Positions 1-64,000 of a DNA stretch of 64,000 nucleotides are shown here, piece by piece. The stretch spans positions 37,138,001-37,202,000 of the forward strand of contig OZ024751.1 in NCBI GenBank assembly GCA_964016885.1. The letters run 5' to 3'. The position numbers were made by a program, and so were the translations under genes. Every line of letters begins with the position of its first letter. Position 1 is the first letter of the stretch. Origin of the DNA: Eledone cirrhosa (Eukaryota). The notes under the pieces are model-generated. The model worked only from the letters and a program-made list of their open reading frames with translations. It made no database searches and was not told the origin of the DNA.

Positions 1-29
1 CACCCAAACATTGTGTAACTCGAACACTT

Positions 30-448
30 AACTACAACAACAACAACAACAACAACACCAATATCGAAATCGAAATAAAAACAATAGCAATAACAATAGG
101 AACAATAATAACAACAAAAACACCATCCCAAACAATAATAACAACAACAAAACCAACTTCAACAAAAACAACAACAATAACAACAACGTCAGTAACAATA
201 ACAACAGCAGCAGTAATATCAACAAGGTCAGCACCAACATCAATGATAATAAAACATCATCAGCTACAACAGCAACAACAATAATAGTAAGAAGAACAAT
301 AGGCATAGCAACAACAACAAAAACAACATAGAAAACATAGAAGAAGAGGAAAGCAAAGATAAAATCAAAAAAATAAAGAAAGATATAGAGAGAGAGACAG
401 AGATAGATTGAAAGCAGGAAAGAGAGATAGATAGAGAGAGAGAGTGGG

Positions 449-524
<76 letters not shown>

Positions 525-548
525 TAGAAGAGAGAGAGAGAGAGTAGT

Positions 549-608
<60 letters not shown>

Positions 609-609
609 T

Positions 610-660
<51 letters not shown>

Positions 661-799
661 GAGGGGGGAGGGAAGAGAAATTAGGAAAGAGATAGAGAGT
701 GGGGAAGAGAGAGCGAAGATATTTGAGAGAGAGTTGAGAAAATAGTGAAGAGCAGAGATTGAGGGTAGTTTAGAGAGAATGGGCAGGAGATGGTAGTGG

Positions 800-853
<54 letters not shown>

Positions 854-860
854 AGGAGAG
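30..860. repeat. Compound microsatellites: (CAA/AAT)n followed by (GA)n
   Basis: Imperfect CAA/AAT triplet runs at ~30-330 and long GA runs at ~385-660 and 800-850. Confidence 0.9.
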
Positions 861-1457
861 AATGAGAGATTGGGATGAGAGAGTAGGAGAAAAAGAGAGA
901 GTGGGGAAGAGGGAATGATGGTAAGTGAGAGGGCCTTTAAGAGAGAACTGGAGAGGAAGGAGTATAACATTATATTTTGAATGGGATAGTTCACAGACAA
1001 AACTTATCTATGTTTGAGGAAGACAGATAAATATACAAAATAAAATATAAAAAAAAAATACTCAAATAAAAATCAGACAAAACGACGTATATTTCCCTCC
1101 CTCACAAGCATCCATGTTGGAAAGATAAAGAAAAAAAATGTAGCATACAAACAACAACATCAACAACAACAAGAACAACAACAACAACAATAACAACAGC
1201 AACAACAACAGCAGTAACAACAACAGCAACAACAACAACACCAGCAGCTGCAACAACAACAACAGCAACAAAAAAAACAACAAAAAAAAAAACGACAACA
1301 ACAACAACAACAGCAGCAACATATATTTGTTCCTTCCCATCCTAGTGGATATCCACGTCTCTCGATATATTCAAAGACTCATGCAAATTCATTAAAAATA
1401 AATACAATATCAATATATGCTGTAATCAATAACGAATATTAATAGATACAAAAAATA

Positions 1458-5286
<3,829 letters not shown>

Positions 5287-5747
5287 AATAAGTTTCAGGA
5301 TTTCGAAATTGCTGGTAATGGGTTGTACTGATCTGCAAATATTTAGTTTTGTCTTTATACCGAACATTTCAAAATAAATGCTTCTGTGTGGTAGCAGGAA
5401 GCAGGATTTCCATATATATTAACATTTTGATTGAAGAATTTGTCTCTCAGGTAGCTGATGATTAAGGTACTATATACTTGATATCAGACCTAACCTTATT
5501 AACAATGGTGAATAATTACTGCTTCGTTCATTAGAGCTATTTATGATGAAGGGATTTGCTACTTCAAAGCTCGTATCTTTTCAGCTTACTCCTACCTGGA
5601 ATTATAATCAGAGCTAACGTTACTAACGAAAGAGGTTTAAATGGAAACGGTTAGCGTATGTATATATTCATGTTATGTCCGTCTGTTTGTCAGTTCCAAT
5701 TCATGAATTCATACATACGTTTGTATGCATATATGCATGTATTTGTG

Positions 5748-5793
<46 letters not shown>

Positions 5794-7924
5794 CATATTA
5801 GTATGTATGTAGGAATTTATATACGTATGTACATGTACGTATGTGTGTATGTATGTGTATGTAAATATCTATCTATGAAAACATGCATTAATTTAAGCAT
5901 ATATGTTTGTATGTAATTTCGAATTCATGCATATGTGTATATATGTATATTTATGTTCGTACTTATATATATATGTATGAATGTATGTATATATATGTGT
6001 ATACATGAATGTAATTACTAATGTATGTATAATAATAATATTTTATATATTCCGGACCAATCAGTAACGTTGTGGTCATAGTGAGGAACTGATGTGAAAA
6101 TCTTCACCAATTCCCTTATTGGAGCTTTAAGCAAAATATTCATGAAGAATTATAACCAATATACGTCACATCAAGCCTATTTCTTGCTCAGTCAGAAATT
6201 ATCAGCAGCCATAATCCCTTTGAACAACACGCCACCTTACTAAAATATATAATCACGCATAGGATCAGATTTGCCTAACCAGAAGCAATGTGGCCAAATG
6301 CTATTTTTGAGGCCATTGGAATAATTTGTTTTGGTTCTTGGCGATGTCTGATTTGGTTCTTAGCAACATATATTCAGATTCTTGGTGTTTTGGTTTTGAA
6401 TCCTGTCAGTCAATTTCACTTTTCTCGACTTGTAATTACTAGCAGATAAACCACCTTTAAATTACAAACTAATCGTGGCGTTCTAGCTTGAAACACCTTC
6501 GGGTAGAATTTTACATTAAACCCCACCCGGGGGTTTTAAAAACCCGAATCTCTATTGGAATTTTCGAGTCGACATATTCAACTATCTCCTTTCCCTTACA
6601 TTTCTGACTTAGACATTCTTATAGATACAATTGATTCTACAATAAATATTTGTACTGAGTGTTAAACTGCCAAAATATTATTTCGTTATATCATATTTCT
6701 CTCCAGAAAAGGCCCTGTGATGTGGAATGGTGGATGGAATGATTATCGGAGACTTATACATCGGGTAAGGTAGGTTGATACAGTAGCTATAACTCGTTAT
6801 ACTTTTGGTACTTCCTTCGCGACCGAAGAAAGCTCTACACAGCTGAGGTAGATCGTACAACCAAGGGGGTAGTTTAGCAACATCACCACTTCTCGTCATG
6901 GCATTTTTGTCTAACTTTTCCATTTTATGGCCCTCATTGGGTGGGGTCATGGGTGGGGATTCCTTATCATACCCCTAATTCATTTTAGTGTTTTAAAGCA
7001 TGGAGGATTTTTGTTTTGTTTAGATAAAGATATCTTTTTTGAATAGTTTATGTCCTTATTGACACCGAACTGGTAGTGGGAAAGATGTGTGATGGTGTTT
7101 ATTGATAATGTTATTATCGTTGTTCAATTCATTATCTTAAAATATTATTTTTGATTTATCTAAAGTCAAGATGATTCTAAATCAAGTCTAATGAGCAATA
7201 CACTACACACATATATGACTCACCCCTGACCCTCTACCTTGACATGTTATCATGTATGTACACACATAGACAAACCATCTCTATCTGTCTCTACTACCTT
7301 CACATAATGTTATCATTTACGTACACATATATATATATATACTCCTAAACCTGTATATGTGTGTGTTTGTGTGCTCTCGCACATCGGTAAATACATATAG
7401 CAATATATAAATACTTAAATGATGGTTATATACATAATCACATCACGTATATATATATATAAATACACACACCTACATGCCTGTGTATTCAGATGAGTAT
7501 ATCTAATTTTCTTCTGTAAAACAAAGTTCCAGCGATGGTACGAAATTAATATGTGCAAGATATTAAATATGCAAATACAAAACTTATCACTTGCTTTCTT
7601 TCCTCGTTTCTATTTTAGTTTGGCTAAAAAAGATATATTCTGTATCTCTTCACTGGTTGTACTTATTCTAAAGATAACTTCTTATGTTAAGTTTACCATT
7701 TATTTTTGGTACTTTTGTTTCCAAACGATTTCTTGTTTACGCCAAGTAAAAATATTTAACTATTCTGAAGATTTTAAATTTATCTTTGTTTTGTTAGTTT
7801 TAAAAGTAAACAACATAACCAGAGCGATGTGGTATCTTATTTTCTTAAATTTCTGTATTCCATTTCAAATGGCTGATAAGAAATCTCCCTTCGGAAAAGT
7901 TATGCTTACACACATGTATGTATG

Positions 7925-7964
<40 letters not shown>

Positions 7965-7965
<1 letters not shown>

Positions 7966-8146
7966 GTTTCTACTTTAGGCACAAGGCCAGCAATTACCCA
8001 GTGCATTACTGGTACTTTATTTTATCGACCCCGTAAGGATGAAAGGCAAAGTCAACCTCGGCGGGATTTGAACTCAGATCGTAAAGGGACGTAACTATGC
8101 TGGAAAGCATGGCGTCCGACCCTCTACCGATACTGCCAATCTACCG
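7965..8146 (-). mobile_element. tRNA-derived SINE (Nin/Deu-like central domain), family 1
   Basis: Minus strand reads A-box-like GGTAGATTGGCAGTATCGGTAGA, B-box GAGTTCAAATCCC, then GAGGTTGACTTTGCCTTTCATCC...GGGGTCGATAAAATAAAGTACCAGT. Homologous copies lie at ~35950-36124 and 44297-44479. Confidence 0.8.
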
Positions 8147-8499
8147 ATATAATGTACGTGTGTTTGTGCGTGTACCATTATTAATATGTATGTTTATAGT
8201 TATTGTTTATATTTAAACCATTCTATTATTTTGTAACAATAACTATTGTAAATTAGTGATCCTCTACTTTTGAGTGTATGTATGTGTATGTGAGTTGATG
8301 TGTGGATGTGTTTGCATGTGTGGATGTGTTTGTATGTGTTCATGTAAAGGTGTGTGTTGTGGGCGTGTTGTTGGGTGTGTGGATGTATGTTTAAAATTTA
8401 TTTTTAATCTTTGACATAAAATATTCATCGTTCCCTAAAAGATTATCCAACCAGTAATTCCCGAAATGGGTTTCCAGATATCCCAGTGGTCTGCCAAAT

Positions 8500-8660
8500 A
8501 TATGAGGTTCGGCTGAACATTTCATAGGCTGACTGTAAAATCTTGCATGCATCAATCTCAACTATTGTTATTATAATAACTACATTGTTTCTTTTCAGGG
8601 ACTATGTTGAAATTAAACCACATTTGGTCATTCCATGCGAGTTTCTTTTCCCATCGCAAC
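8500..8660 (+). mobile_element. Partial degenerate copy of the mariner-type MITE at 34189
   Basis: GGCTGAACATTTCATAGGCTGACT...TGTTGAAA...GTCATTCCATG aligns by eye with 34198-34345. Confidence 0.6.
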
Positions 8661-10177
8661 AGGCAAAGTTACTCGATGATAAAATATATTAGATCTTAAT
8701 AGTTAGGTATTCAGTAAAGATTTAATTGAAAATCATAGTGACCCTCAAAATATTATATGCCCTCTGCCTTCATGATGTAGAGAACAATTTTCTGAAGATA
8801 TGCTCTTTGATAAGTTCTTTGAAGATGTTTCAGATGTAGAAGGAAATACTTTTGGTAGGTATTGTAGTGATACATATCAAAATAAGTAGGTATAACTTAC
8901 GGTATTTTGTTTAGGTAACGTATTGCACTGATAGATGCGTTTATGGTGAATTTCATAAGTTTTAGACTAAGCTTTTAACATATTTGCTAAATTCTTTGTG
9001 GCAGCTTTGACACTAACTTGTCAATACATTTATATATAACATTTAGCATTTACCTATTGTGTATATATTATATAGATTTCCATTTAACGTTTCTGCATGT
9101 ATCTCTATTTCCATATGACATCTATGTATTTACTACTATATATTACCGGTCAGTTTTTTTACATTTAACATTTATGTTTATATATAACTTGTCAATCGAT
9201 ATTATATGCAATAAACAGCTGCGATATGTGTGGACTTTTGTGGGCTTGCTGTGTATTATAACATATGTATAAGGGAGGTGGCACCAAGCCAATAGTGCCT
9301 CGGGTCACCAATGGACTAAATAAGCCCTAGAAAGAAACGAATTCCATAGCTGTTCAACGAATACACAACTCTCTCACCACTATAGAAACACACACGATGA
9401 TATATTTATTTAAGATGATGTTTCATATATTAACTTGTAATATGTACTACACCTTATCTCATAATCTATTATCTTTATTACTGTCATAGATGTAATCGGC
9501 GTATACTGTAAACATACCCCCCCCCACACACATATATAAATATCTATGCAGATATAACACAATGCACGATAACATATATTGCATATATTTCACAGATATA
9601 ACTGATATAAAGTTTATTATTATTTTTATTTTTATTATAGCTGTGTTTTTATTTTACACGAAGAAAAATGTGTGTTTTATCAGTATTTAGATTAACGCAT
9701 CTGTATTCTTCTTATAGACAAAAGTTTCATTGCAAAGCAATGCTGTGTGTGTCAAGTTGGGAAAGTCGGTAGAATATTTAGTAAATGAAACAGTAAACTA
9801 GAAGTAGAGAAATAAAACAGATAAAAAGTTCAAAAATAAACCATTTTATCCGAACCGTACTAAGAATATGCATACAAGAAAAATTCCTGCGAAATATAAC
9901 TGAAAAATCAAATATACAAAACATAGCTACAAAAAATTATTTTTAAGAATTTCACAGATCTGTTGCGCAGTCTCCCTAAAATAACTTCGCTCCATTCGGT
10001 GTAAGGTTTCTTCTCAAATCTCATTAATATATTCGCATGAATAAGGATCAGTTCTACAGAGAGGATAAGTGAATAAAAGAATAAGAACTAAATCTCCATA
10101 GCAACAGACATTTATATACCTGGATGTTTTGACGCATGATTCAGTGCATAAAAACACAAACACCAAACAAAGATAAA

Positions 10178-11385
<1,208 letters not shown>

Positions 11386-11574
11386 TTAGTTTGTAAAACA
11401 TATTCTCATATATTTTAGTTGTCAGATATATTTAACGACAAACAATGTATTAGTTTCTTCTCTCTTCCATTATATATATATATATATACATATACACACA
11501 CACACATACACTCATATATACATATATACATATATATATATATACATTTTTTTAGCCTTCATATCATGTTCTCC

Positions 11575-11645
11575 TGTTTTATCTGATGAAAACACAAATA
11601 TTATTGCTTGATGATGTTTGTTTTTGAAATGCGCATAATAAAATA
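11575..11645 (+). ncRNA. Minimal type I hammerhead ribozyme (Penelope/retrozyme-like)
   Basis: Stem I TGTTTTAT/ATAAAATA; core CTGATGA (11583-11589); stem II ACAAATATTATT/GATGATGTTTGT with G-U pairs; GAAA (11626-11629); palindromic stem III TGCGCA; UA cleavage site. Confidence 0.8.
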
Positions 11646-11710
11646 TATGGAACTCCTTTAACCATCTTTTGATCTTATATTATATATATACATATATATA
11701 TATGGTTACG

Positions 11711-11779
<69 letters not shown>

Positions 11780-11854
11780 TTACGCATATGAGTGCTTATA
11801 CCGTATATATATGGTATAAGCACGCATATGCGTAACCAAGCAGATGCTGTTGGG

Positions 11855-12110
11855 TCTCCGTCGGTTCCGTAGATAAATAGGCCGTTTCTTTGATCAATGG
11901 CACGGCCTGCTTCTGAGATTCGAGTGCAAGTCGCCGAGCATTCCACAAAAGCATGTAGCTGAAACATTGTTGTTAAGGACCATCTTCGTGACAGAGTGTG
12001 TGACACGGTCGACTATTTAAATTATAGTTTCAACTGTCTTGTTGAAGACACAAACCGAAAGCGCTTGGCGACGTGGTCGGTGTTTTACATATGTCTTTAA
12101 CCATTTTGCC
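11855..12110 (-). mobile_element. Diverged SINE (CORE-like body with LINE-derived tail)
   Basis: GC-richer island. TGTCTTGTTGAAGACACAA and CTTTAACCATTTTGCC resemble TGTCTTACTCAAGGAAACAAC and CTCTAACCACTAAGCC of the 33100 SINE. The tail assignment is from recollection of cephalopod SINEs and was not verified. Confidence 0.5.
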
Positions 12111-12848
12111 TCTCTCCATCTCACCATATATATACCTACCACAGTGGCTTGCTTTAAATCAAAGATCACAAATCGCCACAAAACAGCACATCCAGGACCC
12201 GAAGCAAGTGTATTCAATAAACATGCAGCCAATCTTACACACTAGATATATACATACATACATATATTCACATACACACATACAGACGGGCTTCCACACA
12301 GTCACAATCTATCAATTTTCATCGACAATATCATTGATCTATCCGAGGCTACATCAGAAGAGACTTATAGTAAGATGCTTCACTGTATCACTGAATCTGA
12401 AACCAGATGGTTTTAGCAAAGCGATCTCTTTCACCACACAGTCATGGCTAGTAGTCTATTTCAATAGATCTTCTTGTTTTTATATTATTATTCTTATATT
12501 AATAAGATAATCCAATTTTTAATTCCTCAGAAGTCCTTCTATTGCTATTGTTTGTGTCTTCCTTTCGTTATGGAACTCACTATTTTATCGCTAAACACAG
12601 TAAAAGCTATTGTCTTTCATAGAAAATTAGATGTACACGTAAAAGCACAATTATGTCGCTACTAACAACCTTTTTTCCTGAAAAAAATTTAGCTTGTTAC
12701 CTTAAGAAAACCATATACAATAACATCAAAGACGTCTTGGATATCTCTGAAATATCGCAGTTATTTTTGTTGTTATTATTGTTCTGTTATGACAAACTAA
12801 TCATGTTAGCAATAAATGTCCTTCGTATTGTTATTCTTATATTTTTAA

Positions 12849-12888
<40 letters not shown>

Positions 12889-12952
12889 GTGATTTGTATT
12901 TAATTGGCTTCTCTTAATAGGAAAAATAATGATAATAGTAACAATGGCAATC

Positions 12953-12990
12953 ATAATAATAATAATAATAATGATAATAATAATAATAAT
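12953..12990 (-). repeat. (ATT)n tail/target microsatellite at the 3' end of copy A
   Basis: AAT repeats directly abut GATTTCTTTATTAACC, the reverse complement of the element terminus GGTTAATAAAGAAATC. Confidence 0.9.
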
Positions 12991-15900
12991 GATTTCTTTA
13001 TTAACCACAAGGGTTTACATAAAGTAGACATTAAGGACAGTGCAGGACAATGCAGGACGGTACAAATGGGCATTTCTGCGTGTAAAAAAAACAAAAATAG
13101 AGGATGTAACAAAAATAACAATGAAAATAACAATGAAAAATTCCCCAATAGGGGGGAGACTTCGGAGGGACATTTGTGGAGAAAGCCCAGTAAAAAGCCA
13201 CAATGACCCTGACCACCAAGGCAAGTGCCCTCTCCCAGTTTTCCACCTTTAGTTTACAGATATATACTCAGAGTCGGCCCATTCACTCGGGCCATTCTTG
13301 CTTCTCTCACCCATCTTTCAACAAAATGCTGGGAAGAGAGCACTTCCTTCTCTACTCTGATTTTCCTTTTCAAATGAAATTTGAAAAAGTCAATCAGAGC
13401 ATCACCGAAGAGGTAAGTGCTCGTCTTCAGCCCTTTCAAACGTGTCCACCATACTATCTCTTTCGCCATGGCCACCAGACAGATAAAAACTGCCTGCCCT
13501 TCCCGGCTAAAGGAGGAGGGCGGGGCAATCCTCACGATAGACTCAGATGATAGCTGGATCCGTCCTAAACGCGACAGCAGGTGTTCGACATAAACCCACA
13601 AGTCAGCAATTTTCGGACACTGGACGAGTGCGTGCAGGACGGTTTCGTCGCCCTGCGCGCATCTCGGACATGCCCGGCTGACGGCACCTCCATGCCTGTA
13701 GAGTTTATCCCGAACTGGCAAGGCTCCTCGGTAGCACTGCCAGGCCAGAGATTTCTGGAAGTTGTCCATAGGCCCTGGCCCGAAGGTTCTTCCGAAGAGA
13801 TTGGCTAGTTGATTTTCGTCGACGCCTAGAGTTTCCCCAAGTACGTCGTCGCTCTTCCCCTCCACTAATCCTCTATAGAACGCCGAGGTGGAGTTTCCAC
13901 CGATCACATTGCCCGATTGGTCGAGGGCTGTGAGCGCCTGAAGACATTCCAGTCTCCAGGCGCTCCCTCTCGGTCTTCGCTTGACCCAGGACTGCAGCTC
14001 CGTCAAGGAAACGAGCTGGGGAAAAACGCGTCTAGCAAACGGCGACCACACCTGATCACCGTCGAGGAAGAGGTGGAGATGTCGTAGCCTGAGCGCGTGC
14101 CTGCGCATCATCAGCCACGGCATGCCCAGCCCTCCACGTAGCGGGTGTTGACAACAGATGGACCGCCTGACCATCGGAGCACGTCCCTTCCACAAAAAGC
14201 GAAAGAGCAAACGCTCCAGCGCAGTCAGGCGAGGCTTAGGACAAGGTACGACGGTTAGGCGGTAGCAGATGACAGACGCGATGTACGCGTTAGCCACCTC
14301 CGCTCGACCTTTCAGGGATAGCTTCCTCTCCGCCCATTTCTGGGTGAGAGAAGCCACCCTGCTCGTCACCTCGTCCCAGTTTTTGTCCGTCTGGAGGTCC
14401 GGACCGAACCAGACCCCTAGCAATTTAACCGGTCCGTCCGTCCAGCGCCCGACGACGCTGTTGGACGGCATGGACCTGCCTCTCCAGGTGCCGAGCTGCA
14501 GGCCCACTGACTTTTCCTGGTTGATCATTGCTCCTGTCACCGCTTCGTATTCTCTTAGTGTAGTGCCGATCGCCTCGATGTGTTTGGCGTTCGACACCAC
14601 TACGGTGACATCGTCCGCATATGCTGACACGGATCTTCCGCATCCTAGTTCGCGCGGGACTCCCCTCAACGTCTCCAGTTTGTGCAGTAATGGCTCGAGA
14701 GTCAATACGTACAAGAGGGACGAGAGGGGACATCCTTGGCGGACCGAGCGCATGATGTTGAACGGTTCCGACAGGTGACCGTTCACTCTCACCACAGAGC
14801 AGATGTCGCTGTGCATGGCAGCGATCCAGCCTCTGAAGACGGGCCCAAAGCCAGCCGCCCTCAGGACTGCCGCTAGGTAACGATGGTCGACCCTATCGAA
14901 AGCTTTCGACTGATCTAAATTGATCAAGGACCCACCCGTGCCAGGTTCCCTAGCTACCCTCTCTACGATGTATCGCATGAGGTGGAGGTTGTCGTGGATG
15001 GATCTGTCGGGAATGGCGCATGTCTGCGCCTCTCCCACCAGACCACCAACGACAAGCGCCAACCTCTTTGCTAGCACCTTGGCCAAAATCTTAAACTCTG
15101 TGTTTAGCAGAGTTATGGGCCGGAAATTGTCTATGTTATCCCCCTTGTTCGGATCCTTTCTCAGCAGTGCCACCGCTCCTCGGCTCACAGAACTGGGAAT
15201 TCTCCCGTTCTGTTGCCAGTTGCAGTAGACGTCCGCCAAGAGGCCTCCGAACAAGTCTGGCATCTGTACGTAAAGTTCATAGGGCAGACCATCCAAACCA
15301 GGCGATTTACCCCTTGTGCAGCCAGTCATTGCCTCCCTTACTTCAGCGGCTGTTATCGGCTTTTCGCAACACTTCGCCTCAGTGGCCGAGAGCCGCGGCA
15401 GTCCGTCGAGGTAGACACTAAAGTCCATCCCTCTACCCGGCCCCCCGCTGCCCCCGAACAGCTGAGCGAAGTGTCGCTGAAAAGCTTCACACATTTGCCC
15501 GGGATCGAGTAGCATGCGCCCGTCGTGGTCCACCAAAGACCGGATCGTGGCTTTGTTGCCACGACGCGCCTCCGCCACTCGGGCCCATTGAACGGCTTTC
15601 GTCCCCTCGTGTCTGAGAGCACGCACCCTAGCTCTGACAACGCAGCCTTCGTGCTTTGCATTGAAGAATTGGTCAAGGGCCAATTTCGCCGCAAGCACGT
15701 CGGTCGCAATGCCTTTGCTAAGCGCCTCGTCTAATTTTCTAACTAGTTCTCCCTCTGCTCTATTTTTCTCTATTGCTAAAGCCTTACTAAACCTAATCGA
15801 TTCTATTCTAATCGCTCTTTTCAGAGCAAACCACCACTTGTTGTTGACGATGGCCCCCGTCAACGCCCGCTTAACTAGTTCGCTAATCCGGTCTCTGTAG

Positions 15901-18785
15901 GCCTTGCGCGCTGGTAAGGACGCGTTTAGCTTCCAGTAGCCGGGTCCTCGTCTATGAAGCCTATCTAAGTCAAGCACACAGATCACGAATTTGTGGTCCG
16001 TGTAGCTGACTATCTTGAATTGTGGACAGCCTATGCTAGACCTATCTATTTCCCTACAAAATACTCTATCTAGATATGATCTGGATGACCCTATGCGGTT
16101 TGTCCAAGTCCACATTGGCACATTCGGGAAATCCAATCGGTACCTGTCAGACAGTTCAAAACGCCTGAGCAGGTTGGTGAGGCTCTTGCACCCTCCACCC
16201 CTATCCGCTAATCCCACACAGTCCCAGCGTGCATCTAAGATCCCGTTCCAGTCGCCCACTAACACTAAAGAGCGCGACGTTCCAAGAAAGGTCTCCAGAC
16301 GCCGGAAGAAATCAGGCCGCCCTGCTCCTGTCGGGGCATAGACGGCCACTAGCCTGAAAGCTTGCCCGTCTCCGCTGGTCACGTCCAGCACCACCAGCTT
16401 ACCCTCTGGGTCCAGGAAGATGGCCCGTATGGCGAGATCCAAACCTCTCCGAAAAAGCACAGCAACTCCTCCACCCGATCCAGGACGGCTGGGAGATGCG
16501 TACACATCGTAGCCGCCGAAGATCGGTGCGAAGGCCCGTGCTTCGGAGATTCTTGTCTCGCTGATGGCCACTACATCTATGTTTAGTGACCTGAGGTCGT
16601 TGAGCAGGTGACCCTGCTTCCATGACGACCCCAAGCCACGCGCATTTATGCTGCCTATTCTGAGTGAGGTCATGTTTAAAATAGAGTGGAAAAGATGGGA
16701 AAGACCACTTACCGTATTTTTGGTAGAGGAGGGATGGTTTTTACATCCCTTTTCACTTGATCGTCTGGTGAAGGGACCGTTGAATCGTCCCTTCGGCTGG
16801 TCGTCGGCTCTTCTAAGAGAATGTCTGAATATACTCTTCGATTAATGGTTCCTCCTAGGTCCCTGAAATCACCAACTGCGTTGGGGAATTTCGTTTTAAT
16901 GTTTGTGTATTGTTTCTGTGCTATTTTTAGCAGTCTTATGTTAGTTGGCGTTTTGATTGGTGCTGGTATTATGTAGTCCTGTTGTGAAATGTCTGTGTGT
17001 TCAATTATGTAAGTCATTAGTTTCTTGTTGTGTGTGTTTATTGCCGTGCATTTGTTTTTCTGGGGGTGGGGTGTGGTTCTGCTATTTTCTTGTCGTTGTT
17101 GCTGGGTGTGTGTGTTTTGTTGTTGTGTTTGCGATGTTGGTGCTTGTGGTGGTGGTGTTGAAGGTGTTGTTGGCGGTGGGGTTGTCGCCGGTGGTGATGG
17201 TGGTGCTGGTGTGGGTGGTGATGGTGTTGGTGGTGTTGCTGCTGTGGGTCTCTTTGCAGTAGACTTTACCCTTTTCTCATTTCTTTCCTCCCTTTTCAAA
17301 GGCGACGATGCGCTGCTTCTGCGTTTGTGCCTTCTTGAGACCTTTTGCCATCCCTCTCCCACCTCACACTCCATGTCTGATTCTGTAAGGTCGGGGAGGG
17401 GTACCAGCTCCACTCTTTCACTTGTTGTTGTTGGTGATGTTTGCACTGGAGTCTCTGTTGCAGCTGCATTTGGTATTGCTGTTGTTGTTGTTAATATTTC
17501 CACTGCTGCTGCTGTCTTTGATTTCCGTGGAGTGGGTATGGGTGCCACGGACCTATCGTTCCTGGTTGCCGCTTGTCCTGTTGCTGGTAGCCGTGGAACC
17601 GGATTCGGGAGGAGGGGGGTTTTCTCCTTTCTCAGGGTCTTCTCGTTGCAGAAGGCCCTGAGGTGAGTCTTCGATCCACAGCGAAAGCATTTCGGGCGTT
17701 TGCCCTCAACACTTATGGGCAGTTGAGTGCCGTTATCGAAGTCTATCACATCCGGGATAGCTTCGATGCACTCCTGGTTGGTTTGGATTAGCATCTCAAT
17801 GGAGGAGCCGACCCAATCTTCTCTTACTTTTTTCTGTACTTGCAGTACAGTTGTTTTGTCCTCGATTCCGACGAGGACAGACGCGGCCAGCCAAGAAGGG
17901 GTCATTCCGGGGGGGACGTGGGTCAGTTTGACCCTCACAATTTTTTGCCCGCAGTAGGAGGGCACCAACACCATTTCCTCGCTCCTTAGGGTCACTACTG
18001 ATTGGGCCTTTGCCTCCTGGGGTGTGGCAAAAAGTACGTCTACGGTGGCGTATTTTTTGCCTCGGGTGATGTGCGTTTTCCTCTGCCACACAGACCCCAA
18101 GGCTTTTTGTATTTGGGCCTCTGTGGCTCTTTCCACCCTACGGGATTTTGTACTTACTGTACGGTACGTGACCGTACAGTGCTCTTGGGTTTCGAAAAAA
18201 TTTTTCGCTGCCTTGCAGATTGCTCGGTGTCCGTTCTTTGTCACCATCTTCTTCGCTTCCTCTAATTCCTCATTTGTTATGAGGATTGTTTCCAGGTTTT
18301 TCGCAATACCTGCAAATGAGATTGGTTTTTCTCTGCTGTTGTTGTTGTCGTCAGAGCTGCTGGTACTTTTGTTGTTGCTGCAGGTACTACGACTACTGCC
18401 TCCGCCGCTGTTGCTGTGGTTGTTGTTGGTGTTGCTGCTGCTAATGCTGTTGTTGTTTATGCTGCTGGTGATGCTGTTGCGGCTGCTACTGTTGTTTTCA
18501 TTGTCACTGTTGCTGTTGTTATTACGGCTGCTACTGCTATTATTCCTGACGTCAGACGAATGAACTGGGTTTTCGTATTTCCCGCACACCTGTTTCGTCG
18601 CTGTCGTCGTCGTCGTGGAGAAACCTTGCACGCTTTGCACGAGACTTTTCTTTTCTTTCGTCGCTTGCGAAAGAGAAGGTAGGGAGAGAGACACATTTAA
18701 AGAAGGGAGGGAGAGAGACAATCTTCTCTCTCCTGTAGTGATGATTGAGGAAGAAGAAGACGGAATGAGTGGGAGTGACGTATGA
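12991..18785 (-). mobile_element. Tx1/L1-group non-LTR retrotransposon, copy A (5795 bp, lacks 5' 235 bp)
   Basis: ORF1, ORF2 and 3' UTR are near-identical to copies B-E. Homology to the full-length copies begins at TCATACGTCAC (45719 in copy C). Confidence 0.95.
13254..16673 (-). CDS. ORF2p: APE endonuclease, reverse transcriptase, C-terminal CCHC (1139 aa), copy A
   Basis: EN motifs SINARGL, SETR, VGDWN, YLDR, TDH; RT motifs KSPGLDGLP, FRPITLLN, DQSKAFDRV, VRQGCPLS, YADD; CPRC-x8-H-x4-C. GPGYWKLN linker typical of L1/Tx1. Confidence 0.97.
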   Translation of the reverse strand: MTSLRIGSINARGLGSSWKQGHLLNDLRSLNIDVVAISETRISEARAFAPIFGGYDVYASPSRPGSGGGVAVLFRRGLDLAIRAIFLDPEGKLVVLDVTSGDGQAFRLVAVYAPTGAGRPDFFRRLETFLGTSRSLVLVGDWNGILDARWDCVGLADRGGGCKSLTNLLRRFELSDRYRLDFPNVPMWTWTNRIGSSRSYLDRVFCREIDRSSIGCPQFKIVSYTDHKFVICVLDLDRLHRRGPGYWKLNASLPARKAYRDRISELVKRALTGAIVNNKWWFALKRAIRIESIRFSKALAIEKNRAEGELVRKLDEALSKGIATDVLAAKLALDQFFNAKHEGCVVRARVRALRHEGTKAVQWARVAEARRGNKATIRSLVDHDGRMLLDPGQMCEAFQRHFAQLFGGSGGPGRGMDFSVYLDGLPRLSATEAKCCEKPITAAEVREAMTGCTRGKSPGLDGLPYELYVQMPDLFGGLLADVYCNWQQNGRIPSSVSRGAVALLRKDPNKGDNIDNFRPITLLNTEFKILAKVLAKRLALVVGGLVGEAQTCAIPDRSIHDNLHLMRYIVERVAREPGTGGSLINLDQSKAFDRVDHRYLAAVLRAAGFGPVFRGWIAAMHSDICSVVRVNGHLSEPFNIMRSVRQGCPLSSLLYVLTLEPLLHKLETLRGVPRELGCGRSVSAYADDVTVVVSNAKHIEAIGTTLREYEAVTGAMINQEKSVGLQLGTWRGRSMPSNSVVGRWTDGPVKLLGVWFGPDLQTDKNWDEVTSRVASLTQKWAERKLSLKGRAEVANAYIASVICYRLTVVPCPKPRLTALERLLFRFLWKGRAPMVRRSICCQHPLRGGLGMPWLMMRRHALRLRHLHLFLDGDQVWSPFARRVFPQLVSLTELQSWVKRRPRGSAWRLECLQALTALDQSGNVIGGNSTSAFYRGLVEGKSDDVLGETLGVDENQLANLFGRTFGPGPMDNFQKSLAWQCYRGALPVRDKLYRHGGAVSRACPRCAQGDETVLHALVQCPKIADLWVYVEHLLSRLGRIQLSSESIVRIAPPSSFSREGQAVFICLVAMAKEIVWWTRLKGLKTSTYLFGDALIDFFKFHLKRKIRVEKEVLSSQHFVERWVREARMARVNGPTLSIYL

Positions 18786-18790
18786 TCCAT
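16709..18790 (-). CDS. ORF1p (gag-like, CCHC zinc knuckle), copy A; 693 aa from a junction-derived ATG (MDHTSLP...)
   Basis: CFRCGSKTHLRAFC knuckle (CX2CX4HX4C), Ser/Asn-rich N-terminus, GWQKVSRRHKRR basic motif, Pro/Thr-rich C-terminus. Use of this start codon is inferred. Confidence 0.85.
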   Translation of the reverse strand: MDHTSLPLIPSSSSSIITTGERRLSLSLPSLNVSLSLPSLSQATKEKKSLVQSVQGFSTTTTTATKQVCGKYENPVHSSDVRNNSSSSRNNNSNSDNENNSSSRNSITSSINNNSISSSNTNNNHSNSGGGSSRSTCSNNKSTSSSDDNNNSREKPISFAGIAKNLETILITNEELEEAKKMVTKNGHRAICKAAKNFFETQEHCTVTYRTVSTKSRRVERATEAQIQKALGSVWQRKTHITRGKKYATVDVLFATPQEAKAQSVVTLRSEEMVLVPSYCGQKIVRVKLTHVPPGMTPSWLAASVLVGIEDKTTVLQVQKKVREDWVGSSIEMLIQTNQECIEAIPDVIDFDNGTQLPISVEGKRPKCFRCGSKTHLRAFCNEKTLRKEKTPLLPNPVPRLPATGQAATRNDRSVAPIPTPRKSKTAAAVEILTTTTAIPNAAATETPVQTSPTTTSERVELVPLPDLTESDMECEVGEGWQKVSRRHKRRSSASSPLKREERNEKRVKSTAKRPTAATPPTPSPPTPAPPSPPATTPPPTTPSTPPPQAPTSQTQQQNTHTQQQRQENSRTTPHPQKNKCTAINTHNKKLMTYIIEHTDISQQDYIIPAPIKTPTNIRLLKIAQKQYTNIKTKFPNAVGDFRDLGGTINRRVYSDILLEEPTTSRRDDSTVPSPDDQVKRDVKTIPPLPKIR

Positions 18791-18836
18791 TATTATTAAT
18801 AATAATAAATATAAGAACAATAAAGCTAATAATAAT
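18786..18836. repeat. 51-bp spacer between A and B, identical to 24632-24682
   Basis: TCCATTATTATTAATAATAATAAATATAAGAACAATAAAGCTAATAATAAT occurs at both positions. Confidence 0.95.
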
Positions 18837-21800
18837 GATTTCTTTATTAACCACAAGGGTTTACATAAAGTAGACATTAAGGACAGTGCAGGACAATGCA
18901 GGACGGTACAAATGGGCATTTCTGCGTGTAAAAAAAACAAAAATAGAGGATGTAACAAAAATAACAATGAAAATAACAATGAAAAATTCCCCAATAGGGG
19001 GGAGACTTCGGAGGGACATTTGTGGAGAAAGCCCAGTAAAAAGCCACAATGACCCTGACCACCAAGGCAAGTGCCCTCTCCCAGTTTTCCACCTTTAGTT
19101 TACAGATATATACTCAGAGTCGGCCCATTCACTCGGGCCATTCTTGCTTCTCTCACCCATCTTTCAACAAAATGCTGGGAAGAGAGCACTTCCTTCTCTA
19201 CTCTGATTTTCCTTTTCAAATGAAATTTGAAAAAGTCAATCAGAGCATCACCGAAGAGGTAAGTGCTCGTCTTCAGCCCTTTCAAACGTGTCCACCATAC
19301 TATCTCTTTCGCCATGGCCACCAGACAGATAAAAACTGCCTGCCCTTCCCGGCTAAAGGAGGAGGGCGGGGCAATCCTCACGATAGACTCAGATGATAGC
19401 TGGATCCGTCCTAAACGCGACAGCAGGTGTTCGACATAAACCCACAAGTCAGCAATTTTCGGACACTGGACGAGTGCGTGCAGGACGGTTTCGTCGCCCT
19501 GCGCGCATCTCGGACATGCCCGGCTGACGGCACCTCCATGCCTGTAGAGTTTATCCCGAACTGGCAAGGCTCCTCGGTAGCACTGCCAGGCCAGAGATTT
19601 CTGGAAGTTGTCCATAGGCCCTGGCCCGAAAGTTCTTCCGAAGAGATTGGCTAGTTGATTTTCGTCGACGCCTAGAGTTTCCCCAAGTACGTCGTCGCTC
19701 TTCCCCTCCACTAATCCTCTATAGAACGCCGAGGTGGAGTTTCCACCGATCACATTGCCCGATTGGTCGAGGGCTGTGAGCGCCTGAAGACATTCCAGTC
19801 TCCAGGCGCTCCCTCTCGGTCTTCGCTTGACCCAGGACTGCAGCTCCGTCAAGGAAACGAGCTGGGGAAAAACGCGTCTAGCAAACGGCGACCACACCTG
19901 ATCACCGTCGAGGAAGAGGTGGAGATGTCGTAGCCTGAGCGCGTGCCTGCGCATCATCAGCCACGGCATGCCCAGCCCTCCACGTAGCGGGTGTTGACAA
20001 CAGATGGACCGCCTGACCATCGGAGCACGTCCCTTCCACAAAAAGCGAAAGAGCAAACGCTCCAGCGCAGTCAGGCGAGGCTTAGGACAAGGTACGACGG
20101 TTAGGCGGTAGCAGATGACAGACGCGATGTACGCGTTAGCCACCTCCGCTCGACCTTTCAGGGATAGCTTCCTCTCCGCCCATTTCTGGGTGAGAGAAGC
20201 CACCCTGCTCGTCACCTCGTCCCAGTTTTTGTCCGTCTGGAGGTCCGGACCGAACCAGACCCCTAGCAATTTAACCGGTCCGTCCGTCCAGCGCCCGACG
20301 ACGCTGTTGGACGGCATGGACCTGCCTCTCCAGGTGCCGAGCTGCAGGCCCACTGACTTTTCCTGGTTGATCATTGCTCCTGTCACCGCTTCGTATTCTC
20401 TTAGTGTAGTGCCGATCGCCTCGATGTGTTTGGCGTTCGACACCACTACGGTGACATCGTCCGCATATGCTGACACGGATCTTCCGCATCCTAGTTCGCG
20501 CGGGACTCCCCTCAACGTCTCCAGTTTGTGCAGTAATGGCTCGAGAGTCAATACGTACAAGAGGGACGAGAGGGGACATCCTTGGCGGACCGAGCGCATG
20601 ATGTTGAACGGTTCCGACAGGTGACCGTTCACTCTCACCACAGAGCAGATGTCGCTGTGCATGGCAGCGATCCAGCCTCTGAAGACGGGCCCAAAGCCAG
20701 CCGCCCTCAGGACTGCCGCTAGGTAACGATGGTCGACCCTATCGAAAGCTTTCGACTGATCTAAATTGATCAAGGACCCACCCGTGCCAGGTTCCCTAGC
20801 TACCCTCTCTACGATGTATCGCATGAGGTGGAGGTTGTCGTGGATGGATCTGTCGGGAATGGCGCATGTCTGCGCCTCTCCCACCAGACCACCAACGACA
20901 AGCGCCAACCTCTTTGCTAGCACCTTGGCCAAAATCTTAAACTCTGTGTTTAGCAGAGTTATGGGCCGGAAATTGTCTATGTTATCCCCCTTGTTCGGAT
21001 CCTTTCTCAGCAGTGCCACCGCTCCTCGGCTCACAGAACTGGGAATTCTCCCGTTCTGTTGCCAGTTGCAGTAGACGTCCGCCAAGAGGCCTCCGAACAA
21101 GTCTGGCATCTGTACGTAAAGTTCATAGGGCAGACCATCCAAACCAGGCGATTTACCCCTTGTGCAGCCAGTCATTGCCTCCCTTACTTCAGCGGCTGTT
21201 ATCGGCTTTTCGCAACACTTCGCCTCAGTGGCCGAGAGCCGCGGCAGTCCGTCGAGGTAGACACTAAAGTCCATCCCTCTACCCGGCCCCCCGCTGCCCC
21301 CGAACAGCTGAGCGAAGTGTCGCTGAAAAGCTTCACACATTTGCCCGGGATCGAGTAGCATGCGCCCGTCGTGGTCCACCAAAGACCGGATCGTGGCTTT
21401 GTTGCCACGACGCGCCTCCGCCACTCGGGCCCATTGAACGGCTTTCGTCCCCTCGTGTCTGAGAGCACGCACCCTAGCTCTGACAACGCAGCCTTCGTGC
21501 TTTGCATTGAAGAATTGGTCAAGGGCCAATTTCGCCGCAAGCACGTCGGTCGCAATGCCTTTGCTAAGCGCCTCGTCTAATTTTCTAACTAGTTCTCCCT
21601 CTGCTCTATTTTTCTCTATTGCTAAAGCCTTACTAAACCTAATCGATTCTATTCTAATCGCTCTTTTCAGAGCAAACCACCACTTGTTGTTGACGATGGC
21701 CCCCGTCAACGCCCGCTTAACTAGTTCGCTAATCCGGTCTCTGTAGGCCTTGCGCGCTGGTAAGGACGCGTTTAGCTTCCAGTAGCCGGGTCCTCGTCTA

Positions 21801-24631
21801 TGAAGCCTATCTAAGTCAAGCACACAGATCACGAATTTGTGGTCCGTGTAGCTGACTATCTTGAATTGTGGACAGCCTATGCTAGACCTATCTATTTCCC
21901 TACAAAATACTCTATCTAGATATGATCTGGATGACCCTATGCGGTTTGTCCAAGTCCACATTGGCACATTCGGGAAATCCAATCGGTACCTGTCAGACAG
22001 TTCAAAACGCCTGAGCAGGTTGGTGAGGCTCTTGCACCCTCCACCCCTATCCGCTAATCCCACACAGTCCCAGCGTGCATCTAAGATCCCGTTCCAGTCG
22101 CCCACTAACACTAAAGAGCGCGACGTTCCAAGAAAGGTCTCCAGACGCCGGAAGAAATCAGGCCGCCCTGCTCCTGTCGGGGCATAGACGGCCACTAGCC
22201 TGAAAGCTTGCCCGTCTCCGCTGGTCACGTCCAGCACCACCAGCTTACCCTCTGGGTCCAGGAAGATGGCCCGTATGGCGAGATCCAAACCTCTCCGAAA
22301 AAGCACAGCAACTCCTCCACCCGATCCAGGACGGCTGGGAGATGCGTACACATCGTAGCCGCCGAAGATCGGTGCGAAGGCCCGTGCTTCGGAGATTCTT
22401 GTCTCGCTGATGGCCACTACATCTATGTTTAGTGACCTGAGGTCGTTGAGCAGGTGACCCTGCTTCCATGACGACCCCAAGCCACGCGCATTTATGCTGC
22501 CTATTCTGAGTGAGGTCATGTTTAAAATAGAGTGGAAAAGATGGGAAAGACCACTTACCGTATTTTTGGTAGAGGAGGGATGGTTTTTACATCCCTTTTC
22601 ACTTGATCGTCTGGTGAAGGGACCGTTGAATCGTCCCTTCGGCTGGTCGTCGGCTCTTCTAAGAGAATGTCTGAATATACTCTTCGATTAATGGTTCCTC
22701 CTAGGTCCCTGAAATCACCAACTGCGTTGGGGAATTTCGTTTTAATGTTTGTGTATTGTTTCTGTGCTATTTTTAGCAGTCTTATGTTAGTTGGCGTTTT
22801 GATTGGTGCTGGTATTATGTAGTCCTGTTGTGAAATGTCTGTGTGTTCAATTATGTAAGTCATTAGTTTCTTGTTGTGTGTGTTTATTGCCGTGCATTTG
22901 TTTTTCTGGGGGTGGGGTGTGGTTCTGCTATTTTCTTGTCGTTGTTGCTGGGTGTGTGTGTTTTGTTGTTGTGTTTGCGATGTTGGTGCTTGTGGTGGTG
23001 GTGTTGAAGGTGTTGTTGGCGGTGGGGTTGTCGCCGGTGGTGATGGTGGTGCTGGTGTGGGTGGTGATGGTGTTGGTGGTGTTGCTGCTGTGGGTCTCTT
23101 TGCAGTAGACTTTACCCTTTTCTCATTTCTTTCCTCCCTTTTCAAAGGCGACGATGCGCTGCTTCTGCGTTTGTGCCTTCTTGAGACCTTTTGCCATCCC
23201 TCTCCCACCTCACACTCCATGTCTGATTCTGTAAGGTCGGGGAGGGGTACCAGCTCCACTCTTTCACTTGTTGTTGTTGGTGATGTTTGCACTGGAGTCT
23301 CTGTTGCAGCTGCATTTGGTATTGCTGTTGTTGTTGTTAATATTTCCACTGCTGCTGCTGTCTTTGATTTCCGTGGAGTGGGTATGGGTGCCACGGACCT
23401 ATCGTTCCTGGTTGCCGCTTGTCCTGTTGCTGGTAGCCGTGGAACCGGATTCGGGAGGAGGGGGGTTTTCTCCTTTCTCAGGGTCTTCTCGTTGCAGAAG
23501 GCCCTGAGGTGAGTCTTCGATCCACAGCGAAAGCATTTCGGGCGTTTGCCCTCAACACTTATGGGCAGTTGAGTGCCGTTATCGAAGTCTATCACATCCG
23601 GGATAGCTTCGATGCACTCCTGGTTGGTTTGGATTAGCATCTCAATGGAGGAGCCGACCCAATCTTCTCTTACTTTTTTCTGTACTTGCAGTACAGTTGT
23701 TTTGTCCTCGATTCCGACGAGGACAGACGCGGCCAGCCAAGAAGGGGTCATTCCGGGGGGGACGTGGGTCAGTTTGACCCTCACAATTTTTTGCCCGCAG
23801 TAGGAGGGCACCAACACCATTTCCTCGCTCCTTAGGGTCACTACTGATTGGGCCTTTGCCTCCTGGGGTGTGGCAAAAAGTACGTCTACGGTGGCGTATT
23901 TTTTGCCTCGGGTGATGTGCGTTTTCCTCTGCCACACAGACCCCAAGGCTTTTTGTATTTGGGCCTCTGTGGCTCTTTCCACCCTACGGGATTTTGTACT
24001 TACTGTACGGTACGTGACCGTACAGTGCTCTTGGGTTTCGAAAAAATTTTTCGCTGCCTTGCAGATTGCTCGGTGTCCGTTCTTTGTCACCATCTTCTTC
24101 GCTTCCTCTAATTCCTCATTTGTTATGAGGATTGTTTCCAGGTTTTTCGCAATACCTGCAAATGAGATTGGTTTTTCTCTGCTGTTGTTGTTGTCGTCAG
24201 AGCTGCTGGTACTTTTGTTGTTGCTGCAGGTACTACGACTACTGCCTCCGCCGCTGTTGCTGTGGTTGTTGTTGGTGTTGCTGCTGCTAATGCTGTTGTT
24301 GTTTATGCTGCTGGTGATGCTGTTGCGGCTGCTACTGTTGTTTTCATTGTCACTGTTGCTGTTGTTATTACGGCTGCTACTGCTATTATTCCTGACGTCA
24401 GACGAATGAACTGGGTTTTCGTATTTCCCGCACACCTGTTTCGTCGCTGTCGTCGTCGTCGTGGAGAAACCTTGCACGCTTTGCACGAGACTTTTCTTTT
24501 CTTTCGTCGCTTGCGAAAGAGAAGGTAGGGAGAGAGACACATTTAAAGAAGGGAGGGAGAGAGACAATCTTCTCTCTCCTGTAGTGATGATTGAGGAAGA
24601 AGAAGACGGAATGAGTGGGAGTGACGTATGA
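18837..24631 (-). mobile_element. Tx1/L1-group non-LTR retrotransposon, copy B (5795 bp, same 5' truncation as A)
   Basis: Offset exactly 5846 bp from A; at least one SNP (13785 g vs 19631 a). Confidence 0.95.
19100..22519 (-). CDS. ORF2p APE-RT-CCHC (1139 aa), copy B
   Basis: Same motifs as copy A; uninterrupted. Confidence 0.97.
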   Translation of the reverse strand: MTSLRIGSINARGLGSSWKQGHLLNDLRSLNIDVVAISETRISEARAFAPIFGGYDVYASPSRPGSGGGVAVLFRRGLDLAIRAIFLDPEGKLVVLDVTSGDGQAFRLVAVYAPTGAGRPDFFRRLETFLGTSRSLVLVGDWNGILDARWDCVGLADRGGGCKSLTNLLRRFELSDRYRLDFPNVPMWTWTNRIGSSRSYLDRVFCREIDRSSIGCPQFKIVSYTDHKFVICVLDLDRLHRRGPGYWKLNASLPARKAYRDRISELVKRALTGAIVNNKWWFALKRAIRIESIRFSKALAIEKNRAEGELVRKLDEALSKGIATDVLAAKLALDQFFNAKHEGCVVRARVRALRHEGTKAVQWARVAEARRGNKATIRSLVDHDGRMLLDPGQMCEAFQRHFAQLFGGSGGPGRGMDFSVYLDGLPRLSATEAKCCEKPITAAEVREAMTGCTRGKSPGLDGLPYELYVQMPDLFGGLLADVYCNWQQNGRIPSSVSRGAVALLRKDPNKGDNIDNFRPITLLNTEFKILAKVLAKRLALVVGGLVGEAQTCAIPDRSIHDNLHLMRYIVERVAREPGTGGSLINLDQSKAFDRVDHRYLAAVLRAAGFGPVFRGWIAAMHSDICSVVRVNGHLSEPFNIMRSVRQGCPLSSLLYVLTLEPLLHKLETLRGVPRELGCGRSVSAYADDVTVVVSNAKHIEAIGTTLREYEAVTGAMINQEKSVGLQLGTWRGRSMPSNSVVGRWTDGPVKLLGVWFGPDLQTDKNWDEVTSRVASLTQKWAERKLSLKGRAEVANAYIASVICYRLTVVPCPKPRLTALERLLFRFLWKGRAPMVRRSICCQHPLRGGLGMPWLMMRRHALRLRHLHLFLDGDQVWSPFARRVFPQLVSLTELQSWVKRRPRGSAWRLECLQALTALDQSGNVIGGNSTSAFYRGLVEGKSDDVLGETLGVDENQLANLFGRTFGPGPMDNFQKSLAWQCYRGALPVRDKLYRHGGAVSRACPRCAQGDETVLHALVQCPKIADLWVYVEHLLSRLGRIQLSSESIVRIAPPSSFSREGQAVFICLVAMAKEIVWWTRLKGLKTSTYLFGDALIDFFKFHLKRKIRVEKEVLSSQHFVERWVREARMARVNGPTLSIYL

Positions 24632-24636
24632 TCCAT
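22555..24636 (-). CDS. ORF1p (CCHC knuckle), copy B; 693 aa from a junction-derived ATG
   Basis: Same protein as copy A from MDHTSLP onward. Confidence 0.85.
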   Translation of the reverse strand: MDHTSLPLIPSSSSSIITTGERRLSLSLPSLNVSLSLPSLSQATKEKKSLVQSVQGFSTTTTTATKQVCGKYENPVHSSDVRNNSSSSRNNNSNSDNENNSSSRNSITSSINNNSISSSNTNNNHSNSGGGSSRSTCSNNKSTSSSDDNNNSREKPISFAGIAKNLETILITNEELEEAKKMVTKNGHRAICKAAKNFFETQEHCTVTYRTVSTKSRRVERATEAQIQKALGSVWQRKTHITRGKKYATVDVLFATPQEAKAQSVVTLRSEEMVLVPSYCGQKIVRVKLTHVPPGMTPSWLAASVLVGIEDKTTVLQVQKKVREDWVGSSIEMLIQTNQECIEAIPDVIDFDNGTQLPISVEGKRPKCFRCGSKTHLRAFCNEKTLRKEKTPLLPNPVPRLPATGQAATRNDRSVAPIPTPRKSKTAAAVEILTTTTAIPNAAATETPVQTSPTTTSERVELVPLPDLTESDMECEVGEGWQKVSRRHKRRSSASSPLKREERNEKRVKSTAKRPTAATPPTPSPPTPAPPSPPATTPPPTTPSTPPPQAPTSQTQQQNTHTQQQRQENSRTTPHPQKNKCTAINTHNKKLMTYIIEHTDISQQDYIIPAPIKTPTNIRLLKIAQKQYTNIKTKFPNAVGDFRDLGGTINRRVYSDILLEEPTTSRRDDSTVPSPDDQVKRDVKTIPPLPKIR

Positions 24637-24775
24637 TATTATTAATAATAATAAATATAAGAACAATAAAGCTAATAATAATATTATTAATGACAAATAT
24701 AATAATAATACTAATAATAATAATAAAAATAACAACGACAACAACAACAACAACAACAACAATAAAAATAAAAAA
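24632..24775. repeat. AAT/AAC-rich target microsatellite on the 5' side of the A-B array
   Basis: Imperfect (AAT)n then (AAC)n; the first 51 bp are duplicated at 18786-18836. Confidence 0.85.
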
Positions 24776-27158
24776 AGAAATCATCAGTTTATAATAATGT
24801 GATTGTGATAGACAGAAAGAATTATAATTATTACAACAGACATTATATAAAAAGGTAAAACAAAAAGGACAAGACAAACAACGATAAACACAAACAATAA
24901 AAAGAGAGTTATCACATTGATATTTTTCCGCATACAATAAGATAGTTTACAAGAAATATAGAAAGATAAATGTATTTTCAATAAATAAGTATATGATAAT
25001 AATAAAAAAAGCCGAATGATTCGCCTAAGTGGTTTCATTAAAAAAAGATCGTGGGCCACGTCTAATGTTTCTTTTGTCAGTCAATATATCTTATGTCGAC
25101 CATATATATACATGAGTGTGTGTGTGTGTGTCAGTGTGTGTGTGTATGCTTAAATATACCTACACATATATATATATATATACTCATATCTCCCTCCGTA
25201 TATATATATATATATATATGCGTGTGTGTGTGTGTGTGTGTGCGTCTGTCTGTCTAGCTGTCTCTCTCTCTCTCACTCTCTCCCCCTCTCTCTCTTTCTG
25301 GGTTATATTACGCGCGTATTGCAAAGGGAAAAAAAATCACCAAGATTTGTAAACAAAATGTTAGAATTTTTTGCAATCCTTGTTTCTTCAGCAGTGTACA
25401 CAGATACCATAACCTTAATGGAATAGGAAGAAGGAACACAACGTAAATACTTAAACGGTTGGATCCACTCAAACTGAAAAAAAATCCTTTTCTGTCTCAT
25501 TTCTACCCAATCTGTGCGAAAATATGACAAGATCTTTCGATATTTTATCTAATATAGAATCAGGTTAAAACCCATACTGAAGTTACTAGCTAAATATTCA
25601 TTCCAGGTCCTTGTTTCATTCGAAAGGGAGACAACTTGCGGGCAAGACTAACAGAATCGTTTAATCACTTAATCAACAACAGTAATAATAAAACAAACCT
25701 ATTTAACTAAAGAGGACATACTAGATACCAGACCAGATCAATTGTAAAGGATTTAGTAAATTACATCAATACTGTTGAAATATAATGAAAATAATCCTGA
25801 TCAATAAACAATCAGATCTAAGAATAAAGACAATAGACTATAGTTCTAGAAAAAGTGGATGATATAGAATTGACAAATGTAACAAAAGATGACGAAAAGG
25901 AAATGAATAAATAAATAAAACCTCCATTGTCCATCTCATAACAATTTTTATATATTTCATTTTACTCATCAGAGATGTGTAACCTCGGTAGACAACCTTT
26001 GTAATGTGTAGTAGACGAAGTGTACCAAGAATCCTTTATAGCATAATATAAAGATATAGAATGGTTTCTAACATAGGGACAAGGCCGACAATTATTTCTC
26101 TGTGGATGTGTGTTGTGTGAGGAGGAGGGTAGAGGAGTCAGTTAAATCGATCCCAGTATTAAACTGGTATTTTATTTCCTTGATCCCGGAATGGAGAAAG
26201 GAAAAAGGATCATAAATAAATGAGGCAAAGGATTTTGTCCAAAGTTCTAACGATTCTACTAATCTATCATCCTTGTAAACCATAGAATTGCGACAACATT
26301 TTTCCTCAATCAATCAATAGGTGGCACTGCTTCCACGGACTTCCTTGACTCTCTATTACCATCCAATTCTATTGTTCATCATATTCAGCAGGTCAGAAGG
26401 ATTGCAATTTATCTTTTAGGAAATCCTTTCTGTTGCAAACGCAACACATTGGCAGAGTCGTCAGAACTCTGGAGTAATTTATTATCTTCGTTTTGGCCCT
26501 CAAATTATATCCAGTCTAATAACCTGTGGCTAGAAATCAGCAGAAATAACAACCTTTTCTGTACAAAAAGACTGAAACCCAAAATAAAAATACGAAATTT
26601 TTTTTACATAAGAACCGTTTCTACAACTTTATCATACCAAACTTAAAGAATAATTAAATATCAACTTTGCATTCAACATCATATAGTCCATAAGTCCGCC
26701 CAGGAGCTATTTATGATATTTCTGACACGTTTCTACTCCTAAATGTAATCTTTACCATTCCTTCATAAGTATTAATCCTATTTTCCTGTATCCCATTTCT
26801 CCAAGAACTCACCTTTCCGACACCTTTTCAATTTATCTAACTAAAACGTAAAACATTTTATAGTCAGCTGCACCATTGTCAGTTTGAAATAATTTTAGAT
26901 ATATTTCAACTATAATCTAACAGACGTGGACCTATAATTTTCGACTACTCAACTTAAATTACGTTTTTCTATGTCCCACACCTCTGATTATATAGCATTA
27001 TCTTGATAAAAGGACAAGCGGACGACAAAAATGCGTCACTTTTACTATTGTTGTGCTTTGCTTATGGTCGTCTCAATTAATATGCATTAGTGTACTTAAT
27101 ATCACGTTTCTTTGAAAATGGACGGAATTTCTTGCAACAGTTGTGTTTACACACACAT

Positions 27159-27292
<134 letters not shown>

Positions 27293-27304
27293 GGAGAAAG
27301 AGAG

Positions 27305-27373
<69 letters not shown>

Positions 27374-27414
27374 TAGGAATAACCAAAGAGTGCTTAGAAA
27401 TACATAGTTTTATT

Positions 27415-27461
27415 AGCTAACAGTGTTTCATCCATACACCAAGGCAGGAATCCTCAGAGCC
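27415..27461 (-). ncRNA. Degenerate hammerhead ribozyme motif
   Basis: Minus strand reads GGCT-CTGAGGA-TTCC...GGAT-GAAA-CACTG-TT-AGCT. The core fits CUGANGA/GAAA but the stems are weak. Confidence 0.4.
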
Positions 27462-29289
27462 TATAAACATGAGTATATCAGTAGTTGCATGCTCCATCAA
27501 GCTGCGTCACCAGAACAAGGTTAAATGACCAGCAGGGGGGGGGGGTCCCGAGGCCAGCTCTATATGGAAAAAGACAGAATACATGATGCACATAATGTCA
27601 TAAAATGTTTTAAAAGTTAAAAAATTAAAAATTACACCACAAATGTATCACTTAAATGGTGCAATAGATGATAAAGAGGTTGGGTGAGGGTAGCAAGGGA
27701 TGAGTGAGGGTATTACTCAGCATGATCAGAAACAATAAGAAAATAATAAAAAAAAAAAATAATAATAAAAAAGTACAAAAATACAGGGATAAGAAAAGAG
27801 ATAAATATAAAAATACAAAACAATAAAGGAACAAAAAGCCCGGAACCCCCCCCAAAAAATATCTATGCACGCATTCACGCACATATATTACAGCCTACCT
27901 ATATCTCATGAGAATCAGTCTACAGCGGAAATTTTCCTCTGCAAGACGCAATGCAGACCATGATTATATTGCGAAGGACCAACTATCATTCACCCTGCGT
28001 CTTTCCACTTATGCCTTTCGGGTTATAAAGTAAATGTCCGATAAAAAAAAAATGGCATTAGTAACGTTACAGTTGAATTCAAAACTGCAAAATTCTCGAA
28101 AAGAGCGTAGCTACCCCAACACCACCACCACCAGCTAACCAACCACTGAGGACGTATATACGTTTTTGCCAATACAAAAAGAATATAAGGTAAATTAGAA
28201 CCCAATATGGAGAGAGTCAGAACAAATACCGCATAGAATTCATGCCTTTGGCTGGCATAATAATAAAATATTATACCATATATCACATGAATCGATATCT
28301 TCCCTGAAGAGAGACAACACCAAAAACATTGCACTCAATTGCGCATATCAGTAGAACAATATACAGCTCTTTGTTTCAGTTACTCATAGGAATCCATACA
28401 ACCACTTATAGAGATTAAGATATATATCTGGAGAGGAATCTCATACATGGAATCATACTGATTGCAACATTACCATTTAATATGGATAGGAAAGAATGAT
28501 ACGACATAGTTATTGATTGCATATGTTCTCAGTGTGCTTATTTCAGATTAATTGAACTAATCCATTGAGAGTTAAGTACTATTTCTTGAGAATGGTAATA
28601 CAGTTTCCTACTCTAGCCATGCACTTTTGTCTCGTTGACCATTTGGCCAATTATTTCGCCAGCTACAGTTCTCTCTTGAATGATCTATACTATCCTGATA
28701 TAGTTTCTATAAAAGCTTTATATATACTACATTTATACAATGTTATAAGTTAACATTGTGCTTGATGGAATGTTTTTTCTTTTTTGGTAGATTTCTTCAA
28801 TTATTGAGTGATGCATCTAAGTATATTCTTAATTGAAAGTATTTTTATTCACATCAATACTTATTGTTAGATCTGACTAATAAAACTATGTTTTCATTGG
28901 TCTGTTCGTTGCTGATACTATCTGTCGGTTGTAAATCTAGGGAGAATAAGGCACAGAAACACAACATATCAGATATCAAATAGTTTTGTTTTATCAATTC
29001 CACCAACCAACCGCCCCTGGAATGGTACTAGTTCTTTATTTAATGACTCCGAAAGTATGAATACAGATTGAAGAGAGCAGGACGAAATGCCGGGATTTGA
29101 ACTCTATTCTCTACACTGAAAGATTGCATGTATGTATCTACCAGAAGATCATAGAGGTGTCGAAGTGGCACTGTAGGGACCACGTTTTGGGGGCATTTTA
29201 AAACTGACAGAAATCAACCCACTCCGTGCCTCGCCCCACCCCCCAAAGGAGTGAGAGTAAATAGAGAGGAAGTGAGAAAGAGATATAGA

Positions 29290-29455
29290 AGAAGATTTGG
29301 CTCGCCTACTGAACAGACACAATTGTTATCGTCTCCAGAAGGACGAAAGGCAAAGTTAACCTCACCCCAGTTTGACATCCGTGTGCAGGGAATCGGAAGG
29401 GATATCACAAATCATTCTACCTGACGTTCTAATGGTTCTGCCACTTCGGCACCCT
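29290..29455 (-). mobile_element. Diverged family-1 SINE
   Basis: GAAGGACGAAAGGCAAAGTTAACCTC and CTAATGGTTCTGCCA match the 7965-8146 copy. Confidence 0.55.
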
Positions 29456-30018
29456 TACAATAATAGACTAGTAATAAATAACTACATAAAATATTTAGGT
29501 TCACCTTCATAATAGAAAGAAATACACTTTAACTCCAAACAACAATTTATCCAGAGTGACAGGGAAAGTTTGAATATTTTGATATTCATGGATTTTCCAA
29601 GAACATTTGTTTCCGAAAGCAAATTTAGAATTGAAATCGTGACAAGATTTCTACTCATCGTACGTCGTCGGAAAAATATTAAACAAGAGCACATATCCAA
29701 GAAGAAAGTACAGAGATCTCACACGAAAATAATTTAATTTGGAACTGCTTTCAACATGGAATGGTGTTCAGTGAAGACAATAATTTATAGAAAGATGCTT
29801 CTAGTTCGATTTATGTAAATCCTCTTTCTATAATGGCTGTGCTTGAAAACTCATGAGATTATGATTTTTATGTGTGCTTGCTTAAAATATATTATGAATT
29901 TGACAGATGTAGTAATGAGTAGGAATATGTATGTATAGTGAATGTTAGTAATATTATTAATAATAGTATAAACATATATAAATATATACTTATACATACA
30001 TGTATATGCATATGCATA

Positions 30019-30104
<86 letters not shown>

Positions 30105-30268
30105 TAGATACAAAGACACACACACACACACACACACATATATTTATAAATACATAAATACCTATATGTACATATATATATAGACATATATACACAAACA
30201 CACACACACATATATATAAATACATAAATACCTATATGTACATATATATACACATATATAGACACAAA

Positions 30269-30340
<72 letters not shown>

Positions 30341-30388
30341 AATACCTATATGTACATATCTATATATATATACACACATCTATACTAT

Positions 30389-30439
<51 letters not shown>

Positions 30440-30457
30440 TATATTCATATGTATTAA

Positions 30458-30512
<55 letters not shown>

Positions 30513-30720
30513 TGTTTATATTTCTTTGGTTCAGAATATCATATATATTGATTTTAGGTTGCGAAAAACCCAAATGTAGAATTAACTACAGTTGGAAAAC
30601 ATGGATTTCGAAACCAACGCATAAATCAATGTGTTTGAAACAATAACATTTAATTAAATTTAATGTTTTTCAAAGTTACGAAATATATGGATTATACAAA
30701 ATGAAACTGAACGCAAAATG

Positions 30721-30794
<74 letters not shown>

Positions 30795-30858
30795 ATAATA
30801 ATAAATGTGAAGACTAAAATACATATATATATATAAATACATACTCACACAGAAACAC

Positions 30859-30913
<55 letters not shown>

Positions 30914-30917
30914 CATA

Positions 30918-30948
<31 letters not shown>

Positions 30949-33099
30949 CTGTATAGATGAATGCACACAAACATACATATACACGCACATACATATATAT
31001 GCATATATTTATGTGTGTGAATGCATATATATGTTAGTATGTATATATTAATGAGAGATAGGTATGCATGCATCTCTCTCTCTCTCTCTCTCTTTCTCAG
31101 TACACCTCTGTAGACAAAGAGAGAGAGATGCATACACATACATATCTACCGAGACATTAAGATAAATACATAAGCCTATCTAGGTGGGTACTTTCTCATT
31201 TAGATATCATATCCACTATGTTGTATTTACAACTATCAGTTATTATTGACAGAAAGGTACATAAACCAGTGTTTACGTGTAATATATAGCTCTGCCGTGG
31301 CTATAAACATACATAGAAGCTTTTCACTTTACACGCCCTCTTTATATGTAATAATGTAATACTACCAACCAAGAAATGTAGTATCGTATCTCTCTATCTC
31401 TTTTAGTCGTATATATATATACTAGCACGAACTCGCTATCTTTCAGATGGCGTATTTTTCTGTTACATATGTGTAATTATATAGAGTTACTGAGTCACAC
31501 ATTTTCTTTTTGTTTCTTGAATTGTAGTTTGTATTAAATACTTTTCTCCGTCTACCATAGCTTGGTTACATAAATAATTAGTAATCAAATGTGAGAGAGT
31601 GAGATAGATACACATACCCGCACATATGAGAGAAAATGAGAAAGAGATTAAAATAATGAGTAACCATAGTTCGAACCAAATTGTTTCCACTGTTACTCAC
31701 AGAAAAGTGAAATACAATTTATCACGCCGAGATAAACCTCACATTAGGGTATCATGGACAACTATATGTTGTGACATTGGTGACTACGTTAGAGCATATG
31801 TTAATCAGCTGTAACATTGAGTGTCCAATTCAGTTTTACTTCTTTGTTTGTTTTGAAGAAACACATTTGAACATGGAAGTACTTTCAAGCTTATTTATTT
31901 AAGCCGTACCATACATCGATACTAACAGGTATCAATATCACTGAAGTAACAATCATTTTAATATTTGGGTCTAGAAAGTGGCTTAAACTTTGGATATCAT
32001 TCACATTATATATAACACTGACCGACATAGCATTTTAAATGAACTCCCTCATAAACTTTTAATATGTTGGTATTTAGGTACTGTAGAAATTATCAGTATG
32101 GATGAATTATGCAGTTGAGTCTAGCAAATGTTTTTCATTCAATGTTCAGCTATTTTACCCTTTTTTACCCACATAAACTAGCAACTAGTTCTTGCTTATA
32201 TGAAGATGAAGCTTGGTCTTTTACCAAATATATACAATGTTTCAACAAGTTAAAAACAATGTTTTGGTTATTAATCACTACCAAATGTTTATGCATTATT
32301 GTTTTGACGTAATCAAAACATTATTTTATGAAACAAAACAAAGCATAAACAAATTATAAATTAATGGCTACAATTTTAATGTAAATTATATTAGGCGTTC
32401 TAAACACCAATTGCTTATTGAGTAATAGCAAAACAAAGTAGTAAAAACACACACTAACATTTATAGTTATGTTTCAGTTCTGTATTATGATCAACACCCA
32501 AGCAATACATTAAAACTGTAGTTCGAATCACGACAGTAAAATTATTGCTCATCGTGTTCTATCTTACAATGCTGCTACTAATATATAATATAAACAAAAC
32601 AAAGTAGCATGTTTGAATACCAACTCCACTACCAATGCTGTAGTAGACAATTACTCGGAGGGTTTGAGGTTGGTGAGACAAGCAAAGCCGTAATATAATA
32701 GGTAAGTAATAGTGTCTCAGGCGTAAGAACGGGTTTTAGTTCAGACACAGAACCAGAGATCATTGTGAAGAGGGAATGTCGATCTAATCGACCCGAGTAA
32801 TTAGCTGATAGTTTCTTTTACCGACCATGAAAGGATGATAGGCAAAGTTGTATATTTGTCCTAAATAAGAGATCAGCACTCAGTCAAAAAATGACTCTGG
32901 AGCATAACAGCACAACACGAAGGACCCTTCTTCCCAAATTCACTTCAATTATCAAATCTGCGCAGTCAATAAGGCCAAAAATATACTTCTACGCTGTGTG
33001 CGACAGCCACACCTCTGCAGGTTTAGGTGGCCTCCTCCGTGGTATATCTCGATAGAGGTGTCTTGGGTGATTTAATGATAAGGACGCCAATCCTATCAT

Positions 33100-33240
33100 C
33101 TCATTTCTACAGCTGAGTAAACTGGAACAACGTGAAATAAAGTGTCTTACTCAAGGAAACAACACATCACCCGGTCCGAGAATTGAACTCACAACCTTTC
33201 GATTGCAAGCTTAATGCTCTAACCACTAAGCCATGCGCCT
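33100..33240 (-). mobile_element. tRNA-derived CORE-type SINE, family 2
   Basis: Minus strand: AGGCGCATGGCTTAGTGGTTAGAGC (A box), GAGTTCAATTCTC (B box), then CCTTGAGTAAGACACTT...CTCAGCTGTAGAAATGAG, resembling the MIR/CORE domain. Confidence 0.75.
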
Positions 33241-34058
33241 TCCCCTCTACTCTGATTCTGGAGTAAGTGGAAACCTGTTTTTGATATCAAGAGATACCAA
33301 TGATTATGATGCTGAGTCATTATTGTGCCCAGACCAGTTCCACTTTCCTGTTTTTATCACAAGTGCATTTGAAAGGTTATGAAAATTATAATACACAATC
33401 TCACTATTACAGTGACCTAACATCAATTAGTTGTTCTTTATTATATCTTGGGATATTACATTTATCCAACACCTTACATTCCTAAGCCTAATGATACTGA
33501 ATGATTATTCTTTTCAAAAGTTGCGAAGAAACTGATTTATGCATCTATTTATGCTACTAGTACAACATTCCATTTTTGTTGCCATAAATATGAAATGGAA
33601 GTCGATTTTTTCTATCTACATGTATATAGAAATTATGCATAACTGAATTAATATATAATGGAATATGCTTAGCTCTGAATAGAATATTTAATGCTAACTT
33701 CTTTGGCGTAAAAATTCCATGCAATGTTAGACATAATAAAAACGGATATAGATGAACGGAAGTCCGTTTAATGTCGTAAGGGTTATTCCTTTCGACGATC
33801 TCTTGAAAATATTCAGTCTAAAGAACGCAAACATCCTTTCAATTGTTATCAGCCTGTTTTGTTGTAATGACGCAATTCCTCATTAATATCTAGCCAAAAC
33901 TACCTTCCGGATTAAACGATTCATAAAATATATTTTACAGCAAAACTTTAGAATATATCCTTCGATTTTCTCCTGTGTTTTGTGAAATATATTATTTAAT
34001 ATTCATAAAGGATTCTATGAATAACGATTGTAAGAATAAATGATATATACATATATAC

Positions 34059-34154
<96 letters not shown>

Positions 34155-34188
34155 TGCTCATCATCATAATTGATTTCAGAGATATAGT

Positions 34189-34379
34189 ACAAGGGGCGGC
34201 TGAAAAGTTCACAGGCTGACTATGAAAGAGTGATACTAGAGCTGTGAAATATCTTATGCATTATTTCCAACTCTCCTTATTAGTAACTGCATTGTTTATG
34301 GACTTTGTTGAAAAATAGACCTCATTTAGTCAGTCATTCCATGAGTATCTGGTAAGCCTATGATATTTTCAGACGACAC

Positions 34380-34384
<5 letters not shown>
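34189..34384. mobile_element. Tc1/mariner-type MITE (~195 bp)
   Basis: Imperfect ~30-bp TIRs (TACAAGGGGCGGCTGAAAAGTTCACAGGCT ... AGCCTATGATATTTTCAGACGACACTACTA) with TA at both ends; second partial copy at 8500. Confidence 0.7.
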
Positions 34385-34443
<59 letters not shown>

Positions 34444-35221
34444 GTATATACCATTCTCAGGTAAAGATGTTCATTGGTTTGCATTTCTTCTCAACTCTAG
34501 ATTTGAAAAAAGATATATTTGTTCAAACATATTGTGAAATTCTGTTTCAGCGAAATACTGTAATGTAAATATATAATTATTCTCAACAATTAATTATAAA
34601 TGACACAAGAAAAAGAAACTGAAATAAAAATCATAAAATAATACAGACGTTAAATAGTAATCGAAAGTAACACAATATATTTTAAGTAAACAGCTTGTCC
34701 AAAAAAACAAACCAAAACTAAACAAAGACTCAAAGACTTCGCGAGATTCCCGAAGATTATAGAAACCGTTTAACACCTAAACCATAACCCGGAATATTTC
34801 TTGAAAATACAAACAACACTATGACTGATTGATAATCACGTAAACGTAGGTGATGACGAAATTATTTTGGTGTAGTTCTATAAGATTATGGTGAAGTGAT
34901 AAGCAGTAGTTATTAATAATTTGGCATGGTTAATTATCTCAATATACCGTATCAGTTTTCATTAGAAAAATCTGCGAACACCAAATTATATATTCGTACG
35001 AAATACAACATTGCTCATTTTTGGGGTAAAACATAATTTCATGAATTTCTTAATACCTGTAATTTTTTAAAATTTTGTTTTTAAAATAAAAATAAAAATA
35101 TAGACACTTTAAAAATTATATTTTGTCTTTAATAGTTTAAATATGTTAGTACGTTGTCATGCACTTATATATATATATATATATATATATATACTATGTC
35201 AGCGTATGCCATGCACCATCT

Positions 35222-35288
35222 TATTTTATCTGATGAGGACGTACTGTTGAACTTAACTCAGTACCTGTGAAATATGTATAATAAAATA
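35222..35288 (+). ncRNA. Minimal type I hammerhead ribozyme
   Basis: Stem I TATTTTAT/ATAAAATA; CTGATGA (35230-35236); stem II containing GTACTG/CAGTAC; GAAA (35269-35272); stem III TATGTA; UA site. Confidence 0.75.
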
Positions 35289-35330
35289 TAATTGATCACA
35301 TGAATATCTATTTTGTTAATATTTTGAATT

Positions 35331-35374
<44 letters not shown>

Positions 35375-35468
35375 ACAAAGAAGGTGTGGTAAGATACCAG
35401 GTAGACCATAACGCACCAGAGTACTCGATACTTAGGGTAGTAGAGTGGGTAATATATATATATATATA

Positions 35469-35582
35469 TATATGAAAAGAGTAAGGATCCTGAGGGCTGA
35501 GCTCCGGCCGTTTCGACAGCTAGATCCGAAGGTTTGGAAATGGCCGCAGCTCAGCCAACGGGGTTCTGACTCTTTTCATATA
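35469..35582. mobile_element. Palindromic (hairpin) MITE-like element
   Basis: Paired arms TATGAAAAGAGT/ACTCTTTTCATA, GGCTGAGCT/AGCTCAGCC and CGGCCGTTTC/GAAATGGCCG, embedded in a TA run. Confidence 0.6.
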
Positions 35583-35742
35583 TAATCCACCACCAATCCA
35601 CCACCCTTATATAATATATAATCTGTTTAACTTGATTTAGCGTCTAGACACCGTATTACTATGAACCGGCACTGCCAGAAATGAATGCCAATGTATTCTA
35701 TTCAGTCAGCACTTACACGGATTTGAAGGAAACAACAATATT

Positions 35743-36124
35743 ATTGGCAGCATCGGTAGAAGGCGGTGGATTGGCAGTATCGGTTGAATAGGGGGCTGGA
35801 TTGGCAGTATCGGTAGAATCGGGGGTGGATTGACAGTATTGGTAGAATAAGGGGTAGATTGACGGTATCGGTAGAATTGGGGGTGGGGTGGATTGGCAGT
35901 ATCGGTAGAATATGGCGGTGGATTGGCAGTATTGGTAGAATAGGGGGGGGGGGTGGATTGACAGTATCGATAGAGGGTAGGACGCCATGTTTTGCAGCAA
36001 AGAGTTAAGGCCCGTTATGGTCTGAGTTCAAATCTCGTCGAGGTTAACTTTGCCTTTCATCCTTACGGGGTCGATAAAATAAAGTACCAGTAATACACTG
36101 AGATAATTGCCAAAAGTAGAAACA
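35743..36124 (+). mobile_element. Family-1 SINE with 8 tandem copies of its 5' head
   Basis: TTGRCRGYATYG... units start at 35744, 35771, 35801, 35830, 35859, 35893, 35923 and 35958. The last continues into the B box GAGTTCAAATCTC and the SINE body. Confidence 0.8.
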
Positions 36125-37454
36125 ATTATTTTAACACTTTTCTCTACATTAATAATAAGATATATGACATACGATTATGTAAAAAATATATATATATTTA
36201 TTTCCCACCATATTCTCTGTAGGAACATAGTATTGAAACAGTGTCGTTGCCGTTCCAAATTGAGTGTTTGTCCTAATTTACTTAATTCATTACAACATAT
36301 AATGTTCGTGGAGTTCAGATTGTTTCTTCAATCCTTACTAAATGACCTATTCGAGAGGGGGGTGTCTTGACAACCTTCTATTATGTAACTCAATATCTTC
36401 TTTAAAATCAACGCACGAAAATCAGCGGAATTTGTAGGGCCTGACCTGTTCTTAAAAAAAAAATACATGCGTCTCTTAATTCCCACATTTACATATATAG
36501 GCTGTTTGTATGCTACCCAGTAAATATACCCTACAAAGTTAATGATATATTTATACTCTACTTTAAAATATCAAATCACACATGAGACCAAAAGGTATCA
36601 TGTATGTTTTTAAAGACAAGCGAATGTTCTGTTTAGAATAATTTATGGGAAATACAAGCCTTAGTTTTAAGAAGTTTATGAATATATTCCAGCATGAAAA
36701 GACTATTTTGAAAGGAAAATGTTAACTACCTGACTCATGGCATGAATGAAAATGACATTTTTTTCCTTAAGAAAAATAATAATGAGCTGAAAAATATCTA
36801 ATGTATTATTATAAAACGTAAAGTTGGAGGTGCACAACAAGACAATACAGTAACAAGAAAAATATTATATGGTCTATAATTTTCTTCCTTATAAGATAAT
36901 TTAAAAAGCACATTCAATCCGAATTATACTTCAGCTAGCGTTGTATAGAAAAATCGTTAAGGCGCCACAAAGCTGTCTTCCGTAGTTACATCACTTTACT
37001 TTCTGATTATAAATTCTGCTGTGGATGTATTTATTTGCCTTTCATAGACACTAATATATTAAATCCAGTACGTTAAATATTAACGCTAATATATGAAATC
37101 CTGGAGAGTTTGTTGTTCGTCAATAAATTTTGTTATCATGAAGAGTAGAATTCACTGACATTTAACCTTTCCATAGAATGCGGTCCGGAATTAAAATAAG
37201 AGAATCAATATATTATGTGGTACAGACGTAATCGCAATGAATTGAAGCCGTGGTAGTGAAGTGAATGAAGTGTTAAGTTTAAGGAGGGACTTAGAAGAGG
37301 TTGCCGAAGGAAGATGGATACAGACCATCACCAGATTCCACTCAAAATCGGATTTTACACAAATTTGAGAATGAAGAATGTGACCCAATCGATAATACCT
37401 CTCCATAACATGAAACATAAACCAATGTGAGAAAATAAAAAATATACTGAGATC

Positions 37455-37680
37455 TGAGTGTTGGATTGGCAGAATTGATAGAGTCTTGGATAAAATGCCA
37501 CATGCCTTATTGTTCCAGATCTTTACATTCAAAGTTCAAATCCCACCATGAGCACGATCAACTTTCATCAACGCGTTGTCTCCAAATTTTCTGGACTTGA
37601 ACCTAAATAATTGTTTCTACTTTTGGCACAAATCCAGCAATTATCCCAGTTTATTACTGGTACTTTATTTTATCGACCCC
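37455..37680. mobile_element. Two convergent family-1 SINE fragments (diverged + strand head; - strand 3' part)
   Basis: GGATTGGCAGAATTGATAGAG...AAGTTCAAATCCC on the + strand. 37612-37680 matches 7965-8032. Confidence 0.6.
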
Positions 37681-38590
37681 AAATCAATATTATACTGAAA
37701 TCGAAGGTGATAAACGCCAGAATACGTAGAAGGATGGATTACGTGTATATTTGAATAATAACTTATATTCATGTACAACAATAAGTCAGTGTTTATATAA
37801 AATTGATACATTAATGTACGAACATTTCTAAAATGTTATCATATAGCGCATTTTTAGGACTCTGCGTGTATGTGTGTATATATATATATTTAGTTCAACA
37901 CGGCTGTCGTTAAACGATGATGATGATGACCTTTAACGAAATCATTAACAACTTCCTTACAAGATAATTTAGTAAGTAGGGAGATGCGGAGATCGACAAG
38001 TGTATTCATCGTTAAAACCGACGGAGGATTCATTCATGTTTGTTTGTGGATATATCATACAATATTGCATTGTATAATATATATTTACGATAATGCCTCG
38101 ATCTTTATATGTATGAATGAAGACGTGGGAATATAATCTTTGATGAAATTCGTGACCTGAAATGTTGAGAGGTGAAACTACGACTGTCTGACACGGATTT
38201 ATATTTCCCCAAAAATCTGTCAACAGCAATGTCTCGAAAGAAATTACAAGGAGAGAACATGAATTTGAAACTATGACGGCATAATCATACGTATTTAGAA
38301 GGTGGTGGATATCTGTTAAGTGGATTCTATAGGACTTGTGTAAGCCTAATTTGTTGGAGTGTTCGAGCTTAAGTCAGTTAGTTGTACATCAAATGGGATT
38401 AAGGTGTTGTTCAATCTATCATTGTTTCGGACATCGTGGAGAACAGCACTTAAAAGGGGTCATTTTACAGTGAACTCACTTGACAATCGAAACATAGAAA
38501 ATATATGTAACGATAACCATTCAACGAAGATATACACACGATATGTCTCTCACTGTGTGTGTGTATGTATATATATATATATACACACAC

Positions 38591-38646
<56 letters not shown>

Positions 38647-38793
38647 GTGTGTGTTTATACATTTGACCGGGAAGTATATCTAAAACTGCTGGTACATTTC
38701 TCTTATTCTTTCAATTACTATTTATCCCAATGATGTACACACACACACACACATGTGTGTGTGTGTGTATTTATATATGTATATATAATACAT

Positions 38794-38852
<59 letters not shown>

Positions 38853-38926
38853 TATACTCTGCTATATATTGAGTACCTTACTTACTGTGGTTATCTCCGA
38901 TTCAACCCGGAATAACCTATATATAT

Positions 38927-38989
<63 letters not shown>

Positions 38990-38993
<4 letters not shown>

Positions 38994-39852
38994 AACAGAT
39001 AGCAAAAGCCGAATGTGTGAGTGAAAGAGAGAAAGTAGGAGAAAGAGAGAGTGAGAGTGTGAGAGAGTGCGAGTATGACAGATAGAAGAAGCCGAGTGTG
39101 TGAGTGAAAGAGAGAGTGAGAGTGTGAGAGTGTGACGGATAGAAGAAGCCGAGTGTGTGAGTGAAAGAGAGAAAGTAGGAGAAAGAGAGAGTGAGAGTGT
39201 GAGAGAGTGCGAGTATGACAGATAGAAGAAGCCGAGTGTGTGAGTGAAAGAGAGAGTGAGAGTGTGAGAGTGTGACGGATAGAAGAAGCCGAGTGTGTGA
39301 GTGAAAGAGAGAAAGTAGGAGAAAGAGAGAGTGAGAGTGTGAGAGAGCGCGAGTGTGACAGATAGAAGAAGCCGAGTGTGTGAGTGAAAGAGAGAGTGAG
39401 AGTGTGAGAGTGTGACAGATAGAAGAAGCCGAGTGTGTGAGTGAAAGAGAGAAAGTAGGAGAAAGAGAGAGTGAGAGTGTGAGAGAGCGCGAGTGTGACA
39501 GATAGAAGAAGCCGAGTGTGTGAGTGAAAGAGAGAGTGAGAGTGTGAGAGTGTGACAGATAGAAGAAGCCGAGTGTGTGAGTGAAAGAGAGAGTGAGAGT
39601 GTGAGAGTGTGACAGATAGAAGAAGCCGAGTGTGTGTGTGAAAGAGAGAGTGAGAGTGTGAGAGTGTGACAGATAGAAGAAGCCGAGTGTGTGAGTGAAA
39701 GAGAGAAAGTAGGAGAAAGAGAGAGTGAGAGTGTGAGAGAGCGCGAGTGTGACAGATAGAAGAAGCCGAGTGTGTGAGTGAAAGAGAGAGTGAGAGTGTG
39801 AGAGTGTGACAGATAGAAGAAGCCGAGTGTGTGAGTGAAAGAGAGAAAGTAA
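38990..39852. repeat. Higher-order minisatellite of 83-bp (L) and 57-bp (S) units
   Basis: Anchor GATAGAAGAAGCCGAG (first copy slightly diverged) at 38998, 39081, 39138, 39221, 39278, 39361, 39418, 39501, 39558, 39615, 39672, 39755 and 39812. Confidence 0.9.
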
Positions 39853-40129
39853 GAGATATACGTATGGTTATATTTTCTATTATACAAAAATTGAAATAAT
39901 CAATGATTTAGTGTAAAAGAAAGTATTATAAGTTATGGAGACAGGAAGAAACATTTATATCGTAGAAGGTTTACAGCTATGAAAGGATAAACACCTTTGA
40001 TGTTATTTCAAGGTTTACTGAAGGAAAGTCTACTTCTCAGAAGTTCGGGCTTATAGTATCGGACTGTGGCAAGGGTATAGAATATAGTAAATTGAAAACG
40101 AATAAAAGAGTGGAAACGTGAATGTGAGT

Positions 40130-40400
40130 GAGAGAGAGAGGAGAGATATGAGAGAGAGGAGATATGAGAAAGAGAGAGCGAGGGGAGATATGAGAAAGAG
40201 AGAGAGAGAGAGAGGGGAGATATGAGAAAGCGAGAGAGAGAGAGGGGGGAGATATGAGAAAGAGAGAGACAGAGGGGAGATATGAGAGAGAGAGAGAGAG
40301 AGCGAGAGGAGATATGAGAGAGAGAAAGAAGATATGAGAAAGACAGAGAGAAAGGGTGAGAGAAAGAAAGCGAGAGAAAGAGAAGGAGAGAGAAAGAAAG
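40130..40400. repeat. GA-derived minisatellite with a GAGATATGAGA anchor
   Basis: Repeated GAGATATGAGA separated by variable GA runs. Confidence 0.8.
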
Positions 40401-40439
40401 GCCAAAGCAAATAGGAAGACTGATGTTATGCGTTGGTAT

Positions 40440-40483
<44 letters not shown>

Positions 40484-40640
40484 TATAGAGAGAGAGAGAG
40501 AGATAGGTATATATTTATTTGTGTGTGCGCGTATATACAGACCAGGGTAAAATGCATATTGCAATAAGCTTGAATACACACACACATATATCTTTCTCCG
40601 TTTGACCCGCTTTTGGTCTCTTACTATCTATGTATGTATG

Positions 40641-40681
<41 letters not shown>

Positions 40682-40842
40682 AAATATCCCTTGGCTCTCT
40701 CTTTCTCTCACATATAATTATATATAAATATATATATATATGTGTGTGTATGTGTGTGTATGTGTGTCTTGTATAAATATCCCTTGGCTCTCTCTTTCTC
40801 TCACATATAATTATATATAAATATATATATATATATATGTGT

Positions 40843-40905
<63 letters not shown>

Positions 40906-41411
40906 TGTGTGTTCAGAAAAAAGACAGAAAGTGAAAGGGTTGGAGGAGAGAGAGAGGGGGTTCAGTTTCAGATAGACCTGAATATAACTGATAAGTAAAT
41001 TACAGACCATATGAATCGTTGTGTAATGTATTTTATTGTATTACTAAAGATTATGTGCCAATATTAATACATGACTGACTGGGCGAAATAATACACATCC
41101 ATGAATTAGACAGAAATAATATTTAGAGAGATATACACACGTTTGATTCTATGCATTGTCATGCATAATCTTCTCCAAAATACGGTGATTGAAGATATAC
41201 GTATATCCGTTAGTGGCATCTAAATATACATTCACACAAACACACATGTACAGAAAAAGACACACCACACTCTATGAAGTATAGGTCGAATGCGATATAT
41301 ATATATATATATATATATACATACATATTTTTATGCGTGTTTATTCGTATGTATATATACACATACATATATATATATATATAAAAGCGTGTGCTAATGT
41401 GTATATGCTTT

Positions 41412-41446
<35 letters not shown>

Positions 41447-41534
41447 AACAAACATCCCCCTGAATCTCGTACGTCTGTTTATTTGTCTCAAAATATATCT
41501 GCCCCTAACCTTATGGCCCGGATTAAGTTCGTGC

Positions 41535-41593
<59 letters not shown>

Positions 41594-41685
41594 CAAAAGG
41601 GATATTCAATTTGTTGGTAATTCAACAAATATATATGTTTATAACTGATTTAGAGCACTCGACATATTTTCTGGAGTATAATATT

Positions 41686-41908
41686 CAATGATATTAAATA
41701 AATGGAAACTATATTTATAAAACCATATTTATTCTATTATATATATGTCAAGGGTACCAAAACATTGGTACGCTTTCATCAGATAAAATACAAACAAACT
41801 TTGTATTTTATCTGATGAAAGCGTACCAAAGTTTTGGTACCCTTGAAATATATATTATAGAATAAATATGGTTTTATAAATATAGTTTCCATTTATTTAA
41901 TATCATTG
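41686..41908. repeat. 223-bp near-perfect palindrome (109-bp arms, 5-nt loop) carrying a hammerhead ribozyme in each arm
   Basis: Arms 41686-41794 and 41800-41908 around loop CAAAC, with few mismatches. Confidence 0.92.
41804..41864 (+). ncRNA. Minimal type I hammerhead ribozyme (right arm of the palindrome)
   Basis: TATTTTAT-CTGATGA-AAGCGTACCAA(AGTT)TTGGTACCCTT-GAAA-TATATA-TT-ATAGAATA. The mirror copy on the minus strand (~41730-41790) has GACA in place of GAAA. Confidence 0.75.
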
Positions 41909-41984
<76 letters not shown>

Positions 41985-43073
41985 GATAAATCTACCAAAA
42001 GTTTACGGTAGTGTCCAATCCGTATGAAGAACTCAATGTAATCCGGATATCATGAAAAGAGAAGATGCATTCAAAAACTACTTTCGGTGAAAAATAAACG
42101 GAAAACAGAGTCAAGATAAATTAATATATATATAATATGCTATATTCAAGAAGCCCCAATACACAATTCTTGTCACAGATCTAATTAATTTTTGGTAATA
42201 TTGTGAAAATTCCGGAAAACAAAGTCATTTTTAAGGTAACTTCAGATGTGGGAAATTTGTATATAATAGCTACATATATTTTCCACTCGAATGCATTTGA
42301 ATACGTGAATGCATATTTCATCCATTCAAATTCTTCAGAAGTTTTCACAATCTAACTAGAGCGAAATTCAGATACTGATATATAAAACGTTCCTGCTTTC
42401 TTTCTTTTTAACCGATAAATGGTGACTAAGATATCGTTGATCAATTCATAAATGTACTTTGTCCAAATAATTGTCACCACTGTTTACAAAAAATGTGCTG
42501 AGAGTAGGCCCTTAAGTGCCAAAAGAAAAGTCTTTACAGTATTAACGACATCCACATAAATAACTATGACAACGACAATATAAAGGAGAACGGCAATACT
42601 GCGACACTACCTGTATTGAATCTCTATGACATCGAAGCAATAGGTAAAGTGTATCTTGGCTTTATTCCATTGCCCTTAGCGCCCTCTAGCGCTACTCATA
42701 GTAATTACTTTTGGGAACTCGATTATGCAAAAAAAACAATAACAACGAATAAAATAGAAATAAAAGACGAAAAAATAAATAAAGAAAAAAATCCGGTGAT
42801 GTAAACTGACACCGCCAAACTTTTCAGGATTCAAACGGTGTTCAAAGCCCCCAAGTGTACTGTAAAAACTGACCCGGAATTTGCCATTGTTGTTAAATAG
42901 GTACTGTTGTTGCTTTATATCACGAGTTCTCTTCTGCGTCCTTTCAGCTTTCTCTTAAATCATATTGCTGCTTTCCACTCCTATTTCAATTTCTCGTCTC
43001 AAGACATGTTTTATAATCTTTCTCAGACATCGTTTATTTTCACCTTGTCACATACTCCCTCTCACTCTCGTTG

Positions 43074-43105
<32 letters not shown>

Positions 43106-43117
43106 CAACGAGAGTGT

Positions 43118-43159
<42 letters not shown>

Positions 43160-43283
43160 ACAGAATGCATACGTAGATGCATTATATATATATATATATA
43201 TATATATAATGCATACGTAGATGCATTATATATATATATATTTATATATATATATATGTATATATATGTATATATATATATAT

Positions 43284-43322
<39 letters not shown>

Positions 43323-43861
43323 CACGCATATATATATATATATATATTAGACATGACCATCTATATAAAACTATAAAACTTCCACAAACTTTATCTTTCT
43401 CACAGTGGTTAGTAAATTAAACCGAACGCATAATGGCTGCTGTAAAACATTTCCACCCCCTAGGCTATTTAAAACTGGTCCCATATATGTATGTAAATTA
43501 CTTCTACAATCCCCTACTTGCAACCCATACCACACACATACATACAACTCCTATCTGCCCCTACCACAACCAACAACAACAACTATAGCAGATGATCACA
43601 TCCACTAACTGCTTCGCTACGATTACTGCGACAAATCTCTTCTGCACTAAGTGGATCGCCGCCATTACTGCTGCCTCTGACTTTCAGTGATTCAAATGTA
43701 CTTAAGTATTAGGAAAAGAATCTCATAAAGTAAATGATGCTCACACAAAAATATAATATTGGCCCAACATTTGCAGCATATATACATACACACTCACATC
43801 TCTCTTTCCCTCTCTGTCATATATATATATATATCCATCTCTCTTCCCCCTCTCTCTCTCT

Positions 43862-43945
<84 letters not shown>

Positions 43946-44296
43946 CGTACAGCACGAATACTCAAACATAATCTCACACATACAAACAACACATCAAGAT
44001 GACCACCATTACTACTACGGCTATCGAACATTCAAATGTGTTTAAGAAATAGGAAATTAAAATCTCGCCAGACAAGTCATTTTTGCACAATAAACTTATA
44101 TATTCCTCACCATCGTTATCATATCGTGCACTGGAAATATTTTCATATGCGAAATCGAGGAATAATTCCACAAGTTATGTTGTTGCGATCTACATCTACA
44201 CCATCGCTTCTTTTTCTCCGATTCATGATGTAACCCAACATTTTCATAGATTTACATATTTCTTCCATATAACTTTACTAAAGGCATAACGTTACT

Positions 44297-44479
44297 GTGG
44301 ATTGGAAGTATCGGTAGAGCGTCAGACGCCATACTTTGCAGCATAGAGTTACGACTCTTTATTTTCTGAGTTCAAATCCCGCCGAGGTTAACTTTGCCTT
44401 TCATCCATACGGGGTCGATAAAATAAAGTAGCAGTAACGCACTGGGGTAATTACTGGCCTTGTGCCAAAATTAGAAACA
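44297..44479 (+). mobile_element. Family-1 tRNA-derived SINE, near full length
   Basis: GTGGATTGGAAGTATCGGTAGAGC, GAGTTCAAATCCC, GGGGTCGATAAAATAAAG, ending CCTTGTGCCAAAATTAGAAACA. Confidence 0.8.
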
Positions 44480-44580
44480 GCTATATATATATACATCCAT
44501 ATATAAGTATAACCATACATACATCTATATATATATATACATATACACACATATATACATAGATATCTGTGTACACACAT

Positions 44581-44629
<49 letters not shown>

Positions 44630-44670
44630 AAATGAAAATCCGAAGGCAAGGTAAAATTCCAATCATTTAA

Positions 44671-44744
44671 TCACGACACATGTTTCAATAAGAGATAGAT
44701 CGATTGTGAAGCCACGATCGATTATCACTGATCTCATCAGGTGA
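44671..44744 (-). ncRNA. Type I hammerhead ribozyme with a GUC cleavage site
   Basis: Minus strand: TCAC-CTGATGA-long stem II (ATCGATCGTG/CACAATCGAT, loop GCTT)-GAAA-CATGTG-TC-GTGA. Confidence 0.7.
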
Positions 44745-44848
44745 AAATGAATTGTCTTCAAATTCTTGATATGAGGGAGAACTTAATATTGCTAACATAA
44801 AGTTATTGGACCATTTTACACAACCAATATTACACCTTACTATATAAC

Positions 44849-44892
<44 letters not shown>

Positions 44893-45429
44893 GTTTCGTA
44901 TAGAAGTACAGTACATCATAATGAGTGTAAGACTTTACGGTGGATCACGTGTGTGTGGATTGCACATGCGTCGAGCAGTCATACATGTCACTCTTCTCCA
45001 TGAAACTCTCTTCTATTTTTCATTAGTGGTTTCTGTGTGTTCATAATTAATGCTTCCTTAATTCTTAAATTTTCCACTTTACTCTCCGTCACATAATCTC
45101 ATATCTTTTCCAGCTAACTTCTGAACCTTTCTGGTACAAACTTTTAAAAACTATTCTATGTTACTTTCTGTCTAAAAGAATTAAAATTTCCAATGTAACA
45201 TTTCCAATGTAACATCTCCAAGCCATAATTTCTCTCACTAGAAGTTCATTCTGTATTATTAATATTATTATCTTTACAGTAGTCGAAGTAATAGTAGTTG
45301 AAGTATTAGTAGTAGAAGAAACAGTAGTAATATTTCTTTTATTTCATCTGCTTTCCTTCGTTGTTCTGCTGGTATTTGGATTGCGAGATATCAAGCTTTC
45401 TACCGTACCCTTGGGCAACTAACATTTAC

Positions 45430-45483
45430 ATTATTATTATTATCATTATTATTATATTTATTATTATTATTATTATTATTATT
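45430..45483 (+). repeat. 54-bp (ATT)n target flank, duplicated whole at 57575-57628 and in part (last 39 bp) at 51507-51545
   Basis: ATTATTATTATTATCATTATTATTATATTTATTATTATTATTATTATTATTATT; the diagnostic ATATTT interruption recurs in both spacers and the ATC interruption in the longer one. Confidence 0.95.
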
Positions 45484-45695
45484 GAATGCCATGGTTGACG
45501 GAGGCTCGGCTCTGTAAGGTATAGTAATTTTTAACCGTTAAAACAATTGTAAATTGTTTAAAACTTGAACCAAATTGTTGATAAAGACACCCTCCTCCTC
45601 GTGAGAGGGGTCTTTCTGTCCGTTATTTGGCCCTTCGGGGTTAAATAACCAGTTATTGGGGTTTTGTACCCAAAATTTCATTTTAAACAAAAAAC
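45484..45695 (+). promoter_or_regulatory. Structured 5' UTR (presumed internal promoter / RNA structure); same at 51546 and 57629
   Basis: Several hairpins, including a 12-bp stem closed by cUUCGg (45622-45649). Promoter function is inferred from L1-group biology. Confidence 0.6.
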
Positions 45696-47789
45696 ATGGC
45701 TACCAAAAAAAAAAAATTTCATACGTCACTCCCACTCATTCCGTCTTCTTCTTCCTCAATCATCACTACAGGAGAGAGAAGATTGTCTCTCTCCCTCCCT
45801 TCTTTAAATGTGTCTCTCTCCCTACCTTCTCTTTCGCAAGCGACGAAAGAAAAGAAAAGTCTCGTGCAAAGCGTGCAAGGTTTCTCCACGACGACGACGA
45901 CAGCGACGAAACAGGTGTGCGGGAAATACGAAAACCCAGTTCATTCGTCTGACGTCAGGAATAATAGCAGTAGCAGCCGTAATAACAACAGCAACAGTGA
46001 CAATGAAAACAACAGTAGCAGCCGCAACAGCATCACCAGCAGCATAAACAACAACAGCATTAGCAGCAGCAACACCAACAACAACCACAGCAACAGCGGC
46101 GGAGGCAGTAGTCGTAGTACCTGCAGCAACAACAAAAGTACCAGCAGCTCTGACGACAACAACAACAGCAGAGAAAAACCAATCTCATTTGCAGGTATTG
46201 CGAAAAACCTGGAAACAATCCTCATAACAAATGAGGAATTAGAGGAAGCGAAGAAGATGGTGACAAAGAACGGACACCGAGCAATCTGCAAGGCAGCGAA
46301 AAATTTTTTCGAAACCCAAGAGCACTGTACGGTCACGTACCGTACAGTAAGTACAAAATCCCGTAGGGTGGAAAGAGCCACAGAGGCCCAAATACAAAAA
46401 GCCTTGGGGTCTGTGTGGCAGAGGAAAACGCACATCACCCGAGGCAAAAAATACGCCACCGTAGACGTACTTTTTGCCACACCCCAGGAGGCAAAGGCCC
46501 AATCAGTAGTGACCCTAAGGAGCGAGGAAATGGTGTTGGTGCCCTCCTACTGCGGGCAAAAAATTGTGAGGGTCAAACTGACCCACGTCCCCCCCGGAAT
46601 GACCCCTTCTTGGCTGGCCGCGTCTGTCCTCGTCGGAATCGAGGACAAAACAACTGTACTGCAAGTACAGAAAAAAGTAAGAGAAGATTGGGTCGGCTCC
46701 TCCATTGAGATGCTAATCCAAACCAACCAGGAGTGCATCGAAGCTATCCCGGATGTGATAGACTTCGATAACGGCACTCAACTGCCCATAAGTGTTGAGG
46801 GCAAACGCCCGAAATGCTTTCGCTGTGGATCGAAGACTCACCTCAGGGCCTTCTGCAACGAGAAGACCCTGAGAAAGGAGAAAACCCCCCTCCTCCCGAA
46901 TCCGGTTCCACGGCTACCAGCAACAGGACAAGCGGCAACCAGGAACGATAGGTCCGTGGCACCCATACCCACTCCACGGAAATCAAAGACAGCAGCAGCA
47001 GTGGAAATATTAACAACAACAACAGCAATACCAAATGCAGCTGCAACAGAGACTCCAGTGCAAACATCACCAACAACAACAAGTGAAAGAGTGGAGCTGG
47101 TACCCCTCCCCGACCTTACAGAATCAGACATGGAGTGTGAGGTGGGAGAGGGATGGCAAAAGGTCTCAAGAAGGCACAAACGCAGAAGCAGCGCATCGTC
47201 GCCTTTGAAAAGGGAGGAAAGAAATGAGAAAAGGGTAAAGTCTACTGCAAAGAGACCCACAGCAGCAACACCACCAACACCATCACCACCCACACCAGCA
47301 CCACCATCACCACCGGCGACAACCCCACCGCCAACAACACCTTCAACACCACAAGCACCAACATCGCAAACACAACAACAAAACACACACACCCAGCAAC
47401 AACGACAAGAAAATAGCAGAACCACACCCCACCCCCAGAAAAACAAATGCACGGCAATAAACACACACAACAAGAAACTAATGACTTACATAATTGAACA
47501 CACAGACATTTCACAACAGGACTACATAATACCAGCACCAATCAAAACGCCAACTAACATAAGACTGCTAAAAATAGCACAGAAACAATACACAAACATT
47601 AAAACGAAATTCCCCAACGCAGTTGGTGATTTCAGGGACCTAGGAGGAACCATTAATCGAAGAGTATATTCAGACATTCTCTTAGAAGAGCCGACGACCA
47701 GCCGAAGGGACGATTCAACGGTCCCTTCACCAGACGATCAAGTGAAAAGGGATGTAAAAACCATCCCTCCTCTACCAAAAATACGGTAA
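45696..47789 (+). CDS. ORF1p (CCHC knuckle), copy C, 697 aa
   Basis: AAACATGG start context; CFRCGSKTHLRAFC knuckle. Confidence 0.93.
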   Translation: MATKKKKFHTSLPLIPSSSSSIITTGERRLSLSLPSLNVSLSLPSLSQATKEKKSLVQSVQGFSTTTTTATKQVCGKYENPVHSSDVRNNSSSSRNNNSNSDNENNSSSRNSITSSINNNSISSSNTNNNHSNSGGGSSRSTCSNNKSTSSSDDNNNSREKPISFAGIAKNLETILITNEELEEAKKMVTKNGHRAICKAAKNFFETQEHCTVTYRTVSTKSRRVERATEAQIQKALGSVWQRKTHITRGKKYATVDVLFATPQEAKAQSVVTLRSEEMVLVPSYCGQKIVRVKLTHVPPGMTPSWLAASVLVGIEDKTTVLQVQKKVREDWVGSSIEMLIQTNQECIEAIPDVIDFDNGTQLPISVEGKRPKCFRCGSKTHLRAFCNEKTLRKEKTPLLPNPVPRLPATGQAATRNDRSVAPIPTPRKSKTAAAVEILTTTTAIPNAAATETPVQTSPTTTSERVELVPLPDLTESDMECEVGEGWQKVSRRHKRRSSASSPLKREERNEKRVKSTAKRPTAATPPTPSPPTPAPPSPPATTPPPTTPSTPQAPTSQTQQQNTHTQQQRQENSRTTPHPQKNKCTAINTHNKKLMTYIIEHTDISQQDYIIPAPIKTPTNIRLLKIAQKQYTNIKTKFPNAVGDFRDLGGTINRRVYSDILLEEPTTSRRDDSTVPSPDDQVKRDVKTIPPLPKIR

Positions 47790-47824
47790 GTGGTCTTTCC
47801 CATCTTTTCCACTCTATTTTAAAC

Positions 47825-50800
47825 ATGACCTCACTCAGAATAGGCAGCATAAATGCGCGTGGCTTGGGGTCGTCATGGAAGCAGGGTCACCTGCTCAACG
47901 ACCTCAGGTCACTAAACATAGATGTAGTGGCCATCAGCGAGACCAGAATCTCCGAAGCACGGGCCTTCGCACCGATCTTCGGCGGCTACGATGTGTACGC
48001 ATCTCCCAGCCGTCCTGGATCGGGTGGAGGAGTTGCTGTGCTTTTTCGGAGAGGTTTGGATCTCGCCATACGGGCCATCTTCCTGGACCCAGAGGGTAAG
48101 CTGGTGGTGCTGGACGTGACCAGCGGAGACGGGCAAGCTTTCAGGCTAGTGGCCGTCTATGCCCCGACAGGAGCAGGGCGGCCTGATTTCTTCCGGCGTC
48201 TGGAGACCTTTCTTGGAACGTCGCGCTCTTTAGTGTTAGTGGGCGACTGGAACGGGATCTTAGATGCACGCTGGGACTGTGTGGGATTAGCGGATAGGGG
48301 TGGAGGGTGCAAGAGCCTCACCAACCTGCTCAGGCGTTTTGAACTGTCTGACAGGTACCGATTGGATTTCCCGAATGTGCCAATGTGGACTTGGACAAAC
48401 CGCATAGGGTCATCCAGATCATATCTAGATAGAGTATTTTGTAGGGAAATAGATAGGTCTAGCATAGGCTGTCCACAATTCAAGATAGTCAGCTACACGG
48501 ACCACAAATTCGTGATCTGTGTGCTTGACTTAGATAGGCTTCATAGACGAGGACCCGGCTACTGGAAGCTAAACGCGTCCTTACCAGCGCGCAAGGCCTA
48601 CAGAGACCGGATTAGCGAACTAGTTAAGCGGGCGTTGACGGGGGCCATCGTCAACAACAAGTGGTGGTTTGCTCTGAAAAGAGCGATTAGAATAGAATCG
48701 ATTAGGTTTAGTAAGGCTTTAGCAATAGAGAAAAATAGAGCAGAGGGAGAACTAGTTAGAAAATTAGACGAGGCGCTTAGCAAAGGCATTGCGACCGACG
48801 TGCTTGCGGCGAAATTGGCCCTTGACCAATTCTTCAATGCAAAGCACGAAGGCTGCGTTGTCAGAGCTAGGGTGCGTGCTCTCAGACACGAGGGGACGAA
48901 AGCCGTTCAATGGGCCCGAGTGGCGGAGGCGCGTCGTGGCAACAAAGCCACGATCCGGTCTTTGGTGGACCACGACGGGCGCATGCTACTCGATCCCGGG
49001 CAAATGTGTGAAGCTTTTCAGCGACACTTCGCTCAGCTGTTCGGGGGCAGCGGGGGGCCGGGTAGAGGGATGGACTTTAGTGTCTACCTCGACGGACTGC
49101 CGCGGCTCTCGGCCACTGAGGCGAAGTGTTGCGAAAAGCCGATAACAGCCGCTGAAGTAAGGGAGGCAATGACTGGCTGCACAAGGGGTAAATCGCCTGG
49201 TTTGGATGGTCTGCCCTATGAACTTTACGTACAGATGCCAGACTTGTTCGGAGGCCTCTTGGCGGACGTCTACTGCAACTGGCAACAGAACGGGAGAATT
49301 CCCAGTTCTGTGAGCCGAGGAGCGGTGGCACTGCTGAGAAAGGATCCGAACAAGGGGGATAACATAGACAATTTCCGGCCCATAACTCTGCTAAACACAG
49401 AGTTTAAGATTTTGGCCAAGGTGCTAGCAAAGAGGTTGGCGCTTGTCGTTGGTGGTCTGGTGGGAGAGGCGCAGACATGCGCCATTCCCGACAGATCCAT
49501 CCACGACAACCTCCACCTCATGCGATACATCGTAGAGAGGGTAGCTAGGGAACCTGGCACGGGTGGGTCCTTGATCAATTTAGATCAGTCGAAAGCTTTC
49601 GATAGGGTCGACCATCGTTACCTAGCGGCAGTCCTGAGGGCGGCTGGCTTTGGGCCCGTCTTCAGAGGCTGGATCGCTGCCATGCACAGCGACATCTGCT
49701 CTGTGGTGAGAGTGAACGGTCACCTGTCGGAACCGTTCAACATCATGCGCTCGGTCCGCCAAGGATGTCCCCTCTCGTCCCTCTTGTACGTATTGACTCT
49801 CGAGCCATTACTGCACAAACTGGAGACGTTGAGGGGAGTCCCGCGCGAACTAGGATGCGGAAGATCCGTGTCAGCATATGCGGACGATGTCACCGTAGTG
49901 GTGTCGAACGCCAAACACATCGAGGCGATCGGCACTACACTAAGAGAATACGAAGCGGTGACAGGAGCAATGATCAACCAGGAAAAGTCAGTGGGCCTGC
50001 AGCTCGGCACCTGGAGAGGCAGGTCCATGCCGTCCAACAGCGTCGTCGGGCGCTGGACGGACGGACCGGTTAAATTGCTAGGGGTCTGGTTCGGTCCGGA
50101 CCTCCAGACGGACAAAAACTGGGACGAGGTGACGAGCAGGGTGGCTTCTCTCACCCAGAAATGGGCGGAGAGGAAGCTATCCCTGAAAGGTCGAGCGGAG
50201 GTGGCTAACGCGTACATCGCGTCTGTCATCTGCTACCGCCTAACCGTCGTACCTTGTCCTAAGCCTCGCCTGACTGCGCTGGAGCGTTTGCTCTTTCGCT
50301 TTTTGTGGAAGGGACGTGCTCCGATGGTCAGGCGGTCCATCTGTTGTCAACACCCGCTACGTGGAGGGCTGGGCATGCCGTGGCTGATGATGCGCAGGCA
50401 CGCGCTCAGGCTACGACATCTCCACCTCTTCCTCGACGGTGATCAGGTGTGGTCGCCGTTTGCTAGACGCGTTTTTCCCCAGCTCGTTTCCTTGACGGAG
50501 CTGCAGTCCTGGGTCAAGCGAAGACCGAGAGGGAGCGCCTGGAGACTGGAATGTCTTCAGGCGCTCACAGCCCTCGACCAATCGGGCAATGTGATCGGTG
50601 GAAACTCCACCTCGGCGTTCTATAGAGGATTAGTGGAGGGGAAGAGCGACGACGTACTTGGGGAAACTCTAGGCGTCGACGAAAATCAACTAGCCAATCT
50701 CTTCGGAAGAACTTTCGGGCCAGGGCCTATGGACAACTTCCAGAAATCTCTGGCCTGGCAGTGCTACCGAGGAGCCTTGCCAGTTCGGGATAAACTCTAC

Positions 50801-51244
50801 AGGCATGGAGGTGCCGTCAGCCGGGCATGTCCGAGATGCGCGCAGGGCGACGAAACCGTCCTGCACGCACTCGTCCAGTGTCCGAAAATTGCTGACTTGT
50901 GGGTTTATGTCGAACACCTGCTGTCGCGTTTAGGACGGATCCAGCTATCATCTGAGTCCATCGTGAGGATTGCCCCGCCCTCCTCCTTTAGCCGGGAAGG
51001 GCAGGCAGTTTTTATCTGTCTGGTGGCCATGGCGAAAGAGATAGTATGGTGGACACGTTTGAAAGGGCTGAAGACGAGCACTTACCTCTTCGGTGATGCT
51101 CTGATTGACTTTTTCAAATTTCATTTGAAAAGGAAAATCAGAGTAGAGAGGGAAGTGCTCTCTTCCCAGCATTTTGTTGAAAGATGGGTGAGAGAAGCAA
51201 GAATGGCCCGAGTGAATGGGCCGACTCTGAGTATATATCTGTAA
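47825..51244 (+). CDS. ORF2p APE-RT-CCHC, copy C, 1139 aa
   Basis: All EN, RT and zinc-finger motifs intact. Confidence 0.97.
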   Translation: MTSLRIGSINARGLGSSWKQGHLLNDLRSLNIDVVAISETRISEARAFAPIFGGYDVYASPSRPGSGGGVAVLFRRGLDLAIRAIFLDPEGKLVVLDVTSGDGQAFRLVAVYAPTGAGRPDFFRRLETFLGTSRSLVLVGDWNGILDARWDCVGLADRGGGCKSLTNLLRRFELSDRYRLDFPNVPMWTWTNRIGSSRSYLDRVFCREIDRSSIGCPQFKIVSYTDHKFVICVLDLDRLHRRGPGYWKLNASLPARKAYRDRISELVKRALTGAIVNNKWWFALKRAIRIESIRFSKALAIEKNRAEGELVRKLDEALSKGIATDVLAAKLALDQFFNAKHEGCVVRARVRALRHEGTKAVQWARVAEARRGNKATIRSLVDHDGRMLLDPGQMCEAFQRHFAQLFGGSGGPGRGMDFSVYLDGLPRLSATEAKCCEKPITAAEVREAMTGCTRGKSPGLDGLPYELYVQMPDLFGGLLADVYCNWQQNGRIPSSVSRGAVALLRKDPNKGDNIDNFRPITLLNTEFKILAKVLAKRLALVVGGLVGEAQTCAIPDRSIHDNLHLMRYIVERVAREPGTGGSLINLDQSKAFDRVDHRYLAAVLRAAGFGPVFRGWIAAMHSDICSVVRVNGHLSEPFNIMRSVRQGCPLSSLLYVLTLEPLLHKLETLRGVPRELGCGRSVSAYADDVTVVVSNAKHIEAIGTTLREYEAVTGAMINQEKSVGLQLGTWRGRSMPSNSVVGRWTDGPVKLLGVWFGPDLQTDKNWDEVTSRVASLTQKWAERKLSLKGRAEVANAYIASVICYRLTVVPCPKPRLTALERLLFRFLWKGRAPMVRRSICCQHPLRGGLGMPWLMMRRHALRLRHLHLFLDGDQVWSPFARRVFPQLVSLTELQSWVKRRPRGSAWRLECLQALTALDQSGNVIGGNSTSAFYRGLVEGKSDDVLGETLGVDENQLANLFGRTFGPGPMDNFQKSLAWQCYRGALPVRDKLYRHGGAVSRACPRCAQGDETVLHALVQCPKIADLWVYVEHLLSRLGRIQLSSESIVRIAPPSSFSREGQAVFICLVAMAKEIVWWTRLKGLKTSTYLFGDALIDFFKFHLKRKIRVEREVLSSQHFVERWVREARMARVNGPTLSIYL

Positions 51245-51757
51245 ACTAAAGGTGGAAAACTGGGAGAGGGCACTTGCCTTGGTGGTCAGGGTCATTGTGG
51301 CTTTTTACTGGGCTTTCTCCACAAATGTCCCTCCGAAGTCTCCCCCCTATTGGGGAATTTTTCATTGTTATTTTCATTGTTATTTTTGTTACATCCTCTG
51401 TTTTTGTTTTTTTACACGCAGAAATGCCCATTTGTACCGTCCTGCATTGTCCTGCACTGTCCTTAATGTCTACTTTATGTAAACCCTTGTGGTTAATAAA
51501 GAAATCATTATTATTATATTTATTATTATTATTATTATTATTATTGAATGCCATGGTTGACGGAGGCTCGGCTCTGTAAGGTATAGTAATTTTTAACCGT
51601 TAAAACAATTGTAAATTGTTTAAAACTTGAACCAAATTGTTGATAAAGACACCCTCCTCCTCGTGAGAGGGGTCTTTCTGTCCGTTATTTGGCCCTTCGG
51701 GGTTAAATAACCAGTTATTGGGGTTTTGTACCCAAAATTTCATTTTAAACAAAAAAC

Positions 51758-53857
51758 ATGGCTACCAAAAAAAAAAAATTTCATACGTCACTCCCACTCA
51801 TTCCGTCTTCTTCTTCCTCAATCATCACTACAGGAGAGAGAAGATTGTCTCTCTCCCTCCCTTCTTTAAATGTGTCTCTCTCCCTACCTTCTCTTTCGCA
51901 AGCGACGAAAGAAAAGAAAAGTCTCGTGCAAAGCGTGCAAGGTTTCTCCACGACGACGACGACAGCGACGAAACAGGTGTGCGGGAAATACGAAAACCCA
52001 GTTCATTCGTCTGACGTCAGGAATAATAGCAGTAGCAGCCGTAATAACAACAGCAACAGTGACAATGAAAACAACAGTAGCAGCCGCAACAGCATCACCA
52101 GCAGCATAAACAACAACAGCATTAGCAGCAGCAACACCAACAACAACCACAGCAACAGCGGCGGAGGCAGTAGTCGTAGTACCTGCAGCAACAACAAAAG
52201 TACCAGCAGCTCTGACGACAACAACAACAGCAGAGAAAAACCAATCTCATTTGCAGGTATTGCGAAAAACCTGGAAACAATCCTCATAACAAATGAGGAA
52301 TTAGAGGAAGCGAAGAAGATGGTGACAAAGAACGGACACCGAGCAATCTGCAAGGCAGCGAAAAATTTTTTCGAAACCCAAGAGCACTGTACGGTCACGT
52401 ACCGTACAGTAAGTACAAAATCCCGTAGGGTGGAAAGAGCCACAGAGGCCCAAATACAAAAAGCCTTGGGGTCTGTGTGGCAGAGGAAAACGCACATCAC
52501 CCGAGGCAAAAAATACGCCACCGTAGACGTACTTTTTGCCACACCCCAGGAGGCAAAGGCCCAATCAGTAGTGACCCTAAGGAGCGAGGAAATGGTGTTG
52601 GTGCCCTCCTACTGCGGGCAAAAAATTGTGAGGGTCAAACTGACCCACGTCCCCCCCGGAATGACCCCTTCTTGGCTGGCCGCGTCTGTCCTCGTCGGAA
52701 TCGAGGACAAAACAACTGTACTGCAAGTACAGAAAAAAGTAAGAGAAGATTGGGTCGGCTCCTCCATTGAGATGCTAATCCAAACCAACCAGGAGTGCAT
52801 CGAAGCTATCCCGGATGTGATAGACTTCGATAACGGCACTCAACTGCCCATAAGTGTTGAGGGCAAACGCCCGAAATGCTTTCGCTGTGGATCGAAGACT
52901 CACCTCAGGGCCTTCTGCAACGAGAAGACCCTGAGAAAGGAGAAAACCCCCCTCCTCCCGAATCCGGTTCCACGGCTACCAGCAACAGGACAAGCGGCAA
53001 CCAGGAACGATAGGTCCGTGGCACCCATACCCACTCCACGGAAATCAAAGACAGCAGCAGCAGTGGAAATATTAACAACAACAACAGCAATACCAAATGC
53101 AGCTGCAACAGAGACTCCAGTGCAAACATCACCAACAACAACAAGTGAAAGAGTGGAGCTGGTACCCCTCCCCGACCTTACAGAATCAGACATGGAGTGT
53201 GAGGTGGGAGAGGGATGGCAAAAGGTCTCAAGAAGGCACAAACGCAGAAGCAGCGCATCGTCGCCTTTGAAAAGGGAGGAAAGAAATGAGAAAAGGGTAA
53301 AGTCTACTGCAAAGAGACCCACAGCAGCAACACCACCAACACCATCACCACCCACACCAGCACCACCATCACCACCGGCGACAACCCCACCGCCAACAAC
53401 ACCTTCAACACCACCACCACAAGCACCAACATCGCAAACACAACAACAAAACACACACACCCAGCAACAACGACAAGAAAATAGCAGAACCACACCCCAC
53501 CCCCAGAAAAACAAATGCACGGCAATAAACACACACAACAAGAAACTAATGACTTACATAATTGAACACACAGACATTTCACAACAGGACTACATAATAC
53601 CAGCACCAATCAAAACACCAACTAACATAAGACTGCTAAAAATAGCACAGAAACAATACACAAACATTAAAACGAAATTCCCCAACGCAGTTGGTGATTT
53701 CAGGGACCTAGGAGGAACCATTAATCGAAGAGTATATTCAGACATTCTCTTAGAAGAGCCGACGACCAGCCGAAGGGACGATTCAACGGTCCCTTCACCA
53801 GACGATCAAGTGAAAAGGGATGTAAAAACCATCCCTCCTCTACCAAAAATACGGTAA
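51758..53857 (+). CDS. ORF1p, copy D, 699 aa
   Basis: Intact; CCHC knuckle. Confidence 0.93.
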   Translation: MATKKKKFHTSLPLIPSSSSSIITTGERRLSLSLPSLNVSLSLPSLSQATKEKKSLVQSVQGFSTTTTTATKQVCGKYENPVHSSDVRNNSSSSRNNNSNSDNENNSSSRNSITSSINNNSISSSNTNNNHSNSGGGSSRSTCSNNKSTSSSDDNNNSREKPISFAGIAKNLETILITNEELEEAKKMVTKNGHRAICKAAKNFFETQEHCTVTYRTVSTKSRRVERATEAQIQKALGSVWQRKTHITRGKKYATVDVLFATPQEAKAQSVVTLRSEEMVLVPSYCGQKIVRVKLTHVPPGMTPSWLAASVLVGIEDKTTVLQVQKKVREDWVGSSIEMLIQTNQECIEAIPDVIDFDNGTQLPISVEGKRPKCFRCGSKTHLRAFCNEKTLRKEKTPLLPNPVPRLPATGQAATRNDRSVAPIPTPRKSKTAAAVEILTTTTAIPNAAATETPVQTSPTTTSERVELVPLPDLTESDMECEVGEGWQKVSRRHKRRSSASSPLKREERNEKRVKSTAKRPTAATPPTPSPPTPAPPSPPATTPPPTTPSTPPPQAPTSQTQQQNTHTQQQRQENSRTTPHPQKNKCTAINTHNKKLMTYIIEHTDISQQDYIIPAPIKTPTNIRLLKIAQKQYTNIKTKFPNAVGDFRDLGGTINRRVYSDILLEEPTTSRRDDSTVPSPDDQVKRDVKTIPPLPKIR

Positions 53858-53892
53858 GTGGTCTTTCCCATCTTTTCCACTCTATTTTAAAC

Positions 53893-56800
53893 ATGACCTC
53901 ACTCAGAATAGGCAGCATAAATGCGCGTGGCTTGGGGTCGTCATGGAAGCAGGGTCACCTGCTCAACGACCTCAGGTCACTAAACATAGATGTAGTGGCC
54001 ATCAGCGAGACCAGAATCTCCGAAGCACGGGCCTTCGCACCGATCTTCGGCGGCTACGATGTGTACGCATCTCCCAGCCGTCCTGGATCGGGTGGAGGAG
54101 TTGCTGTGCTTTTTCGGAGAGGTTTGGATCTCGCCATACGGGCCATCTTCCTGGACCCAGAGGGTAAGCTGGTGGTGCTGGACGTGACCAGCGGAGACGG
54201 GCAAGCTTTCAGGCTAGTGGCCGTCTATGCCCCGACAGGAGCAGGGCGGCCTGATTTCTTCCGGCGTCTGGAGACCTTTCTTGGAACGTCGCGCTCTTTA
54301 GTGTTAGTGGGCGACTGGAACGGGATCTTAGATGCACGCTGGGACTGTGTGGGATTAGCGGATAGGGGTGGAGGGTGCAAGAGCCTCACCAACCTGCTCA
54401 GGCGTTTTGAACTGTCTGACAGGTACCGATTGGATTTCCCGAATGTGCCAATGTGGACTTGGACAAACCGCATAGGGTCATCCAGATCATATCTAGATAG
54501 AGTATTTTGTAGGGAAATAGATAGGTCTAGCATAGGCTGTCCACAATTCAAGATAGTCAGCTACACGGACCACAAATTCGTGATCTGTGTGCTTGACTTA
54601 GATAGGCTTCATAGACGAGGACCCGGCTACTGGAAGCTAAACGCGTCCTTACCAGCGCGCAAGGCCTACAGAGACCGGATTAGCGAACTAGTTAAGCGGG
54701 CGTTGACGGGGGCCATCGTCAACAACAAGTGGTGGTTTGCTCTGAAAAGAGCGATTAGAATAGAATCGATTAGGTTTAGTAAGGCTTTAGCAATAGAGAA
54801 AAATAGAGCAGAGGGAGAACTAGTTAGAAAATTAGACGAGGCGCTTAGCAAAGGCATTGCGACCGACGTGCTTGCGGCGAAATTGGCCCTTGACCAATTC
54901 TTCAATGCAAAGCACGAAGGCTGCGTTGTCAGAGCTAGGGTGCGTGCTCTCAGACACGAGGGGACGAAAGCCGTTCAATGGGCCCGAGTGGCGGAGGCGC
55001 GTCGTGGCAACAAAGCCACGATCCGGTCTTTGGTGGACCACGACGGGCGCATGCTACTCGATCCCGGGCAAATGTGTGAAGCTTTTCAGCGACACTTCGC
55101 TCAGCTGTTCGGGGGCAGCGGGGGGCCGGGTAGAGGGATGGACTTTAGTGTCTACCTCGACGGGCTGCCGCGGCTCTCGGCCACTGAGGCGAGGTGTTGC
55201 GAAAAGCCGATAACAGCCGCTGAAGTACGGGAGGCAATGACTGGCTGCACAAGGGGTAAATCGCCTGGTTTGGATGGTCTGCCCTATGAACTTTACGTAC
55301 AGATGCCAGACTTGTTCGGAGGCCTCTTGGCGGACGTCTACTGCAACTGGCAACAGAACGGGAGAATTCCCAGTTCTGTGAGCCGAGGAGCGGTGGCACT
55401 GCTGAGAAAGGATCCGAACAAGGGGGATAACATAGACAATTTCCGGCCCATAACTCTGCTAAACACAGAGTTTAAGATTTTGGCCAAGGTGCTAGCAAAG
55501 AGGTTGGCGCTTGTCGTTGGTGGTCTGGTGGGAGAGGCGCAGACATGCGCCATTCCCGACAGATCCATCCACGACAACCTCCACCTCATGCGATACATCG
55601 TAGAGAGGGTAGCTAGGGAACCTGGCACGGGTGGGTCCTTGATCAATTTAGATCAGTCGAAAGCTTTCGATAGGGTCGACCATCGTTACCTAGCGGCAGT
55701 CCTGAGGGCGGCTGGCTTTGGGCCCGTCTTCAGAGGCTGGATCGCTGCCATGCACAGCGACATCTGCTCTGTGGTGAGAGTGAACGGTCACCTGTCGGAA
55801 CCGTTCAACATCATGCGCTCGGTCCGCCAAGGATGTCCCCTCTCGTCCCTCTTGTACGTATTGACTCTCGAGCCATTACTGCACAAACTGGAGACGTTGA
55901 GGGGAGTCCCGCGCGAACTAGGATGCGGAAGATCCGTGTCAGCATATGCGGACGATGTCACCGTAGTGGTGTCGAACGCCAAACACATCGAGGCGATCGG
56001 CACTACACTAAGAGAATACGAAGCGGTGACAGGAGCAATGATCAACCAGGAAAAGTCAGTGGGCCTGCAGCTCGGCACCTGGAGAGGCAGGTCCATGCCG
56101 TCCAACAGCGTCGTCGGGCGCTGGACGGACGGACCGGTTAAATTGCTAGGGGTCTGGTTCGGTCCGGACCTCCAGACGGACAAAAACTGGGACGAGGTGA
56201 CGAGCAGGGTGGCTTCTCTCACCCAGAAATGGGCGGAGAGGAAGCTATCCCTGAAAGGTCGAGCGGAGGTGGCTAACGCGTACATCGCGTCTGTCATCTG
56301 CTACCGCCTAACCGTCGTACCTTGTCCTAAGCCTCGCCTGACTGCGCTGGAGCGTTTGCTCTTTCGCTTTTTGTGGAAGGGACGTGCTCCGATGGTCAGG
56401 CGGTCCATCTGTTGTCAACACCCGCTACGTGGAGGGCTGGGCATGCCGTGGCTGATGATGCGCAGGCACGCGCTCAGGCTACGACATCTCCACCTCTTCC
56501 TCGACGGTGATCAGGTGTGGTCGCCGTTTGCTAGACGCGTTTTTCCCCAGCTCGTTTCCTTGACGGAGCTGCAGTCCTGGGTCAAGCGAAGACCGAGAGG
56601 GAGCGCCTGGAGACTGGAATGTCTTCAGGCGCTCACAGCCCTCGACCAATCGGGCAATGTGATCGGTGGAAACTCCACCTCGGCGTTCTATAGAGGATTA
56701 GTGGAGGGGAAGAGCGACGACGTACTTGGGGAAACTCTAGGCGTCGACGAAAATCAACTAGCCAATCTCTTCGGAAGAACTTTCGGGCCAGGGCCTATGG

Positions 56801-57312
56801 ACAACTTCCAGAAATCTCTGGCCTGGCAGTGCTACCGAGGAGCCTTGCCAGTTCGGGATAAACTCTACAGGCATGGAGGTGCCGTCAGCCGGGCATGTCC
56901 GAGATGCGCGCAGGGCGACGAAACCGTCCTGCACGCACTCGTCCAGTGTCCGAAAATTGCTGACTTGTGGGTTTATGTCGAACACCTGCTGTCGCGTTTA
57001 GGACGGATCCAGCTATCATCTGAGTCCATCGTGAGGATTGCCCCGCCCTCCTCCTTTAGCCGGGAAGGGCAGGCAGTTTTTATCTGTCTGGTGGCCATGG
57101 CGAAAGAGATAGTATGGTGGACACGTTTGAAAGGGCTGAAGACGAGCACTTACCTCTTCGGTGATGCTCTGATTGACTTTTTCAAATTTCATTTGAAAAG
57201 GAAAATCAGAGTAGAGAGGGAAGTGCTCTCTTCCCAGCATTTTGTTGAAAGATGGGTGAGAGAAGCAAGAATGGCCCGAGTGAATGGGCCGACTCTGAGT
57301 ATATATCTGTAA
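53893..57312 (+). CDS. ORF2p APE-RT-CCHC, copy D, 1139 aa
   Basis: Intact; TEARCC versus TEAKCC in the other copies. Confidence 0.97.
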   Translation: MTSLRIGSINARGLGSSWKQGHLLNDLRSLNIDVVAISETRISEARAFAPIFGGYDVYASPSRPGSGGGVAVLFRRGLDLAIRAIFLDPEGKLVVLDVTSGDGQAFRLVAVYAPTGAGRPDFFRRLETFLGTSRSLVLVGDWNGILDARWDCVGLADRGGGCKSLTNLLRRFELSDRYRLDFPNVPMWTWTNRIGSSRSYLDRVFCREIDRSSIGCPQFKIVSYTDHKFVICVLDLDRLHRRGPGYWKLNASLPARKAYRDRISELVKRALTGAIVNNKWWFALKRAIRIESIRFSKALAIEKNRAEGELVRKLDEALSKGIATDVLAAKLALDQFFNAKHEGCVVRARVRALRHEGTKAVQWARVAEARRGNKATIRSLVDHDGRMLLDPGQMCEAFQRHFAQLFGGSGGPGRGMDFSVYLDGLPRLSATEARCCEKPITAAEVREAMTGCTRGKSPGLDGLPYELYVQMPDLFGGLLADVYCNWQQNGRIPSSVSRGAVALLRKDPNKGDNIDNFRPITLLNTEFKILAKVLAKRLALVVGGLVGEAQTCAIPDRSIHDNLHLMRYIVERVAREPGTGGSLINLDQSKAFDRVDHRYLAAVLRAAGFGPVFRGWIAAMHSDICSVVRVNGHLSEPFNIMRSVRQGCPLSSLLYVLTLEPLLHKLETLRGVPRELGCGRSVSAYADDVTVVVSNAKHIEAIGTTLREYEAVTGAMINQEKSVGLQLGTWRGRSMPSNSVVGRWTDGPVKLLGVWFGPDLQTDKNWDEVTSRVASLTQKWAERKLSLKGRAEVANAYIASVICYRLTVVPCPKPRLTALERLLFRFLWKGRAPMVRRSICCQHPLRGGLGMPWLMMRRHALRLRHLHLFLDGDQVWSPFARRVFPQLVSLTELQSWVKRRPRGSAWRLECLQALTALDQSGNVIGGNSTSAFYRGLVEGKSDDVLGETLGVDENQLANLFGRTFGPGPMDNFQKSLAWQCYRGALPVRDKLYRHGGAVSRACPRCAQGDETVLHALVQCPKIADLWVYVEHLLSRLGRIQLSSESIVRIAPPSSFSREGQAVFICLVAMAKEIVWWTRLKGLKTSTYLFGDALIDFFKFHLKRKIRVEREVLSSQHFVERWVREARMARVNGPTLSIYL

Positions 57313-57840
57313 ACTAAAGGTGGAAAACTGGGAGAGGGCACTTGCCTTGGTGGTCAGGGTCATTGTGGCTTTTTACTGGGCTTTCTCCACAAATGTCCCT
57401 CCGAAGTCTCCCCCCTATTGGGGAATTTTTCATTGTTATTTTCATTGTTATTTTTGTTACATCCTCTGTTTTTGTTTTTTTACACGCAGAAATGCCCATT
57501 TGTACCGTCCTGCATTGTCCTGCACTGTCCTTAATGTCTACTTTATGTAAACCCTTGTGGTTAATAAAGAAATCATTATTATTATTATCATTATTATTAT
57601 ATTTATTATTATTATTATTATTATTATTGAATGCCATGGTTGACGGAGGCTCGGCTCTGTAAGGTATAGTAATTTTTAACCGTTAAAACAATTGTAAATT
57701 GTTTAAAACTTGAACCAAATTGTTGATAAAGACACCCTCCTCCTCGTGAGAGGGGTCTTTCTGTCCGTTATTTGGCCCTTCGGGGTTAAATAACCAGTTA
57801 TTGGGGTTTTGTACCCAAAATTTCATTTTAAACAAAAAAC

Positions 57841-59940
57841 ATGGCTACCAAAAAAAAAAAATTTCATACGTCACTCCCACTCATTCCGTCTTCTTCTTCC
57901 TCAATCATCACTACAGGAGAGAGAAGATTGTCTCTCTCCCTCCCTTCTTTAAATGTGTCTCTCTCCCTACCTTCTCTTTCGCAAGCGACGAAAGAAAAGA
58001 AAAGTCTCGTGCAAAGCGTGCAAGGTTTCTCCACGACGACGACGACAGCGACGAAACAGGTGTGCGGGAAATACGAAAACCCAGTTCATTCGTCTGACGT
58101 CAGGAATAATAGCAGTAGCAGCCGTAATAACAACAGCAACAGTGACAATGAAAACAACAGTAGCAGCCGCAACAGCATCACCAGCAGCATAAACAACAAC
58201 AGCATTAGCAGCAGCAACACCAACAACAACCACAGCAACAGCGGCGGAGGCAGTAGTCGTAGTACCTGCAGCAACAACAAAAGTACCAGCAGCTCTGACG
58301 ACAACAACAACAGCAGAGAAAAACCAATCTCATTTGCAGGTATTGCGAAAAACCTGGAAACAATCCTCATAACAAATGAGGAATTAGAGGAAGCGAAGAA
58401 GATGGTGACAAAGAACGGACACCGAGCAATCTGCAAGGCAGCGAAAAATTTTTTCGAAACCCAAGAGCACTGTACGGTCACGTACCGTACAGTAAGTACA
58501 AAATCCCGTAGGGTGGAAAGAGCCACAGAGGCCCAAATACAAAAAGCCTTGGGGTCTGTGTGGCAGAGGAAAACGCACATCACCCGAGGCAAAAAATACG
58601 CCACCGTAGACGTACTTTTTGCCACACCCCAGGAGGCAAAGGCCCAATCAGTAGTGACCCTAAGGAGCGAGGAAATGGTGTTGGTGCCCTCCTACTGCGG
58701 GCAAAAAATTGTGAGGGTCAAACTGACCCACGTCCCCCCCGGAATGACCCCTTCTTGGCTGGCCGCGTCTGTCCTCGTCGGAATCGAGGACAAAACAACT
58801 GTACTGCAAGTACAGAAAAAAGTAAGAGAAGATTGGGTCGGCTCCTCCATTGAGATGCTAATCCAAACCAACCAGGAGTGCATCGAAGCTATCCCGGATG
58901 TGATAGACTTCGATAACGGCACTCAACTGCCCATAAGTGTTGAGGGCAAACGCCCGAAATGCTTTCGCTGTGGATCGAAGACTCACCTCAGGGCCTTCTG
59001 CAACGAGAAGACCCTGAGAAAGGAGAAAACCCCCCTCCTCCCGAATCCGGTTCCACGGCTACCAGCAACAGGACAAGCGGCAACCAGGAACGATAGGTCC
59101 GTGGCACCCATACCCACTCCACGGAAATCAAAGACAGCAGCAGCAGTGGAAATATTAACAACAACAACAGCAATACCAAATGCAGCTGCAACAGAGACTC
59201 CAGTGCAAACATCACCAACAACAACAAGTGAAAGAGTGGAGCTGGTACCCCTCCCCGACCTTACAGAATCAGACATGGAGTGTGAGGTGGGAGAGGGATG
59301 GCAAAAGGTCTCAAGAAGGCACAAACGCAGAAGCAGCGCATCGTCGCCTTTGAAAAGGGAGGAAAGAAATGAGAAAAGGGTAAAGTCTACTGCAAAGAGA
59401 CCCACAGCAGCAACACCACCAACACCATCACCACCCACACCAGCACCACCATCACCACCGGCGACAACCCCACCGCCAACAACACCTTCAACACCACCAC
59501 CACAAGCACCAACATCGCAAACACAACAACAAAACACACACACCCAGCAACAACGACAAGAAAATAGCAGAACCACACCCCACCCCCAGAAAAACAAATG
59601 CACGGCAATAAACACACACAACAAGAAACTAATGACTTACATAATTGAACACACAGACATTTCACAACAGGACTACATAATACCAGCACCAATCAAAACA
59701 CCAACTAACATAAGACTGCTAAAAATAGCACAGAAACAATACACAAACATTAAAACGAAATTCCCCAACGCAGTTGGTGATTTCAGGGACCTAGGAGGAA
59801 CCATTAATCGAAGAGTATATTCAGACATTCTCTTAGAAGAGCCGACGACCAGCCGAAGGGACGATTCAACGGTCCCTTCACCAGACGATCAAGTGAAAAG
59901 GGATGTAAAAACCATCCCTCCTCTACCAAAAATACGGTAA
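57841..59940 (+). CDS. ORF1p, copy E, 699 aa
   Basis: Intact; CCHC knuckle. Confidence 0.93.
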   Translation: MATKKKKFHTSLPLIPSSSSSIITTGERRLSLSLPSLNVSLSLPSLSQATKEKKSLVQSVQGFSTTTTTATKQVCGKYENPVHSSDVRNNSSSSRNNNSNSDNENNSSSRNSITSSINNNSISSSNTNNNHSNSGGGSSRSTCSNNKSTSSSDDNNNSREKPISFAGIAKNLETILITNEELEEAKKMVTKNGHRAICKAAKNFFETQEHCTVTYRTVSTKSRRVERATEAQIQKALGSVWQRKTHITRGKKYATVDVLFATPQEAKAQSVVTLRSEEMVLVPSYCGQKIVRVKLTHVPPGMTPSWLAASVLVGIEDKTTVLQVQKKVREDWVGSSIEMLIQTNQECIEAIPDVIDFDNGTQLPISVEGKRPKCFRCGSKTHLRAFCNEKTLRKEKTPLLPNPVPRLPATGQAATRNDRSVAPIPTPRKSKTAAAVEILTTTTAIPNAAATETPVQTSPTTTSERVELVPLPDLTESDMECEVGEGWQKVSRRHKRRSSASSPLKREERNEKRVKSTAKRPTAATPPTPSPPTPAPPSPPATTPPPTTPSTPPPQAPTSQTQQQNTHTQQQRQENSRTTPHPQKNKCTAINTHNKKLMTYIIEHTDISQQDYIIPAPIKTPTNIRLLKIAQKQYTNIKTKFPNAVGDFRDLGGTINRRVYSDILLEEPTTSRRDDSTVPSPDDQVKRDVKTIPPLPKIR

Positions 59941-59975
59941 GTGGTCTTTCCCATCTTTTCCACTCTATTTTAAAC

Positions 59976-62900
59976 ATGACCTCACTCAGAATAGGCAGCA
60001 TAAATGCGCGTGGCTTGGGGTCGTCATGGAAGCAGGGTCACCTGCTCAACGACCTCAGGTCACTAAACATAGATGTAGTGGCCATCAGCGAGACCAGAAT
60101 CTCCGAAGCACGGGCCTTCGCACCGATCTTCGGCGGCTACGATGTGTACGCATCTCCCAGCCGTCCTGGATCGGGTGGAGGAGTTGCTGTGCTTTTTCGG
60201 AGAGGTTTGGATCTCGCCATACGGGCCATCTTCCTGGACCCAGAGGGTAAGCTGGTGGTGCTGGACGTGACCAGCGGAGACGGGCAAGCTTTCAGGCTAG
60301 TGGCCGTCTATGCCCCGACAGGAGCAGGGCGGCCTGATTTCTTCCGGCGTCTGGAGACCTTTCTTGGAACGTCGCGCTCTTTAGTGTTAGTGGGCGACTG
60401 GAACGGGATCTTAGATGCACGCTGGGACTGTGTGGGATTAGCGGATAGGGGTGGAGGGTGCAAGAGCCTCACCAACCTGCTCAGGCGTTTTGAACTGTCT
60501 GACAGGTACCGATTGGATTTCCCGAATGTGCCAATGTGGACTTGGACAAACCGCATAGGGTCATCCAGATCATATCTAGATAGAGTATTTTGTAGGGAAA
60601 TAGATAGGTCTAGCATAGGCTGTCCACAATTCAAGATAGTCAGCTACACGGACCACAAATTCGTGATCTGTGTGCTTGACTTAGATAGGCTTCATAGACG
60701 AGGACCCGGCTACTGGAAGCTAAACGCGTCCTTACCAGCGCGCAAGGCCTACAGAGACCGGATTAGCGAACTAGTTAAGCGGGCGTTGACGGGGGCCATC
60801 GTCAACAACAAGTGGTGGTTTGCTCTGAAAAGAGCGATTAGAATAGAATCGATTAGGTTTAGTAAGGCTTTAGCAATAGAGAAAAATAGAGCAGAGGGAG
60901 AACTAGTTAGAAAATTAGACGAGGCGCTTAGCAAAGGCATTGCGACCGACGTGCTTGCGGCGAAATTGGCCCTTGACCAATTCTTCAATGCAAAGCACGA
61001 AGGCTGCGTTGTCAGAGCTAGGGTGCGTGCTCTCAGACACGAGGGGACGAAAGCCGTTCAATGGGCCCGAGTGGCGGAGGCGCGTCGTGGCAACAAAGCC
61101 ACGATCCGGTCTTTGGTGGACCACGACGGGCGCATGCTACTCGATCCCGGGCAAATGTGTGAAGCTTTTCAGCGACACTTCGCTCAGCTGTTCGGGGGCA
61201 GCGGGGGGCCGGGTAGAGGGATGGACTTTAGTGTCTACCTCGACGGACTGCCGCGGCTCTCGGCCACTGAGGCGAAGTGTTGCGAAAAGCCGATAACAGC
61301 CGCTGAAGTAAGGGAGGCAATGACTGGCTGCACAAGGGGTAAATCGCCTGGTTTGGATGGTCTGCCCTATGAACTTTACGTACAGATGCCAGACTTGTTC
61401 GGAGGCCTCTTGGCGGACGTCTACTGCAACTGGCAACAGAACGGGAGAATTCCCAGTTCTGTGAGCCGAGGAGCGGTGGCACTGCTGAGAAAGGATCCGA
61501 ACAAGGGGGATAACATAGACAATTTCCGGCCCATAACTCTGCTAAACACAGAGTTTAAGATTTTGGCCAAGGTGCTAGCAAAGAGGTTGGCGCTTGTCGT
61601 TGGTGGTCTGGTGGGAGAGGCGCAGACATGCGCCATTCCCGACAGATCCATCCACGACAACCTCCACCTCATGCGATACATCGTAGAGAGGGTAGCTAGG
61701 GAACCTGGCACGGGTGGGTCCTTGATCAATTTAGATCAGTCGAAAGCTTTCGATAGGGTCGACCATCGTTACCTAGCGGCAGTCCTGAGGGCGGCTGGCT
61801 TTGGGCCCGTCTTCAGAGGCTGGATCGCTGCCATGCACAGCGACATCTGCTCTGTGGTGAGAGTGAACGGTCACCTGTCGGAACCGTTCAACATCATGCG
61901 CTCGGTCCGCCAAGGATGTCCCCTCTCGTCCCTCTTGTACGTATTGACTCTCGAGCCATTACTGCACAAACTGGAGACGTTGAGGGGAGTCCCGCGCGAA
62001 CTAGGATGCGGAAGATCCGTGTCAGCATATGCGGACGATGTCACCGTAGTGGTGTCGAACGCCAAACACATCGAGGCGATCGGCACTACACTAAGAGAAT
62101 ACGAAGCGGTGACAGGAGCAATGATCAACCAGGAAAAGTCAGTGGGCCTGCAGCTCGGCACCTGGAGAGGCAGGTCCATGCCGTCCAACAGCGTCGTCGG
62201 GCGCTGGACGGACGGACCGGTTAAATTGCTAGGGGTCTGGTTCGGTCCGGACCTCCAGACGGACAAAAACTGGGACGAGGTGACGAGCAGGGTGGCTTCT
62301 CTCACCCAGAAATGGGCGGAGAGGAAGCTATCCCTGAAAGGTCGAGCGGAGGTGGCTAACGCGTACATCGCGTCTGTCATCTGCTACCGCCTAACCGTCG
62401 TACCTTGTCCTAAGCCTCGCCTGACTGCGCTGGAGCGTTTGCTCTTTCGCTTTTTGTGGAAGGGACGTGCTCCGATGGTCAGGCGGTCCATCTGTTGTCA
62501 ACACCCGCTACGTGGAGGGCTGGGCATGCCGTGGCTGATGATGCGCAGGCACGCGCTCAGGCTACGACATCTCCACCTCTTCCTCGACGGTGATCAGGTG
62601 TGGTCGCCGTTTGCTAGACGCGTTTTTCCCCAGCTCGTTTCCTTGACGGAGCTGCAGTCCTGGGTCAAGCGAAGACCGAGAGGGAGCGCCTGGAGACTGG
62701 AATGTCTTCAGGCGCTCACAGCCCTCGACCAATCGGGCAATGTGATCGGTGGAAACTCCACCTCGGCGTTCTATAGAGGATTAGTGGAGGGGAAGAGCGA
62801 CGACGTACTTGGGGAAACTCTAGGCGTCGACGAAAATCAACTAGCCAATCTCTTCGGAAGAACCTTCGGGCCAGGGCCTATGGACAACTTCCAGAAATCT

Positions 62901-63395
62901 CTGGCCTGGCAGTGCTACCGAGGAGCCTTGCCAGTTCGGGATAAACTCTACAGGCATGGAGGTGCCGTCAGCCGGGCATGTCCGAGATGCGCGCAGGGCG
63001 ACGAAACCGTCCTGCACGCACTCGTCCAGTGTCCGAAAATTGCTGACTTGTGGGTTTATGTCGAACACCTGCTGTCGCGTTTAGGACGGATCCAGCTATC
63101 ATCTGAGTCTATCGTGAGGATTGCCCCGCCCTCCTCCTTTAGCCGGGAAGGGCAGGCAGTTTTTATCTGTCTGGTGGCCATGGCGAAAGAGATAGTATGG
63201 TGGACACGTTTGAAAGGGCTGAAGACGAGCACTTACCTCTTCGGTGATGCTCTGATTGACTTTTTCAAATTTCATTTGAAAAGGAAAATCAGAGTAGAGA
63301 AGGAAGTGCTCTCTTCCCAGCATTTTGTTGAAAGATGGGTGAGAGAAGCAAGAATGGCCCGAGTGAATGGGCCGACTCTGAGTATATATCTGTAA
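59976..63395 (+). CDS. ORF2p APE-RT-CCHC, copy E, 1139 aa
   Basis: Intact motifs. Confidence 0.97.
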   Translation: MTSLRIGSINARGLGSSWKQGHLLNDLRSLNIDVVAISETRISEARAFAPIFGGYDVYASPSRPGSGGGVAVLFRRGLDLAIRAIFLDPEGKLVVLDVTSGDGQAFRLVAVYAPTGAGRPDFFRRLETFLGTSRSLVLVGDWNGILDARWDCVGLADRGGGCKSLTNLLRRFELSDRYRLDFPNVPMWTWTNRIGSSRSYLDRVFCREIDRSSIGCPQFKIVSYTDHKFVICVLDLDRLHRRGPGYWKLNASLPARKAYRDRISELVKRALTGAIVNNKWWFALKRAIRIESIRFSKALAIEKNRAEGELVRKLDEALSKGIATDVLAAKLALDQFFNAKHEGCVVRARVRALRHEGTKAVQWARVAEARRGNKATIRSLVDHDGRMLLDPGQMCEAFQRHFAQLFGGSGGPGRGMDFSVYLDGLPRLSATEAKCCEKPITAAEVREAMTGCTRGKSPGLDGLPYELYVQMPDLFGGLLADVYCNWQQNGRIPSSVSRGAVALLRKDPNKGDNIDNFRPITLLNTEFKILAKVLAKRLALVVGGLVGEAQTCAIPDRSIHDNLHLMRYIVERVAREPGTGGSLINLDQSKAFDRVDHRYLAAVLRAAGFGPVFRGWIAAMHSDICSVVRVNGHLSEPFNIMRSVRQGCPLSSLLYVLTLEPLLHKLETLRGVPRELGCGRSVSAYADDVTVVVSNAKHIEAIGTTLREYEAVTGAMINQEKSVGLQLGTWRGRSMPSNSVVGRWTDGPVKLLGVWFGPDLQTDKNWDEVTSRVASLTQKWAERKLSLKGRAEVANAYIASVICYRLTVVPCPKPRLTALERLLFRFLWKGRAPMVRRSICCQHPLRGGLGMPWLMMRRHALRLRHLHLFLDGDQVWSPFARRVFPQLVSLTELQSWVKRRPRGSAWRLECLQALTALDQSGNVIGGNSTSAFYRGLVEGKSDDVLGETLGVDENQLANLFGRTFGPGPMDNFQKSLAWQCYRGALPVRDKLYRHGGAVSRACPRCAQGDETVLHALVQCPKIADLWVYVEHLLSRLGRIQLSSESIVRIAPPSSFSREGQAVFICLVAMAKEIVWWTRLKGLKTSTYLFGDALIDFFKFHLKRKIRVEKEVLSSQHFVERWVREARMARVNGPTLSIYL

Positions 63396-63656
63396 ACTAA
63401 AGGTGGAAAACTGGGAGAGGGCACTTGCCTTGGTGGTCAGGGTCATTGTGGCTTTTTACTGGGCTTTCTCCACAAATGTCCCTCCGAAGTCTCCCCCCTA
63501 TTGGGGAATTTTTCATTGTTATTTTCATTGTTATTTTTGTTACATCCTCTATTTTTGTTTTTTTTACACGCAGAAATGCCCATTTGTACCGTCCTGCATT
63601 GTCCTGCACTGTCCTTAATGTCTACTTTATGTAAACCCTTGTGGTTAATAAAGAAA

Positions 63657-63658
<2 letters not shown>

Positions 63659-63703
<45 letters not shown>
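63659..63703 (+). repeat. (ATT)15 tail/target microsatellite
   Basis: Perfect ATT run directly after GAAATC. Confidence 0.95.
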
Positions 63704-63705
<2 letters not shown>

Positions 63706-64000
63706 GGCAAGGATGACCCAATTCCCCAAAGTCAATACAACTAATCAAACCCCCGATCGATCCCGAAGATATGAAATATCCAAGCAGAAAATTTAAACAT
63801 TTGATGTATAACTCAAGTGAATTCACCTTATGAATAAATAAATCAAATAAGTAGTGATTCAGATTCTCCGCCCATAATTTATTTAGCAAACTTTGCTGTA
63901 CATATTTCTTATTCTTTGAATTTCTTACTAGTTTCAGACATTTGACTGAGGCCATGCTTGGGCACTGCCTTCATAATATTTTTTCTACAAGTCCAGTATT

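What the first reader, a model, noticed from the sequence alone, without database searches (positions are those of the whole stretch)
18770..24690. Copy B inherits copy A's exact 5' truncation point and junction scar
Seen: A and B both lack precisely the first 235 bp and both carry the same 51-bp upstream sequence, including the odd junction AATAATAATGGA|TCATACG (minus strand). They still differ near the 3' end (13785 vs 19631), where B carries the allele found in C and D. Two independent 5' truncations at the same base with the same scar are very unlikely. Inference: B's 5' end was copied from A, a second instance of the mechanism proposed for the C-D-E array.
Basis: partly seen in the sequence, partly recalled or inferred. 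Interest (0 to 1): 0.82.

Follow-up and report, generated by a model that had tools for sequence, protein, structure and literature searches.

The report
LINE copies inherit neighbours' front ends
In a probably octopod genome, one jumping-gene copy shares its neighbour's exact broken front end and 51 flanking letters, and many other stacked copies share front but not back ends, likely because a new copy landing just upstream finishes inserting by copying the front of the copy already there.

Summary
Confirmed. A (18785-12991) and B (24631-18837) are head-to-tail copies of a young (ATT)n-targeting L1/Tx1-type LINE. Both start at element base 236 behind the same 51-bp flank and scar, found only twice in the 3-Gb genome. 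They share an allele absent from all other young copies sampled (base 2467) and differ at one base (5236), where B matches unlinked copies. So B's front was copied locally from A.

This is a family habit. There are 320 head-to-tail junctions among 3,555 exact 3' ends. In 33 of 53 informative junctions the spacer (24-891 bp) repeats the flank up to the resident's 5' junction. Neighbours share identical 5' blocks of 1 kb or more (18 of 53, against 69 of 3,364 unlinked pairs) far more often than 3' blocks (4 of 53).

Best reading: priming at an upstream ATT tract, then homology-directed completion on the resident copy. For B itself a separate template rests on one base; plain duplication or later crossover remain possible, and reads could not test it. 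Known parts: R1 double insertion, SDSA-type L1 chimeras. Its role as a routine array-building route was not found in ten searches. The scan noted this ATT-targeting family before, and one similar chimera in another genome.

The parts
18837..24631 (-). Copy B: LINE, element bases 236-6030; inferred chimera of A's 5' part (at least bases 236-2467) and a 3' part from another template
12991..18785 (-). Copy A: resident 5'-truncated LINE, bases 236-6030; identical to unlinked full-length copies L225 and L226 except at base 2467 (two homopolymer tracts skipped)
18786..18836 (-). 51-bp spacer X between B and A: host flank starting at an ATT triplet run (inferred priming site) and ending in the scar
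24632..24682 (-). Identical 51-bp X upstream of B, continuous with the host flank
12925..12990 (-). Degenerate (ATT)n tract behind A; shares only its first ~10 bases with X
19631..19631 (-). The single A/B difference (E5236): T in B; A has C at 13785
22400..22400 (-). Allele E2467A in B (and at 16554 in A), not seen in other young copies sampled; sets the minimum length of the copied 5' block
22555..24636 (-). ORF1 of B, 693 aa, opened by an in-frame ATG inside the scar (same frame in A, 16709-18790)
19100..22519 (-). Intact ORF2 of B, 1139 aa from ATG: APE endonuclease, RT, zf-RVT (A: 13254-16673)
   Evidence: (on E's ORF2)
45484..51506 (+). Copy C, full length; preceded by 54-bp interrupted ATT flank Y (45430-45483)
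51546..57574 (+). Copy D, full length; identical to E up to base 3618, 7 differences beyond; preceded by the 39-bp suffix of Y (51507-51545)
57629..63658 (+). Copy E, full length, 6,030 bp, used as reference; preceded by the full 54-bp Y (57575-57628)

Best explanation
B carries A's truncation point, scar, flank and base-2467 allele, and it likely arose when a new LINE RNA was reverse-transcribed from an ATT nick 51 bp upstream of A and the unfinished cDNA then likely paired with A and copied A's front end and flank instead of being joined as an ordinary truncated insertion. Steps: (1) A inserted first, truncated at base 236 with a scar (shown as structure; order inferred). (2) The element's endonuclease nicked the ATT run at the start of X and an RNA of the 5236T/5923A type was copied from its 3' end (inferred from B's 3' end abutting ATT and from its haplotype). 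(3) Somewhere between bases 2468 and 5235 the cDNA switched to A (same or sister chromatid) and synthesis ran back through A's 5' part, the scar and X before rejoining the left flank, SDSA-like (inferred). Result: flank-X-[A 5' / new 3']-X-A. The 'target-site duplication' is really X plus 2.2-5.0 kb of A. The same route, repeated, would build the family's arrays with nested spacers and 5'-shared, 3'-mosaic copies.
For: Local copying: scar and X unique to this locus; 2467A shared by A and B, while the 25 other copies showing it differ from E at 47-467 sites and none of the 55 copies listed has it. Separate 3' template: L211 matches B at all but 2467 and 2545; L194, L199, L201 differ from B at one site over bases 3700-6030. 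Family rule: 33 of 53 informative junctions (16 of 31 loci) repeat the flank right up to the resident's 5' junction, 24-891 bp, with different start points inside one array, whereas an ordinary truncated insertion showed an 18-bp TSD (c7_71). Identical 5' blocks of 1 kb or more: 18 of 53 neighbours versus 69 of 3,364 unlinked pairs; 3' blocks 4 of 53 versus 49 of 3,364. Array-private alleles shared by neighbours fall 35, 14, 8, 5, 4, 3 per kb against a flat background. In the 18 pairs, 200 of 222 upstream-copy alleles beyond the block occur in unlinked copies, 14 of 18 blocks have no identical unlinked match among 97 copies, and in 8 of 8 cases the 3' part is not that of the upstream neighbour. 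Polarity follows the element on both strands, 9 and 9. Inheritance goes with similarity: last-kb divergence median about 0.5% versus 2.0% (p = 2e-4, junctions within an array not independent).
Against: For B the separate template rests on one base, unverified in reads. No second dimer with a shared truncation was found; two young full-length copies (L222, L231) sit upstream of short, older truncated residents without inheriting their ends. 20 of 53 informative junctions (15 loci with none) failed the strict inheritance test. A plain sign test is even (5' block longer in 27 pairs, 3' in 26), though unlinked pairs lean 769 to 2,592 the other way. Two array copies have the opposite polarity, young 5' and old 3' (c1_278:1, c1_441:9), and c4_288 looks like a plain duplication (4 differences, none a shared polymorphism), so other recombination occurs. 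Arrays were picked by interrupted spacers or young alleles, not at random. Sequence cannot time the copying to the moment of insertion.
Confidence: 0.65

Rival explanations
1. DNA-level tandem duplication of X plus A through the ~10-bp ATT microhomology between the start of X and A's tail, with no retrotransposition; the one difference came later by gene conversion from another copy, by mutation, or is a consensus error toward the majority allele.
For: Gives exactly the same junctions. A and B are 5,794 of 5,795 identical; T is the majority allele. c4_288 looks like such a duplication.
Against: The one difference falls on a lineage-splitting site and yields a haplotype found in unlinked copies. 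It cannot explain the other arrays, where neighbours differ by blocks of shared polymorphisms confined to the 3' side (up to 64 sites in c1_278).
Confidence: 0.17
2. Two separate events: an ordinary independent insertion Z at the start of X (Z-X-A), then unequal crossover or long-tract conversion between Z and A of a single-copy allele or sister chromatid, giving X-[A 5'/Z 3']-X-A.
For: Double insertion followed by unequal exchange is the published route to TE arrays (PMC5932611, passages). Independent upstream insertions exist here (20 of 53 junctions). Dependence on similarity fits recombination as well. Two copies of opposite polarity exist.
Against: Every inherited junction would need a second event, yet 8 of 8 scored spacers in c1_441 are full suffixes with three different starts. 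Unequal exchange inside arrays predicts as many shared 3' blocks as 5' blocks (seen 4 versus 18) and a 3' part equal to the upstream neighbour (0 of 8). None of 20 copies picked for a young 5' end had an old 3' part, while L220 and L224, picked for a young 3' allele, have 9% and 4.4% diverged 5' parts.
Confidence: 0.14
3. Assembly artefact: A and B are two alleles, or one copy duplicated by the assembler.
For: No listed public contig spanned the B/A junction; one 93-bp contig of run X4 covered X and ran on into sequence unlike B's 3' end.
Against: The junction starts exactly at the element's 3' terminus and at an ATT run, like dozens of other junctions; A's own tail is not repeated behind B; errors would not follow element polarity on both strands. 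The tool states that contigs show presence, not absence, and only 24 of 1,461 pieces were listed; the runs need not be the assembled individual.
Confidence: 0.04

Closest known systems
SDSA-type chimeric or templated L1 insertions (Gilbert et al. 2005, seen only as cited in bioRxiv 10.1101/2024.08.27.596794, passages; the chimeras with endogenous L1 and duplications are recalled)
   Same: cDNA leaves the RNA, pairs with nearby homologous DNA, and a genomic segment is duplicated into the insertion.
   Different: In that preprint such events are 22 templated insertions, typically under 250 bp of non-L1 template. Here the template is the neighbouring element, the copied block reaches 2-5 kb plus up to 891 bp of flank, and the pattern marks 33 of 53 informative germline junctions.
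R1 tandem arrays and TE dimers by double insertion (Stage and Eickbush 2009, PMC2718515, passages; McGurk and Barbash 2018, PMC5932611, passages)
   Same: A site-specific non-LTR element re-inserts into the target left at the 5' end of a resident copy, giving head-to-tail arrays separated by target sequence.
   Different: There the spacer is a short, near-fixed TSD (14 bp; 33 nt in one array) and dimers with distinct truncations are taken as proof of independent insertion. Here spacers vary from 24 to 891 bp, end at the resident's junction, and the upstream copy inherits the resident's truncation, scar and 5' alleles.
Microsatellite-targeting Tx1-clade LINEs: Kibi (TC)n, Koshi (TTC)n, crocodilian Tx1 on (TTCC)n/(TTTC)n (PMC4494074, passages)
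   Same: Two ORFs, APE endonuclease plus RT, strict microsatellite target; tandem insertions sandwiching a TSD are reported there for the dependent SINEU-3.
   Different: Target is (ATT)n and the host is probably an octopod (closest named hit Argonauta hians, 74% in the RT region). Clade membership was not tested by a tree with named Tx1 references.

Membership tests
L1/Tx1-group non-LTR retrotransposon | ORF2 with APE endonuclease, RT and C-terminal zinc motif; separate ORF1; no LTRs | tested here: met
   Pfam PF03372, PF00078, PF13966; best solved-structure match human L1 ORF2p E 2e-52 versus R2 1e-21; two ORFs
Tx1 clade | RT phylogeny groups it with named Tx1 elements rather than L1 | not tested
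   The homolog search returned almost no named elements; the Tx1 label comes from likeness of habit and from earlier scan notes
Microsatellite-specific LINE | Both ends abut one microsatellite at independent loci | tested here: met
   30 of 30 loci with a full 5' end are preceded by 18-48 bp of (ATT)n; 3' ends run into (ATT)n
Ordinary double insertion (R1-type dimer) | Short TSD as spacer and an independently formed 5' end on each copy | tested here: not met
   B shares A's truncation, scar and 2467A; spacer 51 bp reaching the junction
SDSA-type chimeric insertion | Duplication running from the nick into the homologous template | tested here: met
   X duplicated plus at least bases 236-2467 of A
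SDSA-type chimeric insertion | 3' part from a different template than the 5' part | tested here: inconclusive
   One base in B, matching unlinked copies but not verified in reads; clear with many sites in other arrays
SDSA-type chimeric insertion | Copying is coupled to reverse transcription (one event) | not testable with these tools
   Needs de novo events or a marked-donor assay; only indirect polarity evidence here
Subfamily with an alternative 5' leader | Dispersed copies that begin with the same 51-bp leader | tested here: not met
   2 hits genome-wide, both in this dimer

The most novel reading that the evidence does not exclude
In this LINE family, homology-directed completion on a resident copy is the normal fate of a cDNA primed next to a similar copy. 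Primed upstream it adds a chimeric copy and duplicates the flank; primed in the resident's own tail it replaces the resident's 3' part (old-5'/young-3' copies L220, L224). The element would thus have a built-in, one-directional form of recombination that rescues truncated cDNAs as full-length copies, shuffles promoter/ORF1 against ORF2 between lineages, and grows arrays without unequal crossover.
Probability: 0.45. Interest if true: 0.8.

Novelty: new variant of a known kind. Interest (0 to 1): 0.62.

Why it matters
How the 5' end of a LINE cDNA is joined to the genome is still the least settled step of retrotransposition. B/A is a natural marker experiment: a private truncation shows that the 5' junction came from neighbouring DNA, not from the RNA. 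The family gives hundreds of such junctions in one assembly, so switch points, homology needs and duplication lengths can be measured at scale. It also offers a route to mosaic LINE lineages and TE-derived arrays other than double insertion plus unequal exchange, and it warns that array copies with identical junctions or 5' ends are not independent insertions when dating or counting them.

Tried and rejected
Truncation hot spot at base 236: 7 hits, 5 of them full-length variants. Leader subfamily: rejected. B copied wholly from a new RNA after a cut just inside A: rejected, because 2467A is shared. 2467A as a lineage marker: of 36 other hits fetched, 25 showed it on divergent backgrounds, 1 aligned with C there, and 10 did not align across the site at 85%. 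B's 3' end from C or D: rejected. A genome-wide list of dimers with truncated downstream copies was not obtained; close pairs among the first 100 listed 3' ends were internal deletions, a 134-bp terminal repeat, or separate insertions. TSD length from singletons was mostly unreadable inside pure ATT. c4_168 shares an odd junction between two copies (3 hits genome-wide, 2 there), but the match is about 14 bp and the copies are 80% alike, so an ordinary TSD explains it; it was not counted as inherited. The breakpoint scan against E also flags 1-1.5% 5' divergence that is probably a lineage trait; only the strong cases are used. Gilbert 2005 was not held. Ten literature searches found no report of this as a routine array-building route; subscription papers and Repbase entries were not searchable, and no supplements were read.
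Full report
The element. The window lies on contig C11 of a 3.0-Gb animal assembly. It holds five near-identical copies of a 6,030-bp LINE: A and B on the minus strand, C, D and E on the plus strand. ORF2 has APE endonuclease, RT and zf-RVT domains and is closest to human L1 ORF2p among solved structures. The closest named relative is from Argonauta hians, 74% identical in the RT region, so the host is probably an octopod. The family has 3,555 exact 3' ends. All 30 loci with a full 5' end that were inspected sit behind 18-48 bp of (ATT)n. Earlier scan notes call this lineage Tx1-like; I did not test the clade with a tree.

The observation. A (18785-12991) and B (24631-18837) both begin at element base 236, are 5,795 bp long and differ only at base 5236. 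The same 51 bp (X) precede B and separate B from A. The scar junction and the start of X each occur twice in the genome, both here. Five other hits with a non-T base before the truncation point were full-length variants.

How much of B came from A. A and B share A at base 2467. That 29-mer has 38 hits; of the 36 others, 25 showed the allele on backgrounds 47-467 differences from E, 1 aligned with C, and 10 did not align across the site. None of the 55 copies listed carries it, and L225 and L226 equal A except there. So at least bases 236-2467 of B are a local copy of A, which rules out a cut just inside A followed by a wholly new cDNA.

Where B's 3' part came from. C at 5236 marks a young lineage of 124 copies; A at 5923 has 186. 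B has T5236 with A5923. I fetched 20 places listed for 5923A but not for 5236C: L211 equals B except at 2467 and 2545, and L194, L199 and L201 differ from B at one site over bases 3700-6030. B's 3' haplotype therefore exists elsewhere; this sample shows existence, not frequency. B does not carry the C/D alleles further 3'. The switch would lie between 2468 and 5235. It is one base, and public runs could neither confirm the junction nor phase the base; one contig covering X ran on into other sequence, which is weak evidence against, as contigs drop rare branches.

The family as a test. Head-to-tail junctions with a full-length downstream copy number 181 (spacer 6-36) plus 139 (37-67). I fetched arrays chosen by interrupted spacers, young alleles or close spacing, so the sample is not random. 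Of 74 junctions scored, 56 had a non-ATT interruption and 53 of those a visible upstream flank; 30 spacers were exact suffixes of an upstream flank ending at the 5' junction, 33 allowing for ATT count, in 16 of 31 loci, 24-891 bp long. Starts differ within an array (51, 36 and 30 bp in c1_441; 39 and 54 in C-D-E), as separate priming events would give. The 20 that failed include truncated upstream copies with no or a short TSD (18 bp in c7_71) and a few near misses; they are more diverged pairs (last-kb median 2.0% against about 0.5%).

Polarity. Among 84 near-complete copies, 18 of 53 neighbours share an identical block of 1 kb or more from base 236, against 69 of 3,364 unlinked pairs; for 3' blocks it is 4 of 53 against 49 of 3,364 (18 versus 4, p = 0.0014). 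With one pair per array it is 10 versus 3 of 24. Array-private alleles shared by neighbours fall from 35 in the first kb to 3 in the last, against a flat background. In the 18 pairs, 200 of 222 upstream-copy alleles beyond the block occur in unlinked copies, 14 blocks have no identical unlinked match among 97 copies, and in all 8 cases with an upstream neighbour the 3' part differs from it by 3-33 sites. The pairs split 9 and 9 by strand. Against: the sign test is 27 to 26; c4_288 looks like a plain duplication; two copies have opposite polarity; L222 and L231 did not inherit the ends of short old residents.

Mechanism. Shown: local copying of flank, scar and 5' part; variable duplications ending at the resident's junction; 5'-shared, 3'-mosaic neighbours. 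Inferred: target-primed reverse transcription from an upstream ATT nick, then pairing of the cDNA with the resident and synthesis back through its front end and flank before rejoining, SDSA-like (0.65 for B). Plain duplication through ATT microhomology plus conversion or error (0.17) fits B but not the multi-site chimeras. Independent insertion plus later crossover (0.14) needs a second event at every inherited junction and predicts symmetric sharing inside arrays. An assembly artefact (0.04) would not follow element polarity.

Comparison. R1 arrays arise by re-insertion into a 14-bp TSD (PMC2718515, passages), and TE dimers by double insertion then unequal exchange, with distinct truncations as proof of independence (PMC5932611, passages). 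cDNA pairing with nearby homologous DNA is cited to Gilbert et al. 2005 in bioRxiv 10.1101/2024.08.27.596794 (passages); the original was not held, and its chimeras with endogenous L1 are recalled. PMC11702581 (passages) reports small tandem duplications at L1 insertion sites. Kibi, Koshi and crocodilian Tx1 target other microsatellites (PMC4494074, passages). Ten searches found no account of this as a routine way to build arrays in a natural genome. An earlier scan note describes one similar L2 chimera in another genome (unchecked).

Verdict. A real feature; a new variant of known kinds. The single dimer is a neat marker experiment, and the family-wide one-way pattern is the larger result. 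Interest 0.62.

Noticed in passing
window 24636 and 18790 (minus): The scar supplies an in-frame ATG, so both truncated copies keep a 693-aa ORF1 although the native start is lost; in A the frame is open further up, from an ATG at 18919 in B's 3' UTR (736 aa). May be chance, since ATG arises easily after AAT repeats.
   Followed up: partly
window 18786-18806 and 24632-24652: The scar forms a short palindrome with the ATT run before it (ATT x3 then AAT x3), as a fold-back would; but AAT runs also occur in the host flank, and no template for it was found in the element or within 300-400 bp.
   Followed up: partly
window 12991-24631 versus 45484-63658: Two separate young arrays of opposite orientation lie 21 kb apart; A and E belong to the same 5236C lineage and differ at 2 sites.
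   Followed up: no
L220, L224, L229, L202: Copies with an old 5' part and a young 3' part (9.1% versus 0.13% in L220, whose ORF1 is broken; 4.4% versus 0.05% in L224): candidates for in-place 3' replacement by cDNA.
   Followed up: partly
L140-L141 (G000:C1 near 278.84 Mb): Upstream copy is identical to its neighbour to base 3038, shares its split ORF1 and 7 array-private alleles, then differs at 64 sites: the clearest chimera.
   Followed up: yes
G000:C4:357.94-358.06 Mb: A long array, about 20 copies by spacing, with 5236C copies interspersed and a repeated interrupted spacer of varying length; not fetched.
   Followed up: no
L046 (G000:C1 near 78.39 Mb): A full-length copy followed by a direct repeat of its last 134 bases, joined at an internal TCATT motif.
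   Followed up: no
L177 (first copy of the array at G000:C1 near 441.1 Mb): A copy holding only bases 1-2119, identical to its downstream neighbour up to 1411, joined straight to the spacer.
   Followed up: partly
L040-L043 (G000:C1 near 55.44 Mb): An 885-bp piece of another repeat is duplicated as spacer between successive copies whose bodies differ throughout.
   Followed up: partly
window 38931-39856: A (GA)-rich minisatellite with 140-bp and 254-bp periods and up to 98% match between units.
   Followed up: no
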